A stretch of 64,000 bases of DNA from an uncultured Azospirillaceae bacterium. Lineage in GTDB: Bacteria > Pseudomonadota > Alphaproteobacteria > Rickettsiales > UBA3002. This document shows positions 1-64,000 of the stretch, one piece after another. Position numbers and translations under genes: made by a program. Under the pieces are notes generated by a model. That model searched no databases. It saw nothing but the letters and a program-made list of their open reading frames with translations, and had not been told where the DNA came from. The stretch covers positions 133,015-197,014 of the forward strand of contig CAYGTO010000003.1 in assembly GCA_964352815.1 (NCBI GenBank), given 5' to 3'. How positions within the stretch are numbered: position 1 is the stretch's first letter; every line of letters begins with the position of its first letter.

Positions 1-2
1 TT

Positions 3-407
3 CCAAAGGGATATAAGCCCACAGCAAAAGAAGAATACATGAATGATAAGCAGCTAGAATATTTTCGTTTAAAGCTGCGTGATTGGCGTAAAGAATTGCT
101 CGCAGAGTCGCAAGAAACCATGGAAAACCTTCGTGAAGAGAACTGGCACGAGGCAGACATTGCCGACCGTGCATCCATTGAAACTGAAGCTGGCGTTGAG
201 CTACGCACGCGCAACCGCTACCTGAAACTGGTGAACAAAATTGATGCCGCATTGCGCCGCATTGATACGGGTGAGTATGGGTTCTGCGAGGAAACGGGTG
301 AGCCTATTGGTCTGAAACGTCTCGAAGCGCGCCCGGTCGCAACCTTGTGCATTGAGGCCCAAGAACGCCATGAAAAGATTGAAAAACAATATGTTGACGA
401 AGATTAG
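3..407 (+). CDS. dksA: RNA polymerase-binding transcription factor DksA (5' end cut by window edge)
   Basis: The frame stays open to the window edge. The upstream residues PKGYKPTAKEEY-MNDKQLEYF match the conserved DksA entry (..GEEYMN..QL..F). The coiled-coil tip ADIADRASIETE and the C-terminal RLEARP motif are present. Only 2 of the 4 canonical zinc-finger Cys remain (CEET...LCIEA). Confidence 0.85.
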   Translation, partial: PKGYKPTAKEEYMNDKQLEYFRLKLRDWRKELLAESQETMENLREENWHEADIADRASIETEAGVELRTRNRYLKLVNKIDAALRRIDTGEYGFCEETGEPIGLKRLEARPVATLCIEAQERHEKIEKQYVDED

Positions 408-484
408 ACTCTTTCTAATCTTCTAAGACATCGGTGGCATTCTCCCTATAATTAAGCCTTTATTTACGCCCTTTTGCTATCCTG

Positions 485-844
485 ATGCGTAGTAATAATA
501 CAATCAGGGTAGGCAAGCGTATGGACAGTGATGTGGCATCACTTCGTGATTTGACGTCAGGATATGAGTATCTGACGGATGTTTCACGTCTAGATCAACT
601 TGCCGCTGTCATCGCCGCGCTTGCTGAGCCCGGCATGGACCCCGCAGACGCGTTGAGCTATTTTGACAAGTTTGTATCCAGCGCATCCAACGCAGAACAT
701 GCCCCGATTAAGGAACAAATGCATGCCCTTGGCTTTTATTCATACGATCATTTTGTTGACGCGCTTACTCCGCTCATTGCACATCATGGACGCCAGCTAT
801 GGGAAAAAGGGATCTTGTCACGCCCCCTTACCACCTGCCACTAA
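485..844 (+). CDS. hypothetical protein
   Basis: 119-aa ORF filling an otherwise empty gap, on the same strand as its neighbours. No recognisable motif. The start is uncertain (internal Met at 521). Confidence 0.35.
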   Translation: MRSNNTIRVGKRMDSDVASLRDLTSGYEYLTDVSRLDQLAAVIAALAEPGMDPADALSYFDKFVSSASNAEHAPIKEQMHALGFYSYDHFVDALTPLIAHHGRQLWEKGILSRPLTTCH

Positions 845-901
845 CCACTCTCCACATGCGCCCGTAAGCATCTTGCGAGAAACCCGCATTCGCGCTACAC
901 T

Positions 902-2076
902 GTGCCAACTGTTAGGAGCTCTATGACGCAGCATCTTCCGAATAGTCTGACCCTACGTGGCGGCGACATTGGCGACTATGTCGAGCTGGTCCAAAGACGC
1001 TTGGTTGAACTCAGCCTGTTTGAAGAGGGCAATATCAGCGGCGAGTATGATGAAGCGACGGGCTCCGCCATTCGCCATTTCCAAACATTGAATAATCTTG
1101 AAGTCGATGGCGTGACTGGCCCGAGCACTGCGCGCGCGCTCAAACTCACAAAAGACGAGACGGCCTCTGCGCCAGTGGATGAAGAAAAGAAGGAAGCTGC
1201 ACAGGCGGCAGAAGCATCGGAGCGTGAATTACTCGCGAAACAAGAAGCCGAAGCCCGCCTTGCTGAACAAGCAGCACGCGAAGAGGCTCTTGCCGCGGAG
1301 ACGACACAAGCACACCCAGACCCCCTCGAAATGATCGAGCCTGAAGCGGCAGCGCAAGAAGCCGACCTTGAAGCACGCCCATCGGTTCCCACGCCACCAC
1401 CGAATCCATTTGCGAGCAAAGATAAGGATGTGTATCGCGAGATGAAGGAAGGCATGGACCGCCAGGAGTTCATGGATGACACGTTGCAAGCATCAACGGA
1501 TGCCCCAACCCAAAACGCGGACGCAGTGCCAGAAAAACCGGCTGAGTCAAAACAGGTTGCAGCCGAGGCGGCGCATGATAAGGCCGGTGCTGAGATGCGC
1601 CGCAATATGCTAGAACAGCAAGAGGTCGCAGCTACTCCCGAGAAACCTATTGACGTTGCTGCCGTGCCGAAAGAGGTGCCAAAGGAAGCGGCACCCCAAG
1701 CAAATGATAAAGAGATGCGCCAGGCGATAGAGGATCAGACCGAAGCGATGAAAGAAACGGCCGCCAGCCCGCCTGTCCCGCCGTCACGCGATGCGCAAGC
1801 GGCAGAGCAAAGCCAAGCACAAGCTGATCAGAAAGCAAATGTGATGGAACGCGCGGGCGGGGCCAAGCCGATCATTATTGATGCCGCAGTATTTGAACGC
1901 GTGGCGCAGCAAATCGAAGCGAAGCTCGAGCCAGAGACTGTCAAAGAAGTCAAAGCAACGGGCAAACAAATGGCGCAAGCCGGTGTCAGCGAAGCGGTGC
2001 TCGATCGCGAAGACCTCACGCGCACTGTCAACACGCCAGCAGTTGAGCGTGGTACGGATCAGCAGATGGAAATCGG

Positions 2077-2080
<4 letters not shown>
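902..2080 (+). CDS. peptidoglycan-binding-domain protein with long acidic low-complexity tail
   Basis: The N-terminal GDYVELVQRRL...GEYDEATGSAIRHFQTLNNLEVDGVTGPSTARAL fits the PG_binding_1 repeat pattern. The remaining ~300 aa are Ala/Glu/Gln/Pro-rich. ATG 923 is an alternative start. Confidence 0.6.
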
Positions 2081-6717
<4,637 letters not shown>

Positions 6718-6726
6718 GTCTCTTCC

Positions 6727-7560
6727 CTAAAAAATCGCATACCAGGAGTCATCGTCTGCCGCGCGTTCTGCGACCGGCTCTCCTTTAAGTAGCTTATAGC
6801 TAAATCGATACCATTTGCTTCCGGGATAGTTATACCCGAGTACCGCCGCATATTTTTCTGCTTCATCCGGTAGGCCTAAAATCGTATAAGTTTCGACTAA
6901 GCGGTGAAGCGCTTCTGGGATATGGCTAGTGGTTTGATAGCCTTCCGCGACCGAACGGAATCGACCAATCGCCGCCACATATTCTTGGCGCTGAAGATAA
7001 TAACGACCAATTTCCATTTCCTTTCCCGCCAAGTGATCTTCTGTCAGATCCAGCTTGAGCTGCGCATCTTGCGCATATTCTGAGTTCGGATAACGCGCAA
7101 CCACTTCCCGCAACGCCTGACGCGCTTGAGAGGTTATGCCTTGGTCACGCCCAACATCGGTAATTTGGTCATAATAAGATAAGGCGCGTAGGTAATATGC
7201 ATAAGGTGCGCTTCTTCCGGTAGGGTGCAATTTGACGTAACGCTCCGAGATCAATACCGCCTCTTCATATTCTTGGCCACGGTATGCAGAATAGGCCGCC
7301 ATAATTTGTGCACGCGAGGCGAGCGGTGAATAAGGATATTGCTGCTCGACTTCTTCGAACGCCTTAATTGCGCTTTTATAACTTCCACCCGAGAACAAAA
7401 GCTGCGCTTCTTGGTAGAGCTCTTTCGCAGATTGATTGGACGAAGACGCCTCTTGCTGTTCTACCTCACCGCCACAGCCCGTTAGCCAAAGAAGCGCTAT
7501 GCCACAGCAAAGAATGATAAGGACGCGCGTTGCCCAAGGAATCATGACCATAATGATCAT
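6727..7560 (-). CDS. bamD: outer membrane assembly lipoprotein BamD (YfiO/ComL)
   Basis: Signal peptide with lipobox LTGC and TPR-like repeats. It holds the conserved position between lpxC and recN. Confidence 0.85.
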   Translation of the reverse strand: MIIMVMIPWATRVLIILCCGIALLWLTGCGGEVEQQEASSSNQSAKELYQEAQLLFSGGSYKSAIKAFEEVEQQYPYSPLASRAQIMAAYSAYRGQEYEEAVLISERYVKLHPTGRSAPYAYYLRALSYYDQITDVGRDQGITSQARQALREVVARYPNSEYAQDAQLKLDLTEDHLAGKEMEIGRYYLQRQEYVAAIGRFRSVAEGYQTTSHIPEALHRLVETYTILGLPDEAEKYAAVLGYNYPGSKWYRFSYKLLKGEPVAERAADDDSWYAIF

Positions 7561-7654
7561 CCATGCCTGTTGATTAAGATGGTTTAAGAATTACCCATTT
7601 TGAACCGTGATGGCAAGCATCAACGGCTAGCTACTCGCTGCTATTTTATCATGT

Positions 7655-8590
7655 TTAATGGATTTGTTTGCTGATATCTGCGGGAGCAGTCATATGCGCT
7701 GGGCTGTGCAACATATGTTGCGCCACTGCGTCGCCCATCTCCTCCATCACTGCACGCATCAGCTTGTTATTGATGCCATGCCCAGGGCGAGAGGTTGTCA
7801 CTGCGCCGCGCAAATGTGCACCGAGCAAGAAGTAGTCACCCAAACAATCGAGCGCTTTGTGACGCACGAATTCGTCATTAAAACGAAGCCCATCTTCATT
7901 GAGAATCTTATTTTGGCCGATCACCACCGCATTATCGAGCGATCCACCACGCGCGAGCCCCATTGAGCGAAGCTTCTGAACGTCCGTTTCAAAACCAAAC
8001 GTACGCGCACGGCTCAGAAGCTGGCGGAACGTGACTTTAGAGAAATCATAAAACCCGCACTGGCGGCCAATCACCTGATGCGCAAAGTCAATCTCAACAT
8101 CGAGAGTGAATCCATCATAAGGCTCAATCATGGCAAAACTGTCACCGTCGCGAACCGCGATGGTACGATCGACTTCAATCCACTGGCGTGGCGCCTCAAA
8201 GCGGCGAATCCCCGCACATTCGATCAAGAAAATAAAGGGCTCCGAGCTCCCATCCATAATCGGCACTTCCGGCCCATCAATTTCAATCGTCACATTATCA
8301 ATGCCGCAGCCCCAGAGCGCGGCCATCAAATGTTCAACCGTTGCCACCGATGTACCGAATTCGTTCGTAATCGTGGTTCCTAAGGTGGTTTCCGTCACCG
8401 CGTCATAACGCGCGGGCACGATCGCGACATTGGCCTCAACATCCGTTCGCACAAAATGGATCCCCGTGTAAGGCTCTGACGGCTTAAGCGTGATCGTCAC
8501 AGGCGCACCGGTATGCACCCCAACCCCTTGGCATGAAGTGGTTTTGGTAATCGTCGTCTGGCGCTCGTTTACGTGTCCGCTGCTCATCAC
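7655..8590 (-). CDS. lpxC: UDP-3-O-acyl-N-acetylglucosamine deacetylase
   Basis: Motifs GVGVHTG, TVEHLMAAL and HKALDCLGD; located downstream of ftsZ. Confidence 0.95.
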   Translation of the reverse strand: MMSSGHVNERQTTITKTTSCQGVGVHTGAPVTITLKPSEPYTGIHFVRTDVEANVAIVPARYDAVTETTLGTTITNEFGTSVATVEHLMAALWGCGIDNVTIEIDGPEVPIMDGSSEPFIFLIECAGIRRFEAPRQWIEVDRTIAVRDGDSFAMIEPYDGFTLDVEIDFAHQVIGRQCGFYDFSKVTFRQLLSRARTFGFETDVQKLRSMGLARGGSLDNAVVIGQNKILNEDGLRFNDEFVRHKALDCLGDYFLLGAHLRGAVTTSRPGHGINNKLMRAVMEEMGDAVAQHMLHSPAHMTAPADISKQIH

Positions 8591-8716
8591 TCGTCACAGA
8601 ATTCAATCAATTTATGTAAAATTTTACGAAGTATACAAAGATTTCCTGCGAAATACAATTAACTTTTTGAAAGAAAACAGTTTTTGTCTTCTTTATTGTA
8701 TCAATATGGCAGTTGA

Positions 8717-10360
8717 TCAGTTGGCCTGGCGGCGCAAAAATGCAGGTATATCAAGATATTCTTCATTTTCTTCCGAAGCGACCGGTGCCGGCTTATCGCT
8801 CACACGCGCACGTGGTGCTTCCGCAACTTGCGCATTGCCACGTGGGGCTGGTTTTGCCGCCAGCGCTTTGCCTACTCCCGTGATACGCTGGAAAAATCCA
8901 TACGATGATTCATCGTCATCTTTATCATCCATCGCCTCATCTGCCATTACGGCGCTACGTGCTTGACGCTGACGATCGCGCGTGGGGTGCTCGGCTCGCG
9001 GGCTGATGAACAAATCACCAATATCCTTATCGCTTTCTTCCTCTGAAGACATAGCACTCACCTCTTCAATAATCGCACGTTCGTGAAGCATCATATCACG
9101 ATCAGCTGAAGCGCGTTTTGCCACCTCTTCACGCACAGACTTTGTAAGATGCTGCTTTTCATCTGGTCCCTTTGAACGCTCAGCAGGCGTATCTTTCACG
9201 TCTTCACGTGCCTCTTTCTCTGGCTCCGCGTCAAAGCGTTGCTCGCGGCGTGTGAAGGCTGTACCACCCGATTCTCTCACAATCTCTGCGGGAGAACGAT
9301 CGCGGCGAGACTGAATTTTCGGCGCAACAAATCCGCTGATCGGCTTTGACTCTTTAACTGGCTTGGGCGCCATCGGCGCTCTATTCTGCTCAGCACTACG
9401 AATTCCCGTGGCCACCACTGAAACGCGCATGATGCCTTCGAGTGAATCGGAGAAGGTCGAACCAAAAATAATATTCGCTTCTGGATCAACTTCATCACGA
9501 ATGCGATTCGCTGCTTCATCCACTTCAAAGAGCGTCATATCCGGGCCACCAGTGATGTTAATCAAGACCGCTTTCGCACCTTTCAGTGACACATCATCAA
9601 GCAGCGGATTCGAAATCGCCGACTCTGCCGCATCAATCGCACGATGCTCAGAACTCGCCTCACCTGTACCCATCATCGCTTTACCCATCTCGCTCATCAC
9701 CGCGCGGATATCCGCAAAGTCAAGATTCACCAGGCCTGGTTTCACCATCAAATCAGTAACGCCGCGCACGCCCGAGTGTAGCACCTCATCTGCCAAACGG
9801 AACGCATCCGCGAAGGTGGTCTTCTCATTCGCAATACGGAAGAGATTTTGGTTCGGAATCACGATCAACGTATCCACATATTCTTGAAGCTCTTCAATGC
9901 CGCGCTCAGCGATTTTCATCCGGTGCGAGCCTTCGAATTGGAAAGGCTTTGTCACAACACCAACGGTCAGAATACCTTGATCACGCGCGAGCTGCGCAAT
10001 GACAGACGCTGCACCCGTGCCCGTACCACCGCCCATTCCGGCCGTGATAAACACCATATGACTACCATCAATATGATCCGCAATCTCTTCGATTGCTTCT
10101 TCCGCCGCCGCGCGCCCAATATCCGGGTTAGCACCCGCACCCAAGCCACGCGTCACATGGACACCAAGCTGAATTGTACGATCCGTCATTGCGGACTCAA
10201 GCGCTTGTGCATCCGTGTTCGCCATCACGAAGCCAACCCCTTCTAAATTCGAGGCAATCATGTTGTTCACCGCATTTCCGCCGGCACCGCCCACACCTAC
10301 CACCGTGATCTTCGGTTTAAGCGTGTCATGCTGTGTTGGTACATGCAAATTCAATGTCAT
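8717..10360 (-). CDS. ftsZ: cell division protein FtsZ
   Basis: [12 protein letters not shown] and the tubulin signature GGGTGTGA, a long disordered linker, and the C-terminal DIPAFLRRQ peptide. Start placed at ATG 10360, which is preceded by GGAGGA; the ORF is open to 10384. Confidence 0.95.
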
Positions 10361-10453
10361 AGATCCTCCATGCGGGTTCTGCATTTATTACAAAGTAGTG
10401 TGTTCATATATCACTGGCGAACACAATATCTGGTATATCCACAAGATTCAGCA

Positions 10454-11707
10454 CTAAAAACGCTCTCTGAACCATCGCTTAATAGCCCCCAACCAAGCCA
10501 TGATTCCAGAAGAGGTTTGCCGCTTCATAAACAGCTCATCTTCCCAGCTATGGTGCAGCATATAATCGACCATCCCCACCACGGTAGAGAAAGCCGGCCC
10601 ACTGACCGAATCGGCTAAGCCAGGCATCGTATGCGGCTTGCCAGGACGCACCTGTTTTCCGAGCATACGCGATGCCATTTCGATCATTCCAATCATTTGA
10701 CTTCCGCCTCCCGTAATCACGCAACGCCGACCTGCCACCTTGTCCATTCCCGCGGTTTCCAAACGGCCACGGATCATCTCAAACATCTCCTCCAGACGCG
10801 GACGAACGACACCAATAAGCATCGAGCGCGGCAGCTGCGCCGGATCATCTTCATCGTCATCCTCACCCAGCTGAGGCACATCGATCATTACATCTTCATC
10901 TTTAGGTGAAATCAACGCGCTGCCATGCACCGTCTTGATACGCTCCGCATGATACAGCGACGTCGAGAGACCTTTCGCAATATCATTCGTGACATGCATG
11001 CCTCCAATCGGCAACGACTCAGAGAATACATTCTTGCCATCAACAAAGACAGCAATGCCTGTAGTTCCGCCACCAATATCAATGAGCGTCACCCCCAGAT
11101 CCATCTCATCTTTTTGCACGGCAGACATCGCAGAGGCATGCGGCGCGAACACATAATCTTCAATGTCCAAATGACATTTCGCAATACAGTTTGAAATGTT
11201 GCGCAAGGTTGAGTTTTTCACCAGCACAATATGCACATCGACTTTGAGCAATTCTCCCATCATGCCGCGCGGGTCCTTAAGGCCTTTCGAATCATCGACG
11301 CTGTAATGAAGCGGGAAACAATGAACGATGCTTAACCCTTCACCGAGCACACTATCACAGCCCTCATGGATCGCGTCGACAACATCTTGGTCGCTGACGC
11401 CATCACCAGAAATTTCTAGCTCGACGCTCACCGTGCGTGAAATCACCGAGGCGCCCGAAAGATTCACCACGACCTTATCGACTGTCTTCCCCGCCATCTC
11501 TTCCGCCGCATGGACCGCAGCCACCACAGAGGTTTGCGCCTCCCCAACATCGGTAATCGCACCTGCCTTGATTCCCTTAGCAAGCTGATGGCCAATACCA
11601 AGCACATGAAACACGCCTTCTTCATTGGTTTGCCCAATCAGGCACGCGACTTTACTTGTGCCAATATCGAGCACCGCGATCATTTCATTAGGGCGCATCA
11701 CTGCCAT
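10454..11707 (-). CDS. ftsA: cell division protein FtsA
   Basis: Actin-like ATPase motifs DIGTSKV and DIGGGTT; located between ftsQ and ftsZ. Confidence 0.95.
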   Translation of the reverse strand: MAVMRPNEMIAVLDIGTSKVACLIGQTNEEGVFHVLGIGHQLAKGIKAGAITDVGEAQTSVVAAVHAAEEMAGKTVDKVVVNLSGASVISRTVSVELEISGDGVSDQDVVDAIHEGCDSVLGEGLSIVHCFPLHYSVDDSKGLKDPRGMMGELLKVDVHIVLVKNSTLRNISNCIAKCHLDIEDYVFAPHASAMSAVQKDEMDLGVTLIDIGGGTTGIAVFVDGKNVFSESLPIGGMHVTNDIAKGLSTSLYHAERIKTVHGSALISPKDEDVMIDVPQLGEDDDEDDPAQLPRSMLIGVVRPRLEEMFEMIRGRLETAGMDKVAGRRCVITGGGSQMIGMIEMASRMLGKQVRPGKPHTMPGLADSVSGPAFSTVVGMVDYMLHHSWEDELFMKRQTSSGIMAWLGAIKRWFRERF

Positions 11708-11727
11708 CTTCTTTACTCCTACTATCC

Positions 11728-12603
11728 TTATGGCAAGCGGTATGAGGCTTGTCTATGCATTTGCTCTCGCGTTTCAACAAATAAACGATCCTCGAGCCGC
11801 ATGTCGATCACATCGACCTGGCGATCAAGCAATCCTTGCTCTCTTTGCAATTCAGCTAAACGCGCAAGCGCCATTTCCGGATCTTTTTCAGGCAGCTTCA
11901 ACCGAAGCCCACTGTGCAGCAACACATCCCAACGGCGCCCACCAACGCGCGACGCAGCAACCACCTCTCCGCTCAACACGGAAGCATTGATCATTGCGAG
12001 CAACGATGCTGCATGCTCAGGCGCATCTTCACCAACCAGCACCGGAAGCCCCGTCATCTGTTCGGCAACCTGATTCTCTAGTAACACCCCATCTGCATCA
12101 AGCACATGAATCGCGCCACCATGCTGCCACAGCGCGGAAGGCTGGCGCTCATGAATGACGATGGTAAGCCGGTCAGGCAATTGGCGATACACTGTCGCGT
12201 CGCGCACCTCTGGCAATGCCGTCAATTTTGCGCGCAATGACTCCAGTGATAGCAATAATAGCGGGTCACCTGGCTTCACATTAATCGCCTGCTTGATAGT
12301 GGTAAGCGGCGTATTCTCACGCCCCTCAATGTATATCTGCGCCACAGAAAAACCCGCCTCATTCGACCATTGCGCCAGCTTTCGCTCAACGGAACGATGC
12401 AGCGCCTCATATTTTTCTGGCTGCGTATATAAATAGCCGCCATAGCCAAGCCCCACCACTGCAATACCCGACAGCGCGATCAGCCCATAGAAGCGGATGC
12501 GTTCATAAAGCTGCGTCTTCGCCTTATTGCGCGATACGCGTTCCGACTGGCGTTGCCGCCGCGTCTTCGTACTGCGCTGTGGTTTGCGTCTAGCCATGAT
12601 CAT
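11728..12603 (-). CDS. ftsQ: cell division protein FtsQ
   Basis: Basic N-terminal tail, single TM helix, POTRA-like region; located between ddl and ftsA. Confidence 0.85.
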   Translation of the reverse strand: MIMARRKPQRSTKTRRQRQSERVSRNKAKTQLYERIRFYGLIALSGIAVVGLGYGGYLYTQPEKYEALHRSVERKLAQWSNEAGFSVAQIYIEGRENTPLTTIKQAINVKPGDPLLLLSLESLRAKLTALPEVRDATVYRQLPDRLTIVIHERQPSALWQHGGAIHVLDADGVLLENQVAEQMTGLPVLVGEDAPEHAASLLAMINASVLSGEVVAASRVGGRRWDVLLHSGLRLKLPEKDPEMALARLAELQREQGLLDRQVDVIDMRLEDRLFVETREQMHRQASYRLP

Positions 12604-13525
12604 TGTCCAATCGTGCCATGCGCACGAGTTCTTTCACCAATGTCGCAAAATCCATTCCGTCATGCGCAGCAATTTCTGGCGTCAGCGAGAGCGGCGTCAT
12701 GCCAGGCTGCGTGTTGGTTTCGAGAAGATAGAATATACCATGGTTTTCATCATAACGGAAGTCACTACGCGTGACACCGCGGCAACCCAGCGCCCGATGC
12801 GCCCGCTCCGCCAATTGCAACACCTCCCCATACGCATTCGCATCAATCGGCGCCGGCATGATATGCTCTGCCTTACCATCAGTGTATTTTGCTTCATAAT
12901 CGTAGAACCCTTGCTTCGGACGAATCTCAATCGCACCGAGCGCTTTTGCGCCCTCACCCTCGCCCAGCACCGCGACCTGAACCTCACGGCCAGGGATGTA
13001 TTTCTCAACCAACACCTGATCACCAAAGGGCCAATCTGCTTCGCCAAATGCATAATCCGCATCATCATGAATAATACTGACGCCAACGCTCGAGCCTTCA
13101 TTGAGCGGCTTAATCACAAAGGGCCGCGCCATCGGCTCACCCTGAAGCATTGCCGTTTTGCTACACACACTGCCCGCAGCACATTGCAGCCCCTCCGCCT
13201 CGAACACTTTCTTCGCCATCGGCTTATCCATCGCAAGCGCCGAGGCAAGCACCCCTGAATGGGTGTAGGGAATTGCGAGCATTTCCAGCACCCCTTGAAC
13301 CGTGCCATCTTCGCCGTAACGCCCATGCAGCGCGTTGAACACCACATCTGGCTTAGCTTGCGTCAACTGCGCCGCCACATCCTGCTTTGCATCGATCAGG
13401 CTCACCTTATAGCCCAGCGATTCAAGGGCTGCCGCCACCGCCTTCCCGCTCATCAGTGACACCTCACGTTCGGCCGACAGGCCGCCATACAATACTGCTA
13501 CATGTAAATCTGTTGTCATATCCAC
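12590..13525 (-). CDS. ddl: D-alanine--D-alanine ligase
   Basis: ATP-grasp protein with ALHGRYGEDGTVQG and LETNTQPGMT motifs. Confidence 0.95.
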   Translation of the reverse strand: MDMTTDLHVAVLYGGLSAEREVSLMSGKAVAAALESLGYKVSLIDAKQDVAAQLTQAKPDVVFNALHGRYGEDGTVQGVLEMLAIPYTHSGVLASALAMDKPMAKKVFEAEGLQCAAGSVCSKTAMLQGEPMARPFVIKPLNEGSSVGVSIIHDDADYAFGEADWPFGDQVLVEKYIPGREVQVAVLGEGEGAKALGAIEIRPKQGFYDYEAKYTDGKAEHIMPAPIDANAYGEVLQLAERAHRALGCRGVTRSDFRYDENHGIFYLLETNTQPGMTPLSLTPEIAAHDGMDFATLVKELVRMARLDNDHG

Positions 13526-13664
13526 CTACCTTATACAGATAGTACAGAAACGCGAGGGTGTGACGGAGATTTCTAAGAGAGGGTTTTTCGAGCACCGCAG
13601 CGTACATAAGTACGTGAGGATGAGAGAAAAAACATCGACACAGAAATCGCCCGCACGCTAGCGT

Positions 13665-14687
13665 TTATGAGCTATCTGGCTTACCGATGCGCTGAATCTC
13701 CCATTGGAGCTCCACCCCGAAGTGATCCTTGACCCGGCGGCGCATCTCTTCCCCAAGCGCTTCCAGGTCGCGTGCTGTCGCTGTGCCGGTGTTAATCATG
13801 AAGTTGCAATGCTTCTCCGACATCTGCGCACCTTCTAATTCTAAACCTCGGCCGCCCACCGCGTCAATCATTTGCCACGCTTTGTGCCCCTCGGGATTCT
13901 TAAAGGTGCTGCCCCCCGTCCGCTCGCGCACTGGCTGGGTCGCCTCGCGCGCCTGTTTTATCTCACGAATTCGCTGATGTATCTCTTCTGGCTCACCTTT
14001 CTCAACGCGGAAAATGGCCTTAGTAAACACCCAATCGTTCGGCGCGGTCGAATGGCGGTAGCTATAGCCCAGCTCATCGACGCTGACCCGTTTAGTCTCT
14101 CCCTCGCCGGTGACCAGTTCAGCCGCAATCAGCACATCACTCATCTCCGTGCCATACGCACCCGCATTCATCCGAAGCGCGCCGCCAATCGTGCCCGGAA
14201 TGCCGCTCAAAAATTCGAGGCCAGCAATGCCATGATCGGCGGCGTAGAGGGCGACATTGGCATCCAGGCAACCCGCGCCAACAAACAAAGACTCGTCACT
14301 CTGCGAGGAGGCGCCAGCCTCCGCGGCAGTCCATTCTCGCATCACATCGCTAGAATGGATCGCGTCGCTTCGCTCGCGAAATGCTTCACTCTGAAACCTG
14401 AACCCCGAATCCTGAACCCTGAGCTCCGTAAACCCCCGCCCGAGCTTGATGACCACCCCGTCGATCCCACCATCGCGCACGATCACGTTCGAGCCCACGC
14501 CCAGCACCGTCACCGGCAGGTCTGCGGGCTTCTGCCTCATAAAGTAAGCAAGGTCTTCCGCATTTTCCGGTTTAAAGAGCAACTCCGCTGGGCCACCCAC
14601 CCGAAACCAGTTGGTCTTCGCCAGGTCAGCGTTCTCGCGCAGCTTGCCACGGAGATCAGGCATTATGCTTGTTAGTTCATATTTCAT
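13665..14687 (-). CDS. murB: UDP-N-acetylenolpyruvoylglucosamine reductase, carrying a repeat-derived in-frame insertion
   Basis: GVGSN, GIPGTIGGALRMNAGAYG and GSTFKNP motifs. About 45 extra residues (RVQDSGFRFQSEAFRERSDAIHSSDVMREWTAAEAGASSQSDE) lie between GRGFTEL and LFVGAG. Confidence 0.9.
   Translation of the reverse strand: MKYELTSIMPDLRGKLRENADLAKTNWFRVGGPAELLFKPENAEDLAYFMRQKPADLPVTVLGVGSNVIVRDGGIDGVVIKLGRGFTELRVQDSGFRFQSEAFRERSDAIHSSDVMREWTAAEAGASSQSDESLFVGAGCLDANVALYAADHGIAGLEFLSGIPGTIGGALRMNAGAYGTEMSDVLIAAELVTGEGETKRVSVDELGYSYRHSTAPNDWVFTKAIFRVEKGEPEEIHQRIREIKQAREATQPVRERTGGSTFKNPEGHKAWQMIDAVGGRGLELEGAQMSEKHCNFMINTGTATARDLEALGEEMRRRVKDHFGVELQWEIQRIGKPDSS
14300..14384. repeat. nested-palindrome element, TTCGCGAG subfamily, inside murB
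   Basis: The minus-strand reading gcatTTCGCGAGcgaagcgacGCGATCCATTC...GAATGGactgccgcg...cgcctcCTCGCAGA is colinear with the glyS copy at 63442-63570. Confidence 0.7.
14389..14436. repeat. tandem heptamer array (TGAAACC family) inside murB
   Basis: tctgaaa cctgaac cccgaat cctgaac cctgagc tccgtaa. It encodes the QDSGFRFQS stretch on the minus strand. Confidence 0.7.
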
Positions 14688-14757
14688 ATGTTCTCTTGAC
14701 TACAATCGCCAGTTCCAGATAACAAGTTGATTATGTTAACAAGAGCGGAGTGTAACC

Positions 14758-15186
14758 ATGAGAAGACCCGAATGGACCAAGCCTTGGGCATGTAGGCAAG
14801 ATACCAAGGGGGGATCATGCAGTTTGCGCCATTTTCCCATTCGCGAGGCAAAAGAAGGGGATCACCCTCATGGGGGAATTCCGGGAAACTATGTTGTTGT
14901 TGAGATGGTATTTGATGATCCAGATAAGGAGCGTCTAAAGCCAGGGATTGAATCAATGCTCAATGCATATCGGGGTAATGATGGTCAGCTTTTTACCATT
15001 TTTCAGAAAGATGGTCCACCTACGAGAATGGATGTGATGGTTATGAAGCATTTTCTTTTAGAGTCTGGCTGGACAGAAACAGATATTGCAGAGGCGACAA
15101 ACCGTTATCCTGAAGCGCTAGGAGTTAACGAAAGATGGGTAGATACAGTTACTCGTGGCCAGGAAACAGCAAATATGGCTCTTTAG
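14758..15186 (+). CDS. hypothetical protein (orphan, opposite strand, inside the dcw cluster)
   Basis: 142-aa ORF filling the 0.5-kb murB-murC gap. GGAG lies 8 nt upstream of the ATG. The region looks AT-richer than its flanks. No motif recognised. Confidence 0.5.
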
Positions 15187-16679
15187 GCGCTAGCGCTGTT
15201 ATGCTGGCCGATCAGTTTCTCCAGCTCTCCTGGCAGTGCGTTTGCCCATTTCGAGATGGAGCCGGCGCCGAGGCATATGACATAATCATTCGGCTGCGCA
15301 ATCTGGTGAATCGTCTCGGCGAGCTTCGTTTCAGATTCCAGCAGTGAGACTTGCTGATGGCCATGTGAGCGGATACCCTCGGCCAGCGACTCCTGACTGA
15401 TGCCCTCAATCGGCGATTCGCCCGCTTCATAAATATCAGTGACCACCACATGATCCGCATCATTAAAACAGGTGCAGAATTCTTCAAACAAATCGCGCAC
15501 GCGGCTGTAGCGGTGCGGCTGCACCACCGCAATCACGCGACTGTCTTTCTGGTCAGCGAGTCGGCGCGCTGAGGAGAGTGTCGCCGCAATTTCGACCGGG
15601 TGATGGCCATAATCATCGATAATCGTCACCCCATTCACCTTCCCCGTCTTGGTAAAGCGCCGCTTCACCCCTTGGAAATCGTTGAAGCCTTTGATAATCG
15701 CTGCCACTTCCATGTTCAGCTCATAACAGACCGACAGGGCCGCGAGTGCGTTGCGCAAATTATGATCGCCCTGCATCGGCAGGAACACGCCCTCAATCAC
15801 TCGAACCTCGTCGCTCTGCTGATCGGTGATTTCGACATCAAAGCGCTGGCCCTCGCCTTGCGGCTCAATATTCACCACGCGCACCATCGCTTGTGGCGAG
15901 AACCCGTAGGTGACAATCCGCCGGTCCGAAATTTTCGCCACCAACGCCTGTACTTCCGGATGATCGATACACAACACGCCGAAGCCATAGAATGGAAGGT
16001 TCTCAAGGAACTGACGGAACGCCGCACGCAGATTATCGAAGCTGCCATAATGATCGAGATGTTCCGGGTCGATATTCGTCACCACCGCAATGGTCGAGGG
16101 GATTTTGATAAAGGTGCCATCCGATTCATCGGCCTCAACAATCATCCACTCACCTTTGCCGAGCCGCGTGTTCGTCCCATATGCATTAATGATTCCCCCA
16201 TTAATAACGGTCGGGTTTCGACTCGCCGCTTCAAACAGACTGGCGAGCATCGAGGTTGTCGTGGTTTTGCCATGCGTTCCCGCAATGGAGATGGTCATTT
16301 TCAAGCGCATTAATTCGCCAAGCATTTCACTACGCCGCACCACTGGGATGCGCATGCGCCGTGCTTCGACCATTTCTGGATTTCCATCTTTGACTGCTGA
16401 AGAAATCACCACCACCGCGGCTTTCTCAACATTCTCAGGCATATGGCCAATCGCCACCTCAATGCCAAGGCCGCGCAGACGTTCGACATTCGGCCCTTCG
16501 GCAATGTCACTGCCCTGCACATGATAATTTAGATTATGGAGCAGCTCGGCAATACCGCTCATGCCAATACCACCAATGCCGACGAAATGGATGATGCCAA
16601 TATCGAGTGACATGGTTTTGCCAACCGGAAAAGGGCGAATCGGGATCGTCTTCCCGTCAGGGTTCACTGCCGGCGTCAT
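15183..16679 (-). CDS. murC: UDP-N-acetylmuramate--L-alanine ligase
   Basis: [12 protein letters not shown] and [12 protein letters not shown] motifs. There is an ATGA overlap with the murG stop. Alternative start at 16613 ([10 protein letters not shown]). Confidence 0.93.
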
Positions 16680-17896
16680 GCGGCGGCCTCGCTAATCGAG
16701 GAGCGCGTATCAGCTTGCGATGTTTTAGATGCTTCCTTAGCAGGCTTTTTATTTTTCTCACGCACGCCAGCCGCCATATCCAGCACAAGGTCCGCTAGCT
16801 TCTGCGCAGCATTTGGCGCCCCAATTTTCTGGATCATCGCCGCCGCTTTGGTCAACGCGCCCGGCAATGTCAAAAATGATTCCAGACGCGCCGCAAGTGC
16901 CTCTGAGGTAAAGCCATCTTGAGGCATGAGCCAAGCACCGCCAACATCTTCCGCGGCCTGTGCATTATAATATTGATGGTTATCCGTAGCAGCCGGAAGC
17001 GGCACCAAAATCGCTGGACGCCCTGCGACAGAAAGCTCCGCCATAGTCGACGCGCCCGAGCGGCTAATCACCAGATGGGCATTCGCAATTTTACTCGCCA
17101 CATCTGCAAAGAAGGTTGAGAGATTTGCACTAACACCCATCTCTTGATACATCGCGCGCACACGGTCCAAATCTTCCACGCGACATTGCTGATCGATGCG
17201 AATACGTTGGCGTAGTGTCTCAGGTAATCGCTTGATCGCTTCAGGAACCACCGTGCCGAATATGCTCGCCCCTTGCGATCCGCCGAGCACAAGCAGGTTC
17301 AGCATCGCGTCTTCCTGAAGCTCGCTGTAAGGAATATTGCGCAAGGCGCAAACCGATGCACGTACCGGGTTTCCAACCACTGCCGTTTTACGGTGCGCTT
17401 CCTTTGCCACACGCTGCGTGTTCTCATAGGTCAGCGCGATACGGCGCATGCGATGCGTCAGCATACGGTTTGCTTTTCCAAGGACCGAGTTTTGTTCATG
17501 AATCGTGGTCGGAAGCCGTAAATAAGACGCCGCCATCATGGTAGGGAAGGATGGATAACCGCCGAAACCGACCACCGCTTCTGCGTTCAGTTTTTTGAGC
17601 AACTGTCGTGATTGCATCATACCAATCGCGATACACGCCATACCCCATACTTTTTTTATGATATTGCCGCCGGGCGATGCCGCATGTACATAATAAATCG
17701 GTATCTTCCCTAGAGCGCTTTTGTCCGAGACATTATTATAATCTGCAAATCGCTTATCTGTAATGAGCACCACTTTACGCCCACGCGCGATCAACTCTTC
17801 AGCCAGCGCTTCGGCGGGAAAGATATGGCCACCTGTGCCACCCGCTGCCAAAACAATGGGGCGAGGATCCGTTTTCTGTGTGGCAGATTCTGTCAT
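16676..17896 (-). CDS. murG: undecaprenyldiphospho-muramoylpentapeptide beta-N-acetylglucosaminyltransferase
   Basis: [10 protein letters not shown] motif and GT28 architecture. A ~30-aa Lys/Ser-rich C-terminal extension is present. Confidence 0.93.
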
Positions 17897-17910
17897 ACGC
17901 GCTCGTTCAG

Positions 17911-19035
17911 TTATAAAGCGCTGTTATACTCGCCATAGCGTTTACGAGTCAAGGCAAGCATCATCCCCATGCCCAATGCTGTCGCCATCACGGAAGAGCC
18001 GCCATAGCTGATAAAGGGCAGCGTCATGCCTTTAGCGGGCAGTAAGCTGACCGCCACGCCCATATTGATAAGCGCCTGAATTCCAAAGAGAGTTAGCAGG
18101 CCTGACACGGAGAGAATCACGAACAAATCATGCTCTTCATAAAGCTTGATAAAGCCGCGCAGCACGACAAAAGCGAACACACCCACAATGATCAAACATA
18201 AGAGCAATCCGAATTCTTCTCCTGCAACAGCGAAAATAAAATCCGTATGCGAATCGGGGATGAAATGCTTTACAGTGCCTTCGCCTGGGCCCTGCCCTAG
18301 CACTCCGCCTTCGCGGAAGGCCTGAAGAGATTTCTCGACCTGATAATTATCGCCGCTTGATGGGTCGAGGAAGTGATCGATACGCCGTTTCACATGCGTA
18401 AAGCTATGATAGGCGAGCACACTGCCCGCAATCGCCGCAGCAATCAGCATAATGACCCAAAAGAACGGCATACCCGCGAGGAAGAATTGCAAACCAAACA
18501 TTGCGGTAACGGTCACCGTCATACCAAAGTCAGGTTGCAGCAACAGGAGCGCGGCAACAATCAAATAAAGCGCGATCGCAATACGGTATCCCGGAAAGCC
18601 TGGCGTACGCATACGCTCGCTGAACAGCCATGCCAAGAGCACAGCGAAGGCGGGTTTCAAAAATTCAGAGGGCTGAAGTGACAGGCCAGCAAAGCGAATC
18701 CAACGCACCGCCCCCTTATTTTCAAACCCAATAATCGGCAAAAGCATCATCGCCACCACCATCACTAAGAATACAAACACAGCGAGCCGCCGAATCGTTT
18801 GTACTTTCATCATGGACACGCAGACAAGCGTGGCAATCGCCATAGAAATAAACACCATCTGACGCCAGACAAAATGGAATGAATCATGACCAATCCGCTC
18901 CGCCACGGCGGGGCTTGCTGCGGTCGTTAGCACGACCCCGAGGCTCATTAATACCATCAATGCGATCCAGGTCGGGCGATCAATCGTCCACCACCAACGC
19001 ATCAAAAAGGAGGGGTCCCGCCTATCGGTATACAT
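17911..19035 (-). CDS. ftsW: peptidoglycan glycosyltransferase FtsW
   Basis: Polytopic SEDS protein with PSEFLKP motif. Start placed at MYTDRRD (19035), just overlapping the murD end; the ORF is open to 19200. Confidence 0.9.
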   Translation of the reverse strand: MYTDRRDPSFLMRWWWTIDRPTWIALMVLMSLGVVLTTAASPAVAERIGHDSFHFVWRQMVFISMAIATLVCVSMMKVQTIRRLAVFVFLVMVVAMMLLPIIGFENKGAVRWIRFAGLSLQPSEFLKPAFAVLLAWLFSERMRTPGFPGYRIAIALYLIVAALLLLQPDFGMTVTVTAMFGLQFFLAGMPFFWVIMLIAAAIAGSVLAYHSFTHVKRRIDHFLDPSSGDNYQVEKSLQAFREGGVLGQGPGEGTVKHFIPDSHTDFIFAVAGEEFGLLLCLIIVGVFAFVVLRGFIKLYEEHDLFVILSVSGLLTLFGIQALINMGVAVSLLPAKGMTLPFISYGGSSVMATALGMGMMLALTRKRYGEYNSAL

Positions 19036-20449
19036 GCTTCGCTCCGCTTTCTGTTTTGTTGGTCGAAATGTAATGCTCAACGTAAGAGATGAAGGCATCG
19101 CCCCGCATTTCAAAATTCGCAAATTGATCAAACGACGCGCAGGCTGGTGAAAGAAGCACCACGCACGATTGGCTGCTATCGACCATGAAGGCATGCGCAT
19201 CGGTGAGCGCTTGGCTACACGCCGCCTTTAGCGTATTCGCCTTCACATAGGGCGCTTTGCCTTCTAATGTCTTGGCAAACGCTTCCGTCGCCTCGCCAAT
19301 CAAATAGGTGTTGCGCAGTTTTGAGAAATACGGTTCCAGCGGAGCAATACCCCCTTCCTTCGCGACACCGCCCGCAATCCAAAATATGTTATCGAAACTC
19401 TCCAGCGCTTTCGCTGCCGCATCCGCGTTCGTCGCCTTCGAATCATTGACAAAATGAATGCTCTGATACGCACCCAAATACTGCATCCGATGCGCAAGCC
19501 CAGGGAAGCTGTGCAACGCATCAACGATCACCTGGTGCGGAATGCCGGAAGCATAACATGCTGCATAGGCCGCTGCGACATTCTGATGGTTATGCTTTCC
19601 TTGCAATGTTTTTAAATCTTGGAGCGGGATGAGTGGAAGAGAATCTTTCTCTAAATTATTGTTCAGCACATTGTTACGTATGTCGATTCCGTTTCCCACC
19701 ATCGTATCAACCGAAATCGGAATTACACGCTGTTTACGTGCCGAGATCAGCTCATGATATATGGCCTCACTGTATTCATCATCGATCCCAATGATCGCAA
19801 TATCGTCTTCCGTCTGGTTGGCAAACATTCTCTTCTTCGCTGCGATATACCCTGCCATATCGCCATGGCGATCAAGATGGTCTTCGCTTATGTTTAGCCA
19901 TACCGCGATATTTGGCCGGAACGTATCAACAAGATCTAACTGGTAAGAAGACAGCTCGAGCACATAAGTGCCGCTCACAGTAATTGGCTTGAGCGATAAC
20001 ACCGGCTCACCGATATTACCGCCCATTTGTACACGCTTCTCTGCTGTCTTGAAAATGTGATGGATCAGCGCCGTGGTTGTCGACTTGCCATTCGTCCCCG
20101 TAACGCTGATATAACTCGCCTTGGGGCACGCCTGATAAAGCAATTCAATATCACCCAAAATTGGCAACTCATGATTATGCGCATATTCAACCACCGGGTG
20201 CGGCGTGGGGTGTGTTAGCGGCACACCAGGGCTCATAATCACCGCCTCAATCGTATTCCACGGCATATGGTCTGGGTCTGCCACCCGGCCATATTGCTCA
20301 TATTCCTGTTGTTCTTCGACGCTTAATTTATCATCCCAGAGATATAGCTCCGCAGCGGACTTCTTCATCGCTTCCGCTGTCGCATGACCGCTTTTACCCA
20401 GCCCAATCAGTGCGTAATGTTTATGGCGCCAAAGGTCAGATTTGATCAT
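19022..20449 (-). CDS. murD: UDP-N-acetylmuramoylalanine--D-glutamate ligase
   Basis: VTGTNGKST P-loop, Mur ligase domains, and position in the cluster. Confidence 0.93.
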   Translation of the reverse strand: MIKSDLWRHKHYALIGLGKSGHATAEAMKKSAAELYLWDDKLSVEEQQEYEQYGRVADPDHMPWNTIEAVIMSPGVPLTHPTPHPVVEYAHNHELPILGDIELLYQACPKASYISVTGTNGKSTTTALIHHIFKTAEKRVQMGGNIGEPVLSLKPITVSGTYVLELSSYQLDLVDTFRPNIAVWLNISEDHLDRHGDMAGYIAAKKRMFANQTEDDIAIIGIDDEYSEAIYHELISARKQRVIPISVDTMVGNGIDIRNNVLNNNLEKDSLPLIPLQDLKTLQGKHNHQNVAAAYAACYASGIPHQVIVDALHSFPGLAHRMQYLGAYQSIHFVNDSKATNADAAAKALESFDNIFWIAGGVAKEGGIAPLEPYFSKLRNTYLIGEATEAFAKTLEGKAPYVKANTLKAACSQALTDAHAFMVDSSQSCVVLLSPACASFDQFANFEMRGDAFISYVEHYISTNKTESGAKHVYR

Positions 20450-20452
20450 GAT

Positions 20453-21541
20453 CTATCTCAACTTCAATGTGCTTAAGCCAATTAATGCGAGCACCACAGC
20501 GATGATCCAAAAGCGAATCACAATAGTCGGTTCATGCCAGCCTTTCTTTTCGAAATGGTGGTGAATCGGCGCCATACGGAACACGCGCTTCCCGGTCAGC
20601 TTAAACGACGCCACCTGCACCATGACCGAGAGCGCTTCCATAACAAAAACACCGCCAATAATGGCGAGCACAATCTCATGCTTCGTAACAACACTGACAC
20701 CACCCAGCGTTCCACCAAGCGCCAGTGAGCCGGTATCGCCCATGAACACCATGGCTGGCGGCGCATTATACCATAAGAAGCCGAGCCCAGCGCCAACTAC
20801 CGCGGCACATAAGACCGCGAGCTCACCACTACCGGGAATCAAATTAATATGCAGATATTCCGAGTAAATTGCATTCCCCGAAACATAGGCGATAATCCCG
20901 AAACTCGCCGCAGCAATCATGATCGGCACAATCGCAAGCCCATCGAGCCCGTCCGTGAGATTCACCGCATTCGATGCACCAACAATCACAATCAGGGTGA
21001 AAGGAACATAGAGATAGCCGAGGTCAATCAGTAGATTCTTTACAAAGGGGAGAGACAAATGACTGTTAAATGCTGCGGGGACATGTTGCTGCATCCAATA
21101 GACTGCCGCAATGGAGAGAAGAATTTGTCCGAACAATTTTCCTTTTCCCGAGAGGCCTTTATGGTTCTGTTTCGTCACTTTCAAATAGTCGTCGTAGAAA
21201 CCCAGCGCGCCGAAACCAAGTGTGAGCAAGAGCACCATCCATATGAACGGGTTCTCAATATCCGCCCATAATATTGTCGATACGGTAAGTGAGATGAGCA
21301 TCATCAGGCCGCCCATCGTCGGCGTTCCCTGCTTCGTCAGCAAATGTGATTCCGGCCCATCCTCACGAATAGGCTGCCCCTCGCGCTGCTTCTTTTTAAG
21401 CCAGCGAATCAGCGATGGACCAATACACAGCGAAAGAACGAGCGAGGTGAGTACCGCACCCCCGCTGCGAAAAGTGAGGTATTGAAACAAGTTGAAGATC
21501 GCGTAATCTTCGGCATAGGGAAAGAGTAGTTGATAAAGCAT
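20453..21541 (-). CDS. mraY: phospho-N-acetylmuramoyl-pentapeptide transferase
   Basis: Polytopic membrane protein with [13 protein letters not shown] motif. Confidence 0.95.
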
Positions 21542-21552
21542 GCGTCTCCTCG

Positions 21553-22989
21553 TTATGCCTCTGTTTCGTAGTCTTCGACAAGTGCAGCATTGCGATCAAT
21601 GGCTTCCACCACATCTCGCATCCGACTTCCGTTCGACCCTTTGACCAGTACAATATCACGATCCTGTAATTTCGCCACCGCTTTTGGTGCCAAACCCGCG
21701 GCGGTTTCATTATAGTCGCCGCGCATACTATCGGGCAGTTCGTCATACATGTGCTTCATCATTTGACCCGCCGCAAACACCAAATCGATCTGATTGTTGA
21801 TCAGTGCAGGCACAAGCGCGAGATGCATCTCTTGCGCCTTATCTCCAAGCTCCAACATATCGCCTAGCACTGCGACAGTACGCGAACCTTTCTCTTGCAT
21901 CTTCAGCATATAGAGCTTTTCGAATGCCGCTTCCATTGCCACAGGGCTCGCATTATAGCTATCATCAATCAGTTTTAAACTGCCGCCCTTCACCTTTAAC
22001 TTTGCGATCTTCCCGCGGCCATCTGGCTCTTGGAAGTTTGAGAGTGCCACGGCTGCTTTTGCAACATCGCCGTTCACTGCATCGACCATGCCTAATACCG
22101 CAACGGACATTAGTCCCCAATGCTTCCCAACCGCCGCAAGGCTATAACTCAAGCGCGTCTCACCAACCACCGCATGCACTTCAGAGATAAGCCCTTCGCC
22201 GCGCTCATCGAAATGATATTGCTTCATCTGACATTGCGCTTCCTCCGTTGATCCAAAGGAACGGATATCACAAAGCCCTTTTGTTTTAGCATTGGCGTTA
22301 ACACGGTCATAATGCGGGTTGTCCGCATTAATAAACGCCACGCCTTTATCGCTCATACCATCAAAGATTTCTGACTTCGCATCCGCAATCCCCTCGACGG
22401 AATCGAAGAATTCTATGTGTACTGCATCCACAGTCGTGATCACAGCCACATCAGGCTTGACCCACTGACTAAGCTGTGAAATTTCACCCGCATGATTCAT
22501 ACCCATTTCGATCACCGCATAATCGACTTTCTCTGGCATATTCGCGAGCGTCAGTGGCACGCCCAAATGGTTATTCAAATTGCCTTTTGTCGCGTACACA
22601 TCACCCAATGCCGACAGGGCGCATGACAACATTTCCTTACACCCTGTTTTGCCAACACTCCCGGTAATTCCGAGGAACGTTGCATCACTTCTACTGCGCG
22701 CATAGACACCCAATTGCTGCAGCGCCACTTCCGTATCATCCACCATGATGCATTGCTGCGCATCTACCCCCTCAGCAGGCTGCGAAACGATTACGGCAAC
22801 CGCGCCGCTCTCAATCGCATCTTTAGCATAGTCATGACCATCAAACCGCTCGCCTTTCAGCGCTACAAACAGGTCTCCTGGCGCCACCGTCCGGCTGTCA
22901 ATCGACACTCCCGTTGCTTGCCAATCTCCTTCACAGTTCACAGATAATGCGGCTGCTACATCCTCTGCATTCCATCGCGTTTTAACCAT
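21553..22989 (-). CDS. murF: UDP-N-acetylmuramoyl-tripeptide--D-alanyl-D-alanine ligase
   Basis: [10 protein letters not shown]-loop, Mur ligase domains, and position in the cluster. Confidence 0.93.
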
Positions 22990-24481
22990 GATTCACACAC
23001 TCCTTGATAATTTCTGCATCGTTAAAATGAGTTCGCTCGCCGTGAACTTCTTGATAGGTCTCATGCCCTTTACCCGCGACCACTAAAAGATCGCCCGCTT
23101 CTAATGCGTGCACTGCTTGGGTGATTGCTTCTTTACGATCACCAATATCCTGAACGTCAGCTGACCCTTGCACCTGCGCGGCACCTTGCATGATAGCAGC
23201 ACGAATCAACTCGGGGTCTTCACTACGCGGATTATCGTCGGTAATGGTCACCACATCTGCATGCTGCGCCGCAATATTTCCCATCACTTCACGTTTCTCA
23301 ACATCACGATTACCCCCGCAACCGAACACCACATGCAACCGCTTCTGCGTGTGATGACGCAGCGACGTCAGGATCGTTTCGAGCGCGTCTGGCGTATGCG
23401 CATAATCGACGAAAAGCGATGCGCCTAACGCATGTGTCGCAACCTTCTCAAGCCGACCAGTCACTCCTTGCAACTGCGCAACGTGCGGCACCATGTCTTC
23501 AGCACTGAACCCGGCATGATGGGCAAGCCCAAGCGCCGCGAGCACATTTTCCATCTGGAACAAGCCAAAGAGCGGAACACTCACCTCATGTCGCTCACCG
23601 AAGATATTCAATGTCGCGTCCAGGCCTTCAGCAGTCGCATGCAGCGCTTCTACACGGAAATCATTCCCTTCTTTCCCATACGTCAACATGTCGAAGCCAG
23701 CATCCATACATTGCTGAATCACATAGTCACTCACCTTACTGTCCGCATTGATCACGCAGCGTTTTGCAACATAATTCTGATCCAAAAACAAGCGCATCTT
23801 AGCTGCTAAGTATGCTTCTTCTGTTTTATGATAATCAAGATGGTCGTGTGTCAAATTGGTGAAAGCCGTTGCCGTCCATACCACACCATCTAATCGGTGT
23901 TGATCGAGCCCATGACTCGATGCTTCAATCGCTACATTATCAATATCATGCTGCGTGCATTGCTGCAGCATATGATGCAATGAAATAGGGTCTGGTGAGG
24001 TGTTCAGCGCAGCAAATTTCTGATCAAACGCAGGGTCACCTGTCTCCACCCCAATCGTTCCAATTGAAGCAGACTTACGCCCCGCTAACGTGCAGAGCTG
24101 ACGGTAAAATGACACCACCGAACTCTTCCCGTTCGTCCCTGTTACACCAACCATGGTGCGAGGTTGAGGTTTAAAGAACGCTGCCGCGAGACGTGCAATG
24201 GCTGCACGATCATTCGCAACCTCAACCACCGGAATCGGCGGAGAGGATAGTAGCCTACCTTCACGTACTAAGATTGCTGCTGCACCTTTCTCGATGGCTG
24301 CATCCACATACTCCACACCATCGCTTTCCGTGCCGCGAATGGCTGCGAATAAATTACCTGGCTCCACTTTCCGAGAGTCCAAAGCTAAGCCCGTCAACGT
24401 CACATCCTCTACGCATTTCGGCGCAATCATCGTTTCATGCAACAAACGGTTCAGGGAATGGTTAGCGCGGCTCATAATCAC
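22982..24481 (-). CDS. murE: UDP-N-acetylmuramoyl-L-alanyl-D-glutamate--2,6-diaminopimelate ligase
   Basis: GVTGTNGKSS P-loop, DNPR motif (ITDDNPRSEDP), and position in the cluster. Confidence 0.93.
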   Translation of the reverse strand: MIMSRANHSLNRLLHETMIAPKCVEDVTLTGLALDSRKVEPGNLFAAIRGTESDGVEYVDAAIEKGAAAILVREGRLLSSPPIPVVEVANDRAAIARLAAAFFKPQPRTMVGVTGTNGKSSVVSFYRQLCTLAGRKSASIGTIGVETGDPAFDQKFAALNTSPDPISLHHMLQQCTQHDIDNVAIEASSHGLDQHRLDGVVWTATAFTNLTHDHLDYHKTEEAYLAAKMRLFLDQNYVAKRCVINADSKVSDYVIQQCMDAGFDMLTYGKEGNDFRVEALHATAEGLDATLNIFGERHEVSVPLFGLFQMENVLAALGLAHHAGFSAEDMVPHVAQLQGVTGRLEKVATHALGASLFVDYAHTPDALETILTSLRHHTQKRLHVVFGCGGNRDVEKREVMGNIAAQHADVVTITDDNPRSEDPELIRAAIMQGAAQVQGSADVQDIGDRKEAITQAVHALEAGDLLVVAGKGHETYQEVHGERTHFNDAEIIKECVNHG

Positions 24482-26294
24482 CTCGCAACGTGGCCTGAAT
24501 CAATTGGGCTTGCTGCGGGCGAGTGGCTGGCTGTTTCTCAGTCTGGCGGACCATCTGGAACGGCTCTTTTTTCTCGGGTTCAATTTCAATGATCGGCTGC
24601 ACACCAAGGAGCGGTGCAACGCGTTCGATAATCTTTCCTGCGGTTGGCACAGCGGTCCACCCCGCCGTGGCATACCCGAAGGTTTTCTTGGTGCCACGCG
24701 GCTCATCGAGCATCGTCACCAACACATATTTCGGTTGATCTGTTGGGAATACCGACACAAATGATGTCACCATATCCTTATGCTGGTAACTTCCATTTTT
24801 GAACTTTTCTGCCGTTCCAGTTTTCCCGCCGACGCGATACCCTTTAACATTCGCCTTTGACGCGGTACCCTCTTCGACCACCATGCGCAGCATTTTACTG
24901 ATATTGCGCGATGCTTCTTCACTAATAATCCGCTCACCTTTTACGGAGGCCTTTTCTGTTTTCTGCAGCGTCAATGACAGCGATTCGCCGCCGCGCACCA
25001 ACGTACCAATCGCTTTCACCATATGCAGCGGCGACACAGAAATACCATGCCCATAGGACACCGTCATCATACTAATATCACGCCACTTTTTCGGTGTCAT
25101 CGGGTTTGCGCGCTCTGGCAATTCAATCGTTACAGGCTCGAACAAGCCGAGCTTTTTAAGGAAAGATTGCTGCTTCTCCGCGCCGACATCCATCGCAATT
25201 TTTACCGTTCCAATGTTCGACGATTGCGCAAAAATATCTGCAACACTATGCCATCCTTTCATCGGGTGATGGTCATTAATCGTATAGCCCGCCACGCGAA
25301 TCGGGTCAGAAATATCGTAGCCCTGATAGGGTGTAATCACCTCATGATGCAGCCCCATCGCGACCGTGAACGTTTTGAAGGTCGAGCCCATCTCATACAC
25401 ACCAAGCGTCGCACGATTGAACATGGCTTGCTCCGATGCGTCCGATGGACGGTTCGGATTAAACGATGGCAAGCTCGAAAGCGCGATGACCTCACCGTTA
25501 TGAATATCGGCAAGTACTGCGGTTGCGCCAATTGCTTTAAACTCTTTCATCGCTGCCTGAAGTTCTTCATGCACCACCGTTTGCGCACTTACGTCAATCG
25601 ATAAGGCAAGCGCTTCATCGGCGTAAGGCGAAGATAAGGTTTCATCGAAATATTTTTCCACGCCGGATAGGCCCTGATTATCAATCCCGACATAGCCCAG
25701 CACATGCGCCAAGATATCACCGTACGGATAAACACGCTTAGAATCTGGCTCAAAGAACAGCCCGGCAACCCCGAGTGCATTGACCTTTTCTTGTTCTTCT
25801 GGTGTAAGGTGACGTTTGATGTAAGAGAATTTAGACTCGCGCGATAGGCTATTTAGCAGCACCTCTTTCGACAGCTCCGGCAAGATACGGTGCAGTTGCG
25901 TTATCACCCATTCTTTATCACGGATAAGCTGTGGGTTCGCGACCAATGAAGCCGTGCGAATATTATCGGCAAGCACATTACCACGGCGATCGACAATCGC
26001 ATGACGCACTTTCAACTCTTTTTGCTGCGCCGCAATGACCTTCTCAGTCTCGCCATCACTGCTTAGTAAAAGCTGCGGGTTCGTGACTAACTGCTTGAAC
26101 GGAATCGCACCCACCGGCATCAGACTGACTTCGAGCACACGAATCGCTAACGCCGCATAACTCAGTGCAAACACCATGATCACGCATACGATGCGGATAC
26201 GCCCTTGATCGATGATACGTTTGGATGTGCTCTCACCATGAATCACATATTCTTTCGGGCGCCGACGCGATTCATATGCGTGCTGCCAGCGCAT
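24462..26294 (-). CDS. ftsI: peptidoglycan D,D-transpeptidase FtsI (PBP3)
   Basis: N-terminal TM anchor and transpeptidase motifs STFK, SSN and KTGT. Confidence 0.93.
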   Translation of the reverse strand: MRWQHAYESRRRPKEYVIHGESTSKRIIDQGRIRIVCVIMVFALSYAALAIRVLEVSLMPVGAIPFKQLVTNPQLLLSSDGETEKVIAAQQKELKVRHAIVDRRGNVLADNIRTASLVANPQLIRDKEWVITQLHRILPELSKEVLLNSLSRESKFSYIKRHLTPEEQEKVNALGVAGLFFEPDSKRVYPYGDILAHVLGYVGIDNQGLSGVEKYFDETLSSPYADEALALSIDVSAQTVVHEELQAAMKEFKAIGATAVLADIHNGEVIALSSLPSFNPNRPSDASEQAMFNRATLGVYEMGSTFKTFTVAMGLHHEVITPYQGYDISDPIRVAGYTINDHHPMKGWHSVADIFAQSSNIGTVKIAMDVGAEKQQSFLKKLGLFEPVTIELPERANPMTPKKWRDISMMTVSYGHGISVSPLHMVKAIGTLVRGGESLSLTLQKTEKASVKGERIISEEASRNISKMLRMVVEEGTASKANVKGYRVGGKTGTAEKFKNGSYQHKDMVTSFVSVFPTDQPKYVLVTMLDEPRGTKKTFGYATAGWTAVPTAGKIIERVAPLLGVQPIIEIEPEKKEPFQMVRQTEKQPATRPQQAQLIQATLRGDYEPR

Positions 26295-26614
26295 CAGCGA
26301 ACTCCCTCATCCGCCTGCGCGACATGCTCACCTTTTTGCTGCAATGGCAGCACTGAGATTTCTACCACACGCTCTGCATTCATCGGCTTCATGGGAAGCA
26401 GTGCATTCGACAAACGCCGCAAACGTGACGGGTGATTAAGCGCTGCCCACTCAAGCGTTAACATTGAAAGCGATTCTTTCTCATGGTGCAGCTGATCTTC
26501 CAGAGCAAGGTTCGCTTGGCGCAACTCTTCCACCTGATACTTCACCATATACAGACCATAGGCCGCGACGGCGAAGACGATAACCCAGCTCAACATGTTA
26601 AATTTCATACTCAT
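26294..26614 (-). CDS. ftsL: cell division protein FtsL
   Basis: 106-aa protein with a single TM helix and a coiled coil; located between rsmH and ftsI. Confidence 0.75.
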   Translation of the reverse strand: MSMKFNMLSWVIVFAVAAYGLYMVKYQVEELRQANLALEDQLHHEKESLSMLTLEWAALNHPSRLRRLSNALLPMKPMNAERVVEISVLPLQQKGEHVAQADEGVR

Positions 26615-27594
26615 GCCGCCACCTCTAATTTACGCGCCGCGCGCAATTTGGCAGAACGTGCACGCGGGTTTGCGCGTGACTCTTCATCGCTGGCAAGCAT
26701 CGCTTTCTTATTGATCAGCGCCAATTCCAACACATTCTCATTCGCCGGCATATCCGGTAAATGGCGCGACACACCGCCGCCCGTCTGCTCACTATGGTCT
26801 TTGAAAAACCGCTTCACGATCCGGTCTTCGAGCGAATGGAACGTCACCACCACCAGCCGGCCACCCGGCTTCAGAAGTGACTTTGCCGCTTCGAGCCCGC
26901 GCTGCACTTCGCCCAGCTCATCATTCACCGCGATGCGCAACGCCTGAAATGTTTTGGTTGCCGGATCGGTTTTCCCGCCCTTATTACCAATCGCTTTGCT
27001 GACAATTTCTGAAAGCTGTAGCGTCCGCTCAATCGGCTGCTCATTACGCGCCGCAACGATTGCCTTTGCAATTCGGCGCGAGGCACGCTCTTCACCATAC
27101 AGATAAATCAGATCAGCCAGCTCTTTTTCTGGAAGCGTATTAACCAATTCTGATGCGCTACGCGTCGCCACCGCATCTCCGTTTTCTCCCGCCATGCGCA
27201 TATCGAGTGGCCCGTCTTTCTGAAAGGAAAAGCCACGTTCCGCCTGATCAATCTGCATGGACGAGACCCCGAGATCCATCACCACCCCATCGATGGATTC
27301 AATCCCATGCGCGGCCAACAAAGCAACCATATCACTGAAACAGCCAGAACAAAAAAGAAAGCGCCCGGGAAAATCCCGGGCAAGCGCTTCGGCAAGCATC
27401 ACTACATTCGGATCACGATCGATCGCGATCACCGTGCACTGCGCCGCATTCAGCAGCGCGCGCGTATATCCTCCAGCGCCAAAGGTCGCATCGAGATAGG
27501 TCTCATCATCGGCTGGCGCCAATGTTTCCAACACCTCTGGCAACATCACCGGCACGTGCCCACCGGAATCTGATGTCTGCTCTAGCTCTCTCAC
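26611..27594 (-). CDS. rsmH: 16S rRNA (cytosine1402-N4)-methyltransferase
   Basis: HVPVML entry, DATFGAGGY and DLGVSS motifs. Confidence 0.95.
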   Translation of the reverse strand: MRELEQTSDSGGHVPVMLPEVLETLAPADDETYLDATFGAGGYTRALLNAAQCTVIAIDRDPNVVMLAEALARDFPGRFLFCSGCFSDMVALLAAHGIESIDGVVMDLGVSSMQIDQAERGFSFQKDGPLDMRMAGENGDAVATRSASELVNTLPEKELADLIYLYGEERASRRIAKAIVAARNEQPIERTLQLSEIVSKAIGNKGGKTDPATKTFQALRIAVNDELGEVQRGLEAAKSLLKPGGRLVVVTFHSLEDRIVKRFFKDHSEQTGGGVSRHLPDMPANENVLELALINKKAMLASDEESRANPRARSAKLRAARKLEVAA

Positions 27595-27624
27595 CCGTGT
27601 CGCCCCTGGTCATTGACTGACCCG

Positions 27625-28092
27625 TTAGCTGTTATTCGTTTCGCGCCGCGACTTCATACTTCCGCGCCGCTCTTTGGCAAGCGCTCTTGCCGCTGCCGCA
27701 TAGTCTTTAAAGGTCTCTGGCTGCCAAATTTCGAAGGTCTCCCCCTTCCCTACGAACACGGCCTGAGCCTCAATCTTCATTTCTTCCAGCAATGGTTCGG
27801 GCAACATCACACGCCCCTCACCATCAAAGCTTAACTGCACCGACCCGCCCATAATCGCGGTGGCAAACGCATCACGCTCTTCTGAAAACGGGTCGAGCGA
27901 TTCAATCTGCGCATGCAGCTTTTCAATTCGGTCCATCCCGCACGCTTCAATGCACGGGTTGACGAAAGACGGATAGACAATGATGCCGCTGAAATGCTGA
28001 TGCTGAAGCGCACTGCGAAATTGCGCCGGCACCGACACTCGGCCCTTCTTGTCGATCTTTTTTTCAAATGTGGAGAGGAACAACCCCATCAC
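27625..28092 (-). CDS. mraZ: division/cell wall cluster transcriptional repressor MraZ
   Basis: Two SpoVT/AbrB-like halves (DKKGRVSVP and DGEGRVMLP); first gene of the dcw cluster. Confidence 0.95.
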   Translation of the reverse strand: MMGLFLSTFEKKIDKKGRVSVPAQFRSALQHQHFSGIIVYPSFVNPCIEACGMDRIEKLHAQIESLDPFSEERDAFATAIMGGSVQLSFDGEGRVMLPEPLLEEMKIEAQAVFVGKGETFEIWQPETFKDYAAAARALAKERRGSMKSRRETNNS

Positions 28093-28140
28093 ATCCCGCC
28101 TTTCATTTGCTTCGAGCGCCAGAATGTTCGCGTTATTCTC

Positions 28141-28223
28141 GTCATCTCGAACACTGCAAGCTTTGGCGAAGCAGTGGAGAGATCTTAGATTTCTCGTCGC
28201 GCTCCGCGCTCACTCGAAATGAC
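28141..28223. repeat. nested-palindrome element (GTCAT...ATGAC family), intergenic upstream of mraZ
   Basis: GTCATCTCGAA...GAGAGATCTtagATTTCTC...CTCGAAATGAC. It has the same architecture as the copies at 41308 and 54193. Confidence 0.8.
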
Positions 28224-28315
28224 GATCTATGTTTCGTGAGATTCTGCTTTGCGCGGCACCCCGCCATTTCCTTCAAAGCCATCCTCTTCTATCCGCGACA
28301 CCATTCTGGTCGTTA

Positions 28316-28395
28316 TTGGTATTATTTGGATATATTTGGGATATTATGGTTTTTATTTGGGAAAGTCAAGTTCGAAATTGGGGAAAACAGTGGAT
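28316..28395. promoter_or_regulatory. phased (A/T)TTGG(G/A) repeats, candidate MraZ operator / curved DNA upstream of mraZ
   Basis: TGG cores start at 28318, 28327, 28337, 28347 and 28358 (9-11 bp spacing), then at 28379 and 28391, in an AT-rich tract 225-300 bp upstream of mraZ. Confidence 0.4.
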
Positions 28396-28469
28396 TATCA
28401 ACACACTAGCTGTGGATAAGGCTGGGGATGAGGATGTGGAGATTAGGATCTAGGTATCTGAAGTATAAA

Positions 28470-28540
28470 GGTTTTAGTTTTCAGGTTGTAGGTTACAGCA
28501 TGGCTATTTCTGAAACCTGCAACCTAACACCTACAACCTA
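28470..28540. repeat. inverted heptamer arrays (GGTTTCA/TGAAACC family) forming a hairpin at the rnpB 3' end
   Basis: The left arm is ggtttta gttttca ggttgta ggttaca. A 13-nt loop follows. The right arm is tgaaacc tgcaacc taacacc tacaacc. On the minus strand the hairpin is followed by TTTAT. Confidence 0.75.
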
Positions 28541-28544
28541 TCCA

Positions 28545-29042
28545 ACGAAGAGGGCCGATAAGCCGGGTTCTGTCACTGGCATTGCCAGGGATGGCCATTC
28601 ATCTAGGCCGCTTGTTGCCAAACGGCTCATGCACCCTACCCGAGATGCTGGTGCGAAACTCACTTGCGGCGATTACCTTTGCACTACCAAAAGCGTTCGG
28701 ACACGGCCGCGCGCATCTCCTATTTGGGCTTGCTCCAGACAAGGTTTACCATGCCGCCTGTGTTACCAAAGGCGCGGTGGGCTCTTACCCCACCCTTTCA
28801 CCGTTGCTTTGCATATGCTCCCCGCTTCGGTCGTCTGACCTACGCGATGGAGCGCCGCTCAGGGCTGGCCTTGCTGCTGCAAGGAATATTGCCCCGAAAC
28901 TACATACAAAGCAGTCTACTTTCTGTGGCACTGTCTCTCGGATCACTCCGGGCGGGGGTTACCCGCTGCCTTGTTTCGTGGAGCCCGGACTTTCCTCCCC
29001 CTATCGCGAGCGATAGAGAGCGACCATCTGGCCCTCTTCGGA
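28545..29042 (-). ncRNA. rnpB: RNase P RNA (bacterial type A)
   Basis: The reverse complement contains GGAGGAAAGTCCGGGCTCCA, GGTGAAAGGGTGGGGTAAGAGCCCACCGC, GGTAAAC, GAGCAAGCCCAAATAGG, CCTAGATGAATGG and ACAGAACCCGGCTTATCGGCC. The P1 helix is formed by GAAGAGGGCC/GGCCCTCTTC at the two ends. Confidence 0.93.
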
Positions 29043-29071
29043 GGCTCCTTATACACAAAATGAATGAAATA

Positions 29072-29287
29072 TCAATGCTTAACGAACCAGGCTTTGAGCG
29101 CATCGATTTCGCCCTGGGTCGGTGTGCGGCTCATATAGTCCGCCCCGCGCAAAGGAATGTCACCCTTGGCCGTGTGCAGGCAATTCTCTCCGTGGCGCAC
29201 CGCCTCGTCGACCTCAACCTTATCATTGGCCGACATATAGACAGGATAGCGCGCCATCATTTGCGATGGTTTCGCCCCCATAGTCAC
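29072..29287 (-). CDS. hypothetical small protein
   Basis: 71-aa ORF with no competing frame; no motif recognised. Confidence 0.45.
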   Translation of the reverse strand: MTMGAKPSQMMARYPVYMSANDKVEVDEAVRHGENCLHTAKGDIPLRGADYMSRTPTQGEIDALKAWFVKH

Positions 29288-29367
29288 CTCATCTATTGGA
29301 AATCAGCCATTAGGATAGATCAGAAATCTTAGGATTGGGTAAAGTTTCGGTGGGAATTAAGGGGTAT

Positions 29368-29586
29368 TTATCTCGAAGCTCCATGATATGCCTCATCAAC
29401 CCTGCGATATAACGTGCTATCTGTAACACGTTCCAAATGCCCGCCTTTTTCTACGGCATAATAGCCACCGGCATAGCGTATGTGAGTCACAGAGTCTTTT
29501 TCTTCTGGATGCATGCGCTGATATTGCCCACTAGAGACCACTCGAATGGTTTGCGGATCAATGACAGTTTTTGGTTTGTCTAACAT
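29368..29586 (-). CDS. hypothetical small protein
   Basis: 72-aa ORF with GAAGAGGA upstream of the ATG; no motif recognised. Confidence 0.45.
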   Translation of the reverse strand: MLDKPKTVIDPQTIRVVSSGQYQRMHPEEKDSVTHIRYAGGYYAVEKGGHLERVTDSTLYRRVDEAYHGASR

Positions 29587-29637
29587 AAGTCCTCTTCGCT
29601 AACGAAGGGAGATTAGAAAAAAGAACCGATATGTGTG

Positions 29638-30366
29638 TTACAATTGTGTTAAAAGTGCTGCCAGCCGCTTCTGGCATGCTTCGTCCCATTGCCCATCGAC
29701 TGTCTCAGGCCGGAAATGGCGCTGGAAGGCGCTGATGACGGATGATATCTCATCATCACTTGGGGATTCGGAGAGGCCGTATCCGTATTGTGACAAGGTA
29801 ATAGGTAATTGGGAATGGGCAATGGATTGCGTGCTATTACCTATTTCCAATTCCCCATTGCCGATCTTAGGCCACAGCCCAATGCCTTCTTTCGCGAACC
29901 TTTCCCAAGGAAATAGCTCCCCCGGATCTTGCTTTCGGCTCGGCGCGACATCGCTATGGCCAACCACATTGCGCGCAGGAATATCATGGCGTGACAGAAT
30001 CCCATGGCTAAGCGCAATCAACGCTTCCATCTGTACTTCGGGAAATGTCCGGTAACCCCATTCATGGCCGGGATTGACAATCTCAATGCCGATTGAGCGC
30101 GCATTAATGTTGCTATGGCCGCGCCAGCTCGCTACCCCCGCATGCCAGGCGCGTTTTTCCTCATCGACCAGCTGAAGCACCCGCCCATTCTCTTCCACCA
30201 TATAATGCGCCGAGACCTTTGCCTCCGCGTCACACATACGCTCGAGCGCCTCATTTCCTGTTTTCATGCCGGTGTAATGCATGATCAGCATATCCACAGG
30301 TTGCAGAGACCCATCCGGGTTCACGCGCTCGTCGAAATTGGGGCTCTTTCTTCTCACAATTGTCAT
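29638..30366 (-). CDS. N-acetylmuramoyl-L-alanine amidase (AmpD/AmiD-like) with C-terminal PG-binding domain
   Basis: Amidase_2 pattern (MHYTG, AHYMV, WHAG, GHSDVAPSRKQDPG) and a C-terminal PG_binding_1-like segment. Start placed at MTIVRRK (30366); the ORF is open to 30438. Confidence 0.88.
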   Translation of the reverse strand: MTIVRRKSPNFDERVNPDGSLQPVDMLIMHYTGMKTGNEALERMCDAEAKVSAHYMVEENGRVLQLVDEEKRAWHAGVASWRGHSNINARSIGIEIVNPGHEWGYRTFPEVQMEALIALSHGILSRHDIPARNVVGHSDVAPSRKQDPGELFPWERFAKEGIGLWPKIGNGELEIGNSTQSIAHSQLPITLSQYGYGLSESPSDDEISSVISAFQRHFRPETVDGQWDEACQKRLAALLTQL

Positions 30367-30424
30367 ACTTCTCTTGTAACGGGTTTGATACAAAGATTCA
30401 AAATGAATTAGCGGATGGAACGTT

Positions 30425-31033
30425 ATGAAACATACCACTGAAGCTTCTCCTCATGAACACGCAACATCAAGTTCTGGCATCCCAGTGCACTGGCGTTCTC
30501 ATAGCGTCGAGCCGATTGAATATGATCAGCTAGACGGCCTACTCCGCGACCATGGACTCTACGCGGACAGCGTACAGTTTTTTGAAAGAGCTAAATTTAC
30601 ACCAATCAAATTATATCAAACAACGTATGGTGGTGATGTGTATACAAATTACGGTATCATGGTCCGGTTCGAATCACTTTCATTCTCTCCAGAGATGTTG
30701 GAAGAACCTCTCAAAACTGAAGCTATGGATAATTACTACGAACTATTGGCCGGCCAAATAATTAAAGCGATCTCCCCTGGTGCTGAAGGCGCAGGCTCTG
30801 TTTGCAATGAATATGGGGACCCGCTCTACTCTGCATTCCCGCAAATCGTGAAAGACGAAATTGGGAATATATGCGTTACCCTTATGTTCGCCAGGCCTAA
30901 AGGGGTGTCAATGGACGAGCTCGATAAGGCCGAAGCTTCCATACTATTTCGTGATCAAATCGATACATATATTAGTAACATTCCTTGCAATTTGAACATT
31001 GCTCCTGTGCAAGCGAGCGTTAGCCGCCATTAA
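30425..31033 (+). CDS. hypothetical protein (orphan)
   Basis: 202-aa ORF divergent from the amidase gene; AT-richer by eye; no motif recognised. Confidence 0.5.
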   Translation: MKHTTEASPHEHATSSSGIPVHWRSHSVEPIEYDQLDGLLRDHGLYADSVQFFERAKFTPIKLYQTTYGGDVYTNYGIMVRFESLSFSPEMLEEPLKTEAMDNYYELLAGQIIKAISPGAEGAGSVCNEYGDPLYSAFPQIVKDEIGNICVTLMFARPKGVSMDELDKAEASILFRDQIDTYISNIPCNLNIAPVQASVSRH

Positions 31034-31902
31034 AGCTTATTGAACCGCACGAGTTTCGGTCGTCTGAAGACGATCACTGCGACGCCAACCATGGTGACGC
31101 AGGCGCCGAGGATCATGTCGGGTTTAAGCTCTTCGCCAAGCAGCGCAACGCTCAACCCAATCCCGATAAACGGAATCAGTAAGGAGAAAGGCGTGACTTG
31201 CGACACCGGGTATAGCCGCAGCAAATGATACCACAGCCCATACGCAACAATGGTAGAAATAATGGCTGAATAGATAATTCCCGCGCCGGCATTGAACGGC
31301 GTGTTTATGATCAACTCGATATGGTTTGACTCTAAAATCAATGACGCGGCAGCCAATTGTGGCAGCGCGGTCAGCGAGCTCCAGGCGATGATCGGGATGA
31401 TGCGTGTTTCTTCAAGGGTTTTGGCGTAAATATTCGATGACGCCCAACAAAACGCACCGGCGACCGCCAGGAGGAACGGCACCCATTGTTCGCTGACGTT
31501 CGGCGTGCCCGCAAGCAACATCAGCCCCATAAAGGCGATGCACAGCCCCATCGTGCGCCACATGCCGATTTGGTCTTTGAGGAAAATGGTGCCGAGCACT
31601 ACGGAAAAGGGGACGCCCATCTGAATTGCGACAACGGCGGTGGAGACATCAAGCCCCATGCGCAGCGCGGCAAAAACAAGCGAGAAATGCAGGCTCACCA
31701 TGAGCAAGGCAAGAATCGACAGCTTCCCCCACCCCATCGGCCGCGGCCCCGCGAACGGCAAGAGTAGAATCACCACCAACACATAGCGGATGAGGATGGT
31801 GTAGATTGGCGGGAAATGCATCACCGCATATTTCGACGCAACAAAATTCCCGCCCCAGCTGATGGCGACGATGATGGCGTAGAGAATGTGAATCGGTTTC
31901 AT
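31030..31902 (-). CDS. EamA/DMT-family transporter
   Basis: About 10 TM helices in a duplicated EamA-type arrangement, 290 aa. Confidence 0.8.
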   Translation of the reverse strand: MKPIHILYAIIVAISWGGNFVASKYAVMHFPPIYTILIRYVLVVILLLPFAGPRPMGWGKLSILALLMVSLHFSLVFAALRMGLDVSTAVVAIQMGVPFSVVLGTIFLKDQIGMWRTMGLCIAFMGLMLLAGTPNVSEQWVPFLLAVAGAFCWASSNIYAKTLEETRIIPIIAWSSLTALPQLAAASLILESNHIELIINTPFNAGAGIIYSAIISTIVAYGLWYHLLRLYPVSQVTPFSLLIPFIGIGLSVALLGEELKPDMILGACVTMVGVAVIVFRRPKLVRFNKL

Positions 31903-31939
31903 GGGCTAGGGTTTAGGGGTTCGGGATTAGGGTGTAAAG
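31903..31939. repeat. heptamer array (divergent GGTTTAG/GGGTTCG variant)
   Basis: gggctag ggtttag gggttcg ggattag ggtgtaa, immediately upstream of the transporter start. Confidence 0.5.
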
Positions 31940-32149
31940 CTGTATTGCTTAAATGATGCATCGAACCAATGTCTTACCCCTTACGGAACCTTTTTTCCTG
32001 AGCGCACCCAGAAGGCAGTGAGCGATCTTTTTTTAATATGTGGCGAAAATTGTGTTATTCGAGAACCGCAGCGCAGTCTACTTTCGGGTACATGAGCAGC
32101 GGAAGTAGAGAATAAAGCAATTTGCAGCCCATAATAAAAAGATCGAGGC

Positions 32150-32180
32150 AAAAAAAAGGGCACATCTCAATGATGCGCCC
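32150..32180 (-). terminator. rho-independent terminator candidate downstream of the DjlA-like gene
   Basis: The minus strand reads GGGCGCA-tcattgaga-TGTGCCC followed by TTTTTTTT. Confidence 0.6.
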
Positions 32181-32300
32181 CAAGTCGCTCGGCAAGCAAC
32201 AGTTGATCGGCGCGCTCACAGCAGCGCCGAGATATCTCTCTCATGGAATGATGTGGCGATCCGCCAATTCACTCCTCCCACTCTTCCGCGTGATGATGGC

Positions 32301-33068
32301 TTAAGCGATGGCTCGCTTCAGTCCTCTCTCGCGTAATATTGCATCATAGGCCTCGTTGATGATGGCCATTTTGCGGTTTAACCAACGCGCTTTGGTCATG
32401 TCGTGTGACTGGCCAGCTAGCTGATAATCCGGATGGTATTTTCGTGTGAGCACGCGGTAGCGTGTCTTCAACGTGTCGTTCGACACATTGGTATGCACAC
32501 CGAGTACCTTATAAGGGTTCGATTCGCCGACATTCAGACCATAGCGCGACACCATCACTTGCCAGCGCGTCTCCGAAATATCGAATTCTTTGGCGATATC
32601 GGCGATATAACGCTCATCATCCGACGAAAGCTCATGATCCGCTGCCGCGATTTGCAGCAACCGGCTCACCACCTCATGATACATATCGGTACGGTCCGGA
32701 AAGATGTCATGAATTTGGCGAACATATTGACGATACGATGGTGTTTCCTTGGCCATGCGGAACAAAAGCGCGCGGGCTTTCTCCTCCTCTTCCTTCTGCA
32801 TAGGGAACACATCACAGAATTTCACATATTTATTACGGCTGATCATATTGCCCGACTTCATCAACTTACTGGCAAGCGCAATCACCGCAAAGGTAAAGGC
32901 AACCTGCGGGTTCGGATGAAGATCCTGCTTAGAATGCGTTTGACGCTGCATAGGCTTTCTACGATATAGCTTTCCACTCGCTTTCGCTTGCTTACGCTGC
33001 TGACCGCCGCTCATGCTGCCATAGGTCGTGTAACCGCGCGAAATAGGTTGTTGTTGTGCTATATACAT
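32301..33068 (-). CDS. DjlA-like co-chaperone (TerB-like domain plus C-terminal J domain)
   Basis: C-terminal J domain (NPYKVLGV...YRVLTRKYHPD) preceded by a TerB-like helical region. Confidence 0.75.
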   Translation of the reverse strand: MYIAQQQPISRGYTTYGSMSGGQQRKQAKASGKLYRRKPMQRQTHSKQDLHPNPQVAFTFAVIALASKLMKSGNMISRNKYVKFCDVFPMQKEEEEKARALLFRMAKETPSYRQYVRQIHDIFPDRTDMYHEVVSRLLQIAAADHELSSDDERYIADIAKEFDISETRWQVMVSRYGLNVGESNPYKVLGVHTNVSNDTLKTRYRVLTRKYHPDYQLAGQSHDMTKARWLNRKMAIINEAYDAILRERGLKRAIA

Positions 33069-33321
33069 ATACGAGCATGTTCCGTGTTTAGTGACGTTTT
33101 TTGTGCTAACACCACTATATATAGACGCGTTTCAGCGAGACCATCTATATTTTGTGATTATCCACACATGGGCGAGCGGCCTGTGCATGACATCCTTGGA
33201 CGCCCGTATAAAAGATTAACAAAAAATGAACAAGCGTTTTCGCAGCGAAATCCACTTACACGAAAAAGAATCAAGTTAAAGGAGTGTGTTATACGAAATA
33301 AGCGAATAAATGCTCGTTAAA

Positions 33322-33648
33322 CTATTCACTCGCGCGTTTCTGGATTTCGTTCTGCGCAGCCCCAACCAACTCATCCATTTTTTCACGCACTTCTTGTTCG
33401 GAAATGGTGAGTCCAGCCTTTTTCAGATCACCAAACACTTTACGCAGAACATCATCATCGCCGGCTTCTTCAAAATCAGAGAGGATCACTTCTTTAGCGT
33501 ATTCTTCACTGTCCTCTTCATTTTTACACATTTCATCGGCGGCCCACTTTCCTAGAAGCTTATTACGAAGCGCCATTACCTTAAATTGCATCTCGCTATC
33601 ATGCGCATATTTCTCTTCAAACGCCTTTTTCCGATCATCAAAATCCAT
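33322..33648 (-). CDS. ATP synthase inhibitor zeta subunit family protein (DUF1476)
   Basis: MDFDDRKKAFEEKYAHDSEMQFKV.ALRNKLLGKWAA closely parallels the Paracoccus zeta-subunit N-terminus; 108 aa. Confidence 0.8.
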   Translation of the reverse strand: MDFDDRKKAFEEKYAHDSEMQFKVMALRNKLLGKWAADEMCKNEEDSEEYAKEVILSDFEEAGDDDVLRKVFGDLKKAGLTISEQEVREKMDELVGAAQNEIQKRASE

Positions 33649-33770
33649 TCTAACCTCAAATGATAGTTAATATTGTTTGTGATTTGCGGTATAATAAGGT
33701 AATGCATACAGAAATGCACTAGGAAAATCATCCTATTAGACGAATCACAAGTGAATCAAAGCGAGTTACC

Positions 33771-34733
33771 ATGGCCCCCAAACAGCCCATCTATGAAGGA
33801 AAAGCGAAAAAACTATTCGAAGGCCCGGAGCCAGGAACGTTGATCGCGCATTTTAAAGATGACGCGACGGCCTTCAATAATAAGAAAAAGGGCACGATTA
33901 GCGGCAAAGGCGTACTGAATAACCGCATTTCCGAATATTTGATGACGCGCCTATTTGAAATTGGCATCCCGAATCACTTCATCAAACGTATCAACATGCG
34001 CGAACAGCTGGTGCGGGCGGTGGAAATTATCCCGATTGAAGTGGTCGTACGCAACCATGCGGCGGGGCAGTTTGCTGAGCGTTTTGGCGCGATCGAAGGT
34101 GAACCGATTGGCGTGCCACTCGTTGAGTTTTACCTGAAAGATGATCGGCTGGGTGACCCTATGCTTAGCGAAGAACATATTTTCACCTTCGATATTTGCG
34201 ACCCGATGGAACTGGAAGAAATTCGCCATTATGCGATCCGCATCAATGACTATCTAATGGGCCTCTTTGGCGGTGTTGGCGTACGCCTGATCGATATGAA
34301 ACTCGAATTTGGCCGCCTCTATGATGAAGAAATGGTGCAAATTATTCTGGCCGACGAGATCAGCCCTGATAATTGCCGCCTGTGGGATATGACCAGCGGT
34401 GATAAGCTCGATAAGGATCGTTTCCGCAAGGATTTGGGCGGCGTTGCAGATGCGTATCGTGAGATTGCAAGACGCCTGGGACTGCTGCGCGAAGGAGAAG
34501 ATCTACCGCAAGATGATAATATAGGATTAATTGAAACCGTTGATCGCAAAGTTGAAACGCTACCCTATGTTCGCAAGAAAGGGGCAACAGGGCCAGTTGC
34601 TGTGAAACCTGCAGCCAGCTCAGGCAACAGCAAAACAACCAAAGCGGCGCCGAAAAAGAAAAGCGCGAGCACCTCTAAGTCGACGAGTAAGAAGAAACCG
34701 ACCTCTTCCGGCCGGAGCAATAAGCCGAAATAA
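33771..34733 (+). CDS. purC: phosphoribosylaminoimidazole-succinocarboxamide synthase with Lys/Ser-rich C-terminal tail
   Basis: YEGKAKKLF entry and a SAICAR synthase core up to ~aa 250, followed by a ~65-aa basic low-complexity tail. Confidence 0.92.
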
Positions 34734-34791
34734 CTTGCTTCCTCCATGCAGATGCGCCATTTTCTCTTCCTGAAACGAGAAAGGACATCGC

Positions 34792-35061
34792 ATGTATAAA
34801 GCCGATATTCACATTACCCTCAAACATGGCGTGCTTGATCCGCAAGGCAAAGCAAGCCTCGTCGCGCTTGATCACCTTGGCTTCCAGGGCGTATCCGATG
34901 TGCGCCAGGGAAAATACATTGAAGTGATGTTTGACGCGGCTGATGCGAAAGAAGCCGAAGCGCAGGCACGCGACATGTGCGAGAAGCTGCTCGCCAATAC
35001 GGTGATCGAAAAATACGATATTACTATTTCAAAAGCCGCTGACAGCAAGGATGCGGCTTGA
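34792..35061 (+). CDS. purS: phosphoribosylformylglycinamidine synthase subunit PurS
   Basis: 89-aa protein with LKHGVLDPQG motif; located between purC and purQ. Confidence 0.9.
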   Translation: MYKADIHITLKHGVLDPQGKASLVALDHLGFQGVSDVRQGKYIEVMFDAADAKEAEAQARDMCEKLLANTVIEKYDITISKAADSKDAA

Positions 35062-35077
35062 TGCATTATTTCACTAT

Positions 35078-35233
35078 GTCATCTTCGGGGCTTTTGTCAG
35101 TAAGACAAAAGAGCCCGGGGATCCAGGATAAACATGTCAGAAGACATGTTTATTTCCATGAATGTCTTCTGACATTCATGGAATGGATTGCCTGCGACTC
35201 GTGGTATACTGACCACTCGCGCGTGGCAATGAC
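35078..35233. repeat. long (156 bp) four-hairpin variant of the GTCAT...ATGAC element, purS-purQ spacer
   Basis: GTCATCTTCGGGG...GTGGCAATGAC, with perfect internal hairpins ataaacatgtc-agaa-gacatgtttat and ttccatgaatgtc-ttct-gacattcatggaa. Confidence 0.85.
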
Positions 35234-35256
35234 AGCATTATGCAGGAGCGACTAAC

Positions 35257-35940
35257 ATGCATGCAGGCGTCATTATCTTCCCTGGCTCGAACTGCGATCG
35301 TGATTCCATCACAGTTCTAGAACAATGCGGCTTCACCGTTAGCCGTTTGTGGCACGGCGACGCCGATATCCCTAGCGACATGGAATTGGTCGTCCTACCC
35401 GGCGGGTTTTCGTATGGCGACTATTTGCGCTGCGGTGCGATGGCGGCACATTCGCCTATTATGCAATCGGTCATCCAATTTGCTGGCCAGGGCAAATACG
35501 TCCTTGGGATTTGTAATGGGTTTCAGATGCTCTGTGAAACCGGGCTTCTTCCTGGTGCGTTGATGCGCAATCTCGGCCTGTCTTTCCTGTGTAAAGAGGT
35601 GAGCTTGCGCGTGGAAACCGCTGCCTCGCCTTTCACTAAACAGTATACGCAGGGCCAAATTCTGAATGTCCCCATCGCGCATTTTGACGGCAATTACTAT
35701 GCCACCGATGATGCGCTCAAGCTGCTGAATGATAATGACCAAGTCGCCTTCCGCTATTGCCATACGGATGGCACGATGGATGAGCGCGCCAACCCGAACG
35801 GCTCGGCGCAGCATATTGCCGGGATTCTCAATGCTTCACGCAACGTGCTCGGCATGATGCCGCACCCGGAGCGCCACAGCGAATCGATCCTCGGCGGGCT
35901 GGACGGCAAAGCGCTGTTTGAAGGGCTTTTGGCGGCGTAA
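35257..35940 (+). CDS. purQ: phosphoribosylformylglycinamidine synthase glutaminase subunit PurQ
   Basis: Class I amidotransferase with GICNGFQ nucleophile elbow and MPHPER. Confidence 0.93.
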   Translation: MHAGVIIFPGSNCDRDSITVLEQCGFTVSRLWHGDADIPSDMELVVLPGGFSYGDYLRCGAMAAHSPIMQSVIQFAGQGKYVLGICNGFQMLCETGLLPGALMRNLGLSFLCKEVSLRVETAASPFTKQYTQGQILNVPIAHFDGNYYATDDALKLLNDNDQVAFRYCHTDGTMDERANPNGSAQHIAGILNASRNVLGMMPHPERHSESILGGLDGKALFEGLLAA

Positions 35941-36070
35941 TTCAGCTTTTTTGCAACTGCGACGCCAGTAGGCCGGAGCGGGAACAATCTTCATATAATC
36001 GTCACATTTCAGGCCCTATGTCATGCTATACTTAAAGGTGAGAAAGTAATTATTCTCATAGGTTGAAACT

Positions 36071-36598
36071 ATGGAAACATTGAAGAAATTTATGAATGGC
36101 TGCGCCGATGCAGCAGGCTGGGTGGGCAAAAAAGCCTCTGATTTCCCGCTGCGCATTGAAATGCACCATGATACGCGTCCGAACACCACATCGGGCACCT
36201 TGATCGTGGAAGCGATCAAATGGGGCACTGTGGCCGCGATTGGTGCGCTCGGATTCTTTGCCTTTGGCCCTGCTTCAACGGTAGGCATTGTCCTTATGGC
36301 TGTTTCCGGAACCCTCGGCGCCATTAGCCTCTATGACGATATTGGCGGCCTCAAAGACCGCATGGAACGTCGCACCATTCAGCGCATGAAACGCCTCAAA
36401 GAAGATGCGGGTTTAAGCGAAGAGCAAGTCCTCGATCTCTGCCATAGCTCGGCAGAAAAAGACAAAACCACCTCTCCGGTACACAACGCACGCACCGCGC
36501 TCGCAGAGCCGATTGAGGCACGCCGCGAAGGCGCCAAGGAAAGCTGGGCCAGCCGCATTTTAGGCGAGCCTGAGCATACGGCCGAAAAAGCCCGCTAA
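36071..36598 (+). CDS. hypothetical membrane protein
   Basis: 175-aa ORF with two adjacent hydrophobic helices and a charged C-terminal half; inserted between purQ and purL. Confidence 0.5.
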   Translation: METLKKFMNGCADAAGWVGKKASDFPLRIEMHHDTRPNTTSGTLIVEAIKWGTVAAIGALGFFAFGPASTVGIVLMAVSGTLGAISLYDDIGGLKDRMERRTIQRMKRLKEDAGLSEEQVLDLCHSSAEKDKTTSPVHNARTALAEPIEARREGAKESWASRILGEPEHTAEKAR

Positions 36599-36684
36599 AC
36601 ACCCCTTTTCTCCCGAATGACTGATAAGTTTCGCTTGCTCGAAAAAGCGCTGCCACCTATGGTGCATTCAACCAAAGGAGTGCT

Positions 36685-38907
36685 ATGTTGTCTGCGAAAA
36701 AGAAGGCTGATCAAGCCGATGCATTCGAAATCACCGATGCAATCATCTCTGAGCATGGGCTCACCAGCGACGAATATGCGCTGATCAAAAAAATCTTGAA
36801 ACGCGAGCCGAACCTGACCGAACTCGGAATTTTCTCGGTCATGTGGTCAGAGCATTGTTCTTATAAAACCACGCGCAACTGGCTGTCAAAGCTGCCGACC
36901 GAAGGTAAGCACGTGATTTGCGGGCCAGGCGAGAATGCAGGGGTGATTGATTTGGGCGATAATCACGCCGCGATTTTTAAGATGGAAAGCCATAACCACC
37001 CCTCCTTCATCGAGCCGCATCAAGGCGCAGCAACGGGTGTTGGCGGCATTTTGCGCGATGTGTTCACCATGGGCGCACGCCCGATCGCACTAATGAACGC
37101 GCTACGTTTCGGCGACCCGGCCCATAGCAAAACGCGCCATATTGTGCGCGGCGTCGTTGCAGGCATTGGCCATTACGGCAACTGTGTCGGCGTGCCAACC
37201 GTGGGCGGCGAATGTAATTTCCACCCGGCTTATAATGGCAACCCGCTGGTCAATGCCATGTGCGTCGGCCTCGCCGATAAGGACAAAATCTTTTACGCCA
37301 AAGCCAGCGGCGTTGGCAATCCGGTGCTCTATGTTGGCGCGAAGACGGGCCGTGATGGCATCCATGGCGCGACCATGGCGTCGGCCGAGTTTGACGAAAA
37401 TACGGAAGAAAAACGCCCGACCGTTCAGGTGGGCGATCCGTTCACCGAGAAGCTGCTCATCGAGGCCTGCCTTGAGCTCATGGCCACCGATGCAATCATC
37501 GCAATTCAAGATATGGGCGCAGCCGGCCTGACCTGCTCCTCGCTCGAAATGGCTGATAAGGGCGAGCTAGGCATTAAGCTCGACCTCGACAAAGTGCCAA
37601 CGCGCGAAGCCAGCATGACGCCATATGAAATCATGCTTTCAGAAAGCCAGGAGCGCATGCTGATGGTGATCAAGCCTGAGCGCGAACAGATGGCCTATGA
37701 CATTATCAAGAAATGGGAACTCGATATTGCGACCGTCGGTGAGCTGACCGATACCGGCCGTATGGAAGTGTTCATGCATGGCGAATGCGCGGTGGATATT
37801 CCGGTCGCGCCGCTGTCAGACAAAGCCCCGCGCCTGAACCGGCCCTACACGATTCGCCGCGAAGAAATGACGCTTAACGCTGAAGATGTTGCCACCACTG
37901 ATATTGGCCTCGCGCTGCGTAACTTGCTCACTAGCCCGGACATTGCGAGCAAGCGTTGGATTTGGCAGCAATATGATCATATGGTGATGAACGACACCGT
38001 CGTGCGCCCGGGCAGTGACGCGGCCGTCGTGCGTATTCATGGGACCGAGAAAGCCATCGCCATCAGCACCGATTGCACCCCGCGCTATTGCTATGCCGAT
38101 CCGGTCGAAGGCGGCAAACAGGCGGTGGTCGAAACCTGGCGCAACCTCACCGCCACCGGCGCAACGCCGCTCGCCATCACCAACTGCCTGAACTTCGGCA
38201 ACCCTGAAAAAGAAGCGATCATGGGCCAACTTGTCGGCTGTATCGAAGGGATGGCGGAAGCCTGCAAGGCGCTTGATTACCCGGTCGTCTCGGGCAATGT
38301 TTCCCTCTATAACGAAACCCATGGCGAAGGTATTTTGCCAACGCCCGCCATTGGCGGTGTCGGGCTTTTGGAAGATGTGGAGAAGCGCTGCGGCATGGCC
38401 TTCACCGAACCTGGCCATGCGATTTTAGTGCTCGGCAAAACCGAGGGCCATCTGGGCGCTTCACTGTACTTGCGTGATTTGGTCGGCCGTGAAGAGGGCG
38501 CGCCGCCGCCGGTCAATCTGGAAGAAGAAAAATATATCGGTGAATTTGTCCGCGGCCTCATTTCCGTCGGTTTGCTTTCCGCCTGCCACGACATTAGCGA
38601 TGGTGGCTTACTCGTCGCACTCGCCGAAATGTGTTTCGCCTATGAAATCGGCGCCGAAATCGCCTTCCCACCCGAAATCATGCCGCATGCCTATGCGTTT
38701 GGCGAAGATCAGGGCCGCTACCTCATCGCCATGCCCGCGAAGAAGAAGGAAGAAATCATGCTTAAACTCAATACAGCTGATATTGATTTCTTTGATTTGG
38801 GTGAGACCAAGGGCGATCAGTTGATTGTGCGCGGCCTGACCTCCATTCCGATTTCACATTTGAAAGAATCACACGAGGCCTGGCTACCGGGGTATATGAG
38901 TTCGTGA
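36685..38907 (+). CDS. purL: phosphoribosylformylglycinamidine synthase subunit PurL (small type)
   Basis: 740 aa with SEHCSYK and ESHNHPS motifs and duplicated AIR-synthase-like domains. Confidence 0.95.
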
Positions 38908-38917
38908 TATTTTTATT

Positions 38918-39074
38918 GTCATCCTCGGGGCTTTTGTCAGCAAGACAAAAGAACCCGGGGATCCAGAATCTAAAAGGTCAGAAGACCTTTTAGATTTCTC
39001 ATGAAGTCTACTGACTTCATGAGAATGGATTGCCTGGATGCGTTCGCTTACTGCTCACTTACCGTGGCAATGAC
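38918..39074. repeat. long (157 bp) four-hairpin variant of the GTCAT...ATGAC element, purL-bolA spacer
   Basis: The ends are near-identical to 35078-35233. The internal hairpins are aatctaaaaggtc-agaa-gaccttttagatt and tctcatgaagtc-tact-gacttcatgaga. Confidence 0.85.
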
Positions 39075-39098
39075 ACCAACTGTGAAAAGGAGACCACC

Positions 39099-39332
39099 AT
39101 GCCGATGAGCCAAACCGAAATCGAATCACGCATCAAAGCCGCCCTGCCCGATGCTGACATCCAGATGATCGCGCTGGTCGATGATGGTGATCACTGGGAA
39201 ATCACCGTGACCGACGCCACGTTTGAAGGCAAAAGTCGCGTGCAACAGCACCAAATGATCTACGCCGCCCTCGGCAGTGATATGGGCACCACGCTCCATG
39301 CGCTGTCAGTGAAGACGAAATTGCCGGCATAG
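39099..39332 (+). CDS. BolA-family protein
   Basis: 77-aa BolA-like protein (..F.GKSRVQQHQMIYAAL......LHALS.KT). AAGGAG lies upstream of ATG 39099. The listed ORF start (39030) lies inside the repeat. Confidence 0.85.
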   Translation: MPMSQTEIESRIKAALPDADIQMIALVDDGDHWEITVTDATFEGKSRVQQHQMIYAALGSDMGTTLHALSVKTKLPA

Positions 39333-39380
39333 CTTGCATTTTGTGAGTTTTTCTCTATCTAAGAGGAAAAGGAGATTCCC

Positions 39381-39713
39381 ATGACCGACACCGCCCAAAC
39401 CATCCAATCGACCATCGAGAATAACGACATTGTGCTCTATATGAAGGGCTCAAAGAAACTGCCACAATGTGGCTTTTCCGGGCTTGTCGTCACCGTGATG
39501 GAACGCCTTGGCGTCGATGAATATCAAGACATCGATGTGCTGCGCGACCCGGAAATTCGTCAGGGCATCAAGGATTTCTCAAACTGGCCGACCATCCCAC
39601 AGCTCTACATTAAAGGCGAATTCATTGGCGGCGCCGATATCGTCCGCGAAATGTATGAGTCCGGCGAGCTCGAACAGCTCCTCAAAGATAAAGGCATTCG
39701 GGCAGCGGCATAA
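39381..39713 (+). CDS. grxD: monothiol glutaredoxin (Grx4 family)
   Basis: CGFS active site and WPTIPQLYI motif. Confidence 0.95.
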   Translation: MTDTAQTIQSTIENNDIVLYMKGSKKLPQCGFSGLVVTVMERLGVDEYQDIDVLRDPEIRQGIKDFSNWPTIPQLYIKGEFIGGADIVREMYESGELEQLLKDKGIRAAA

Positions 39714-40289
39714 TTAAAACCCGCGGCCTTGATCTTTCTCTTTCCCCGGTACTTGCTGCACATTATTCGATAGCTCTCCCAAGCTGCTCAAATTCGCGAG
39801 CTGCATCGTCGTGAAAATACCTTTTTTTGCCAGTTCCATCCCAATATTCTCAACCTCTCGCTCTGCCCCGGGGCGCACCAGAAACGCCTCTTTGAGACGC
39901 TTCAGCGTCTCGCGCGAAAAGAAATAGGCCAGCCACCCCTGACGCACCGCTTCTTTTTTGCGCTCTTGCTCCGCCTCGCGCTGACGCTCGAGAATGGCTT
40001 TGAGCAGCTGCGCTTTTTCAGCATCGAGCGCCTGGACAATTTCTTGCACTTTTCGCACCAGCTCCTGACGCATCGTATCGTTCATATGCTCAACAATTTC
40101 CGCGATGAGAAGATCCACATCCTTATTCCCCGCCAACACCTGCTCGACGATCAGATCAATGTCGTTCTGATAGAGCTTGAGCAGCTCTTCCGGGTCATAG
40201 CCGGCCGGCTTCCCCGCGCGCAGAAAGCCCACCGCGGTGAACATCACCTGGTTGATATTGGCTTTCTTGAGCTGTTTGGGCATGGGCAT
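39714..40289 (-). CDS. hypothetical coiled-coil protein
   Basis: 191-aa ORF, charged and helical; no motif recognised. Confidence 0.5.
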   Translation of the reverse strand: MPMPKQLKKANINQVMFTAVGFLRAGKPAGYDPEELLKLYQNDIDLIVEQVLAGNKDVDLLIAEIVEHMNDTMRQELVRKVQEIVQALDAEKAQLLKAILERQREAEQERKKEAVRQGWLAYFFSRETLKRLKEAFLVRPGAEREVENIGMELAKKGIFTTMQLANLSSLGELSNNVQQVPGKEKDQGRGF

Positions 40290-40454
40290 TTCTGCAGTTT
40301 ACTGGAATCCGCGCCAGAATCAAATGCGAGATCCTGCGGTCGCGCCGCGGGATGGCATATACAAATATTGGAACGAGGTCAGCAGACCGAGCCTTTAGTG
40401 CGCGAAGCGCTTAGGTTCATCGCGCGTAACAGCAGTGCAGCGCGGGAACAAACG

Positions 40455-40484
40455 CAAAAAACAAAAAGGCCGCCCGAAGGCGGC
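40455..40484 (-). terminator. rho-independent terminator of rpsD
   Basis: The minus strand reads GGCCGCC-TTCG-GGCGGCC followed by TTTTTGTTTTTT, 50 nt after the rpsD stop. Confidence 0.85.
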
Positions 40485-40533
40485 CCAAGCTCAGACAAGC
40501 ATCTCGCTTTCTCAAGCGGGATGGATAACGGGA

Positions 40534-41151
40534 TTAACGTGAATAGAATTCCACCACGAGGTTTGGCTCCATCTGCACCGGATACGGGATATCCATCAGC
40601 TGTGGCACGCGTTTGAAGGTGCCTTTGAAGCCTTGATCTTCTAACACAATATATTCTGGTGTTTCGCGCTCAGCGCTGCCCACCGCTTCAATCACCATCG
40701 GAATCTGGCGTGACTTTTCTTTCACTTCCACCACATCGCCGACTTTTAGGCGGTAGCTTGGAATGTTAATTTTTTTGCCATTCACTTTCACATGACCGTG
40801 ATTCACGAACTGGCGCGCCGCGAAGACGGTTGGCACCACGCGCATGCGGTAGATCACCGCATCCAGGCGCTGCTCAAGCAAGCCAACGAGATTCTCTGAC
40901 GTATCGCCTCTCAGGCGCACGGCTTCCGCATAAATGCGGCGGAACTGTTTTTCCGTCAGATCGCCATAATATTTTTTCAATTTTTGCTTCGCGCGCAGCT
41001 GCGTTCCGAAGTCAGACAGCTTGCGGCGGCGGAGCGGCCCATGCTGACCTGGCGTATATGAACGGCGGTTAACAGGGTCTTTTGCGCGGCCCCAAAGGCT
41101 CTCACCTAGGCTACGGCTAATTTTGTATTTAACAGGACTTCTACGACTCAT
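40534..41151 (-). CDS. rpsD: 30S ribosomal protein S4
   Basis: [17 protein letters not shown] entry and S4 RNA-binding domain. GAGGAAAG lies upstream of ATG 41151. Confidence 0.95.
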
Positions 41152-41307
41152 CTTTCCTCGCAATGGTTAGTTCGTTGCTGCTTTCACAAGGCGGGCAATA
41201 TGTGCACCAGTTTCTTGGCTTTGCAGAGAGGAAAGCTGCTCCGAGCTGCAAAGTTCACGTTGGTATAGAAGGATTACTTCGAATGTCAAGGGGTAATTAG
41301 CAAGACC

Positions 41308-41391
41308 GTCATTCTCGACGGCGCTGCTGCGCATGTCGGGAATCTAACCGATACGATCCCCGAGACGAACAGCAGTTCGCTCGAGGATGAC
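41308..41391. repeat. nested-palindrome element (GTCAT...ATGAC family)
   Basis: GTCATTCTCGAC...GTCGGGAATCT...GATCCCCGAGAC...CTCGAGGATGAC. Its reverse complement is largely colinear with the copy at 54193-54277. Confidence 0.85.
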
Positions 41392-41409
41392 GTTATGGTA
41401 TTGAAATGA

Positions 41410-42081
41410 TTAAAGCTGTGCTTGCTGCTGTGGTGCGGCTACATTGAGGCCACCATCCAGCGCCATGCTTGCAGTCGCAAGCTGCGTGCCTGTCATATTG
41501 TGCGGCATTTGCGGCGTACCGAAGGCCGGCGCCATCGCCATTTGCTGCGTTGCGTTTTGCAAGACCGCTTCACGCATTTGATTTTCTGCAGTCAGGCGTT
41601 CATTTGCTACGGCAAGTTCCGCACGTTCTGCAGCCAATGCACGTGCTTCTTCACTATCGCCTGAGCTGCGCGTCATGGCTGATACGGCTGCTAAGCCACC
41701 TGCGACGGCGGTAACACCTGCGGCAGGATACAAGAATTTCTTACTGACCATAAAGTTAGCAGTGCCCTTACCAAGGTTATATACCTTACTTCCTACGTAA
41801 CCAAGGCCTTTGCCTGTGTAGTTTGCGGCTGCAGCACCTAGAGCATCTGCCTCTAACGCAGTTGCAGCTCTCGCACCACTAGCAGCCGTTGTAGCCGCTT
41901 TACCCACGGTCTCTAAACCTGCTTGATACGCTGGCCCAAGTCTTTGTGCTGTACCAGCTGCGACTTCACTCCCCGCACCCGATAAAAACTTTGAACCTTT
42001 TCTTAAAGGCCAAAGGGCAACTTTACCGATAGTCTCGGGAATTCTTACTGCGCCAGTTGCTAATTTGCCTAACATGCTCAT
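41410..42081 (-). CDS. hypothetical Gly/Ala-rich protein, paralogue of the upstream gene
   Basis: Start placed at MSMLGK (42081), 10 nt after the upstream stop. Ala/Gly-rich, with one hydrophobic segment, a coiled coil (ERAELAVANERLTAENQ) and a C-terminal MAPAFGTPQMP motif. Confidence 0.55.
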   Translation of the reverse strand: MSMLGKLATGAVRIPETIGKVALWPLRKGSKFLSGAGSEVAAGTAQRLGPAYQAGLETVGKAATTAASGARAATALEADALGAAAANYTGKGLGYVGSKVYNLGKGTANFMVSKKFLYPAAGVTAVAGGLAAVSAMTRSSGDSEEARALAAERAELAVANERLTAENQMREAVLQNATQQMAMAPAFGTPQMPHNMTGTQLATASMALDGGLNVAAPQQQAQL

Positions 42082-42091
42082 TTTTACTATC

Positions 42092-42691
42092 CTATCTCGT
42101 TGCTTCCTGCAGCAGGGCGGCGTCTCGCACTTGCCCTTGATACGCTGCTTCATTCATATCCACCGCTGCACTGCCTGGCACACCGCCGGCAAAGGCTGGG
42201 TGCATCGCTTGGCGTGGCTGCGCGCGTTCCATCACAGCCTGCTGCAACATGCCCGCTGCCTGTTCTTGCTGTGCGCGTACATTCATCAGCTGACGCGTGG
42301 TTTCTTGCTCTGCTTGCAACCCGCGCGCTTGCCCGCGGATCACTTCGTTTTTCTTGCCACCGAGCAGGCCTGTTACTGTTGAGGCCACCGCACCGGTTGC
42401 ACCGCCTACAGGTGTTCCAGCGACGGCTCCAACCAAGCCAGCGCCACCACTAATGATTCCTACAGTGGTTGCTAACGTGGTAAAAAAGCTCGTTGATGCA
42501 ACGATTCCCACTGCGCCGCCAACAAGCCCTAGAACAGCTCCGATACCTAATGCAAAGGGTAGCGCCGCAACTGCAAACGCGATTCCGCCGGCTATGGCGC
42601 CTGTAAAACCGCTTTCCGCGGAGCTTTCGAGCACTCTGCGTCCATATGATTTCGGGCGTGCTGTTTCAAAATTAGTTCCATCTAATGGCAT
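42092..42691 (-). CDS. hypothetical glycine-zipper membrane protein
   Basis: About 85 aa of uninterrupted Gly/Ala/Val-rich hydrophobic sequence, then a Gln-rich coiled coil and an AMHPAFAGGVP motif. Confidence 0.55.
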   Translation of the reverse strand: MPLDGTNFETARPKSYGRRVLESSAESGFTGAIAGGIAFAVAALPFALGIGAVLGLVGGAVGIVASTSFFTTLATTVGIISGGAGLVGAVAGTPVGGATGAVASTVTGLLGGKKNEVIRGQARGLQAEQETTRQLMNVRAQQEQAAGMLQQAVMERAQPRQAMHPAFAGGVPGSAAVDMNEAAYQGQVRDAALLQEATR

Positions 42692-43153
42692 GATTCGCTC
42701 ACATAGTTTTATTTACTATGACTAATCTACCATTTCGCCATTAGCCTGTGTGTGACAGTTTTATGACAATTGCGGATGGAAATCGCTTGAGAAGCGATTT
42801 TCAACGCAAAATCAGAGAAAGCTTAGCGTTGCAAGGCGAATGCCGCGGCAATGCTTAGCGGATCTGTGGTGTTCGCCCCCGCTCCGGCCTGCTGGCCTCA
42901 TGAGAAAAAAGCGTTGATAATGCTTTTTTCGAAAATCTCTCCGAGGCTTGCTTTTTATGAGGCGCCTGTCCTCCGAAGCCTTAGCGAAGGAGGAAGTGTA
43001 TCGAGCCGATGTAAAAAGCCTAGCCGCAGGTGTGGTTTTTATATTTGCTCCTGCTCGGTCTCCTGACCTCGCAATGAGCCTAACGCCTCCGGCGACTAAA
43101 GGGCTTCGCCTACTGGCTGCACGCCCATAACAAACTGATTTAATTAATTTTAT

Positions 43154-43984
43154 CTACCTAAACTCAAACAGCGCTCGGAAAATCCCATGCCAGGTGTTTA
43201 CTTCCTGCGTGCTAAGGTCCGCTCTCAATAAAGAAGTGCGGATATTGCGCCACATGGCAGACTTTTTCTCGGGCACGCTCCAGAAATTCGCCTGATCAAG
43301 CATGGGTTCAAGCTGGTCAAACAGCGCCTGTAGCTCACCGTGGGTTGCATTTACACCGTCATCCTGAGAGAGCGCAGCGACCGAAGGATCTTCTATCCTG
43401 TGGCGCGATAGATCCTTCGCCGGCGGCTCAGGATGACGAAGATTAGCCTCCCGAATCCCGAATTCTTGCCTAAACCACTCATAACACACAATATTAACTG
43501 CTTGACCAAGATTCAGGGACGGATAGTCCGGATTCGCCGGAATCGGCAGAATCGCCTGCGCCAGCGTGACATGTTCATTGGTCAGGCCCGTGCGTTCTGG
43601 GCCGAAAAGAATGGCTACACTGTCATCCCGCGATTTAATCGCGGGATCTCTACTTGCATCCAGAGATCCCCTGGTCAAGCCACGGGATGACAACATTTCA
43701 CTAATATCCGCCTCCGGCTTATGCATCTCTCGGTCGCGCGCCGTGGTGGCCAGTACATAGTCACAGTCCGCTATGGCCGCTTCTAACGTGTCATAGAGCT
43801 GCGCCGCCTCAATCAGGTGCTTTGCCCCCGCCGACAGGCTCAGCGCCCGCTCATTGGGCCAGCCATCGCGCGGATTGACAATTCTAAGCTCCGACACGGC
43901 GAAATTATGCATTGCCCGCGCCGCCGCACCAATATTCTCGCCCATTTGCGGCTCAACGAGGATGATTTTCGGAGATTGTTGCAT
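43154..43984 (-). CDS. SpoU/TrmH-family RNA 2'-O-methyltransferase (TrmJ/LasT-like) with two repeat-derived insertions
   Basis: ILVEPQMGENIGAAARAM, ILFGPERTGL and SLNLGQAV motifs. The extra segments LSSRGLTRGSLDASRDPAIKSRDDS and HPEPPAKDLSRHRIEDPSVAALSQDDG coincide with the two repeat copies. Confidence 0.85.
   Translation of the reverse strand: MQQSPKIILVEPQMGENIGAAARAMHNFAVSELRIVNPRDGWPNERALSLSAGAKHLIEAAQLYDTLEAAIADCDYVLATTARDREMHKPEADISEMLSSRGLTRGSLDASRDPAIKSRDDSVAILFGPERTGLTNEHVTLAQAILPIPANPDYPSLNLGQAVNIVCYEWFRQEFGIREANLRHPEPPAKDLSRHRIEDPSVAALSQDDGVNATHGELQALFDQLEPMLDQANFWSVPEKKSAMWRNIRTSLLRADLSTQEVNTWHGIFRALFEFR
43358..43437. repeat. nested-palindrome element (GTCATCCTGAG subfamily) inside the methyltransferase CDS
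   Basis: 80 bp, identical at 75 of 80 positions to 45121-45200, in the same orientation. Confidence 0.9.
43622..43691. repeat. nested-palindrome element (GTCATCCCGCG variant) inside the methyltransferase CDS
   Basis: GTCATCCCGCG-atttaat-CGCGGGATCTCT-acttgcatcc-AGAGATCCC-ctggtcaagcca-CGGGATGAC. Confidence 0.85.
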
Positions 43985-44053
43985 TGCACCACTACAGTTC
44001 ATTGTTTTTTAATGATTTTTCATTATTGTTATATGGTCTAAAAGGAAAATGCA

Positions 44054-44836
44054 ATGCCACGTAGAAAGAACACTGTAAACGTCAAAATACTCGCTTTGGT
44101 CGACACGCTGGATTTACTGCTATCATTAAAAGAAGCAGATCTGCCTGAGGGTGAAACTGATTTATTCCCTGGTCTTGTAGGCCTTCCTGTCTACAAATCC
44201 GCTGATTATCAGTCACAAATCAAACAGTTAAATCTTGCTATGAAATCACTTGCTGACACAATGGGTAAACAACCAATATCTTTTGGCAAATCGGAACGTG
44301 ATCATGATAGGGAAGCTGGCGGCCTGTATGTACTTCATGTTTCTATTCCCGAACCACCTCATGAATATTTAGATATATTACGTACATTTCTAGAAACTCA
44401 TAAAACTAAGCATGGCATTCCAGAAGGCTTCATCGATTACCGCCATACCCCCCAGATGCCTGTGGATTTGTTGATTGCGTGTTTAGCTGAAGTTAGAGAA
44501 AACTCGGCCCCTGAAGATACATCTGCAACATTAGAAACACCAATAAACAACGGGTTACATGCCGCTGCGCTTTCTAAACTCCTCAACGCAGCCAAAGCCA
44601 GCGCTTACGGCGATACGCATGAAATACTATTTAAACCTGCATATACAGGAGTCGAAGTAACCTCATCAGGCATAGGACTGCACGAAGCGATTGATAAGCT
44701 GACATCAAACTTAAAACAGCCAGAGAGAAAGAAGGCGTTTGCTAATCACATCCAACAACCCGATTTCGCGCGGGCAGCTCAAAGCGTTTACGCTGCTTAC
44801 GTAGCGCCAATTGCGCGTTCACATGGGTATGTTTAG
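44054..44836 (+). CDS. hypothetical protein (orphan)
   Basis: 260-aa ORF, AT-richer than neighbours by eye; no motif recognised. Confidence 0.5.
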   Translation: MPRRKNTVNVKILALVDTLDLLLSLKEADLPEGETDLFPGLVGLPVYKSADYQSQIKQLNLAMKSLADTMGKQPISFGKSERDHDREAGGLYVLHVSIPEPPHEYLDILRTFLETHKTKHGIPEGFIDYRHTPQMPVDLLIACLAEVRENSAPEDTSATLETPINNGLHAAALSKLLNAAKASAYGDTHEILFKPAYTGVEVTSSGIGLHEAIDKLTSNLKQPERKKAFANHIQQPDFARAAQSVYAAYVAPIARSHGYV

Positions 44837-46512
44837 CCAAGCAACCCGTAGGTAAGCGCGTCTTTGAGCGCCTCATAGGACGCATCGATAATGTTGTGCG
44901 ACACACCGATCGTGGTCCAGCTTTGACCCTTCTCATTCGTGCTTTCGATCATCACACGGGTCAGCGCGGCCGTTGCATCTTTCGGCGTTAGAATTCGCAC
45001 TTTGTAGTCACTCAGATGCATTTTCTTGAGCTTTGGATAGGTCGGCATTAGCGCGGCACGCAGCGCGGCATCGAGTGCATTGACCGGGCCATTACCCTCG
45101 CCTGCTGTCAGGCAGGTACCGTCATCCTGAGAGAGCGCAGCGAGCGAAGGATCTTCCATCCTGTGACACGATAGATCCTTCGCCTGCGGCTCAGGATGAC
45201 GGTTTGTTTTTTTGGATTTTGTAGCAACCGTCAGCTTCACCGTCGCCTCCGACACCGTCACCTTTCTGCCCTTCGCATTAAATCGCCGCTCATCAGTAAC
45301 ACGGAAATGCTCCAGCTCAAAAAATTCGGGCACCAGCCCCAGCTTCCGGCGCACGAGCAGCTCAAAACTCGCATCGGCATCTTCATAGGCATAGCCAAGT
45401 TTCTCGCGCTCCTTGATCAGCTTGACCAAATCATCCAGCTTCGGGTTCTCTTTCTCTTTGCCAAGCCCCATCGCTTCGAGGCGGGTGATGATGTTTGACT
45501 TACCCGCCTTATCGGACACCAGAATCTGGCGCTGATTGCCGACTTGCGCCGGATCAATATGCTCATAGCTCTTCGTGCTTTTCGCCATCGCCGAGACATG
45601 CAAGCCGCCCTTATGCGCAAAGGCCGCGCTACCAACATAGGGCAAATGGCTATTCGGAATCCGGTTCAGCCGCTCATCGACCAGGCGCGACAACTTTACC
45701 AGCTGCTGAAGTTTTTTCTCAGACGCGCCGGTTTTATAGCCCAGCTTCAGCATCAGATTTGGAATGATCGAAATCAAATTCGCATTGCCGCAGCGCTCGC
45801 CAATCCCGTTGATCGTGCCTTGCACCTGGCGCACGCCCGCTTCCACCGCCGCGATTGAATTCGCCACGGCCTGTTCGGTGTCGTTATGGCAATGAATGCC
45901 CAAATGATCGCCCGGAATATGCTGCGTAATTTGCGTTACAATCTCGCTGATCTCATGCGGCAGCGTGCCGCCATTCGTATCACACAGCACCACCCAGCGC
46001 GCGCCGGCCTCATACGCGGCTTTCAGGCAATCAAGCGTGTAGTCTGAGTTCGCCTTGAACCCGTCGAAACAGTGTTCCGCATCAAACAAAACTTCGCGCT
46101 TTTTCGACACCGCATGGGCGATACTGTCGGAAATCATTTTCACATTCTCTTTTTGTGAGACGCCCAATGCGTTCTCGACCTGCCAATCCCAGCTTTTGCC
46201 GACGATGCATAACGCGCCCGGATGCGCATCGAGCAGCGCGTTCAGCCCCGGATCATTCGCCGCGCTACGGCCATTGCGCCGCGTCATGCCAAAGGCAGTG
46301 ACCTTCGCTTTTTTAAGCTTCGGCTGTTCCGCAAAAAATTGATCATCTGTCGGGTTCGCGCCCGGCCATCCGCCTTCAATATAATCAATGCCGAACTCAT
46401 CGAGCGCCTTCGCAATCGCGATTTTATCAGACACGGTGAAATCAACCCCACGCGCCTGCGCGCCATCGCGCAGGGTGGAATCATAGAGAGTAATGCGGTC
46501 TTGTTTAGTCAT
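44833..46512 (-). CDS. cimA: citramalate synthase-type LeuA-family enzyme with a repeat-derived insertion
   Basis: LYDSTLRDGAQ entry, HCHND metal motif and a C-terminal LeuA-dimer domain. Start placed at MTKQDR (46512). The extra segment RHPEPQAKDLSCHRMEDPSLAALSQDDG coincides with the repeat. Confidence 0.8.
   Translation of the reverse strand: MTKQDRITLYDSTLRDGAQARGVDFTVSDKIAIAKALDEFGIDYIEGGWPGANPTDDQFFAEQPKLKKAKVTAFGMTRRNGRSAANDPGLNALLDAHPGALCIVGKSWDWQVENALGVSQKENVKMISDSIAHAVSKKREVLFDAEHCFDGFKANSDYTLDCLKAAYEAGARWVVLCDTNGGTLPHEISEIVTQITQHIPGDHLGIHCHNDTEQAVANSIAAVEAGVRQVQGTINGIGERCGNANLISIIPNLMLKLGYKTGASEKKLQQLVKLSRLVDERLNRIPNSHLPYVGSAAFAHKGGLHVSAMAKSTKSYEHIDPAQVGNQRQILVSDKAGKSNIITRLEAMGLGKEKENPKLDDLVKLIKEREKLGYAYEDADASFELLVRRKLGLVPEFFELEHFRVTDERRFNAKGRKVTVSEATVKLTVATKSKKTNRHPEPQAKDLSCHRMEDPSLAALSQDDGTCLTAGEGNGPVNALDAALRAALMPTYPKLKKMHLSDYKVRILTPKDATAALTRVMIESTNEKGQSWTTIGVSHNIIDASYEALKDALTYGLLG
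45121..45200. repeat. nested-palindrome element (GTCATCCTGAG subfamily) inside cimA
   Basis: 80 bp, identical at 75 of 80 positions to 43358-43437. Confidence 0.9.
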
Positions 46513-46621
46513 GACGAGCATTAGGCGAGATTTTTGCAAAAAAATCAAGAATCGTCACAATTCTGAAACAATCCTATGTTATTAAGCCCAAATATTAAGA
46601 ATATAAGGAAGGACAAATAAG

Positions 46622-47065
46622 ATGAATATGACAAGAACAGATGATCAACTTTCAGGCGCGGTACGTAGGGTAGTTGATGACTTAGCGGCTGGAACATTAA
46701 AAGGTACTCATACAATAGATTTAGGCAAATTCTCTGTAGAAATTTCTCAAGAGGGAGGAAACTGTTATTCTCTGAATAGGGTTAAGTCTACCCACGGTGG
46801 CAGCCCTAAAGACCCTAATGGAGAAGGCGAATCTAGGCTGGATTCATATTTTGCCATCAACCATGTATACAAAACGTTATCAGAGAATGGATATCTCCCC
46901 GAAAGAGATGGAAGTGGACCACCTCCCTCATTTCCTATTAGCGGTTTGCAAGGCGGCGAGGCAAGCGACGTTGTATACGCTCTTGCCACAGCGCATGTGA
47001 ATCAACAGGCTTTGAAGCAAAAAATAGCGCATGCTCAAGAAATAGCAGCCGGGGTACGCCTGTAA
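46622..47065 (+). CDS. hypothetical protein (orphan)
   Basis: 147-aa ORF with AAGGAAGGA upstream; AT-richer by eye; no motif recognised. Confidence 0.5.
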   Translation: MNMTRTDDQLSGAVRRVVDDLAAGTLKGTHTIDLGKFSVEISQEGGNCYSLNRVKSTHGGSPKDPNGEGESRLDSYFAINHVYKTLSENGYLPERDGSGPPPSFPISGLQGGEASDVVYALATAHVNQQALKQKIAHAQEIAAGVRL

Positions 47066-47105
47066 AGCTCTCAGTTTTCTAATTATCCTTAAGGTTATAA
47101 GAAAA

Positions 47106-48452
47106 TTACGCCGCTTCGCCTCGTAGGCGTTTCTCCGTACGTTCGCGCCCCAAAAGCGCCACCACTTTCGGTAGTTCAGGGCCGTCCTCACGCGCGGTGA
47201 GTGCGCGGCGCAGTGGCATGAACAGCTGCTTGCCTTTGCGGCCAGATTCGCTCTTGAGCGCATCGAGCATGGTCTTCCAGCTTTCTTCACTCACTTCACC
47301 CTCTGGCAGCAATTCCGCCGCACGCGCGGTAAATTCCTCATCACCGGTTTCAATCAAGGGCTCGATCGGCTCGCGTAGCAACGCCCACCAATCCTTAATG
47401 TCATGGAATTGTGCCAGGTTACGCTTCACCTGTTCCCAGAAATCTTCATCAACCTGCTCAAATCCCGCCATCACCAAATGCGGCTTGGCGTCGGCGAAGG
47501 ACAGGCCATGAATCAGCTTCTCATTCAGCCGCACCAGCTCTTCCTGATCGTAATTCGCCATCGAGCGGCCGAACTTCGTAATATCGAAACTTTGAATCAG
47601 CGTATCCATCGATTCAAACGCCGCAATCGCATCGGACGTACCGATTTTTGCCAAATAAGAATTGACCGCCATGGGAAGATAGGCCGCGTCACGTAGCCCC
47701 TCAATGTCACCGCCACCCTCGCGCTTCGATAGTTTCGCACCGCCCATTTGCAGCAGTGCCGTATGGCCAAAGACCGGCACATCATAGCCCAGCGTTTGCA
47801 TGAGCTGCACCTGAATCGCCGTGTTCGAGACATGATCTTCGCCGCGCAAAATATGGGTGATGCCCATCTGCCCATCATCCACCGAAGTCGAAAGGGTAAA
47901 GAGCGGCACGCCATCTTCGCGCACAAGCACCGGGTCAGACAGATTCTGTCCCTCAAACTCGACCGGGCCGCGCACCAAATCCTCCCACGCAATTTTTGCA
48001 TGATCGAGCTTGAAGCGCCAATGGGCTTTGCGTCCTTCTGCCTCATAGGCCTGCTTCTCATCATCGGTGAGTTTCAACGCGCCGCGATCATAAATCGGCG
48101 GTTTCCCACGGCTAGCGAGCATTTTGCGTTTCACTTCCAGCTCGTCCGGCGTCTCGTAACACGGATAAAGCCGGCCATCTTCGATCAGCTTTTGCTTCGC
48201 CGCCTTATAGCGCTCAAAGCGGTCAGACTGCCGGTCACTCTGATCCCACTCCAGCCCAAGCCATTTCAAATCCGTGCGTATCGCCTCTTCATATTCCGCT
48301 TTCGAGCGCTCCTGATCCGTGTCATCGATGCGCAGCACAAACGTACCGCCCTGCGCTTTGGCGAACAAAAAATTCACCAGCGCGGTGCGGGTGTTGCCCA
48401 CATGGAGCTTACCGGTTGGGGATGGTGCAAAACGGACTTTAGGTTGATTCAT
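47106..48452 (-). CDS. gltX: glutamate--tRNA ligase
   Basis: RFAPSPTGKLHVGN (HIGH) and KLSKR (KMSKS) motifs. Start placed at MNQPKV (48452); the listed ORF start (48500) lies inside the adjacent repeat. Confidence 0.93.
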   Translation of the reverse strand: MNQPKVRFAPSPTGKLHVGNTRTALVNFLFAKAQGGTFVLRIDDTDQERSKAEYEEAIRTDLKWLGLEWDQSDRQSDRFERYKAAKQKLIEDGRLYPCYETPDELEVKRKMLASRGKPPIYDRGALKLTDDEKQAYEAEGRKAHWRFKLDHAKIAWEDLVRGPVEFEGQNLSDPVLVREDGVPLFTLSTSVDDGQMGITHILRGEDHVSNTAIQVQLMQTLGYDVPVFGHTALLQMGGAKLSKREGGGDIEGLRDAAYLPMAVNSYLAKIGTSDAIAAFESMDTLIQSFDITKFGRSMANYDQEELVRLNEKLIHGLSFADAKPHLVMAGFEQVDEDFWEQVKRNLAQFHDIKDWWALLREPIEPLIETGDEEFTARAAELLPEGEVSEESWKTMLDALKSESGRKGKQLFMPLRRALTAREDGPELPKVVALLGRERTEKRLRGEAA

Positions 48453-48495
48453 GAGAGGTTTGTAATGGTTGAGGGGTGAAATGTAAATGGAAACT

Positions 48496-48581
48496 GTCAT
48501 TGCGAGGAGCGATAGCGACGAAGCAATCTTTTGAAAGTGACTACTGAGATTGCCGCGCTCACTTCGTTCGCTCGCAATGAC
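48496..48581. repeat. nested-palindrome element (GTCATTGCGAG variant), gltX-nadE spacer
   Basis: GTCATTGCGAG...GAAGCAATCT-tttgaaagtgactact-GAGATTGC...CTCGCAATGAC. Confidence 0.85.
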
Positions 48582-48587
48582 GTGATA

Positions 48588-50255
48588 CTAAATAACGCGT
48601 TGCTGGATCCAGTGATTGGTGATCGGGTAGCGACGATCGCGCCCGAACGACATGCCGGATAGGCGTACGCCGGGCGGCGACTGACGGCGCTTATACTCCG
48701 CCGTATAGATGAGCTTGATGATGTTGCGCACCATTTCCGGTTCGTAGCCACGCTCGAGCACCTCTTCTAGCGAGAGACGTGCTTCAATGAAACACTGCAA
48801 AATGCTATCGAGCTTGTCATATGGAGGAAGCGAATCTTGATCTTTCTGATCATGGCGCAGCTCGGCAGTGGGCGGCTTAGTAATCATCCGCTCGGGAATC
48901 ACTGCTTTCGCAGGCCCTTTAAATTCCATGCCCTTCCCTTTAAAATCGATCTCGCCTTTATTACGCCAGCGCGCGAGCGCAAACACGCTTGTTTTATAGC
49001 AATCTTTCAGCACCGAATAACCACCACACATATCACCATACAGCGTCGAGTAGCCAACCGACAGTTCCGATTTATTCCCTGTCGTCAGGACCATATCGCC
49101 AAATTTATTACTCATCGCCATCAGAATATTGCCACGTATGCGCGCCTGAATATTTTCCTCAGTAATGTCTGCTTTCTGATCTTTGAACATCTCGCTAAAC
49201 GTATCATCATACGCTTCCATGAGTTTACCGATTGGCATCGTATCCATCTGTACGCCTAGAGTTTCTGCCATTTCCGTGGCATCCTCGTTGCTATCGTTCG
49301 ACGTGTAAGGCGATGGCATAAGCACGGTACGCACCCGATCCGGCCCCAGCGCATCAACCGCCACTGCTGTGGTAACACCCGAATCAATGCCGCCCGACAG
49401 GCCAATGATCACCCCTGGGAAGCCATTTTTCTCCACATAATCCTTCAGCCCGAGCACCATCACTTGGTACATGGTCGCCTCGTCGGCATAGGAGAAATCG
49501 CAGGGTTCCAAAGGTTCTTTAGCCGGCTCATAGGCCGCCACCTCTTCGGCGCAATGGGCGAGGTTCTGCGTCACAACCCCATCTTTGTTGCACACGAAAG
49601 ACCGGCCATCAAACACCAGCTCATCTTGTCCGCCCACATTATTCACGTAAATCACATCACAGCCTGCTTCTTGCGCCAGCTCTGACACCATCTCAAAGCG
49701 GCGCGGCGCTTTATCCATCTCAAAGGGCGAAGCATTCTGCGAAATAATCAGATCTGGCATGAGGCTAATCACATGCTCGCGGCATTTCGGATCCCACGTC
49801 TCCTCACAAATCATGATTGCAACGCGCGTCCCGTGGAAGTTATACAGCTTTGGAAGATCACCTGCGACAAACAAACGCTTTTCATCGAACACGCCATAAT
49901 TGGGGAGCGCCGCCTTGTAGCTGTGAAAATTCATTTCACCCTTCTCAAGGAGAAACGTCGCATTATAGAGCGAAGCCTCCTCTTCCCATAGGCCGCCGAC
50001 AAGCATAGAAAGGTCCTCGCCGCGCGTGGCTTCTCGAAGCGTTTCAACGGCCTCCATTGCCACCTTACGAAAGGCGGTTTTGTAGAGAATATCTTCGGCC
50101 GGATAACCGGTGATGGCCATTTCCGGGAAAATGATCATCCCCTTCTCGCCCTTCTTCAACTTCTTAGCGGCCTCGCGGTACATCTCCTCGATGCGCGCTG
50201 TGTTGCCGTCAATATCGCCGACGATGGAATTAAGCTGTGCTAAGAAAAAGGTCAT
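48588..50255 (-). CDS. nadE: glutamine-dependent NAD+ synthetase
   Basis: N-terminal nitrilase-like (CN hydrolase) domain plus a C-terminal NAD synthetase domain with the SGGIDS PP-loop. Confidence 0.92.
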   Translation of the reverse strand: MTFFLAQLNSIVGDIDGNTARIEEMYREAAKKLKKGEKGMIIFPEMAITGYPAEDILYKTAFRKVAMEAVETLREATRGEDLSMLVGGLWEEEASLYNATFLLEKGEMNFHSYKAALPNYGVFDEKRLFVAGDLPKLYNFHGTRVAIMICEETWDPKCREHVISLMPDLIISQNASPFEMDKAPRRFEMVSELAQEAGCDVIYVNNVGGQDELVFDGRSFVCNKDGVVTQNLAHCAEEVAAYEPAKEPLEPCDFSYADEATMYQVMVLGLKDYVEKNGFPGVIIGLSGGIDSGVTTAVAVDALGPDRVRTVLMPSPYTSNDSNEDATEMAETLGVQMDTMPIGKLMEAYDDTFSEMFKDQKADITEENIQARIRGNILMAMSNKFGDMVLTTGNKSELSVGYSTLYGDMCGGYSVLKDCYKTSVFALARWRNKGEIDFKGKGMEFKGPAKAVIPERMITKPPTAELRHDQKDQDSLPPYDKLDSILQCFIEARLSLEEVLERGYEPEMVRNIIKLIYTAEYKRRQSPPGVRLSGMSFGRDRRYPITNHWIQQRVI

Positions 50256-50380
50256 AAATTCGTCATACACGTTTGATACATTCTAATGTAGTGAAAGCGT
50301 AGATTTATACAATGAAGAAGAAGATAATGGCCGATGAGTCGTACATAGATATCACTCTTACATTGTTTAATCGCAGCATT

Positions 50381-52297
50381 CTACCCCGCCTGCTTCGTCT
50401 CCAGCGTGAGCCAGCGGGCTTCTAGCATGTCTAGCCGCTCTCTTAGTTTAGCATACTCACGAGTGGCACGGTCGAAGGCTTCGGGCTCTTTGGTATAGAA
50501 GTCGGGCGCAGCGAGGCGTTGATTGAGTGCCGCTAGTTCCTGTTCCAATGCTTCAATTTTTTCTATCAGGGTTTTAAGCTCATGCTGCTCGGAAAAGGTG
50601 AGTTCGGGTTTCGCCTTGGGTGCGGGCTGTTTGGGTGACGCTGTACCGCTTGCATCTTCGGGCTTTTTGCCTTTGGCGGAAGCGACACTGCTTTTGGAGG
50701 AACGTTTTTTACTGCTCCCGGTTTTTGAAGATTCGCGCTGTTTCTCTTTCGGTGTTGTCTCGCTATTTTTTAGCTTCCCCGATTCTTTCAAATAATCGCT
50801 ATAACCGCCAATATAGCTATCGACCTGCGCGTCGCCTTCAAAGGCCAAGGTCTTGGTCACCGTTTGATCCAGAAAGTCGCGATCATGGCTGACCACAAAC
50901 AGCGTACCATCATAATTCGCCAAAATCTCCTCAAGCATATCGAGCGTTTCCATGTCGAGATCATTGGTCGGCTCATCGAGAATCAGCAGATTCCCTGGAT
51001 TTGCCAGCACTTTTGCGAGCAACAACCGATTCTTCTGCCCACCCGACAGCGTCGCCACTTTCACATCCTTATCGCGCGGATCGAACATGAAATCTTTCAT
51101 ATAGCCGCACACATGGCGCTGCTTCTTACCCACCGTGATATATTCGCTATCGCCATTGCAAAGGTTGCGGCGGATCGAATGGTCCGGGTTCAGCGTGCTG
51201 CGCTTTTGGTCAAAGTAGGAAATATCCAGCGTGTAGGCGCGTTTGACCTTGCCCGCATCCGGCGCCAAATCACCCACGAGCAGCTTCAGAAAACTCGTTT
51301 TCCCCGAGCCATTTTTGCCCAAAATGCCAATCCGCTCTCCCTTCATCACGCGCAGATTAAACTGATCGAGAATGGGCTTTGCGTTCTCCCTTTCGCCAAA
51401 AGATTTTCGCACCTTGAAAAACTCTGCCACCACATTGCTGCTCTGGCTTGATTCCAGCGGCGCCAGCTCAAGCTTGCTATTGATTTTGCGGAATTGATAT
51501 TTATCCGCGCGGAGTTTTTCCTTCGCCTCATGCACCAGCTGAAGCCGGCGCACATTGCGTTTGCGCCGCGCTTTGACGCCGCGGCTTGCCCATTCAATCT
51601 CTTGCGCCAGCGCCGATTCGCGGTTTTTCAGCTCGCGCGCCTCATGTTCCAGTAGCTCAGCAGACCATTGCTCAAAATGGCCGAACCCTTTCGGGCAGAC
51701 GCGAATATTCCCGCGATCCAGCCAAAACACTTTGTTCGAAATATTCGCGAGGAAGGTTTTATCATGGCTGATGCACAGCACCGTCCCACGATATTGCTTC
51801 AGATACTGCTCGAGCCACTCAATCCCTTCCAAATCCAAATGGTTGGTCGGCTCATCGAGCATCAACACATCCGGCTCATCCACCAGCGAGCGTGCGAGCG
51901 CCACGCGCCGTAACTGCCCACCTGAAAGCCGGCCCATCGTATCTTCCAGCCGCAAGCCCAGCGGCTCGGTCACCATCTCCACGCGGTAGTGATATTCCTC
52001 GCCCTTATATTCCTCGGAAAGCCCTTCATGAACATAGTCAAACACTGTGATCTCAGGCTCAAACGGCGGATCCTGATGCAAATAGCCAATCTCCGTGCCT
52101 GGCAGCGACCAGCGCTCACCGCCATCCAGCTCGCGCTCGCCGGAAATCATATGCATCAGCGTGGTTTTCCCTGCGCCATTCTTCCCGACCAAACAAATCT
52201 TATCACCCTCGTGAATATTGAAGCTCAGCCCATCAAACAGCGGCACCTTACCAAAGGTGACATAGGCATCGGTGATGCTGAGAATCAGATTGCTCAT
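50381..52297 (-). CDS. uup: ABC-F family ATPase (Uup-like)
   Basis: Two ABC cassettes (GKNGAGKTT, GKNGSGKTS, LSGG signatures), no TM domain, a basic linker and a C-terminal coiled coil. Confidence 0.8.
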   Translation of the reverse strand: MSNLILSITDAYVTFGKVPLFDGLSFNIHEGDKICLVGKNGAGKTTLMHMISGERELDGGERWSLPGTEIGYLHQDPPFEPEITVFDYVHEGLSEEYKGEEYHYRVEMVTEPLGLRLEDTMGRLSGGQLRRVALARSLVDEPDVLMLDEPTNHLDLEGIEWLEQYLKQYRGTVLCISHDKTFLANISNKVFWLDRGNIRVCPKGFGHFEQWSAELLEHEARELKNRESALAQEIEWASRGVKARRKRNVRRLQLVHEAKEKLRADKYQFRKINSKLELAPLESSQSSNVVAEFFKVRKSFGERENAKPILDQFNLRVMKGERIGILGKNGSGKTSFLKLLVGDLAPDAGKVKRAYTLDISYFDQKRSTLNPDHSIRRNLCNGDSEYITVGKKQRHVCGYMKDFMFDPRDKDVKVATLSGGQKNRLLLAKVLANPGNLLILDEPTNDLDMETLDMLEEILANYDGTLFVVSHDRDFLDQTVTKTLAFEGDAQVDSYIGGYSDYLKESGKLKNSETTPKEKQRESSKTGSSKKRSSKSSVASAKGKKPEDASGTASPKQPAPKAKPELTFSEQHELKTLIEKIEALEQELAALNQRLAAPDFYTKEPEAFDRATREYAKLRERLDMLEARWLTLETKQAG

Positions 52298-52392
52298 AGG
52301 ACAAAGGGTTTCGTTACCAGCGCGATGCTATAGCGCAGCAGATGGGGAAAGGCAATGGGTCAATGCGGCAGCGATCGCGCCGAGATAGGATA

Positions 52393-53325
52393 CTAAAGCT
52401 TTTCCATCAATTCCGGAACGATGTCGAACAGATCGCCCACCAGCCCATAATCGGCGATTTCGAAGATAGGCGCATTTTCGTCTTTATTGATTGCAACGAT
52501 CACTTTGGATTCCTTCATCCCCGCCAAATGCTGAATCGCGCCAGAAATACCAATCGCGATGTACAGCTCAGGCGCCACGATTTTTCCTGTCTGGCCGACC
52601 TGGTAATCGTTAGGCACATAGCCCGCATCGACGGCCGCGCGTGACGCACCAATCGCTGCGCCCAGCTTATCGGCCAGCGGCTCGAGTAGCCCATTAAATT
52701 TCTCGCCATCGCCAAAGCCGCGCCCACCAGAAATGACGATATTCGCAGCGGCAAGATCGGGGCGATCGCCCTCAGATTCGCTATGCGAGACATAGGTGGA
52801 AAGCCCTGAACTGGACGGGCATTCAATCACTTCAGCGCTCGCCGAACCGCTTTCACCTGCTTTATCAAAGCTTGAAGGTCGCACCGTAACCACCTTAATT
52901 TCGTCAGAACTTTGCACCGTTTCGATCGCATTACCCGCATAGATCGGGCGACGGAACGTGTCAGCCGATTCGACCGCAATAATGTCTGATATTTGCTGAA
53001 CGTTCAATTTCGCTGCGATGCGCGGCATGATATCTTTGCCAGTCGTCGTTGCTGGTGCAAGGATATGCGAATAGCTGCTTGCAAGCGGCGCCACCAGCGC
53101 TTCCATATTCTCCGCAAGCGGCCAGCTGTAATGCCCGGCATCGGCATGGAGCACCTTCGCCACCCCGTCAATTTTTGTCGCCTGCGCGGCGGCATCGCCT
53201 GCATTATGGCCTGCTACAAGCAGATGAATGTCACCTGCACTCATTGCCTGCGCCGCGGCGACCGTCGCATGCGTCGCCGGATTCACGGTTTTGTGATCAT
53301 GTTCTGCAATGATTAATACTGCCAT
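52393..53325 (-). CDS. etfA: electron transfer flavoprotein subunit alpha
   Basis: 310 aa with the C-terminal FAD-binding motif [19 protein letters not shown]. Confidence 0.93.
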
Positions 53326-53336
53326 ATTCTACTCCT

Positions 53337-53412
53337 ACGTTTCGCGAAGGAGCGAAGCGACTGACGCGATCCAGGGCGTGACTCTGGATTGCTTCGCTAC
53401 GCTCGCAAAGCG
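53337..53412. repeat. nested-palindrome element, degenerate TTCGCGA subfamily, etfB-etfA spacer
   Basis: acgTTTCGCGAAG-gagcgaagcgactgac-GCGATCCAG-ggcgtgact-CTGGATTGC-ttcgctacg-CTCGCAAAGCGt. Confidence 0.65.
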
Positions 53413-54168
53413 TTACAACACCTTTGCTTCGTTCTTCAACTTATCGACCAGCTCATCAACATCTGCCACCTTCACCCCGCCGCTTCGTTTCGGCGGCTCG
53501 GTCACTTTGAGCACACTCACGCGCGGCGCAAGATCAATGCCGAGCGACGATGCTTCAACCGTCTCCATCGGCTTGCTGCGCGCTTTCATAATATCGGGCA
53601 GTTTCGCATAGCGCGGCTCATTCAGTCGCAAATCCGTCGTCACCACGCATGGTAGATTGAGGCCTACTGTCATTAAGCCGCCATCGACTTCGCGGGTCAC
53701 TTCGATGGCTTGACCATCGATCTTCAACTCCGAGGCGAAGGTTCCTTGGCCCCAGCCTAGCATGGCCGCGAGCATTTGGCCGGTTTGGTTTGCATCATCA
53801 TCAATCGCCTGCTTACCCATAATGACCAGATCGGGCGATTCTTGTTTCACAATATGTTCAAGAATTTTCGATGCAGCCAGTGGCTGAATCACCTCATCTT
53901 CGCCGGTTTGAATGCGAATCGCCTTATCAACCCCGAGCGCCAGTGCGGTACGCAGCACATCTTCTACTTTCGCCGGACCAACCGACACGGCGACGACTTC
54001 GCTTGCTGCGCCCTTCTCTTTCAGGCGAATTGCTTCTTCCACCGCGATTTCATCGAACGGGTTCATCGACATTTTCACGCCGCCCAGCTCAACGCCAGTT
54101 TCATCGGATTTCACACGGATTTTGACATTGTAATCAACCACACGCTTGACGGGGACAAGGATTTTCAT
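53413..54168 (-). CDS. etfB: electron transfer flavoprotein subunit beta
   Basis: [19 protein letters not shown] entry; 251 aa. Confidence 0.93.
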
Positions 54169-54192
54169 CGGCCACCTTCCTGTTCGTTTTTC

Positions 54193-54277
54193 GTCATCTT
54201 CGAGCGAACTGCTGTTCGCCTCGGAGATCTATGTTACATCAGATTCCCGACGCTCGCTAGGCTCGGTCGAGAATGAC
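54193..54277. repeat. nested-palindrome element (GTCAT...ATGAC family) upstream of etfB
   Basis: GTCATCTTCGAG-cgaactgctgttcgc-CTCGGAGATCT...AGATTCCCGAC...GTCGAGAATGAC. Confidence 0.85.
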
Positions 54278-54354
54278 GATTTTGTTATTAGAATGATTAT
54301 AGCCGGAAATGCGCTTGCTCTCAAGCGACACTATGGATGCGTTGCAGCATGAAT

Positions 54355-54546
54355 TTAGGCCTGATTTGTCAGCAAGATAAAGGCGATAATAGCCAGCGCA
54401 ATGCCCTGAAACACCACCCGTGCGCCCATGAGCTTCACACCATATTTGCGGTTGAACTTCCCGCCGCGCACCATCGCGGCGATACCCACCAAGCAGATGA
54501 GGGCCGTAGCGATCATAAAAATCAAGAGTAATGTGTTTGGTTCCAT
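54355..54546 (-). CDS. twin transmembrane helix small protein (HIG1-like)
   Basis: 63 aa with two TM helices joined by a basic loop (RGGKFNRKYG..LM..RV). Confidence 0.75.
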   Translation of the reverse strand: MEPNTLLLIFMIATALICLVGIAAMVRGGKFNRKYGVKLMGARVVFQGIALAIIAFILLTNQA

Positions 54547-54549
54547 TGT

Positions 54550-54732
54550 TTATCCGCTCGCATAATGGCGTTCGTGGAAGACAAAGGTGCGGCTGCAATA
54601 GGGGCAGACGACCTGGTCTGTTTCTGGATCAATGTGCAGGTAGACACGCGGATGTCCTAGCGGACCAGAGCCACCGTCACAGCTGACTTTTTTGTCATAC
54701 ACTTCGATCACTTCAAAAGGAGATTGGCTCAT
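54550..54732 (-). CDS. zinc-finger (zf-CHCC, NDUFS6-like) protein
   Basis: VSCDGG..PLGHPRVYL....D..VVCPYCS pattern. Start placed at MSQSPF (54732). Confidence 0.8.
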   Translation of the reverse strand: MSQSPFEVIEVYDKKVSCDGGSGPLGHPRVYLHIDPETDQVVCPYCSRTFVFHERHYASG

Positions 54733-54779
54733 TTTATTCCTCTTTTTTGGATATAAGTCATTTTTCTCATCGCGCAAGC

Positions 54780-55847
54780 TTATGGGAACACAAACACGGC
54801 ATTTTTCTGCCCAGTCACCACAGAAGAACGCCGCGCTGAACGACTGTTCGGAAAGACCGCATCGGGCTGCAAACTACGAATCACAGAGACGCTCGACGTC
54901 GATGGCCGTACTCCTTCAGGGCGAAGACTGCGCGGCGCAGAGGATACAGACACTTCAATCGGTTTCACGCTTGGGTCGTCTTCCTGAGCGGATGATGTTG
55001 CTGCGCGGCTATTGGTTTTGGGGCGGATAACCAAAACCGGCGACTCTTTGGACTCACCATTTTCATCCAGCACCGCAATACGATTAATGGATTGCAGCGG
55101 ACGCTGAAGTGCTGGAGAGACAGACCCACCGGCGGCAGGACTTAAATTTGCCAGGAACGCCACCTCTTGCAACGGGTCACTTGAATAGTCATTCGATGCC
55201 ATCATCGCCGCACGCTGCTCACGGCCATTCTTCAAGCGAACAGACAATTTTTTCCAATGATCATAGACTTTTGCGTAGTAACGCGCGCCTTTGCTAGGCG
55301 TTCGAGAATGGTAAATAGACGCTGCGCGCTGCCAATCGCCCGTCTCTAAATAGTTGATACGGAGAAATCGTGCCGCATAACCAACATTGTATGCGGGGTC
55401 AAACGCTTGATCAAGGTTCGCAAAGGCAGCTGGGTGGTGAAACAGGTTCACCTGCATACACCCCACATCAATGCTTTTCTTACCTTGCCGCTGAAATTCG
55501 CGCACGTTCGCTACTGCTTCGCGCTTACTATTATAGAAATAGCCCTGCCCTTCGACATTGGCGGTCCAAGGCCATGGCAACAACATTTTTAACTGTGAGC
55601 TATAGCGTCCCGATTCGGTCGTCGCGATAGCCGCCAGCAAATGTTGCGGTATCCCGTGAAACCTCTCATGCTTTGAGAAATGCTGCGTACAGCGCCTGGC
55701 TTCACGCACAAGTTGTGCTTCTGACACTTTCGCTCCGGTAACCGCGATTGCAGGCGTTCCTGTCGTTGCGGTGATTCCGATACACAGCGCGAGTGCTGAA
55801 ACGGTCATCTTGCGATATGGATTATGTAACATATTTTTGCACCCCAC
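54780..55847 (-). CDS. lytic transglycosylase (SLT domain) protein
   Basis: Signal peptide; ATTESGRY catalytic Glu region, PWPWT and DVGCMQVN motifs. Confidence 0.85.
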   Translation of the reverse strand: MGCKNMLHNPYRKMTVSALALCIGITATTGTPAIAVTGAKVSEAQLVREARRCTQHFSKHERFHGIPQHLLAAIATTESGRYSSQLKMLLPWPWTANVEGQGYFYNSKREAVANVREFQRQGKKSIDVGCMQVNLFHHPAAFANLDQAFDPAYNVGYAARFLRINYLETGDWQRAASIYHSRTPSKGARYYAKVYDHWKKLSVRLKNGREQRAAMMASNDYSSDPLQEVAFLANLSPAAGGSVSPALQRPLQSINRIAVLDENGESKESPVLVIRPKTNSRAATSSAQEDDPSVKPIEVSVSSAPRSLRPEGVRPSTSSVSVIRSLQPDAVFPNSRSARRSSVVTGQKNAVFVFP

Positions 55848-55936
55848 CCAAGCGCAAACTTCATTTTTATTCAGACCTTATTAAAGAACCAAATTTTCGT
55901 AGTCTTGTCACGGGGATTGTTGCCTGGGTGCACAGC

Positions 55937-56926
55937 TTAGCGCAGAGGCGCTATCGATTCCGCTGAGGACGCGTCACTGACCTTTTCTTCTCGCACGCCA
56001 ATTAACCACGCCATCATATCATTATATACATTCTGTCGCTGGTGATCGCGTAGCAACATATGATAGCCTTCCGGATATTCTTTATAGGTTACTTCGCTCT
56101 GATTAAAGAGCGGGCGCACGCGCTGAATCGAGTCGGCTGGAATGATCTGGTCTTTTTGCCCATACAGAAGCAGGGTCGGAACGCTGATATCTGGCGCGGC
56201 CAAATGCGTTTCATCCATCACATTCACCAGCCCATAGATCGCATCGGCTCGCGTTGACGTAACGATGTTCGGGTCGCCCGCCATCTGCGTGAGCACTTGC
56301 ATATTATCTGTTGCCACCACATCAAGCCCTTCGCCTGTAAATTCAGAGGCTGGGAAGGTGCGCGTGACGAGCCACAGCGGAAAGCGGTGGAATACGCTAA
56401 GCGACGCATCGCCCCATACGGCAGGGCCGACTAAGATCATCCCATCGATGAGAGACGCTACCTCTGTTTCTGACGCCGCAAGCATCGCAATCGCGCCGCC
56501 CATACTCTCGCCCATTAGGTAAAGCGGCACATCCGGATTGCCTTGCTTAATAAGGCGGAGTGTTTGCGCTACATCATTCACCAGATGATCACGGCCTGCC
56601 CAAATGCCCCGATGCGACTCATTTCGACCAAAGCCGCGTTGGTCATACGCAATCAAGGCCACATTCTGCGAGGCTAAAAACGTGCCGGGCAATGCGAAGG
56701 CCTGGCTGTAATCATTGAAGCCATGTAGCGCGAGAATGATCGCATCTGATTTGCCTTTCGGCAACCACATAGAGAGAGGCAATGTCTGGCCATCGGGCGC
56801 AGTGTAATGGCTCGTACTGAGAGAAGCGTCTTGCGTAGTTTCTGCGAGGGGATGCTGTTCGGGCGCTGCGCATGCGCTGACGCATGCCATGAGTATAAAA
56901 GTGAAAATGTAAGGCATCATACGCAT
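55937..56926 (-). CDS. alpha/beta hydrolase lipoprotein (lysophospholipase-like)
   Basis: Lipobox VSAC, HGFND oxyanion region and nucleophile elbow GESMGG. Confidence 0.8.
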   Translation of the reverse strand: MRMMPYIFTFILMACVSACAAPEQHPLAETTQDASLSTSHYTAPDGQTLPLSMWLPKGKSDAIILALHGFNDYSQAFALPGTFLASQNVALIAYDQRGFGRNESHRGIWAGRDHLVNDVAQTLRLIKQGNPDVPLYLMGESMGGAIAMLAASETEVASLIDGMILVGPAVWGDASLSVFHRFPLWLVTRTFPASEFTGEGLDVVATDNMQVLTQMAGDPNIVTSTRADAIYGLVNVMDETHLAAPDISVPTLLLYGQKDQIIPADSIQRVRPLFNQSEVTYKEYPEGYHMLLRDHQRQNVYNDMMAWLIGVREEKVSDASSAESIAPLR

Positions 56927-57002
56927 CGGCGGAAGTGATAGCGAATTTGCCTGCCACGAACAAGGATTGTTTTATGTGCGCCTGCTTTTGCGCGCCCAAA
57001 AC

Positions 57003-57031
57003 TTGCCGAAATCACTGTTTTTTGGTATAAT
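57003..57031 (+). promoter_or_regulatory. sigma70-type promoter candidate for usg
   Basis: TTGCCG, a 17-nt spacer, then TATAAT, about 30 nt upstream of ATG 57062. Confidence 0.4.
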
Positions 57032-57061
57032 TTGAGAAAGAAGAAAAAAATAGGGAAGCGT

Positions 57062-57331
57062 ATGACGCCTGCGGACTTTGAGTTGCTTGTCAAAGATTAT
57101 CGCCTGACCACGGCGGAGATCTTCTATTGCTTCCCTGATCACCCCTCCCTACTACAAACATTCGTCTGGCAAGAGCTTGATCTCGCGCCTAAATTCCCAG
57201 AATTAAATAAATTTTTGGGCTTTTGGGAAGACTCGATCGATGGCCGCTTACACTCCGTTCAGGTTACAAGCGCCGAGACCATTTCTCCAGCACAATTCGC
57301 CTGGCGCAGCGGCTCACTCCAACTCCAGTAA
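57062..57331 (+). CDS. usg: Usg-family protein
   Basis: DYRLTTAEI.Y..PDHP.LLQ.F.WQ..D..P.FP pattern. Start placed at MTPADF. Confidence 0.8.
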   Translation: MTPADFELLVKDYRLTTAEIFYCFPDHPSLLQTFVWQELDLAPKFPELNKFLGFWEDSIDGRLHSVQVTSAETISPAQFAWRSGSLQLQ

Positions 57332-57415
57332 GAGTATTCCTACACATGGTGACACGAAGAGGTTGCCATTCAGGGCTGCTTTGCCATAGACATAGCGCAA
57401 GGAAGAGAGGTTTCT

Positions 57416-58510
57416 TTGCGTATCATCAATATGATGCTCGGCACCAAACGCGGCGGCATTGAACAGGCCGTGATCGACTATGCCGAAGCCATGCAGCATC
57501 AAGGCATTGAGGTGCTGAATGTGTTTCGCAAAGATGCGTGGGCGATGGAAGCTTCTGCCTATTTAAATCAATCATCATGCATCATTAACCCGCTCTCACG
57601 TTGGGATCCCCTCACCACGCAGCAGCTGCGCAAACGTGGAGAAGCCTTCGACGCACAGGCAGTCATTGCGCATGGTAACCGCGCGATTCAATTTGCGCTG
57701 CGTGCCTTTGGCGGACGCATCCCGGTCATTGCTGTCGCGCATAATTACCATATTAAGCGTTTCCCACAGTGCGACGCCGCCTTCACCATCACGCGTGATT
57801 TATACGAAGAGCTCGCCGCCATCGACATGCCACGTCACACGCTGTTTCACGTACCCAATATGGTACGTGTGCCCGATCACACACCACGCAGCGCATTTCA
57901 CTCCCCCGTGCGTATTGGCAGCATGGGACGGTTTGTCGCAAAGAAGGGCTTCCCTTGTTTCGTAAAAGCATTGGGTGAACTACATCAACGAGGCGTGCCA
58001 TTCCATGGCATTTTGGGCGGCGACGGTCCTGAGCTAAATGAAATTCAGCGCGTCGCGGAACGCGCGGGTCTACCTATTCTTACGCGCGCCCCTGAGCACA
58101 GCGACGAAGGCAGCGCGCTCTATTTGCCCGGCTGGGTGAATGATAAATGGCGCTTTTTTGAAGAGATCGACATATTCGCCCTGCCCTCCCATCACGAACC
58201 GTTTGGCATTGTATTAATCGAAGCGATGGCCGCTGGCCTTCCCACTGTCACCACTGCAAGCGAAGGGCCATGTGAGATCATTACGCAACATCAAGACGCC
58301 GTCATGGTCGACCTGAATGATCATCGCGCAATGGCCGACGCGTTCGAAGCCTGGATCGCATCGCCCGAGACGGCGCTCAATGTTGGCAACGCCGCTTATG
58401 ACACTGCCAAGCGCCGCTACGCTCTCTCCGAAGCTGCCAAAACCATTGAAGCCGCGTTGCGACGTGTGATCTTTGCAAGGCCCGATACGCGCATTATATT
58501 ATCTGCATGA
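57416..58510 (+). CDS. glycosyltransferase family 4 (GT-B)
   Basis: EPFGIVLIEAMAAGLPTV (EX7E region). TTG start preceded by GGAAGAGAGG. Confidence 0.8.
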   Translation: MRIINMMLGTKRGGIEQAVIDYAEAMQHQGIEVLNVFRKDAWAMEASAYLNQSSCIINPLSRWDPLTTQQLRKRGEAFDAQAVIAHGNRAIQFALRAFGGRIPVIAVAHNYHIKRFPQCDAAFTITRDLYEELAAIDMPRHTLFHVPNMVRVPDHTPRSAFHSPVRIGSMGRFVAKKGFPCFVKALGELHQRGVPFHGILGGDGPELNEIQRVAERAGLPILTRAPEHSDEGSALYLPGWVNDKWRFFEEIDIFALPSHHEPFGIVLIEAMAAGLPTVTTASEGPCEIITQHQDAVMVDLNDHRAMADAFEAWIASPETALNVGNAAYDTAKRRYALSEAAKTIEAALRRVIFARPDTRIILSA

Positions 58511-59346
58511 CCATTTATTCTGCACCCCTCATAGATCGATCCATCCTGTGCATCAGCGGGCCAGACCGCTCGACATTCCTTCAAGGGCTCATCACCAATG
58601 ATGTGGCGCGTTGCGACAAAGGCGAGCCGATCTTCACCGCCATGCTCACCCCGCAAGGTAAGCTCTTCGCGGATTTCTTCATATTACCAGAAGCCGGTCA
58701 TTTCCTCATCGACACCCATCACAGCTACGCGGCGGAGCTGATGAAAAAACTGCGCATGTATAAGCTGCGCGCCGATGTTGAGATTGAAGATATCTCGGCG
58801 GATAGGGTAGTAGCCGCAAGCTGGGGCGATGCCGCTGCTACATATGAATCGATTCTGTCTTTCAATGATCCGCGCCATGACGCTCTCGGCATGCGCCATT
58901 ATGGCCGCGCGGAGGCAATGAAATCACTGCTCGCAGCAGGCGAGCCCGCTTCTTATCATGCGCACCGCATCAGCCTCGTCGTTGCGGAAGGCGCGTATGA
59001 CGCCACCGACCGGAGCTTCATCCTCGATATGGGCTATGAAGAGCTGAACGCCGTCGACTACCAAAAGGGCTGTTATGTCGGCCAAGAAGTCACGGCGCGG
59101 ATGCATTATCGCGGCGTGAAGCGCAAAGGCATGGTCTGCATCGGGGCGCATAGCCCTGAAGCCAGCCTGCCCGAGCTTGGTACACCGCTAATCGCGCATG
59201 GCGACAAGGAAACCACTATTGGCGAGATGCGCTCCAGCGAAGGCCCCATCGGGCTCGCCATGGTCAAGTTGGAAGCGCTTGGGGACGCTCAGGCGGCAAA
59301 CCTTGACATCACCGCCGGCGAAACCCACATTAAGATAAAGACATAA
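58507..59346 (+). CDS. ygfZ: folate-binding YgfZ/CAF17-family protein
   Basis: GcvT-like N-terminus (ISGPDRSTFLQGLITNDV) and KGCYVGQE motif. Confidence 0.85.
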   Translation: MTIYSAPLIDRSILCISGPDRSTFLQGLITNDVARCDKGEPIFTAMLTPQGKLFADFFILPEAGHFLIDTHHSYAAELMKKLRMYKLRADVEIEDISADRVVAASWGDAAATYESILSFNDPRHDALGMRHYGRAEAMKSLLAAGEPASYHAHRISLVVAEGAYDATDRSFILDMGYEELNAVDYQKGCYVGQEVTARMHYRGVKRKGMVCIGAHSPEASLPELGTPLIAHGDKETTIGEMRSSEGPIGLAMVKLEALGDAQAANLDITAGETHIKIKT

Positions 59347-59475
59347 ACCGTGCGGCGCCGTATAATCGTAATCGGCTGAAAAATAAGCAAGTCTCATTTT
59401 GGGTGGCTCTGTGCTGCGCTGTTTCTTCCGTGCAAATATGCACTTGATATGGTAAGATAAAGGAATGACCGAAGT

Positions 59476-60189
59476 ATGAAATTTACATCCTTCTTCAAGC
59501 AAAAACAAAAAGAACAGGAATCGCAGGCATCTATGGATCAAACTGACCCGAACACCAGCTACCCTCCCCTGACTGAACCCGGCGCGTCGAGCGCTTCCAC
59601 CATTGAAGATGCGCAATTTTCGCTGCTTGGCAGTGATGGGTTTTTATCGGGCACTTTGCTGGTCGCCTCTCCACTTATCACGGAAAGTGTGTTCCACAAA
59701 TCAGTGATTTACCTGTTCGCGCACAGCGATGATGGCGCGATGGGCTGCATGATCAACCAGCCGATCGATACCGTGAATTATGGCGCGTTGCTTGGCGAAT
59801 CCGACCCGGCGGTGCAAACCGGTCAGCGCGAGTTGGATGTTTATTTTGGCGGCCCCGTGGAACGCACACGCGGCTTTGTGCTGCATAGTAGCGAATATAA
59901 ACCAGAATTGGCGCTACACGCCCATGATGATGTGTCAATTACCGCTGTTTCGGGCATTTTGCGCGACATGGCGCAAGGCGAAGGCCCGGATCATGCCTCA
60001 CTGATTGTTGGCTATGCTGGCTGGGCGCCAGGGCAGCTAGAAACAGAAATTGAGCAAAATAGCTGGATTAATGTCCCTGCGAGCAAAGAGCTTCTGTTTG
60101 ATACGCCGAACGACCTCAAATGGGCCCGCGCCAGCCAATCGCTCGGCTTCGACATGGCGTTTTATTCGCACAGCGTCGGGCATGCGTAG
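59476..60189 (+). CDS. YqgE/AlgH-family protein
   Basis: GTLLVASP.....F.KSVIYL..H...GAMG..INQP and GYAGWAPGQLE motifs. The N-terminal ~45 aa are low complexity and the start is uncertain. Confidence 0.85.
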   Translation: MKFTSFFKQKQKEQESQASMDQTDPNTSYPPLTEPGASSASTIEDAQFSLLGSDGFLSGTLLVASPLITESVFHKSVIYLFAHSDDGAMGCMINQPIDTVNYGALLGESDPAVQTGQRELDVYFGGPVERTRGFVLHSSEYKPELALHAHDDVSITAVSGILRDMAQGEGPDHASLIVGYAGWAPGQLETEIEQNSWINVPASKELLFDTPNDLKWARASQSLGFDMAFYSHSVGHA

Positions 60190-60250
60190 TTATACCTTTG
60201 CGCGCTAATACCCATTGATTTTCCTAGGCAACCCGGTTACAACCGCGTGC

Positions 60251-61210
60251 ATGTCGAAAAGTACATCCAAAACCCCCTTCGCATTCCAGGATATCATCCT
60301 GACACTTCAGCATTTTTGGGCGGAGCAGGGGTGCGTGATTTTGCAGCCCTACGACATGGAAGTGGGCGCCGGGACGTTCCACCCCGCGACGACGCTACGC
60401 GCGCTCGGACCGGAGCATTGGAACGCGGCCTATGTTCAGCCTTGCCGCCGCCCATCCGATGGCCGTTACGGTGAAAACCCCAACCGGCTGGGCCATTATT
60501 ATCAGTTTCAGGTCATTCTGAAGCCCTCACCCGACAACATCCAGCAGCTTTATCTCGACTCGATCGCCGCGCTCGGCATCGATCCGCTCAAACATGATAT
60601 TCGTTTCGTGGAAGATGACTGGGAATCCCCTACTCTTGGCGCGTGGGGGCTGGGCTGGGAAGTCTGGTGCGACGGCATGGAAGTGACGCAATTCACCTAT
60701 TTTCAGCAAGTGGGCGGCATTGAGTGCAAGCCCGTCTCCGGCGAGCTAACCTACGGGCTGGAGCGGCTGGCGATGTATATTCAGGGCGTTGAGAATGTGT
60801 ATGACCTGGTATGGAATCAGGTGCCTGGTGCCAGGGGCCAGGGGTCAGGAAGTCATCCTGAAACCCGAAACCTGAAACCTGTAACCTATGGCGATGTGTT
60901 CCTACGCAATGAACGCGAGCAAACCGCCTATAGCCTAGAGCATGCAAACACCGACATATTGCTGCAACATTTTAAAGATGCCGAAGCCGAATGCGCGCAG
61001 CTTCTTGAAAAGAAACTTGCTTTGCCTGCCTATGATCACTGCATCAAAGCCTCGCATCTGTTCAACCTGCTCGATGCGCGTGGGGTGATTTCGGTGACCG
61101 AACGTGCGGCATATATTGGCCGCGTCCGCGCCTTAGCCAAAGGCTGCTGTGAAGAATATGTGAGGGGTCAGGTTTCAGGTTTCGGGTTTCAGGAAAAAGA
61201 GGCTTCATGA
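60251..61210 (+). CDS. glyQ: glycine--tRNA ligase alpha subunit, with an internal and a C-terminal repeat-derived segment
   Basis: [17 protein letters not shown] entry, colinear with E. coli GlyQ. The extra [22 protein letters not shown] lies before YGDVF. The C-terminus [14 protein letters not shown] is encoded by the heptamer array. Confidence 0.92.
60820..60886. repeat. inverted heptamer arrays inside glyQ
   Basis: The left arm is ggtgcct ggtgcca ggggcca ggggtca. The loop is aagtcat. The right arm is cctgaaa cccgaaa cctgaaa cctgtaa. Confidence 0.8.
61164..61193. repeat. heptamer array, left arm flanking the four-helix-bundle gene
   Basis: ggggtca ggtttca ggtttcg ggtttca gg. This is the inverted complement of 61570-61600. 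Confidence 0.8.
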
Positions 61211-61587
61211 TTCGTTCTTATCAGGATTTAGAGGTGTGGAAGAAATCCTTGAGGCTGGTTAAAGACGTGTATGGCTGCACAAGACTTTACCCAAAATCCG
61301 AACTCTATGGCCTTGTAAGCCAGACACAACGAGCCGCTGTATCGGTGCCAGCCAATATTGCTGAAGGCCGCACGCGTTATTCCAAAAAAGATTTTGTTTC
61401 TCATTTGAAGATTGCTTCTGGCTCTTTAGCCGAGCTTGAAACGCATCTTTTCATTGCCACTGAACTCGGCTATATCACGATAGAACAGCGAGACGCTTTG
61501 TTAAATACATCCGCCGAGATAGGCCGGATGCTCAATGGCCTGGTGAATTCGTTGAAAAGCGAAAAACAACTGGAACCCGAAACCTGA
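61207..61587 (+). CDS. four-helix-bundle protein (23S rRNA intervening-sequence protein / Avd-like family)
   Basis: LEVWKKS..L.....Y.....[44 protein letters not shown] matches the family signature. There is an ATGA overlap with the glyQ stop. Confidence 0.88.
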
Positions 61588-61600
61588 CACCTGAAACCTA
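61570..61600. repeat. heptamer array, right arm flanking the four-helix-bundle gene
   Basis: ctggaac ccgaaac ctgacac ctgaaac cta. It encodes the last residues (LEPET) of the four-helix-bundle ORF. Confidence 0.8.
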
Positions 61601-61602
61601 TT

Positions 61603-61932
61603 ATGCAACGACTCATGCTCAAATCCAAGCTCCACCGCGCGAAAGTGACCGATTCAGACCTCAACTATGAAGGCTCAATCGGCATTGATCGCGACTGGAT
61701 GGATGAAGTCGGGCTACTCCCTTACGAGCAAGTCGATGTGGCGAGTATTGCGAATGGCGCGCGCTTCACCACCTATGTCATCGAAGAAGAACGCGGATCA
61801 GAGAAAATCGTCATCAATGGCGCCGCTGCGCATCTCGTGAATATTGGCGACTTGGTCATCATCATGGGTTATTGCGTGATGAGCGATGGTGATGCGCAGC
61901 AAGCAACACCGAAGATTAAGCGATTGGAGTAA
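61603..61932 (+). CDS. panD: aspartate 1-decarboxylase
   Basis: LKSKLHRAKVT entry and the self-processing site YEGSIGID; 109 aa. Confidence 0.93.
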   Translation: MQRLMLKSKLHRAKVTDSDLNYEGSIGIDRDWMDEVGLLPYEQVDVASIANGARFTTYVIEEERGSEKIVINGAAAHLVNIGDLVIIMGYCVMSDGDAQQATPKIKRLE

Positions 61933-61957
61933 GGAAACATCACTAGCGGAGGAAAGG

Positions 61958-62584
61958 ATGTCAACAAGGAGAGAATATAATAGAAAAGAGCTGTTCAAGA
62001 TAGGGGAAGACGGAAAGCCCGTCCATGTAAGCGATATTTTGTCATGGCTACGCAGCGAAAAAACCACGGATAGTGATATCGCATCACTTACGCGTGGGGA
62101 AATTTCGGCTATTTTGGGAACGGAGCACATTAATGTGAATCGATATGCTGCAAAGCTGGCTGCAGAAAAAGAGTTTCAACTTTTACAAGACTGTAGAGAA
62201 GAAAGAGGAAAGACCAGAATGAAAATGATTACCACAACTGATAACGAGGGTAGGATTGTCGACGCGATGTCAGTCTTTGAATCGCTTGAAGAGGGAGACA
62301 GAGCACTTGCGCGCGAAAGCATGGCTGTTTCACATAATAAAAGATTAAGCCAAGAGCTAGACCGCTTAAAAGATGCTGGCGGTGACCTTTTTAGGCAATG
62401 TTCTGCTATCATGATAAAAGATGCTAACAAAGCCCTCAAATTAGCGCATAAGATACAAGAATTCATGCATCATGATCTTGGTATTGCGTATACTGCCGTT
62501 GATACGCTTGTGGACTCGATTCAGTCGAAAGGCCCTTTAAAAGCGCTAGACCCTAGAGAGAAACGATCACCGCGAGCCGCCTAA
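61958..62584 (+). CDS. hypothetical protein (orphan)
   Basis: GGAGGAAAGG lies upstream of ATG 61958. TAATG overlap with the glyS start. AT-richer by eye; no motif recognised. Confidence 0.5.
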   Translation: MSTRREYNRKELFKIGEDGKPVHVSDILSWLRSEKTTDSDIASLTRGEISAILGTEHINVNRYAAKLAAEKEFQLLQDCREERGKTRMKMITTTDNEGRIVDAMSVFESLEEGDRALARESMAVSHNKRLSQELDRLKDAGGDLFRQCSAIMIKDANKALKLAHKIQEFMHHDLGIAYTAVDTLVDSIQSKGPLKALDPREKRSPRAA

Positions 62585-64000
62585 TGCCCACCCTTCTATT
62601 CGAATGTTTCTCCGAAGAAATGCCCGCACGGATGCAAGCGCCGGCGGAAGCGCAGCTGCATGAGCGGTTTGAAAAAGCGCTTAAAGATTCACGGCTCGAA
62701 CATGGCACGGTGAAAACCTTTGTCAGTCCACGCCACCTTGGCATTCGCATTGAAGGCCTGCCCGCGCAGCAACCAGACATCACGATCGAGCGCAAAGGGC
62801 CCAAAGTCGGTGCGCCAGAACAGGCGATGCAGGGCTTTTTGAAATCCACGGGCCTGAGCGTGGATGAGCTTGAACAGCGCGACACAGGAAAAGGCACTTT
62901 TTATTTCGCCGTCAAAGAGGAACAAGGCAAACCGACTCGCGAGGCGCTGAAACCGATCATCGAACAGGTGATGCATGAGTTTAGCTGGCCAAAATCGATG
63001 CGCTGGGGCGCCTATGAATGTAGCTGGGTGCGCCCGCTACATCGCCTCGTTGCACTACTCGATGATCAGGTTATTCCCGCGCAATTCCACCATATCACCG
63101 CGAGCAATATCACTTTTGGTCATCGGTTTCTTGCCCCGGAAGCCATCACGCTTACCCATGCAGATGACTATGAAGCCGCCCTCGAAAAAGCCTATGTGCA
63201 GGTTGATCGCGCAACACGCCAATCGCGCATGATGGAGCAAAGTGAGGCATTGCTGTCGCAGAAAAAACTCGCACTGATAGAGGATCGTGGGCTGCTCGAT
63301 GAAGTGACCGGCCTCGTCGAATGGCCGCACCCAAAATGCGGCACGATTGACGAAACCTTCATGCGGCTGCCGAAAGAAGTGTTGGTGTCGGAAATGCGCG
63401 AGCACCAAAAATATTTTGCTACAACGGAATCAGAAAACCACACTTCGCGAGAGAGCGCAGCGACCGACGCGATCCATTCACATACGCAAGAATGGGCTGC
63501 CGCGTCTGCCTGCGCGAAGCCGGAGCTTCGCTTCGGCGAAGACAGGTCGGCTAACGCCTCCTCGCAGAACGGGATATCCCCTCACTACCTCATTATCGCT
63601 AACGTCCCCGGCGATGCAGGTGCGATTGAGCATGGGAATAACCGCGTACTACGCGCACGTCTGTCTGATGGTGCTTTCTATTGGGACAGTGACCGCGCCG
63701 TACCGCTCAGCGAATGGGCAGAAAAACTTGCATCCGTCATCTTCCATGCGAAGCTAGGTACCACTGCACAAAAGGTGCAGCGCATCCGCGATTTGTCCGG
63801 CCATCTCGCTTTGTTTGTTCCCCACGCAAATCTTGAGCATGTGGCGCGCGGAGCCGAGCTTTGCAAAGCGGATCTGGTCACCGGCATGGTCGGCGAGTTC
63901 CCCGATTTGCAGGGCATTATGGGCCAATATTACGCGCAAGAACAAAAGGAAGTCGACGAGGTCGCACGCGGCATCTATGAACATTATCTCCCGCAAGGCG
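62584..64000 (+). CDS. glyS: glycine--tRNA ligase beta subunit (3' end beyond window), with a repeat-derived insertion
   Basis: Absent from the ORF track because it has no stop in the window. Own translation of frame 1 gives MPTLLFECFSEEMPARMQ..., FVSPRHLG, REHQKYF, GNNRVLRARLSDGAFYW and HAKLGT. The frame is open to 64000. Confidence 0.9.
   Translation, partial: MPTLLFECFSEEMPARMQAPAEAQLHERFEKALKDSRLEHGTVKTFVSPRHLGIRIEGLPAQQPDITIERKGPKVGAPEQAMQGFLKSTGLSVDELEQRDTGKGTFYFAVKEEQGKPTREALKPIIEQVMHEFSWPKSMRWGAYECSWVRPLHRLVALLDDQVIPAQFHHITASNITFGHRFLAPEAITLTHADDYEAALEKAYVQVDRATRQSRMMEQSEALLSQKKLALIEDRGLLDEVTGLVEWPHPKCGTIDETFMRLPKEVLVSEMREHQKYFATTESENHTSRESAATDAIHSHTQEWAAASACAKPELRFGEDRSANASSQNGISPHYLIIANVPGDAGAIEHGNNRVLRARLSDGAFYWDSDRAVPLSEWAEKLASVIFHAKLGTTAQKVQRIRDLSGHLALFVPHANLEHVARGAELCKADLVTGMVGEFPDLQGIMGQYYAQEQKEVDEVARGIYEHYLPQG
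63442..63570. repeat. nested-palindrome element (TTCGCGAG subfamily, 129 bp) inside glyS
   Basis: acTTCGCGAGagagcgcagcgaccgacGCGATCCATTCacatacgcaaGAATGGgctgccgcg...cgcctcCTCGCAGAac. It shares 19 nt (gagagagcgcagcgaccga) with the 43358 copy and its overall layout with the murB copy. Confidence 0.75.

Follow-up and report, generated by a model that had tools for sequence, protein, structure and literature searches.

Our analysis of a 64,000-nucleotide stretch of DNA from an uncultured alphaproteobacterium (the window) revealed that two tandem genes encoding Gly/Ala-rich proteins, here called A and B, have syntenic counterparts: at least 13 further distinct loci, drawn from alphaproteobacterial MAGs and metagenome contigs, contain an A-like gene with a B-like gene behind it. 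On balance, we lean towards the view that A and B are the constant members of a lineage-restricted, vertically inherited cluster of Gly/Ala-rich inner-membrane proteins (g1, g2, A-like, and B-like) located between trmJ and rpsD. Both open reading frames were found on the minus strand where the preliminary description had placed them, with a gap of 10 nt between them, and the sequences of A and B were identical in two independent read sets, ERR3535001 and ERR3535002. The neighbors of the pair are housekeeping genes, namely cysS, cimA, trmJ, rpsD, grx, bolA, and purL. The features of the locus are as follows:

43154..44002, minus strand: trmJ-like SpoU methyltransferase gene, the upstream synteny anchor (Pfam PF00588, E 2e-26; TIGR00050)
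42692..43153, no strand: trmJ-A spacer of 462 bp; g1 or g1 plus g2 occupy the same site in relatives
42092..42691, minus strand: gene A, 199 aa, predicted polytopic Gly/Ala-rich membrane protein (ORF and match to the A-like family HMM)
42356..42613, minus strand: A residues 27-112, uncharged glycine-zipper-like hydrophobic core of 86 residues (hydropathy, AF2)
42224..42349, minus strand: A residues 115-156, predicted long Gln/Ala/Arg-rich helix after the core (AF2, family alignments)
42182..42205, minus strand: A residues 163-170, MHPAFAGG, Pro/aromatic/Gly break after the helix (family alignments)
41410..42081, minus strand: gene B, 223 aa, predicted bitopic membrane protein (ORF, AGGA 9 nt before the ATG, position)
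41674..41730, minus strand: B residues 118-136, YPAAGVTAVAGGLAAVSAM, predicted single Gly/Ala-rich transmembrane (TM) segment (hydropathy, B-like alignment)
41536..41670, minus strand: B residues 138-182, predicted long helix, rich in Ala, Glu, Arg, and Gln, that extends the TM segment without a break (AF2)
41413..41535, minus strand: B residues 183-223, MAPAFG, then a tail rich in Pro, Gln, and Thr with predicted disorder (AF2, B-like alignment)
41308..41391, no strand: copy of a palindromic repeat just past the B stop codon (fold and repeat alignment)
40534..41151, minus strand: rpsD, encoding ribosomal protein S4, which anchors the synteny on the downstream side (at most 72% identity to alphaproteobacterial S4)

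The evidence for a conserved locus comes mainly from gene order. Of the 13 further loci, 12 have 2 to 20 nt between the A-like and B-like genes, the B-like gene being split in locus L090, and a gene for a bitopic protein follows the A-like gene in every locus seen. Where both flanks were visible, the pair was found between trmJ and rpsD in 11 of 12 loci. A-like and B-like genes occupy the trmJ-to-rpsD gap in L006, L033, L045, L037, and L043, as well as in L084, L085, L086, L089, L090, L091, and L092, while the pair is also present in L088 and on the contig of P0024. The trmJ gene adjoins the cluster in all related loci with a visible upstream side. Most other alphaproteobacteria have trmJ next to rpsD or parted from it by unrelated genes such as murI. 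A scan of genome contigs with rpsD yielded matches, and the same scan with TrmJ yielded 0, the source genome being missed as well, which places it outside the GTDB representatives. The relatives usually carry, upstream of the pair, one or two additional genes for Gly-rich membrane proteins (g1 and g2), and the window lacks both. The g1 protein is possibly related to the A-like proteins, as judged by their profiles (hhalign probability 61%, P=8e-5). The gene count of the cluster ranges from 1 to 4, hence no single component is strictly essential. The host clade carries various labels (Rickettsiales, "Azospirillum", unclassified MAGs) and is a poorly sampled group of alphaproteobacteria. The fixed trmJ-rpsD position of this lineage-restricted cluster speaks more for a cellular function passed on by vertical descent than for a pair of mobile toxins or effectors. 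The codon usage of A and B is atypical for the genome (GC3 of 0.49 and 0.41, respectively, compared with approximately 0.6; CAI of 0.57 and 0.53 compared with approximately 0.7), which could reflect low expression, relaxed constraint, or foreign origin.

Single-sequence searches gave a different picture. Protein homologue searches with A or B had only the queries themselves among the matches listed, the 8000 candidates considered probably being crowded by low-complexity words, and phmmer, run exhaustively with B on 1.84 billion representatives, returned B alone. ORFan status was nevertheless rejected for both proteins, since the syntenic A-like and B-like relatives contradict these self-only results. 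A tblastn search with A and B against the related loci missed relatives later seen by eye and by profile. A metagenome scan retrieved 0 loci with window A as the first row and 2 loci with a typical A-like member in that place. No family match was obtained for A or B in Pfam (E≤1), NCBIfam, PHROGs, PADLOC, or PDB sequences, nor any match by tblastn in 72,556 plasmids. PDB profile searches with the alignments A5, A6, and A8 gave nothing meaningful (best 9qef_E, E 0.037). PHROGs and PADLOC searches with typical relatives gave none either, save two PHROGs of unknown function (E≥0.002) for one relative. The literature on glycine zipper or coiled-coil proteins of alphaproteobacteria provided nothing relevant, and the same was true of the run accessions ERR3535000-ERR3535003, to which the two read sets belong. 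The pair is conserved by synteny and matches no described family, in line with the earlier view that its role is not assignable from sequence.

Profile comparisons place A in a previously unnamed family of proteins of about 170-230 residues. A leave-one-out HMM built from five syntenic relatives matched A with an E-value of 1.7e-7 (30.8 bits), the next unrelated ORF having an E-value of 0.39, and hhalign of A against its A-like relatives gave a probability of 95% (E 3e-8). A profile search collected 23 A-like family proteins, 0 of which had a Pfam domain and none of which was named beyond "hypothetical protein"; members include P0003-P0024, for example [quoted passage not shown]. Conservation is striking over the first 13 residues of the family members, and the N-terminal P-x-x-x-G motif is kept. 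An uncharged glycine-zipper-like core follows, with 64-88 residues in most members and K/R on both flanks, and past it come R-x-x-E/Q-x-G, a Gln/Ala helix, an aromatic-Pro-Gly break, and finally a tail of low complexity. With 19-29% identity, window A is the most divergent member, yet it has this layout, from the core (27-112) with its K/R flanks through the basic junction and the helix (115-156) to MHPAFAGG, and shares its landmarks, partner gene, and chromosomal position with P0003-P0024. It differs from them by a longer post-core helix, by the absence of the C-terminal ...LQRA ending, and by a cluster that lacks g1 and g2.

The preliminary description had credited A with some 85 residues of glycine-zipper-like sequence, and residues 27-112 indeed form 86 consecutive positions without D, E, K, or R. 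This core contains 22 G and 17 A, with a mean Kyte-Doolittle value of 1.46 and 19-residue windows reaching up to 2.3. G...G pairs at i,i+4 number 9 compared with 5.2 ± 1.7 in shuffled sequences (p ~0.03), while triple small-xxx-small patterns number 16 compared with 10 ± 2.8 (p ~0.035). The i,i+4 spacing of small residues thus exceeds the expectation from composition, only modestly. The core probably makes two to four membrane passes and has four K/R in the 15-residue flank on each side. AF2 placed helices at 25-59, 69-80, and 96-107 inside it, with low confidence. The junction after the core is GGKKNEVIRGQARG, and the post-core helix lines up with R-V-S-x-E-K-G-A-A of the family and the QAQ-rich helix behind that motif. 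Residues 115-160 include 10 Q in 46 positions and AF2 predicts a helix at 115-156 (block pLDDT 67-81). Of the Gln-rich coiled coil proposed earlier for A, a long Gln-rich helix is all that the model shows. In the alignment, MHPAFAGG at 163-170 takes the place of the FPPQG or APGF of the relatives. By inspection, the N-terminus of A (MPLDGTNFETARPKSYGRR...) is without a hydrophobic leader or a lipobox Cys.

The assignment of B is weaker. An HMM of 11 B-like proteins, with B left out, ranked B first of 1504 window ORFs at an E-value of 0.017, whereas a five-sequence B-like HMM did not list B at E≤10 and hhalign of B against the B-like proteins gave P=0.0038 with a probability of 9%. B is barely detectable by B-like profiles and is the most divergent member. 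Its placement in the B-like family rests on position and architecture, the sequence signal being weak and not statistically secure. The layout common to B and the B-like proteins is a TM segment followed by a helix; the Pro that starts the TM segment and one Gly are invariant across the B-like alignment. In the single-sequence AF2 model, the TM segment runs straight into the helix (119-182; pLDDT 72-88 at 150-180). The single hydrophobic segment previously claimed for B is thus found at 118-136, while what had been called its coiled coil is seen only as a long helix. Residues 183-188 are MAPAFG, and the segment 183-223 aligns with the AMAxP... tails of B-like proteins from three-gene loci. As for A, inspection of the N-terminus (MSMLGKLATGAVRIPE...) revealed neither a hydrophobic leader nor a lipobox Cys. 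A ribosome-binding site, AGGA, is located 9 nt 5' of the B start codon.

Are A and B related to each other? They had been described as paralogues sharing a C-terminal PAFG module, and neither point is established. BLASTP of A against B was not significant (E 0.66), and the supposed module dissolves in the wider families: A-like proteins keep aromatic-Pro-Gly (FPPQG or APGF), while the B-like proteins nearest to B, which come from three-gene loci, keep AMAxP. A shuffle test of the two C-terminal modules gave a score of 58 compared with 35.5 ± 6.5 (p ~0.007), and hhalign of the A-like against the B-like proteins gave P=3.5e-4 and a probability of 37% with the window sequences and P=0.024 without them. 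From such comparisons, paralogy of A and B is suggestive only. The pair does fit the description of tandem Gly/Ala-rich membrane-type proteins that are alike in layout, each with a hydrophobic segment, a long polar helix, and a tail that contains Pro. Between A-like proteins and their B-like partners, the longest tail stretch free of Pro and Gly, a rough and noisy proxy for the helix, did not co-vary in length (Spearman -0.36, p 0.23).

The palindrome said to bracket the pair folds into a genuine hairpin (41308-41391; dG -47.1 kcal/mol, z -4.7), but it is one of the copies of a dispersed repeat rather than an element peculiar to the pair. The repeat has the termini CGTCATCC...GGATGACG, and seven copies were aligned from the window. 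It may serve incidentally as a hairpin at the transcript end. Short-read assemblies of the locus break near the palindrome. On the other side of the pair, the non-coding region reported as about 460 bp measures 462 bp (42692-43153), and no gene remnant or Rfam match was detected in it. Searches of this spacer for internal repeats, a sigma-70-like promoter, or an Rfam family were negative and terminators occurred at chance level only. The g1 and g2 HMMs found no decayed copy among the six-frame ORFs of the window, spacer included.

Taken as members of the trmJ-rpsD cluster, A and B most likely form a co-translated and vertically inherited inner-membrane heteromer. The AF2 models have low confidence (pLDDT 56 for A and 49 for B), so topology and oligomerization can only be inferred. 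A would span the membrane as a single or double helical hairpin whose two termini are in the cytoplasm, as predicted from the positive-inside rule because both flanks of the core are net positive, and would self-associate via small-xxx-small helix packing. B would be made in step with A from one transcript and would join it via its Gly/Ala-rich TM helix, possibly also via the post-membrane helix, to give a heteromeric membrane assembly. From the charge balance, the C-terminal helix of B may be on the side of the membrane opposite to that of A, in which case the two helices would not pair outside the bilayer. Such an assembly would serve the membrane of the cell itself in a structural or homeostatic role, as a scaffold, a stabilizer, or a small channel, rather than act as a mobile toxin. 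The organism of the window would have reduced the cluster to its A-B core.

Several known systems resemble parts of this arrangement. Small-xxx-small hydrophobic helices are also found in the glycine-zipper families (Rick_17kDa_Anti/Gly-zipper 2TM PF05433, Gly-zipper_Omp PF13488, and Gly-zipper_YMGG PF13441), although the core described here is much longer (64-88 residues), lacks a lipoprotein signal, and is followed by a long polar helix and a tail. A signal peptide or lipobox is typical of the outer-membrane lipoprotein members of these families. PF05433, PF13488, and PF13441 were absent from the Pfam matches of 22 A-like and 12 B-like proteins. Single relatives matched the mitochondrial C19orf12 (PF20721, E 0.021) and Romo1 (PF10247, E 0.39) families below threshold. 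The MICOS subunit Mic10 is a small hairpin membrane protein of ~80-100 residues in which glycine motifs drive oligomerization. The proteins studied here are twice as long (170-230 residues), have a C-terminal helix and tail, and lack the in-register GxGxGxG, and no match to the Mic10 Pfam family was found at E≤1 in 22 A-like, 12 g1-like, and 7 g2-like proteins. By analogy, g1, g2, A, and B might constitute a new membrane-organizing complex, confined to a deep lineage of alphaproteobacteria, of Mic10-like zipper oligomers that shape or partition the membrane or, if these bacteria live inside eukaryotic cells, Inc-like SNARE-mimicking anchors, their polar helices and conserved short tail motifs (FPPQG..MNQAG, ..LQRA) recruiting partners; we regard this idea as a long shot.

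A rival proposal is that A and B are translocated effectors of a host-associated bacterium, with a bilobed hydrophobic domain in a vacuole membrane and a C-terminal helix or coiled coil facing the host cytosol. In chlamydial Inc proteins such as IncA, a short N-terminus precedes a hydrophobic domain of unusual length, and the C-terminal part is helical or coiled-coil. The architecture of A, with its short N-terminus, the hydrophobic block that spans 64-88 residues in its family, and its helical C-terminus, is compatible with theirs, yet this feature is not Inc-specific, and the pair shows no sequence similarity to Inc or other effector families. The Rickettsiales labels of several A-like relatives and the conserved 13-residue N-terminus of the family would also suit an effector, as would the palindromic repeats that sit in-frame inside genes of the source genome, a trait best known from Rickettsia. 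However, the cluster is fixed among housekeeping genes in divergent genomes, while the effector sets known so far tend to be scattered and variable. Moreover, a run of co-oriented, unannotated ORFs in the window resembles a cell-wall/division (dcw) cluster in layout, which would not fit a strongly reduced symbiont, and no secretion-system genes were noted among the listed ORFs of the 64 kb, a weak negative as most of these are unannotated. We therefore consider an effector pair unlikely.

It is also improbable that the locus encodes a membrane-stress or envelope-homeostasis module, comparable to PspB/PspC or to mycobacterial Rv2743c/Rv2742c, that senses or buffers damage and recruits a soluble partner. 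As in PspB/PspC and FtsB/FtsL-type pairs, adjacent genes encode small membrane proteins in which a TM segment runs into a helix capable of pairing, and glycine-zipper proteins are often tied to stress. Two g1 homologues even matched Pfam Rv2743c weakly (best E 0.059), but all such matches are far below curated thresholds. In contrast to these pairs, A is polytopic; A and B have no PspB or PspC match, nor any sequence match to FtsB/FtsL-type proteins, no division genes are adjacent, and no pspA/IM30-type gene was located near any examined locus.

The absence of g1 and g2 from the window, the position of A and B as the most divergent members of their families (identity of about 25-29% in the case of A), and their low GC3 and CAI could be read as signs of decay, with the pair being non-functional low-complexity leftovers of a cluster that is being lost. 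This would be a rather poor bet: both frames are intact and full-length, the landmarks (N-terminal Pro/Gly, core, basic junction, helix, and Pro break) are in order, the 10-nt spacing and the ribosome-binding site of B are kept, and the two read sets agree. Least convincing is the earlier suggestion of a pore-forming or toxic pair (holin-like, two-component bacteriocin-like, or membrane-active toxin), which we hold to be very unlikely despite the glycine-zipper helices typical of many pore-formers, the atypical codon usage, and a very weak NCBIfam match of A to alpha-xenorhabdolysin subunit A (E 0.18, 11 bits compared with a cutoff of 125), since inspection revealed neither a signal peptide nor a leader, genes for immunity, export, or lysis are absent from the surroundings, the PHROGs, PADLOC, and plasmid searches were without match, and synteny is stable and vertical over divergent genomes.

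If the reading of A and B as the core of a trmJ-rpsD membrane cluster holds, up to four linked protein families would be added that have no Pfam, NCBIfam, or PDB coverage. The alignments A5/A6 (A-like), A8 (B-like), A9 (g1), and A10 (g2) provide seeds for these new families, and the synteny rule trmJ-[cluster]-rpsD offers a way to locate further members; the pair is no ORFan artefact. The families would mark a poorly known alphaproteobacterial clade that carries a compact, co-translated membrane module. Near the Rickettsiales radiation, such lineage-specific membrane modules are candidates for a role in envelope organization or host interaction.

The interval between trmJ and rpsD in this window is occupied by two tandem genes, A and B, which encode small Gly/Ala-rich membrane-type proteins and are separated by 10 nt:

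44002..43154, minus strand: trmJ-like SpoU methyltransferase gene, upstream flank of the pair
42691..42092, minus strand: A, ORF of 199 aa
42081..41410, minus strand: B, ORF of 223 aa
41151..40534, minus strand: rpsD (ribosomal protein S4), downstream flank of the pair

The preliminary description of both ORFs and their layout was correct. The sequence AGGA is located 9 nt 5' of the B start codon (ATG, 42081). A longer B ORF from 42153 was set aside, as it would overlap A and was without support from relatives. The uncharged stretch of A covers residues 27-112 (86 residues, including 22 Gly and 17 Ala), with hydropathy windows up to 2.3 and a modest excess of small residues at i,i+4 spacing over the composition expectation (p about 0.03). 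The AlphaFold2 model of A, based on a 22-sequence alignment, had low confidence (pLDDT 56), its best part being a helix at residues 115-156, followed by a loop with MHPAFAGG (163-170) and a last helix. B has one hydrophobic segment, also Gly/Ala-rich (residues 118-136), which in a single-sequence AlphaFold2 model extends as one helix to residue 182 (pLDDT 72-88 at 150-180); the C-terminus then consists of MAPAFG and a disordered tail.

To place the pair in context, we compared 80 alphaproteobacterial rpsD loci. In most of them, trmJ and rpsD were adjacent or separated by unrelated genes such as murI. In the relatives closest by S4 and by U191, a coiled-coil protein gene downstream of rpsD, the same gap holds genes with the A/B layout in the same order, and A and B are therefore not orphans. 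With a leave-one-out HMM of five A-like proteins (counterparts of A in related loci), A was detected at E=1.7e-7, the best unrelated ORF being at E=0.39, and hhalign matched A to this family with 95% probability. Profile searches gathered 23 A-like proteins, none with a Pfam domain (0/23) and all named 'hypothetical protein' at most. Their alignment begins with a (V/I)-x-P-(V/I)-(D/N)-H-G motif, continues with a long uncharged core with K/R flanks and R-V-S-x-E-K-G-A-A leading into a QAQ-rich helix, and ends with F-P-x-Q-G..M-N-Q-A-G, frequently with an LQRA terminus.

Seven more contigs presented the gene order cysS-cimA-x-trmJ-g1-(g2)-A-like-B-like-rpsD, where g1 and g2 are further Gly-rich membrane genes, followed by grx and purL where the contig was long enough (bolA was annotated in one locus). 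The A-like/B-like pair was kept on two further contigs. Twelve of the 13 other loci had 2-20 nt between the two genes, and the B-like gene of L090 was called as two ORFs. Across genomes the cluster ranges from one to four genes, and the g1 product is perhaps distantly related to the A-like proteins (61% probability in hhalign). The window has A and B alone: neither the 462-bp spacer between trmJ and A nor the rest of the 64 kb contained a detectable remnant of g1 or g2. The MAG whose S4 matched best has a single 141-aa Gly-rich membrane ORF (L004:9484-9909) in the trmJ-rpsD gap; by eye it resembles g2 (FRWAP, a C-terminal hydrophobic block, then a Pro-rich tail), which suggests that different cluster members were lost in different lineages. 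U191 itself (191 aa, window 39714-40289, minus strand) was confined to the clade with the A/B cluster (L084:9823-10335; L089:5204-5764) and duplicated in one relative (L085:8589-9116 and 9408-9953); its sole Pfam match, to dsDNA_bind, was weak and below threshold.

A B-like HMM of 11 proteins ranked B as the top window ORF, yet at E=0.017, and hhalign of B with the B-like proteins gave P=0.0038. The assignment of B thus rests mainly on position and architecture. A and B had been proposed as paralogues sharing a coiled coil and a PAFG module. BLASTP between them was not significant, and the profile-profile P of 3.5e-4 became 0.024 without the window sequences. For the post-membrane modules, a composition-preserving shuffle test gave p about 0.007, the alignment being collinear from the helix start to the PAF motif. 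On these results together, paralogy of the C-terminal modules is no more than plausible. The proposed shared PAFG motif was not conserved: the A family keeps an aromatic-Pro-Gly break, while B-like proteins of three-gene loci share AMAxP.

Searches of A and B against Pfam, NCBIfam, PHROGs and PADLOC returned no matches, PDB sequence profiles gave nothing meaningful, and tblastn found no match in plasmids. Among the matches listed from single-sequence searches of 5.8 billion proteins, A and B each recovered only themselves, as did B in an exhaustive phmmer search of 1.84 billion representatives. The source genome is absent from the GTDB species representatives and its S4 protein has at most 72% identity to any of them, indicating an alphaproteobacterium without close sequenced relatives. 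The A-B pair is genuine and conserved rather than an ORFan artefact, and the two families it represents fall outside all known ones and had not been described before.

The palindrome that had been taken to bracket the pair is not part of it. This stable hairpin (41308-41391; dG -47 kcal/mol, z -4.7) belongs to a dispersed family of palindromic repeats whose termini are CGTCATCC...GGATGACG, and of which seven window copies were aligned:

41308-41391, 54192-54278, 35077-35129 and 38917-38969: intergenic copies
45118-45201: copy in cimA (44833..46548, minus strand)
43355-43438 and 43621-43692: copies in trmJ (43154..44002, minus strand)

The copies are about 55-85 nt long and share the 5' terminus GTCATC, most ending in GGATGAC. 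Some sit in-frame within conserved protein genes, similar to Rickettsia palindromic elements: cimA has a 33-aa insertion (TNRHPEPQAKDLSCHRMEDPSLAALSQDDGTC) missing in four orthologues, and trmJ a 12-residue insertion at 43621-43692 missing in six, while copy 43355-43438 falls in the variable linker region of trmJ. In the spacer 5' of A, neither repeats nor a consensus promoter were found, and Rfam gave no match. Short-read Logan assemblies of the same organism (L001, L002 and L003, from ERR3535001 and ERR3535002) break on either side of A-B, at about 41363 and 43055-43077, leaving a 1.7-kb contig with A and B only, its downstream break being within the palindromic repeat.

Our preferred reading is an inner-membrane assembly that is co-expressed and vertically inherited, rather than a toxin pair or mobile effectors. 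It rests on the fixed housekeeping position in divergent genomes, the tight A-B coupling and the lack of signals for mobile elements, phages, plasmids or defence. By the positive-inside rule, A would probably span the membrane as a single or double helical hairpin, its termini lying in the cytoplasm; glycine-zipper packing would drive its oligomerisation, and B would join it via its Gly/Ala-rich transmembrane helix. Charge balance suggests that the B helix could be periplasmic. The longest Pro/Gly-free tail segment, a rough proxy of helix length, did not co-vary between partners. An Inc-like translocated effector and a Psp-like stress module have less support than this vertically inherited assembly, as does a pore or toxin. 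Counted against the assembly or as open, together with the charge balance and the lack of co-variation, were the low-confidence structure models, the cluster content of one to four genes, and, unusual for this genome, the low GC3 (A 0.49, B 0.41; neighbours about 0.6) and CAI (A 0.57, B 0.53; neighbours about 0.7). Decaying genes were likewise less supported. An unannotated 260-aa ORF in the cimA-trmJ gap (44054-44836) had similarly low values (GC3 0.35, CAI 0.52), and the gene at its position is different in each relative.

Elsewhere in the window, a 7-nt unit (CCTGAAA/CTGAACC) forms short arrays at 14391-14422, 28510-28541, 60857-60889, 61163-61193 and 61570-61601, the second directly adjoining the RNase P RNA gene (28543-29039). 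A long co-oriented ORF run at about 8700-27600 (minus strand) has a layout like that of a cell-division/cell-wall (dcw) cluster, as read from the unannotated ORF listing. If it is such a cluster, a complete peptidoglycan pathway would be present in this organism.

What the first reader, a model, noticed from the sequence alone, without database searches (positions are those of the whole stretch)
60820..60886. Heptamer hairpin translated inside GlyQ
E. coli GlyQ reads [20 protein letters not shown], as I recall the sequence. This protein reads [35 protein letters not shown]. The extra ~14 residues are encoded by an inverted pair of heptamer arrays. The left arm is ggtgcct/ggtgcca/ggggcca/ggggtca, and the right arm is cctgaaa/cccgaaa/cctgaaa/cctgtaa. 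This is a potential strong mRNA hairpin in the middle of an essential aminoacyl-tRNA synthetase gene, which could affect translation or mRNA stability.
Basis: partly seen in the sequence, partly recalled or inferred. Interest (0 to 1): 0.6.

Follow-up and report, generated by a model that had tools for sequence, protein, structure and literature searches.

The report
Heptamer-repeat hairpin element inside glyQ
A 67-base pair of inverted 7-base repeat arrays sits in frame in the essential glycyl-tRNA synthetase alpha gene; it is an ORF-less copy of the repeat-flanked cassette, carrying a small four-helix-bundle gene, that lies just downstream, which shows that this little-studied element type can also live inside protein-coding sequence.

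Summary
glyQ (60251-61210) carries 15 residues more than E. coli GlyQ, encoded by two inverted heptamer arrays at exactly 60820-60886.

It is not a private oddity of glyQ. The same heptamer family occurs at five other places in the window. Two of these arrays bracket a four-helix-bundle (23S-rRNA-intervening-sequence-protein family) gene wedged between glyQ and panD.

Seven metagenomic orthologues examined at DNA level carry an inverted array pair at the same codon position. The repeat unit differs by lineage, the loop is mostly A-rich, and the two arms co-vary. Two relatives examined without arrays lack the extra residues.

Of 80 unrelated metagenomic loci encoding this protein family, 54 have heptamer arrays at the gene ends.

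The closest described things are:
- the Coxiella 23S rRNA intervening sequence;
- the Xanthomonas and Nostoc GGGNATC repeats;
- the Geobacter class 3 sites;
- Rickettsia palindromic elements, for in-frame residence.

In this genome the local hairpin is weak: the arms are 19/30 complementary and the fold z-score is about -1.5. The "strong hairpin affecting translation" reading is therefore only partly supported. The encoded peptide is a predicted disordered linker loop.

I judge it a new variant of a known kind, of moderate to high interest.

The parts
60251..61210 (+). glyQ, glycine--tRNA ligase alpha subunit. It is intact and hosts the insert and a repeat-encoded C-terminal tail.
   Evidence: NCBIfam NF006827 E 8e-152 and TIGR00388. 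PDB 7EIV_A E 1.5e-125.
60809..60886 (+). Codons 187-212, the 26-residue loop between VYDL and YGDVF ([26 protein letters not shown]). Other alphaproteobacteria have 7-16 residues here.
   Evidence: The AF2 model shows coil, with pLDDT 53-60 and below 50 at residues 196-199.
60820..60849 (+). Left heptamer array of the ORF-less hairpin. It is degenerate: GGTGCCT GGTGCCA GGGGCCA GGGGTCA GG, where the canonical unit would be GGTTTCA.
   Evidence: It matches the reverse complement of the right arm at 19/30 positions.
60850..60856 (+). Spacer or loop, AAGTCAT. Five of the seven orthologues (L081, L082, L084, L085, L086) have an A-rich run here, GGAAAAAGAG-like.
60857..60886 (+). Right heptamer array: CCTGAAA CCCGAAA CCTGAAA CCTGTAA CC. 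The unit whose TGA would be in frame reads CGA.
   Evidence: own reading of the frame (with coordinates corrected by one base).
61163..61193 (+). Left array of the four-helix-bundle cassette: AGGGGTC AGGTTTC AGGTTTC GGGTTTC AGG. It is translated as the GlyQ tail [10 protein letters not shown]. It is 26/26 complementary to 60856-60881.
   Evidence: (pairs I1, I2).
61194..61206 (+). Purine-rich leader AAAAAGAGGCTTC, Shine-Dalgarno-like, in front of the cassette ORF. It resembles the A-rich loop of the ORF-less hairpins in relatives.
   Evidence: compared. This is an inference from sequence.
61207..61587 (+). Four-helix-bundle protein gene (23S rRNA intervening sequence protein, S23p, Avd-like family). 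Its ATG overlaps the glyQ stop codon.
   Evidence: Pfam PF05635 E 5.7e-38. TIGR02436 E 2e-36 and NF008911 145 bits.
61570..61599 (+). Right array of the cassette: CTGGAAC CCGAAAC CTGACAC CTGAAAC CT. It supplies the ORF's TGA stop at 61585-61587 and ends 3 nt before the panD ATG.
   Evidence: D1 is 91% identical to the glyQ right arm; I2 is 87% complementary to 61163-61192..
61603..61932 (+). panD, the gene downstream of the cassette in the glyQ-panD-glyS operon. glyS starts at 62584.
   Evidence: TIGR00223 E 1.1e-40.
28470..28539 (.). Intergenic ORF-less inverted heptamer-array pair of the same family, directly after the 3' end of the RNase P RNA gene.
   Evidence: RNA fold z -4.4 with 0 of 200 shuffles as stable. 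RNase P RNA lies at 28543-29039 on the minus strand.
14390..14422 (-). Single heptamer array of the same family, translated as VQDSGFRFQS at the start of a roughly 40-residue insertion that splits the FAD-binding domain of MurB.
   Evidence: There is no hairpin (z -0.33).
31903..31935 (-). Single array (GGGCTAG GGTTTAG GGGTTCG GGATTAG GGTGTA on the + strand) abutting the ATG of a 290-aa minus-strand ORF whose product looks like a membrane protein; it was not scanned against any family library.

Best explanation
The 67-bp segment is an ORF-less copy of a heptamer-array hairpin element. The ORF-bearing form of the same element type lies 280 bp downstream (61163-61599). There, inverted arrays of the same unit bracket a purine-rich leader and a four-helix-bundle (23S-rRNA-IVS-protein family) gene between glyQ and panD.

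The glyQ copy lies in frame in the codons for the linker between the catalytic domain and the C-terminal helical domain. It is translated into a predicted disordered loop and is tolerated there.

It is shared, at the same codon position and in the same frame, by a clade of uncultured alphaproteobacteria. The likeliest history is one old insertion followed by repeated shortening or loss.

The arrays turn over in concert. The unit sequence differs between lineages, while the arms of one hairpin, and the arrays of one genome, stay alike.

Shown here: the anatomy, the family membership within the window, the shared insertion site in orthologues, the co-variation of the arms, and the general link between this gene family and flanking heptamer arrays.

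Inferred: that the arms act as a double-stranded RNA stem of the intervening-sequence type, cut by RNase III. In this genome the decayed left arm would make the local hairpin nearly inert. The intact right arm could still pair with the array at the end of glyQ.
For: Same family elsewhere in the window:
- The two-unit motif has 17 hits against 0.76 expected.
- The arrays at 61163-61193 and 61570-61599 flank the PF05635 gene.
- The glyQ right arm is 91% identical to the cassette right arm, including the flanking CCTAT. It is 26/26 complementary to the cassette left arm.

Orthologues:
- L081-L086 and L088 all have an inverted array pair at the same site. Period is 7, or 8 in L083. The units are GGTTTCA, GGGAATC/GGGTGTC, GGATTCGA, GAATTCA, GGCTTCA and GGCAGGT.
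- Five of the seven loci also carry the four-helix-bundle gene in the same operon. In L085 the operon arrays have the same unit as that genome's glyQ insert.
- L087 and L170 have no arrays, no such gene and loops of 12-13 residues.
- The 80 GTDB loci have essentially no such arrays (one unrelated period-7 hit, in L023, at the 17-of-21 threshold). In the 57 where the loop could be parsed, it is 7-16 residues.

Hairpin:
- Fold z-scores in relatives run from -2.3 to -6.1.
- On alignment A1, 81.5% of cells pair against 71.5% in shuffles (0 of 500 reach the observed value).
- Eight pairs show double changes (3 of 500 shuffles reach this). The covariation score is 0.33 against at most 0.12 for slid controls.

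Generality:
- 54 of 80 metagenomic loci for this protein family have period-7 arrays at the ORF ends.
- An inverted match of at least 20/24 between the two flanks occurs in 35 of 69 loci, against 2 of 207 cross-locus controls.

Protein: residues about 186-212 are coil with pLDDT 53-60.

Literature: the Coxiella 23S IVS has a terminal inverted-repeat stem, an SD sequence, tandem GACAGAT heptamers and an S23p ORF. RNase III cuts in the stem (PMC4990558).
Against: - No mobility mechanism is known, and no target-site duplication is visible at the junctions.
- A single origin against repeated insertion at a hot spot is not resolved. In an NJ tree, insert-bearing GlyQ sequences are scattered among short-loop forms. 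In L169 a different palindromic element occupies the same site.
- Arm co-variation could arise from DNA-level homogenisation of a palindrome rather than from selection on RNA pairing. It also rests on 8 sequences and on a structure derived from the same alignment.
- RNase III cleavage is extrapolated from rRNA intervening sequences.
- 26 of the 80 family loci showed no array at my threshold.
- The unit varies even within one contig (L086), so no single sequence-specific factor explains the family.
Confidence: 0.72

Rival explanations
1. This is a cis-regulatory mRNA structure for glyQ. The hairpin, or the long-range duplex with the array at the end of glyQ, would slow ribosomes or offer an RNase III site. 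That would tune GlyQ output relative to GlyS.
For: The hairpin is maintained with compensatory changes in relatives. A perfect 26-bp duplex between 60856-60881 and 61169-61194 is predicted in both the MFE and the centroid folds of 60800-61620. The site has persisted across a clade.
Against: The local hairpin is weak here (z about -1.5). Many close relatives have lost it. The same arrays occur at unrelated places such as murB, the end of the RNase P RNA gene and a transporter leader. Translating ribosomes would melt structures inside the coding sequence. No expression data exist.
Confidence: 0.15
2. This is an adaptive protein-level extension. The extra loop would give GlyQ a new interaction surface, and the repeats would be incidental.
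For: The insert is kept in frame, and in-frame stop codons are avoided in all seven heptamer-period copies examined (L083, period 8, was not scored). The left arm here has drifted toward Gly/Ala/Pro/Ser codons.
Against: The loop sequence and its length (26-65 residues) are hypervariable, and it is often lost. pLDDT is low and no secondary structure is predicted. The peptide simply follows the nucleotide repeat unit of each lineage. Being in frame is a survival filter, not evidence of function.
Confidence: 0.06
3. This is a simple sequence repeat born locally by polymerase slippage, possibly forming a G-quadruplex as proposed for GGGNATC repeats. It would be unrelated to any element or cassette.
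For: Heptamer repeats are the most over-represented long simple repeats in many bacteria, and arrays of four units were read as G4 formers (PMC4692102). The left arm here is G-rich.
Against: The arms are inverted, and their unit matches arrays elsewhere in the same genome. The canonical unit GGTTTCA has only GG tracts. Many units in the family lack G runs, for example GTTTTCA, TAGAAAG and GAAGACA. The same site is occupied across lineages with conserved junctions and frame.
Confidence: 0.04

Closest known systems
23S rRNA intervening sequences carrying an S23p (four-helix-bundle) ORF, in Coxiella burnetii, Leptospira and others
   Same: Both have terminal inverted repeats forming a stem around a purine-rich SD and a PF05635-family ORF. 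Both have tandem heptamers next to the ORF, with copy number varying between strains (PMC4990558). The cassette at 61163-61599 has this architecture, and the glyQ insert is the stem without the ORF.
   Different: The host here is an mRNA: an operon junction for the cassette and, for the finding itself, the inside of a coding sequence that is translated. The classical case is helix 25 or 45 of 23S rRNA. RNase III excision has not been shown here.
GGGNATC heptamer repeats of Xanthomonas and Nostoc (Rehm et al. 2015, PMC4692102), and cyanobacterial STRR heptamers
   Same: Both show tandem heptamers with about four units preferred, and frequent convergent (inverted) pairs. Both lie mostly between co-oriented ORFs within 50 bp of start or stop codons, with a minority inside ORFs. 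Both vary rapidly in length and sequence between relatives. L082's insert even uses GGGAATC, and L163 has CCCCAGT.
   Different: Those repeats were interpreted as G-quadruplex formers, and I found no statement in that paper linking them to four-helix-bundle genes. The units here are mostly not G4-competent. This copy is an in-frame hairpin in an essential gene, conserved across a clade.
Geobacter metallireducens 'class 3 predicted global regulator binding sites' (Aklujkar et al. 2009, PMC2700814)
   Same: These are eight pairs of inverted arrays of five tandem heptamers (MTYCTGA, the same CTGA-type unit as CTGAAAC), lying between operon genes.
   Different: They were described as intergenic and read as protein-binding sites. 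No coding-sequence copies of this class and no cassette gene were reported.
Rickettsia palindromic elements (Ogata et al. 2000; cited from my own knowledge)
   Same: These are palindromic selfish DNA inserted in frame into housekeeping genes of an alphaproteobacterium, translated, and tolerated in surface loops. This window also has a second palindromic family in frame in two further genes.
   Different: RPEs are 100-150 bp non-tandem palindromes with family consensus sequences. They have no heptamer periodicity and no associated ORF-bearing form. Sequence relatedness was not tested.
MITEs and REP/BIME elements
   Same: These are short, dispersed, hairpin-forming elements. They are non-autonomous relatives of a longer form.
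   Different: Here there is no transposase or RAYT partner, no target-site duplication and no conserved terminal sequence. What is conserved is the 7-nt period and the inverted arrangement, not the sequence.

Membership tests
IVS-type cassette (inverted-repeat stem plus S23p/four-helix-bundle ORF) | Terminal inverted repeats able to form a stem | tested here: met
   In the cassette, 61163-61192 and 61570-61599 are 87% complementary over 30 nt. In the glyQ copy the arms are only 19/30 complementary, but relatives give fold z-scores of -2.3 to -6.1.
IVS-type cassette (inverted-repeat stem plus S23p/four-helix-bundle ORF) | PF05635-family ORF in the loop | tested here: not met
   The glyQ insert has a 7-nt spacer and no ORF. 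The neighbouring cassette does meet this feature. The finding is therefore filed as an ORF-less derivative, not as a full member.
IVS-type cassette (inverted-repeat stem plus S23p/four-helix-bundle ORF) | Location in 23S rRNA helix 25 or 45 | tested here: not met
   The host is the glyQ coding sequence, or the glyQ-panD junction for the cassette. There is no rRNA in the window.
IVS-type cassette (inverted-repeat stem plus S23p/four-helix-bundle ORF) | Excision from the transcript by RNase III | not testable with these tools
Heptamer SSR class (STRR, GGGNATC repeats) | Tandem 7-nt units, about 4 per array, dispersed in the genome, often as convergent pairs | tested here: met
   The arrays have 3.7-4.6 copies, and there are six sites in 64 kb.
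Heptamer SSR class (STRR, GGGNATC repeats) | Four G3 or longer tracts, giving G-quadruplex competence | tested here: not met
   By inspection, the canonical unit GGTTTCA has GG only. The left arm has two GGGG tracts and several GG tracts.
Rickettsia palindromic elements | Palindromic insert in frame in a housekeeping ORF, with the ORF still intact | tested here: met
Rickettsia palindromic elements | Sequence similarity to an RPE family consensus | not tested
   No RPE reference sequences were available in the tools. The heptamer periodicity makes homology unlikely.
MITE | Target-site duplication and terminal inverted repeats matching an autonomous IS with a transposase | tested here: not met
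   No direct repeat is seen at the junctions (TGGAATCAG|GTGCCT and CTGTAACC|TATGGC). The longer form carries a four-helix-bundle gene, not a transposase.
Any Rfam family | Covariance-model match | tested here: not met
   There were no hits at E up to 1 in 60700-61700. RNase P RNA was the only hit in the window.

The most novel reading that the evidence does not exclude
Inverted heptamer arrays would be the cis-elements of one widespread, uncharacterised class of selfish cassette. This class would unite four things so far described separately: 23S rRNA intervening sequences, cyanobacterial STRR repeats, Xanthomonas GGGAATC repeats, and the Geobacter 'regulator sites'.

Its usual cargo would be the pentameric four-helix-bundle (Avd-like) protein. 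That protein would recognise the 4-5-unit arrays by their 7-nt period rather than their sequence, and would promote their spread or homogenisation.

Such elements could then colonise rRNA, operon junctions and, as here, the coding sequence of essential genes.
Probability: 0.25. Interest if true: 0.8.

Novelty: new variant of a known kind. Interest (0 to 1): 0.6.

Why it matters
Heptamer tandem repeats are the most over-represented long simple repeats in many bacterial genomes. The papers that describe them leave their function open (PMC4692102, PMC2700814).

Three things come together at this locus: an ORF-bearing cassette, an ORF-less hairpin, and in-frame residence in an essential aminoacyl-tRNA synthetase gene.

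The metagenomic survey then shows that genes of the 23S-rRNA-IVS-protein family commonly carry such arrays at both ends, with a different unit in almost every lineage. This gives a concrete, testable link between the repeats, the classical rRNA intervening sequences and a protein family related to the Avd component of diversity-generating retroelements.

It also adds a second alphaproteobacterial lineage, besides Rickettsia, in which palindromic selfish DNA is translated inside housekeeping proteins.

For annotation it explains three things in these MAGs: odd loops, odd C-terminal tails (SGFGFQ-like), and apparent gene-length differences.

Tried and rejected
- **Directional coding design.** I tested whether right arms supply stop codons in all three frames while left arms stay open. 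Across 79 arrays flanking family genes, sense stop triplets were equally common upstream (75) and downstream (77). Only 5 of 37 ORFs end inside the downstream array. Rejected as a general rule, although it holds for the cassette in this window.
- **Rfam.** There is no family match for the region.
- **Second hairpin in murB.** The 156-nt insert folds no better than shuffles (z -0.33). Only one array is left there.
- **Identifying the organism.** The 100%-identical protein P0002 has no name, no accession and no contig on record.
- **In-frame stop avoidance as a statistic.** None of 7 in-frame units carries TGA, against 8 of 21 off-frame units (after correcting the window frame by one base). This is required of any intact ORF and is too small a sample, so I use it descriptively only.
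- **NJ tree of 93 GlyQ cores.** It is too poorly resolved to decide between one insertion with losses and repeated insertion.
- **G-quadruplex reading.** Rejected on unit composition.
- **Other four-helix-bundle paralogues in the window.** None were found (tblastn).
Full report
**1. The observation**

The stated coordinates are exact.
- The left arm, 60820-60849, reads GGTGCCT GGTGCCA GGGGCCA GGGGTCA GG.
- A 7-nt spacer, AAGTCAT, follows.
- The right arm, 60857-60886, reads CCTGAAA CCCGAAA CCTGAAA CCTGTAA CC.
- Tandem Repeats Finder lists both arrays, with period 7 and 4.6 and 4.4 copies.

The host ORF is glyQ. It scores 504 bits against an NCBIfam equivalog cut-off of 369, with ATG at 60251 and stop at 61210.

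PDB 7EIV chain A reads [20 protein letters not shown], and the alignment opens a 15-residue gap against the window protein.

The repeat is far beyond chance. A two-unit motif with up to 3 mismatches hits 17 times in the window against 0.76 expected.

A strong local hairpin does not hold for this copy:
- The arms are 19/30 complementary.
- The fold energy of -29.3 kcal/mol is reached by 10-14 of 200 shuffles, giving z of -1.4 to -1.7.

**2. It belongs to a dispersed family with an ORF-bearing form next door**

The same heptamer family occurs at five other sites:
- 14390-14422, inside murB on the minus strand;
- 28470-28539, an intergenic inverted pair with fold z -4.4, directly after the RNase P RNA gene;
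- 31903-31935, abutting the ATG of a 290-aa minus-strand ORF that looks like a membrane protein (not scanned against any family library);
- 61163-61193;
- 61570-61599.

The last two are inverted, 87% complementary over 30 nt. They bracket a 126-codon gene of the 23S-rRNA-intervening-sequence-protein, or four-helix-bundle, family. It matches PF05635 at E 5.7e-38 and TIGR02436, with weaker similarity to the Avd protein of diversity-generating retroelements.

The cassette is fitted tightly between glyQ and panD:
- The left array is translated as the GlyQ tail [10 protein letters not shown].
- A purine-rich leader, AAAAAGAGG, precedes an ATG that overlaps the glyQ stop.
- The right array supplies the ORF's TGA and ends 3 nt before the panD ATG.

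The glyQ right arm is 91% identical to the cassette right arm, including the flanking CCTAT. It is 26/26 complementary to the cassette left arm. The arrays of this locus have evidently exchanged sequence recently.

**3. Orthologues**

Eighty alphaproteobacterial glyQ loci from GTDB genomes (67-76% identity) have essentially no such arrays: one unrelated period-7 hit, in L023, at the 17-of-21 threshold. In the 57 loci where the loop could be parsed, it is 7-16 residues long.

Closer metagenomic orthologues (73-85% identity) differ. About 28 of the 93 with a parsed, non-chimeric loop have 26-65 residues at this site.

I fetched DNA for seven of them (L081-L086 and L088). Every one has an inverted pair of short tandem arrays at the same codon position. 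Where it can be scored, the right arm is in the same frame. Five of the seven have an A-rich spacer (GGAAAAAGAG-like).

The unit differs by lineage:

| Source | Unit |
|---|---|
| window, L081, L088 | GGTTTCA |
| L082 | GGGAATC / GGGTGTC |
| L083 | GGATTCGA (an octamer) |
| L084 | GAATTCA / GGATTCG |
| L085 | GGCTTCA |
| L086 | GGCAGGT |

Five of the seven also carry the four-helix-bundle gene in the gly operon. It lies between glyQ and panD in four of them, and between panD and glyS in L082. In L085 the operon arrays have the same unit as that genome's glyQ insert.

Two relatives with short loops have no arrays, no such gene and non-repetitive loop DNA:
- L087 has a 12-residue loop.
- L170 has a 13-residue loop and is the nearest GlyQ by distance.

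In L169 a different palindromic element sits at the very same site. Loops of 13-15 residues such as WNxVPEGSxAPxxT look like shortened remnants. An NJ tree is too weak to decide between one insertion with losses and a hot spot.

**4. The hairpin**

In relatives the insert folds far better than shuffled sequence:

| Locus | Fold z-score |
|---|---|
| L081 | -6.1 |
| L088 | -5.9 |
| L086 | -5.5 |
| L082 | -4.9 |
| L083 | -4.5 |
| L085 | -3.9 |
| L084 | -2.3 |
| window | -1.7 |

On the eight-sequence alignment A1:
- 81.5% of cells form pairs against 71.5% in shuffles, and 0 of 500 shuffles reach the observed value.
- Eight of 15 pairs show changes on both sides, which 3 of 500 shuffles reach.
- The covariation score is 0.33, against at most 0.12 when partners are slid by 1-3 columns.

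So the two arms change together. There are caveats. The sample is eight sequences, the structure was derived from the same alignment, and homogenisation of a DNA palindrome would give the same signal.

In this genome the left arm has drifted from GGTTTCA to GGTGCC/GGGGCC. This both weakens the stem and replaces the Phe-rich peptide a canonical arm would encode with Gly/Ala/Pro/Ser. Compare the GlyQ tail SGFGFQ and the MurB insert SGFRFQ.

Folding 60800-61620 as one RNA pairs the intact glyQ right arm with the cassette left arm, as a 26-bp perfect duplex. It pairs the decayed glyQ left arm with the cassette right arm. Both pairings appear in the MFE and the centroid structures (z -3.9 on 20 shuffles). 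This is a thermodynamic prediction that ignores translation.

**5. Generality of the link between the gene family and heptamer arrays**

A metagenome scan with the window's 126-aa protein returned 80 loci of 37-65% identity by best segment.
- Period-7 arrays lie within about 150 nt of the ORF ends in 54 loci: 38 upstream, 37 downstream and 21 on both sides.
- The units differ almost everywhere. Examples are GGGATTA, GGGGTCA, GGGACTA, GTTTTCA, GTGGTCA, GGGACGA, GAAGACA, TAGAAAG and CCCCAGT.
- The two flanks share an inverted match of at least 20/24 in 35 of 69 testable loci, against 2 of 207 cross-locus controls.
- ORF-less inverted pairs also occur in those loci.
- L086 shows several unrelated units on one contig.

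What is conserved is therefore the 7-nt period and the inverted arrangement, not a sequence.

**6. What is already described**

Warrier et al. 2016 (PMC4990558) show the following for the Coxiella 23S rRNA intervening sequence:
- It has a 28-bp terminal inverted-repeat stem and an SD sequence.
- It has three tandem GACAGAT heptamers whose number varies between strains.
- It carries an S23p ORF of this family.
- RNase III cuts in the stem, at the start of the first repeat.

Rehm et al. 2015 (PMC4692102) describe GGGAATC arrays in Xanthomonas and GGGGAYT arrays in Nostoc:
- Four units are preferred.
- There are 70-75 convergent pairs per Xanthomonas genome.
- The arrays lie mostly between co-oriented ORFs, close to start or stop codons.
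- 7-11% are intragenic.
- The authors read them as G-quadruplex formers, and no link to the four-helix-bundle genes turned up in my term searches of the paper.

Aklujkar et al. 2009 (PMC2700814) list eight inverted pairs of five MTYCTGA heptamers in Geobacter metallireducens as predicted regulator sites.

I found no paper tying these together, and none describing such a hairpin translated inside an essential gene. The library covers only open-access papers.

**7. The protein**

In an AlphaFold2 model (mean pLDDT 83):
- Residues about 186-212 are coil. Mean pLDDT is 53-60, falling below 50 at residues 196-199.
- They lie between the motif-3 helix (170-178) and the first helix of the C-terminal helical domain (213-231).
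- The repeat-encoded C-terminal tail (313-319) is also below 50.

In the seven heptamer-period copies, the one right-arm unit whose TGA would fall in frame reads CGA, CAA, CGG or TGC. Off-frame units often keep TGA (window frame corrected by one base).

**8. Most likely explanation and its rivals**

Best explanation (0.72): an ORF-less member of the heptamer-array hairpin family, most likely inherited within a clade. It is translated as a tolerated, disordered linker loop and is decaying on its left arm in this genome. By analogy with rRNA intervening sequences, the array stems are double-stranded RNA that RNase III can cut. That step is inferred, not shown.

Rivals:
- a regulatory mRNA structure for glyQ (0.15);
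- an adaptive protein loop (0.06);
- a locally born simple repeat or G-quadruplex (0.04).

**9. Novelty**

The element kind has been seen before in rRNA and between genes. Three things appear to be new:
- in-frame, clade-wide residence in an essential synthetase gene;
- the side-by-side ORF-bearing and ORF-less forms;
- the breadth of the association with the four-helix-bundle family.

I rate it a new variant of a known kind.

Noticed in passing
window 43358-43438 and 45121-45201 (both inside minus-strand ORFs); also L169 1045-1150: A second palindromic element family of about 81 bp (CGTCATCCTGAGAGAGCGCAGCGA.CGAAGGATC...GATCCTTCGCC.GCGGCTCAGGATGACG). It is translated in frame as RHPEPxAKDLSxHRxEDPSxAALSQDDG inside a SpoU/TrmH-family methylase gene and inside a citramalate/isopropylmalate synthase-like gene. 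A related element occupies the glyQ loop site in orthologue P0006. This is a Rickettsia-RPE-like situation.
   Followed up: partly
window 14290-14425 (minus strand, murB 13665-14687): The FAD-binding domain of MurB is split by an insertion of about 40 residues (VQDSGFRFQSEAFRERSDAIHSSDVMREWTAAEAGASSQSDES). The insertion starts with a heptamer array of the glyQ family and continues with a GAGCGAAGCGA-type segment. No hairpin remains.
   Followed up: partly
window 60856-60881 with 61169-61194; 60817-60841 with 61570-61594: The four arrays of the glyQ locus are mutually complementary. A perfect 26-bp long-range duplex would enclose the last 287 nt of glyQ, and it is predicted in both the MFE and centroid folds. 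The same repeats are also potential substrates for inversion or deletion at the DNA level.
   Followed up: partly
window 28543-29039 (minus strand): The RNase P RNA is 497 nt against a 367-position model. It has an 85-nt insertion in the P12 region and a 44-nt insertion further 3'. The heptamer hairpin at 28470-28539 follows its 3' end immediately.
   Followed up: no
window 61886-62584 (+): A 232-codon ORF with no Pfam match sits between panD and glyS (glyS starts at 62584) and overlaps the end of panD. Relatives have other small ORFs at these junctions: 168 aa (DUF2059) in L086, 148 aa on the opposite strand in L088, and 124 aa in L170. The gly operon junctions seem to collect cassettes.
   Followed up: no
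window 31903-31935: A single array directly abuts the ATG of the 290-aa ORF at 31030-31902 on the minus strand. On the gene's sense strand it places TAA or TAG in three frames just before the start codon. A general stop-codon asymmetry was tested and not found.
   Followed up: partly
L086 1475-1513, 6162-6203, 15643-15676, 16150-16180, 17961-18041: One 18-kb stretch of a relative carries heptamer arrays with several unrelated units (CAGCCCC, CACGCAT, and an inverted CTAACAA pair) besides the GGCAGGT pair in glyQ. The unit sequence is therefore not fixed within a genome.
   Followed up: no
proteins P0001 (418 aa) and P0003 (441 aa): The two top-scoring metagenomic GlyQ hits contain an internal duplication of about 120-130 residues of the catalytic domain. 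These are probably assembly chimeras, and I excluded them from the comparisons.
   Followed up: no
window 28316-28433: An AT-rich stretch with TTGGTATTAT-like tandem repeats and a TGTGGATAA (DnaA-box-like) motif lies next to the intergenic heptamer hairpin. Its meaning was not examined.
   Followed up: no

Follow-up and report, generated by a model that had tools for sequence, protein, structure and literature searches.

A dispersed palindromic repeat inserted in frame in glyS of an uncultured alphaproteobacterium

Results

An additional segment in the glyS reading frame

The window, i.e. the whole 64-kb stretch of DNA analyzed here, ends inside glyS, the gene for the beta subunit of glycine--tRNA ligase (Table 1). 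Translation showed that this frame is free of stop codons from 62584 to the window end. The full-length product has 733 amino acids (P0001), and an exact 733-aa match is present in the protein collection. The translation runs ...REHQKYFATTESENH-TSRESAATDAIHSHTQEWAAASACAKPELRFGEDRSANASSQN-GISPHYLIIANVPGD, and the Pfam match to this protein is broken into two stretches, one on each side of the insert. An earlier note on this DNA, made from the sequence alone, had placed a 129-nt, 43-codon repeat insertion at 63442-63570. This was accurate to within one codon; alignment of orthologues gives 132 nt and 44 codons. The junction is ambiguous by 3 nt (63439-63570 or equally 63436-63567), since AAC occurs at both junctions. 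The GC content of the insert is 63.6% as against 54.6% in the remaining gene, and the invariant GlyS residues are retained.

Table 1. Positions of glyS, of the parts of its insert and of the other repeat copies in the window
Feature	Position	Strand	Details
glyS (glycine--tRNA ligase beta subunit), 5′ part	62584-64000, continuing beyond window end	+	Pfam PF02092, E=1e-145
In-frame insert, 132 nt / 44 codons (HTSRES...ASSQN)	63439-63570	+	orthologue alignment, pLDDT, GC
19-nt box GAGAGAGCGCAGCGACCGA	63449-63467	+	identical to box at 43366-43384
Central hairpin CGCGATCCATTC-(10 nt)-GAATGGGCTGCCGCG	63468-63504	+	common to murB copy
Extra internal hairpin(s) GCGAAGC-CGGA-GCTTCGC / CTTCGC-TTCG-GCGAAG	63514-63541	+	fold, alignment
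Right terminus GCCTCCTCGCAGAAC	63556-63570	+	murB counterpart GCCTCCTCGCAGA
murB copy, in frame	14296-14393	-	gene 13665-14687, - strand; alignment
Intergenic copy, glyS/murB subfamily	53338-53414		nhmmer E=1e-18
Subfamily B copy, 84 nt, CGTCATCCTGAG...CTCAGGATGACG	43355-43438	-	in frame, SpoU/TrmJ-like methyltransferase gene 43154-44002
Subfamily B copy	45118-45201	-	in frame, CimA/LeuA-like gene 44833-46548; LeuA_dimer domain split
Canonical intergenic copy, - strand reading CGTCATTGCGAGCGAAC...CCTCGCAATGACAG	48500-48585		family alignment
Canonical intergenic copy, - strand reading CGTCATTTCGAGTGAGCG...GTTCGAGATGACG	28130-28228		family alignment

Comparison with orthologues

Between the HQKYF and F(I/L)xxxN motifs, 100 of 115 GlyS orthologues have 11-13 residues, as against 56 in the protein described here. 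The closest orthologue (64% identical) has 689 amino acids and is without the insert; no copy of the elements was found on the 11-kb contig of this relative. The closest named matches, of about 52% identity, come from MAGs labelled Rickettsiales or Alphaproteobacteria, and the host GlyS groups with alphaproteobacterial MAGs.

The expectation that GlyS normally runs directly from one motif to the other thus holds for about 87% of orthologues, while the loop is enlarged in the rest, 15 of 115, and some orthologues have unrelated inserts in it. In L021, L142, L143 and L144 the inserts are strongly palindromic (fold z-scores of -5 to -10), belong to other families and begin at varying positions, 2-6 codons past YFA. 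The inserts of other lineages at this loop represent unrelated element families and encode unrelated peptides. Since further alphaproteobacterial lineages have palindromes of different families in this loop, it is a permissive hot spot. The note had named as refuting evidence a domain conserved throughout the lineage and unlike the intergenic repeats; no such domain was encountered.

An assembly or binning artefact, in which a repeat was wrongly spliced into glyS of a MAG, has to be considered given that the source is an uncultured alphaproteobacterium. We regard it as very improbable: the flanks are continuous with conserved glyS sequence, the phenomenon recurs in independent NCBI, JGI and Logan assemblies, and an artefact would not place all four intragenic copies in the window (see below) in frame and free of stops.

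Predicted structure of the insert

The AlphaFold model of GlyS has a mean pLDDT of 85, and values below 50 occur only at residues 285-328, which are the insert. This low-confidence segment lies between two confident beta-strands (278-282 and 331-339), and the insert is therefore predicted to form a disordered bulge or loop of GlyRS beta. Matches to solved GlyRS beta structures are broken at the same place. Judging from alignment to 7yse and the domain limits given in PMC8464048, the site would correspond to approximately residues 290-296 of the E. coli protein, in the B3 domain, which touches the alpha subunit (PMC8464048).

Seven copies of one repeat family

At least seven copies, of 77-132 nt, are present in the 64-kb window. 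Four are intragenic (glyS, murB, TrmJ-like and CimA/LeuA-like) and three are intergenic. The four genes are unrelated, and in every one of them the copy keeps the reading frame and introduces no stop; the GC content of the intragenic copies is 58-64%, compared with about 52% (49-55%) for the window. All seven form one family of imperfect palindromes, the left halves of which align as (CG)TCATyxCGAG-GAGCGmAGCGA-xCGAxGxxATC. Every element is made up of two units in inverted orientation, their CGTC...GACG ends facing outward, and the best-preserved copies have CGTCAT...ATGACG ends. Fold z-scores were -2.5 to -6.6 in the five copies tested, the lowest being that of the copy at 45118-45201.

In murB, 8-nt direct repeats CAGAGTGA, with a spacing of 90 nt (30 codons) from start to start, flank an 82-nt element (14304-14385). 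The peptide encoded by the element is SEAFRERSDAIHSSDVMREWTAAEAGASSQ, and alignment to the solved MurB 9dtk gives about 37 extra residues at this site. The intergenic copy of the same subfamily is located between two ORFs on the minus strand (52393-53325 and 53413-54168). The two copies of subfamily B are 94% identical and are read in the same frame; the one in the TrmJ-like gene encodes RHPEPPAKDLSRHRIEDPSVAALSQDDG, positioned in the linker after the SPOUT domain.

Reading in the same frame within each subfamily was considered as a sign of a "designed" peptide. This idea was rejected: with two or three of six frames open in each element, two concordant pairs are weak evidence. Moreover, at the left ends the glyS and murB copies are read in different frames and have similar residues by chance.

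Organization of the glyS copy

The earlier note had reported 19 nt shared between the insert and the element at 43358. This match is exact (63449-63467 = 43366-43384), and in glyS the 19-nt box is flanked by a short inverted repeat, TCGCG/CGCGA. Compared with the CTCGCAATGAC ends of canonical copies, the right terminus GCCTCCTCGCAGAAC is degenerate. The glyS copy is without the CGTC tag, having CACACTTCGCG instead, and its fold barely surpasses those of shuffled sequences (z of -1.6 to -2.5); its place in the family therefore depends on alignment with copies that are less decayed.

The glyS copy is the longest in the window, with 132 nt versus 77-99 nt in the others. Relative to the murB copy it has a surplus of about 42 nt, about 51 nt replacing about 9 nt, and the extra hairpin(s) lie within this surplus. 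The additional hairpin gcgaagccggagcttcgcttcggcgaag that had been noticed lies at 63514-63541 and was recovered as a separate arm of the minimum-free-energy fold. It had been taken to suggest nested growth of the element. The greater length and the hairpin formed by the surplus agree with this proposal, whereas a second copy of the surplus segment, for which the entire 64-kb window was searched, was not found. Nested growth is plausible; the difference in length between glyS and murB could also possibly have arisen by deletion in the murB copy or by recombination between two copies.

Homology of the copies

The insert had been described as homologous to the one in murB. Indeed, the two show colinear matches of 15 nt, of 16 nt at 94% identity and of 14 nt at the right end. 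Their local alignment score is 49, compared with 15.1 +/- 2.4 (maximum 28) for 2000 shuffles and with 40 for the best of 5472 other genomic windows. The glyS insert is also 88% identical to the intergenic 53338 copy over 33 nt. Searches with nhmmer gave E-values of 1e-18 to 1e-23 against other copies, with a profile built from these same three sequences.

These data bear on the possibility that the segment arose by slippage or duplication within glyS, with no mobile repeat involved and with the similarity being compositional. Loop length does vary among orthologues, and the insert contains short internal repeats, GCGAAG/CTTCGC. Against this stand the colinear murB similarity, which exceeds shuffles by 14 SD and was matched by none of the other genomic windows tested, the exact 19-mer common to the B copies, and the nhmmer values, obtained with the profile from the same three sequences. 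Slippage is consequently considered to have only a minimal chance of being correct. The central proposal of the earlier note was that a dispersed palindromic element, homologous to the one in murB, had been inserted in frame. It is borne out by the absence of the segment from most orthologues, the closest one included, by DNA homology to the six other copies in the window and by the failure to encounter the refuting domain named in the note.

A further possibility is that the insert is an exapted module, its peptide or mRNA hairpin having been recruited and kept by selection, for instance as a GlyRS interaction surface or in translational pausing or mRNA stabilisation. Enlargement of the loop in 15 of the 115 orthologues, the contact between B3 and the alpha subunit (PMC8464048) and the motif DAIHS..EW.AA..ASSQ, which the glyS and murB peptides have in common, would be in line with recruitment. 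However, this motif is present in both peptides because the DNA itself is shared. Furthermore, the loop inserts of other lineages belong to unrelated families with unrelated peptides, the segment is predicted to be disordered, and the elements are also found between genes and, oppositely oriented, within other genes. Exaptation is therefore judged unlikely, if less so than slippage or an artefact.

Occurrence beyond the window

A scan of contigs with CGACGCGATCCATTCN{4,30}GAATGG produced 19 matches, all by chance, with unrelated flanks and none from the source genome. Five word candidates came from a profile combining the glyS and murB peptides and three from a tandem of the two B peptides, and none of them scored. 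The B-peptide profile, run against 1.84 billion representatives, detected the TrmJ-like protein of the window itself, a few translated repeat arrays and spurious LRR-type matches. No Rfam family covered any of the copies, whether the gathering threshold or the E-value threshold was applied, and a literature search for the terminal sequences of the element yielded nothing relevant.

The 19-mer of the box is present inside palindromic elements of at least 120 metagenome stretches, and on unrelated metagenome contigs box-bearing elements are in frame in TatD, ThiC and a nucleotide-sugar dehydrogenase. The box family may be widespread across many bacterial groups and repeatedly translated inside housekeeping enzymes. 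The conserved box "loop" with its covarying stems could be a putative recognition site for a mobilising or host protein.

Discussion

Taken together, the data make it very probable that the glyS segment is a decayed palindrome of the CGTC-tagged REP or RPE-like type, inserted in a loop of GlyRS beta and tolerated there as a passenger. According to this explanation, a non-coding head-to-head pair of hairpin units would have landed, via transposition-like mobilisation, in the DNA for a beta-hairpin loop of GlyRS beta. The number of nucleotides added is divisible by three and the frame contains no stop, so the ribosome would read through the insert. The enzyme would gain 44 residues as a disordered loop off the B3 domain, the remaining fold being predicted to stay intact; the insert is presumably translated and the enzyme still active, and the glyS copy has probably become immobile. 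The insert would persist because the loop tolerates extra length and not because of a function of the peptide. Copies elsewhere or out of frame in essential glyS would be lost.

At least four independent insertions, from at least three element families, are found at the HQKYF loop, where palindromic elements may repeatedly land or be retained. It is a more speculative step to join both observations, taking the GAGAGAGCGCAGCGA(C/G)CGA box as the marker of an undescribed CGTC-type family and the loop as a recurrent insertion site, and we put this forward only tentatively. If it is true, the loop could be a natural test bed for selfish palindromes turning into protein sequence. Both the recurrence of inserts in a single GlyS loop and the cross-habitat conservation of the 19-nt box deserve further attention.

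Initially, "protein-coding palindromes" lying in frame were described as something peculiar to Rickettsia. Here the same process is dense in an unrelated alphaproteobacterium of 52% GC, affecting four essential or housekeeping genes within 64 kb. This matters for annotation, since inserts of this type break up Pfam matches and make the annotated proteins longer. In terms of protein evolution the inserts point to loops with room for about 30-60 additional residues, and for engineering they indicate where GlyRS, MurB, TrmJ and CimA permit insertion.

Comparison with known repeat families

The terminal GTAG tetranucleotide of REP/REPIN elements, which are mobilised by RAYT, was not found at any copy end. 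MITEs (Correia/NEMIS, ERIC, Nezha and others) are likewise small, non-coding and multi-copy, with terminal inverted repeats (here CGTCATCCTGAG...CTCAGGATGACG and variants), and they sometimes fuse in frame with host ORFs (PMC10969869). No clear target-site duplication of the fixed length typical of MITEs was seen: the junctions are AAC/AAC at glyS and CAGAGTGA/CAGAGTGA at murB, the CAGA of the latter belonging to the conserved end of the element as well. No duplication was seen at the two B copies or at the metagenome copies.

Wolbachia WPE (Ogata et al. 2005, as cited in PMC3733652) are protein-coding palindromic repeats, similarly present in coding genes of an alphaproteobacterium outside the genus Rickettsia; the host group is different, and the comparison is with the description cited there. 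RPEs, as outlined in PMC10969869 after Ogata et al. (2000, 2002), are short palindromes of about 100-150 bp that occur between genes and in frame inside genes. On that outline, the present elements share with them the multi-copy distribution, both intergenic and in frame within conserved housekeeping genes, the addition of a peptide at fold-compatible positions and the same frame within a subfamily. Such compatibility is seen in the glyS insert, between confident strands, and in the TrmJ-like insert, in an inter-domain linker. In contrast to RPEs, the host is outside Rickettsia, the window has about 52% GC and the elements are GC-rich; the comparison is with the described features of RPEs.

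The best-preserved copies resemble head-to-head dimers of CGTC-tagged REPs. These REPs have an unpaired terminal tetranucleotide CGTC, with variants TGTC and CCTC, ahead of a stem that begins with AT, and no dedicated transposase flanks them. This alphaproteobacterial superfamily, found mostly as head-to-head dimers, includes RPE-4 and RPE-6 of R. conorii, and a CGTC-1 dimer lies inside glyS of E. litoralis at residues 398-423 (Di Nocera et al. 2013, PMC3733652). The host here is also alphaproteobacterial, the elements have two inverted hairpin units, the A-type units of the window end in ..ATCCA, and the intragenic in-frame copies encode RHP... peptides, as in PMC3733652. Canonical copies open with CGTC followed by AT and close with AT followed by GACG; the tag with AT is present in copies 43355, 45118, 48585 and 28228 (CGTCATCC, CGTCATTG, CGTCATTT). 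It is missing in the glyS, murB and 53338 copies, the ends of which, (CAC)ACTTCGCG or TTTCGCG, we read as degenerate. There are also differences: published stems are of 8-9 bp with loops of 4-5 nt, whereas the window units have stems of 5-6 bp (ATCCT/AGGAT, TCGCG/CGCGA) around the 19-nt box; the box-type peptides SVAALS, RERSD, RHPE and LRMT are missing from the intragenic list of PMC3733652; and the GlyS site is the B3 loop rather than that used in E. litoralis. Overall, the glyS insert is no new kind of element but adds one more case to the Rickettsia-style "selfish DNA inside genes" already known.

The glyS insert

The 5′ part of glyS, encoding the glycine--tRNA ligase beta subunit, was identified by a Pfam PF02092 match (E=1e-145, in two stretches) from 62584 to the window end on the + strand, and the frame is free of stops over this whole distance. 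An earlier note, made from the sequence alone, had proposed that a dispersed repeat of 129 nt is inserted in frame here at 63442-63570, and had called for an alignment of GlyS orthologues. Its translation across the insert, EMREHQKYFATTESENHTSRESAATDAIHSHTQEWAAASACAKPELRFGEDRSANASSQNGISPHYLIIANVPGD, was reproduced exactly, with the frame open throughout. The full-length protein (P0001, 733 aa) was found in a public protein collection; the next-best match has 689 aa and is 64% identical. Alignment of 20 orthologues revealed no equivalent of the HTSRES to ASSQN stretch in the closest relatives. Among the 120 best GlyS matches 115 could be scored for loop length, and in 100 of these 115 the HQKYF and F(I/L)xxxN motifs are separated by 11-13 residues, compared with 56 in the window protein. 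The insert measured in this way is 132 nt, so the length proposed earlier was right to within one codon. Because AAC occurs at both junctions, limits of 63436-63567 are equally valid as those in the table. The G+C content of the insert is 63.6% versus 54.6% in the host gene. All columns invariant in the 20-orthologue alignment are, by construction, kept in the window protein, in keeping with a working gene.

The full protein was modelled with AlphaFold2 from the 20-sequence alignment; the mean pLDDT is 85, with values below 50 only at residues 285-328, that is, in the insert, which sits between strands 278-282 and 331-339. By alignment, the site corresponds to residues ~290-296 of the solved E. 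coli beta subunit (7yse). The B3 domain, an alpha-beta-alpha sandwich with an antiparallel sheet, spans residues 216-340 (Ju et al. 2021, PMC8464048); in E. coli numbering and with these limits the insert site is predicted to lie in B3. The most economical reading, for which we infer both translation and enzyme activity, is that ribosomes would translate straight across the element, whose 44 codons would add a disordered bulge to a beta-hairpin loop.

Copies of the element in the window

Against the reverse complement of the murB element, the glyS insert has exact matches of 15 and 14 nt and a 16-nt match at 94%, all colinear. A further 33 nt match at 88% identity was found with the intergenic element at 53341, and a 19-mer is exactly common to glyS 63449-63467 and 43366-43384, as had been stated earlier for an element at 43358. 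The local alignment score of the glyS and murB inserts was 49, versus 15.1 +/- 2.4 (maximum 28) in 2000 shuffles and a maximum of 40 for 5472 other windows of the 64-kb stretch. This upholds the claimed homology to the murB insertion. With homologous copies in the window and closest orthologues that have no such segment, the main interpretation of the earlier note, an in-frame dispersed-repeat insertion in glyS, is supported.

Repeat copies and other features in the window
Feature	Position	Strand	Size	Remarks
glyS insert	63439-63570	+	132 nt, 44 codons	orthologue comparison
murB element	14300-14384	-		gene 13665-14687; in frame, translation FRFQSEAFRERSDAIHSSDVMREWTAAEAGASSQSDESLF
Subfamily B copy	43355-43438		84 nt	SpoU/TrmJ-like gene; in frame
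Subfamily B copy	45118-45201		84 nt	CimA/LeuA-like gene; in frame
Intergenic copy	53338-53414			
Intergenic copy	48500-48585			profile search
Intergenic copy	28130-28228			profile search
glyQ insert	60830-60890	+	13 residues	gene 60215-61210; in frame
D1 repeats	14391-14422, 28510-28541, 60858-60889, 61570-61601			CTGAAACC(T/C)GAAACCTG..
RNase P RNA	28543-29039	-	497 nt	class A, 315 bits
Hairpins	35077-35129, 38917-38969			92-94% identical
mmgR/suhB sRNA family	32143-32204	-		weak match, 28 bits (gathering threshold 41), E=0.1

Alignment of the seven copies showed a common left half, (CG)TCAT-y-x-CGAG, GAGCG(C/A)AGCGA, xCGA-x-G-xx-ATC, and right ends that are its mirror image, CTC-x-x-x-ATGAC(G). 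Five copies were folded and all beat shuffles, with z from -2.5 (glyS, murB) to -6.6 (45118). All intragenic copies are in frame, and the genes flanking each of the three intergenic ones share a direction of transcription.

Alignment with the solved MurB 9dtk gave ~37 extra residues at the murB element. This element is flanked by an 8-nt direct repeat, CAGAGTGA, with starts 90 nt apart. Since CAGA in this repeat doubles as the element's conserved right end, and no target-site duplication was seen at the other copies, we do not regard a duplication as established. The two subfamily B copies are 94% identical and are translated in one shared frame, RHPEP(P/Q)AKDLS(R/C)HR(I/M)EDPS(V/L)AALSQDDG; one falls in the linker that follows the SPOUT domain of the TrmJ-like protein and the other splits the LeuA_dimer domain of the CimA-like protein. 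Because each element has 2-3 stop-free frames out of six, the frame shared within each subfamily argues only weakly for more than selection against stop codons. Comparison with the solved homologue 3onp shows a second, shorter extra stretch in the TrmJ-like protein (43154-44002), ISEMLSSRGLTRGSLDASRDPAIKSRDD at ~residues 97-123.

The 19-nt box and the structure of the glyS copy

At least 120 metagenome stretches contain an exact match to the 19-nt box GAGAGAGCGCAGCGA(C/G)CGA. Many of the matches listed have the same context as in the window: GTCAT(T/C)xx comes first, the box follows, then the complement of the bases before it, a loop, and a right arm in mirror orientation that ends in ...ATGAC. 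The flanking bases are complementary over at least 5 bp in 21 of the 82 distinct cases listed, versus 1.9 expected from permuted pairs. As the stems differ in sequence (ATTCT/AGAAT, ATCCT/AGGAT, ATTGC/GCAAT, GCCCT/AGGGC), it is pairing rather than sequence that appears to be kept. Box elements are present in frame in metagenomic genes for a TatD hydrolase (L025), ThiC (L050) and a nucleotide-sugar dehydrogenase (L071), two of the three using the ..SVAALS.. frame of subfamily B. No Rfam family covered any window copy, and searches with short insert peptides gave no useful matches. In about twenty metagenome contigs among the matches listed (L029, L034, L035, L046 and L047 included; at least two labelled human gut) the box lies in a near-unchanged locus, CTTCCGTGACG-box-CGGCGCGGAAG...

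Up to 63519 the glyS copy resembles a complete two-unit element (CTTCGCG, box, CGCGATCCA, spacer, TGGGCTGCCGCG, CGCGAAG), the CGCGAAG mirroring the left end CTTCGCG. Beyond this point lie 51 further nt with an extra hairpin at 63514-63541 and the terminus GCCTCCTCGCAGAAC, which is common to the glyS and murB copies. No other of the seven copies is as long as that in glyS, in keeping with a gain. It had been proposed that the element grew by nesting: the extra hairpin is indeed present and such growth is plausible, but a search of the window yielded no further copy of the additional segment. The surplus may have come from an internal insertion, from a partial duplication or recombination involving two copies, or from a loss of sequence by deletion in murB.

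Inserts in the GlyS loop

Longer loops, of 16-59 residues, occur at the insert site in 15 of the 115 orthologues. In the DNA of four of these (L021 from GCA_021730835.1, L142, L143 and L144) the loop insert is strongly palindromic in every case, with fold z of -5.2 to -9.6 versus shuffles, compared with +0.2 for the closest relative, which has no loop insert. The elements end in CTCCCCCCTTG(A/C)GGGGGAG (L021, L142), CCTCTCCCAGTGGGAGAGG (L144) and CGTCATCC...GGATGACG (L143). L021 glyS carries two in-frame cloverleaf-like palindromic copies of ~150 nt (1596-1772 and 2040-2216, ends CTCCCCCCTTGAGGGGGAG / CTCCCCCTCAAGGGGGGAG), one at the same loop as in the window and the other in the B1 domain region. 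The insert of orthologue P0084 is a shortened form of that in P0064, which suggests decay in place. The GlyS loop is a hot spot for palindromic inserts. Because these start 2-6 codons after YFA, at no single fixed nucleotide, a permissive loop that retains whatever lands is favoured over site-specific targeting.

Other repeats and RNA features

The glyQ insert, defined against an 84%-identical orthologue (L020), consists of a heptamer-like repeat, CTGAAACC...; in front of it stands GTCATCCTGA, with which the subfamily B element also ends. Of the four copies of the short repeat D1, one adjoins the murB palindromic insert and is translated as VQDSGFRFQS, and another is at the 3′ end of the RNase P RNA gene, within an inverted repeat. 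In orthologue P0043 the hot-spot loop of GlyS contains a similar peptide, GVQDSGGKVQES. Compared with its 367-position model, the RNase P RNA has ~85 unaligned nt in the stem-loop at model positions 126-151 and ~44 nt just after position 245. The two hairpins, TGTCATC(T/C)TCGGGGCTTTTGTCAG.AAGACAAAAGA.CCCGGGGATCCAG, start with TGTCATC, as the palindromic elements do, and may be another repeat family or terminators.

Comparison with known systems

In the account of Ogata (2000, 2002) given in PMC10969869, in-frame palindromic repeats in housekeeping genes are the hallmark of Rickettsia RPEs. In Di Nocera et al. 2013 (PMC3733652), many short palindromes are assigned to superfamilies by their tag, GTAG or CGTC. 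CGTC repeats are mostly alphaproteobacterial, have stems starting with AT, occur predominantly as head-to-head dimers, take in RPE-4 and RPE-6, have no known transposase and are intragenic in several species (PMC3733652). According to the supplement, E. litoralis glyS carries a CGTC-1 dimer, but not at the site of the window insert: it spans residues 398-423. Well-preserved window copies, CGTC-AT-CCTGAG... / ...CTCAGG-AT-GACG, fit this description, and their RHP... peptides resemble published ones. However, the window units have a 5-6-bp stem around a 19-nt box, whereas the published ones have an 8-9-bp stem and a 4-5-nt loop, and peptides typical of the box type are absent from the PMC3733652 list of intragenic repeats. 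From this fit in tag, AT and mirror symmetry, and these differences in unit structure and peptides, we assign the glyS insert to a CGTC-type, RPE-like family as a putative decayed member, and regard it as a further case of a known kind and possibly a new family. The insertion is real and of an already-known type; modest added interest lies in the density of in-frame copies in a non-Rickettsia genome and in the fact that different palindromic elements have repeatedly used one GlyS loop.
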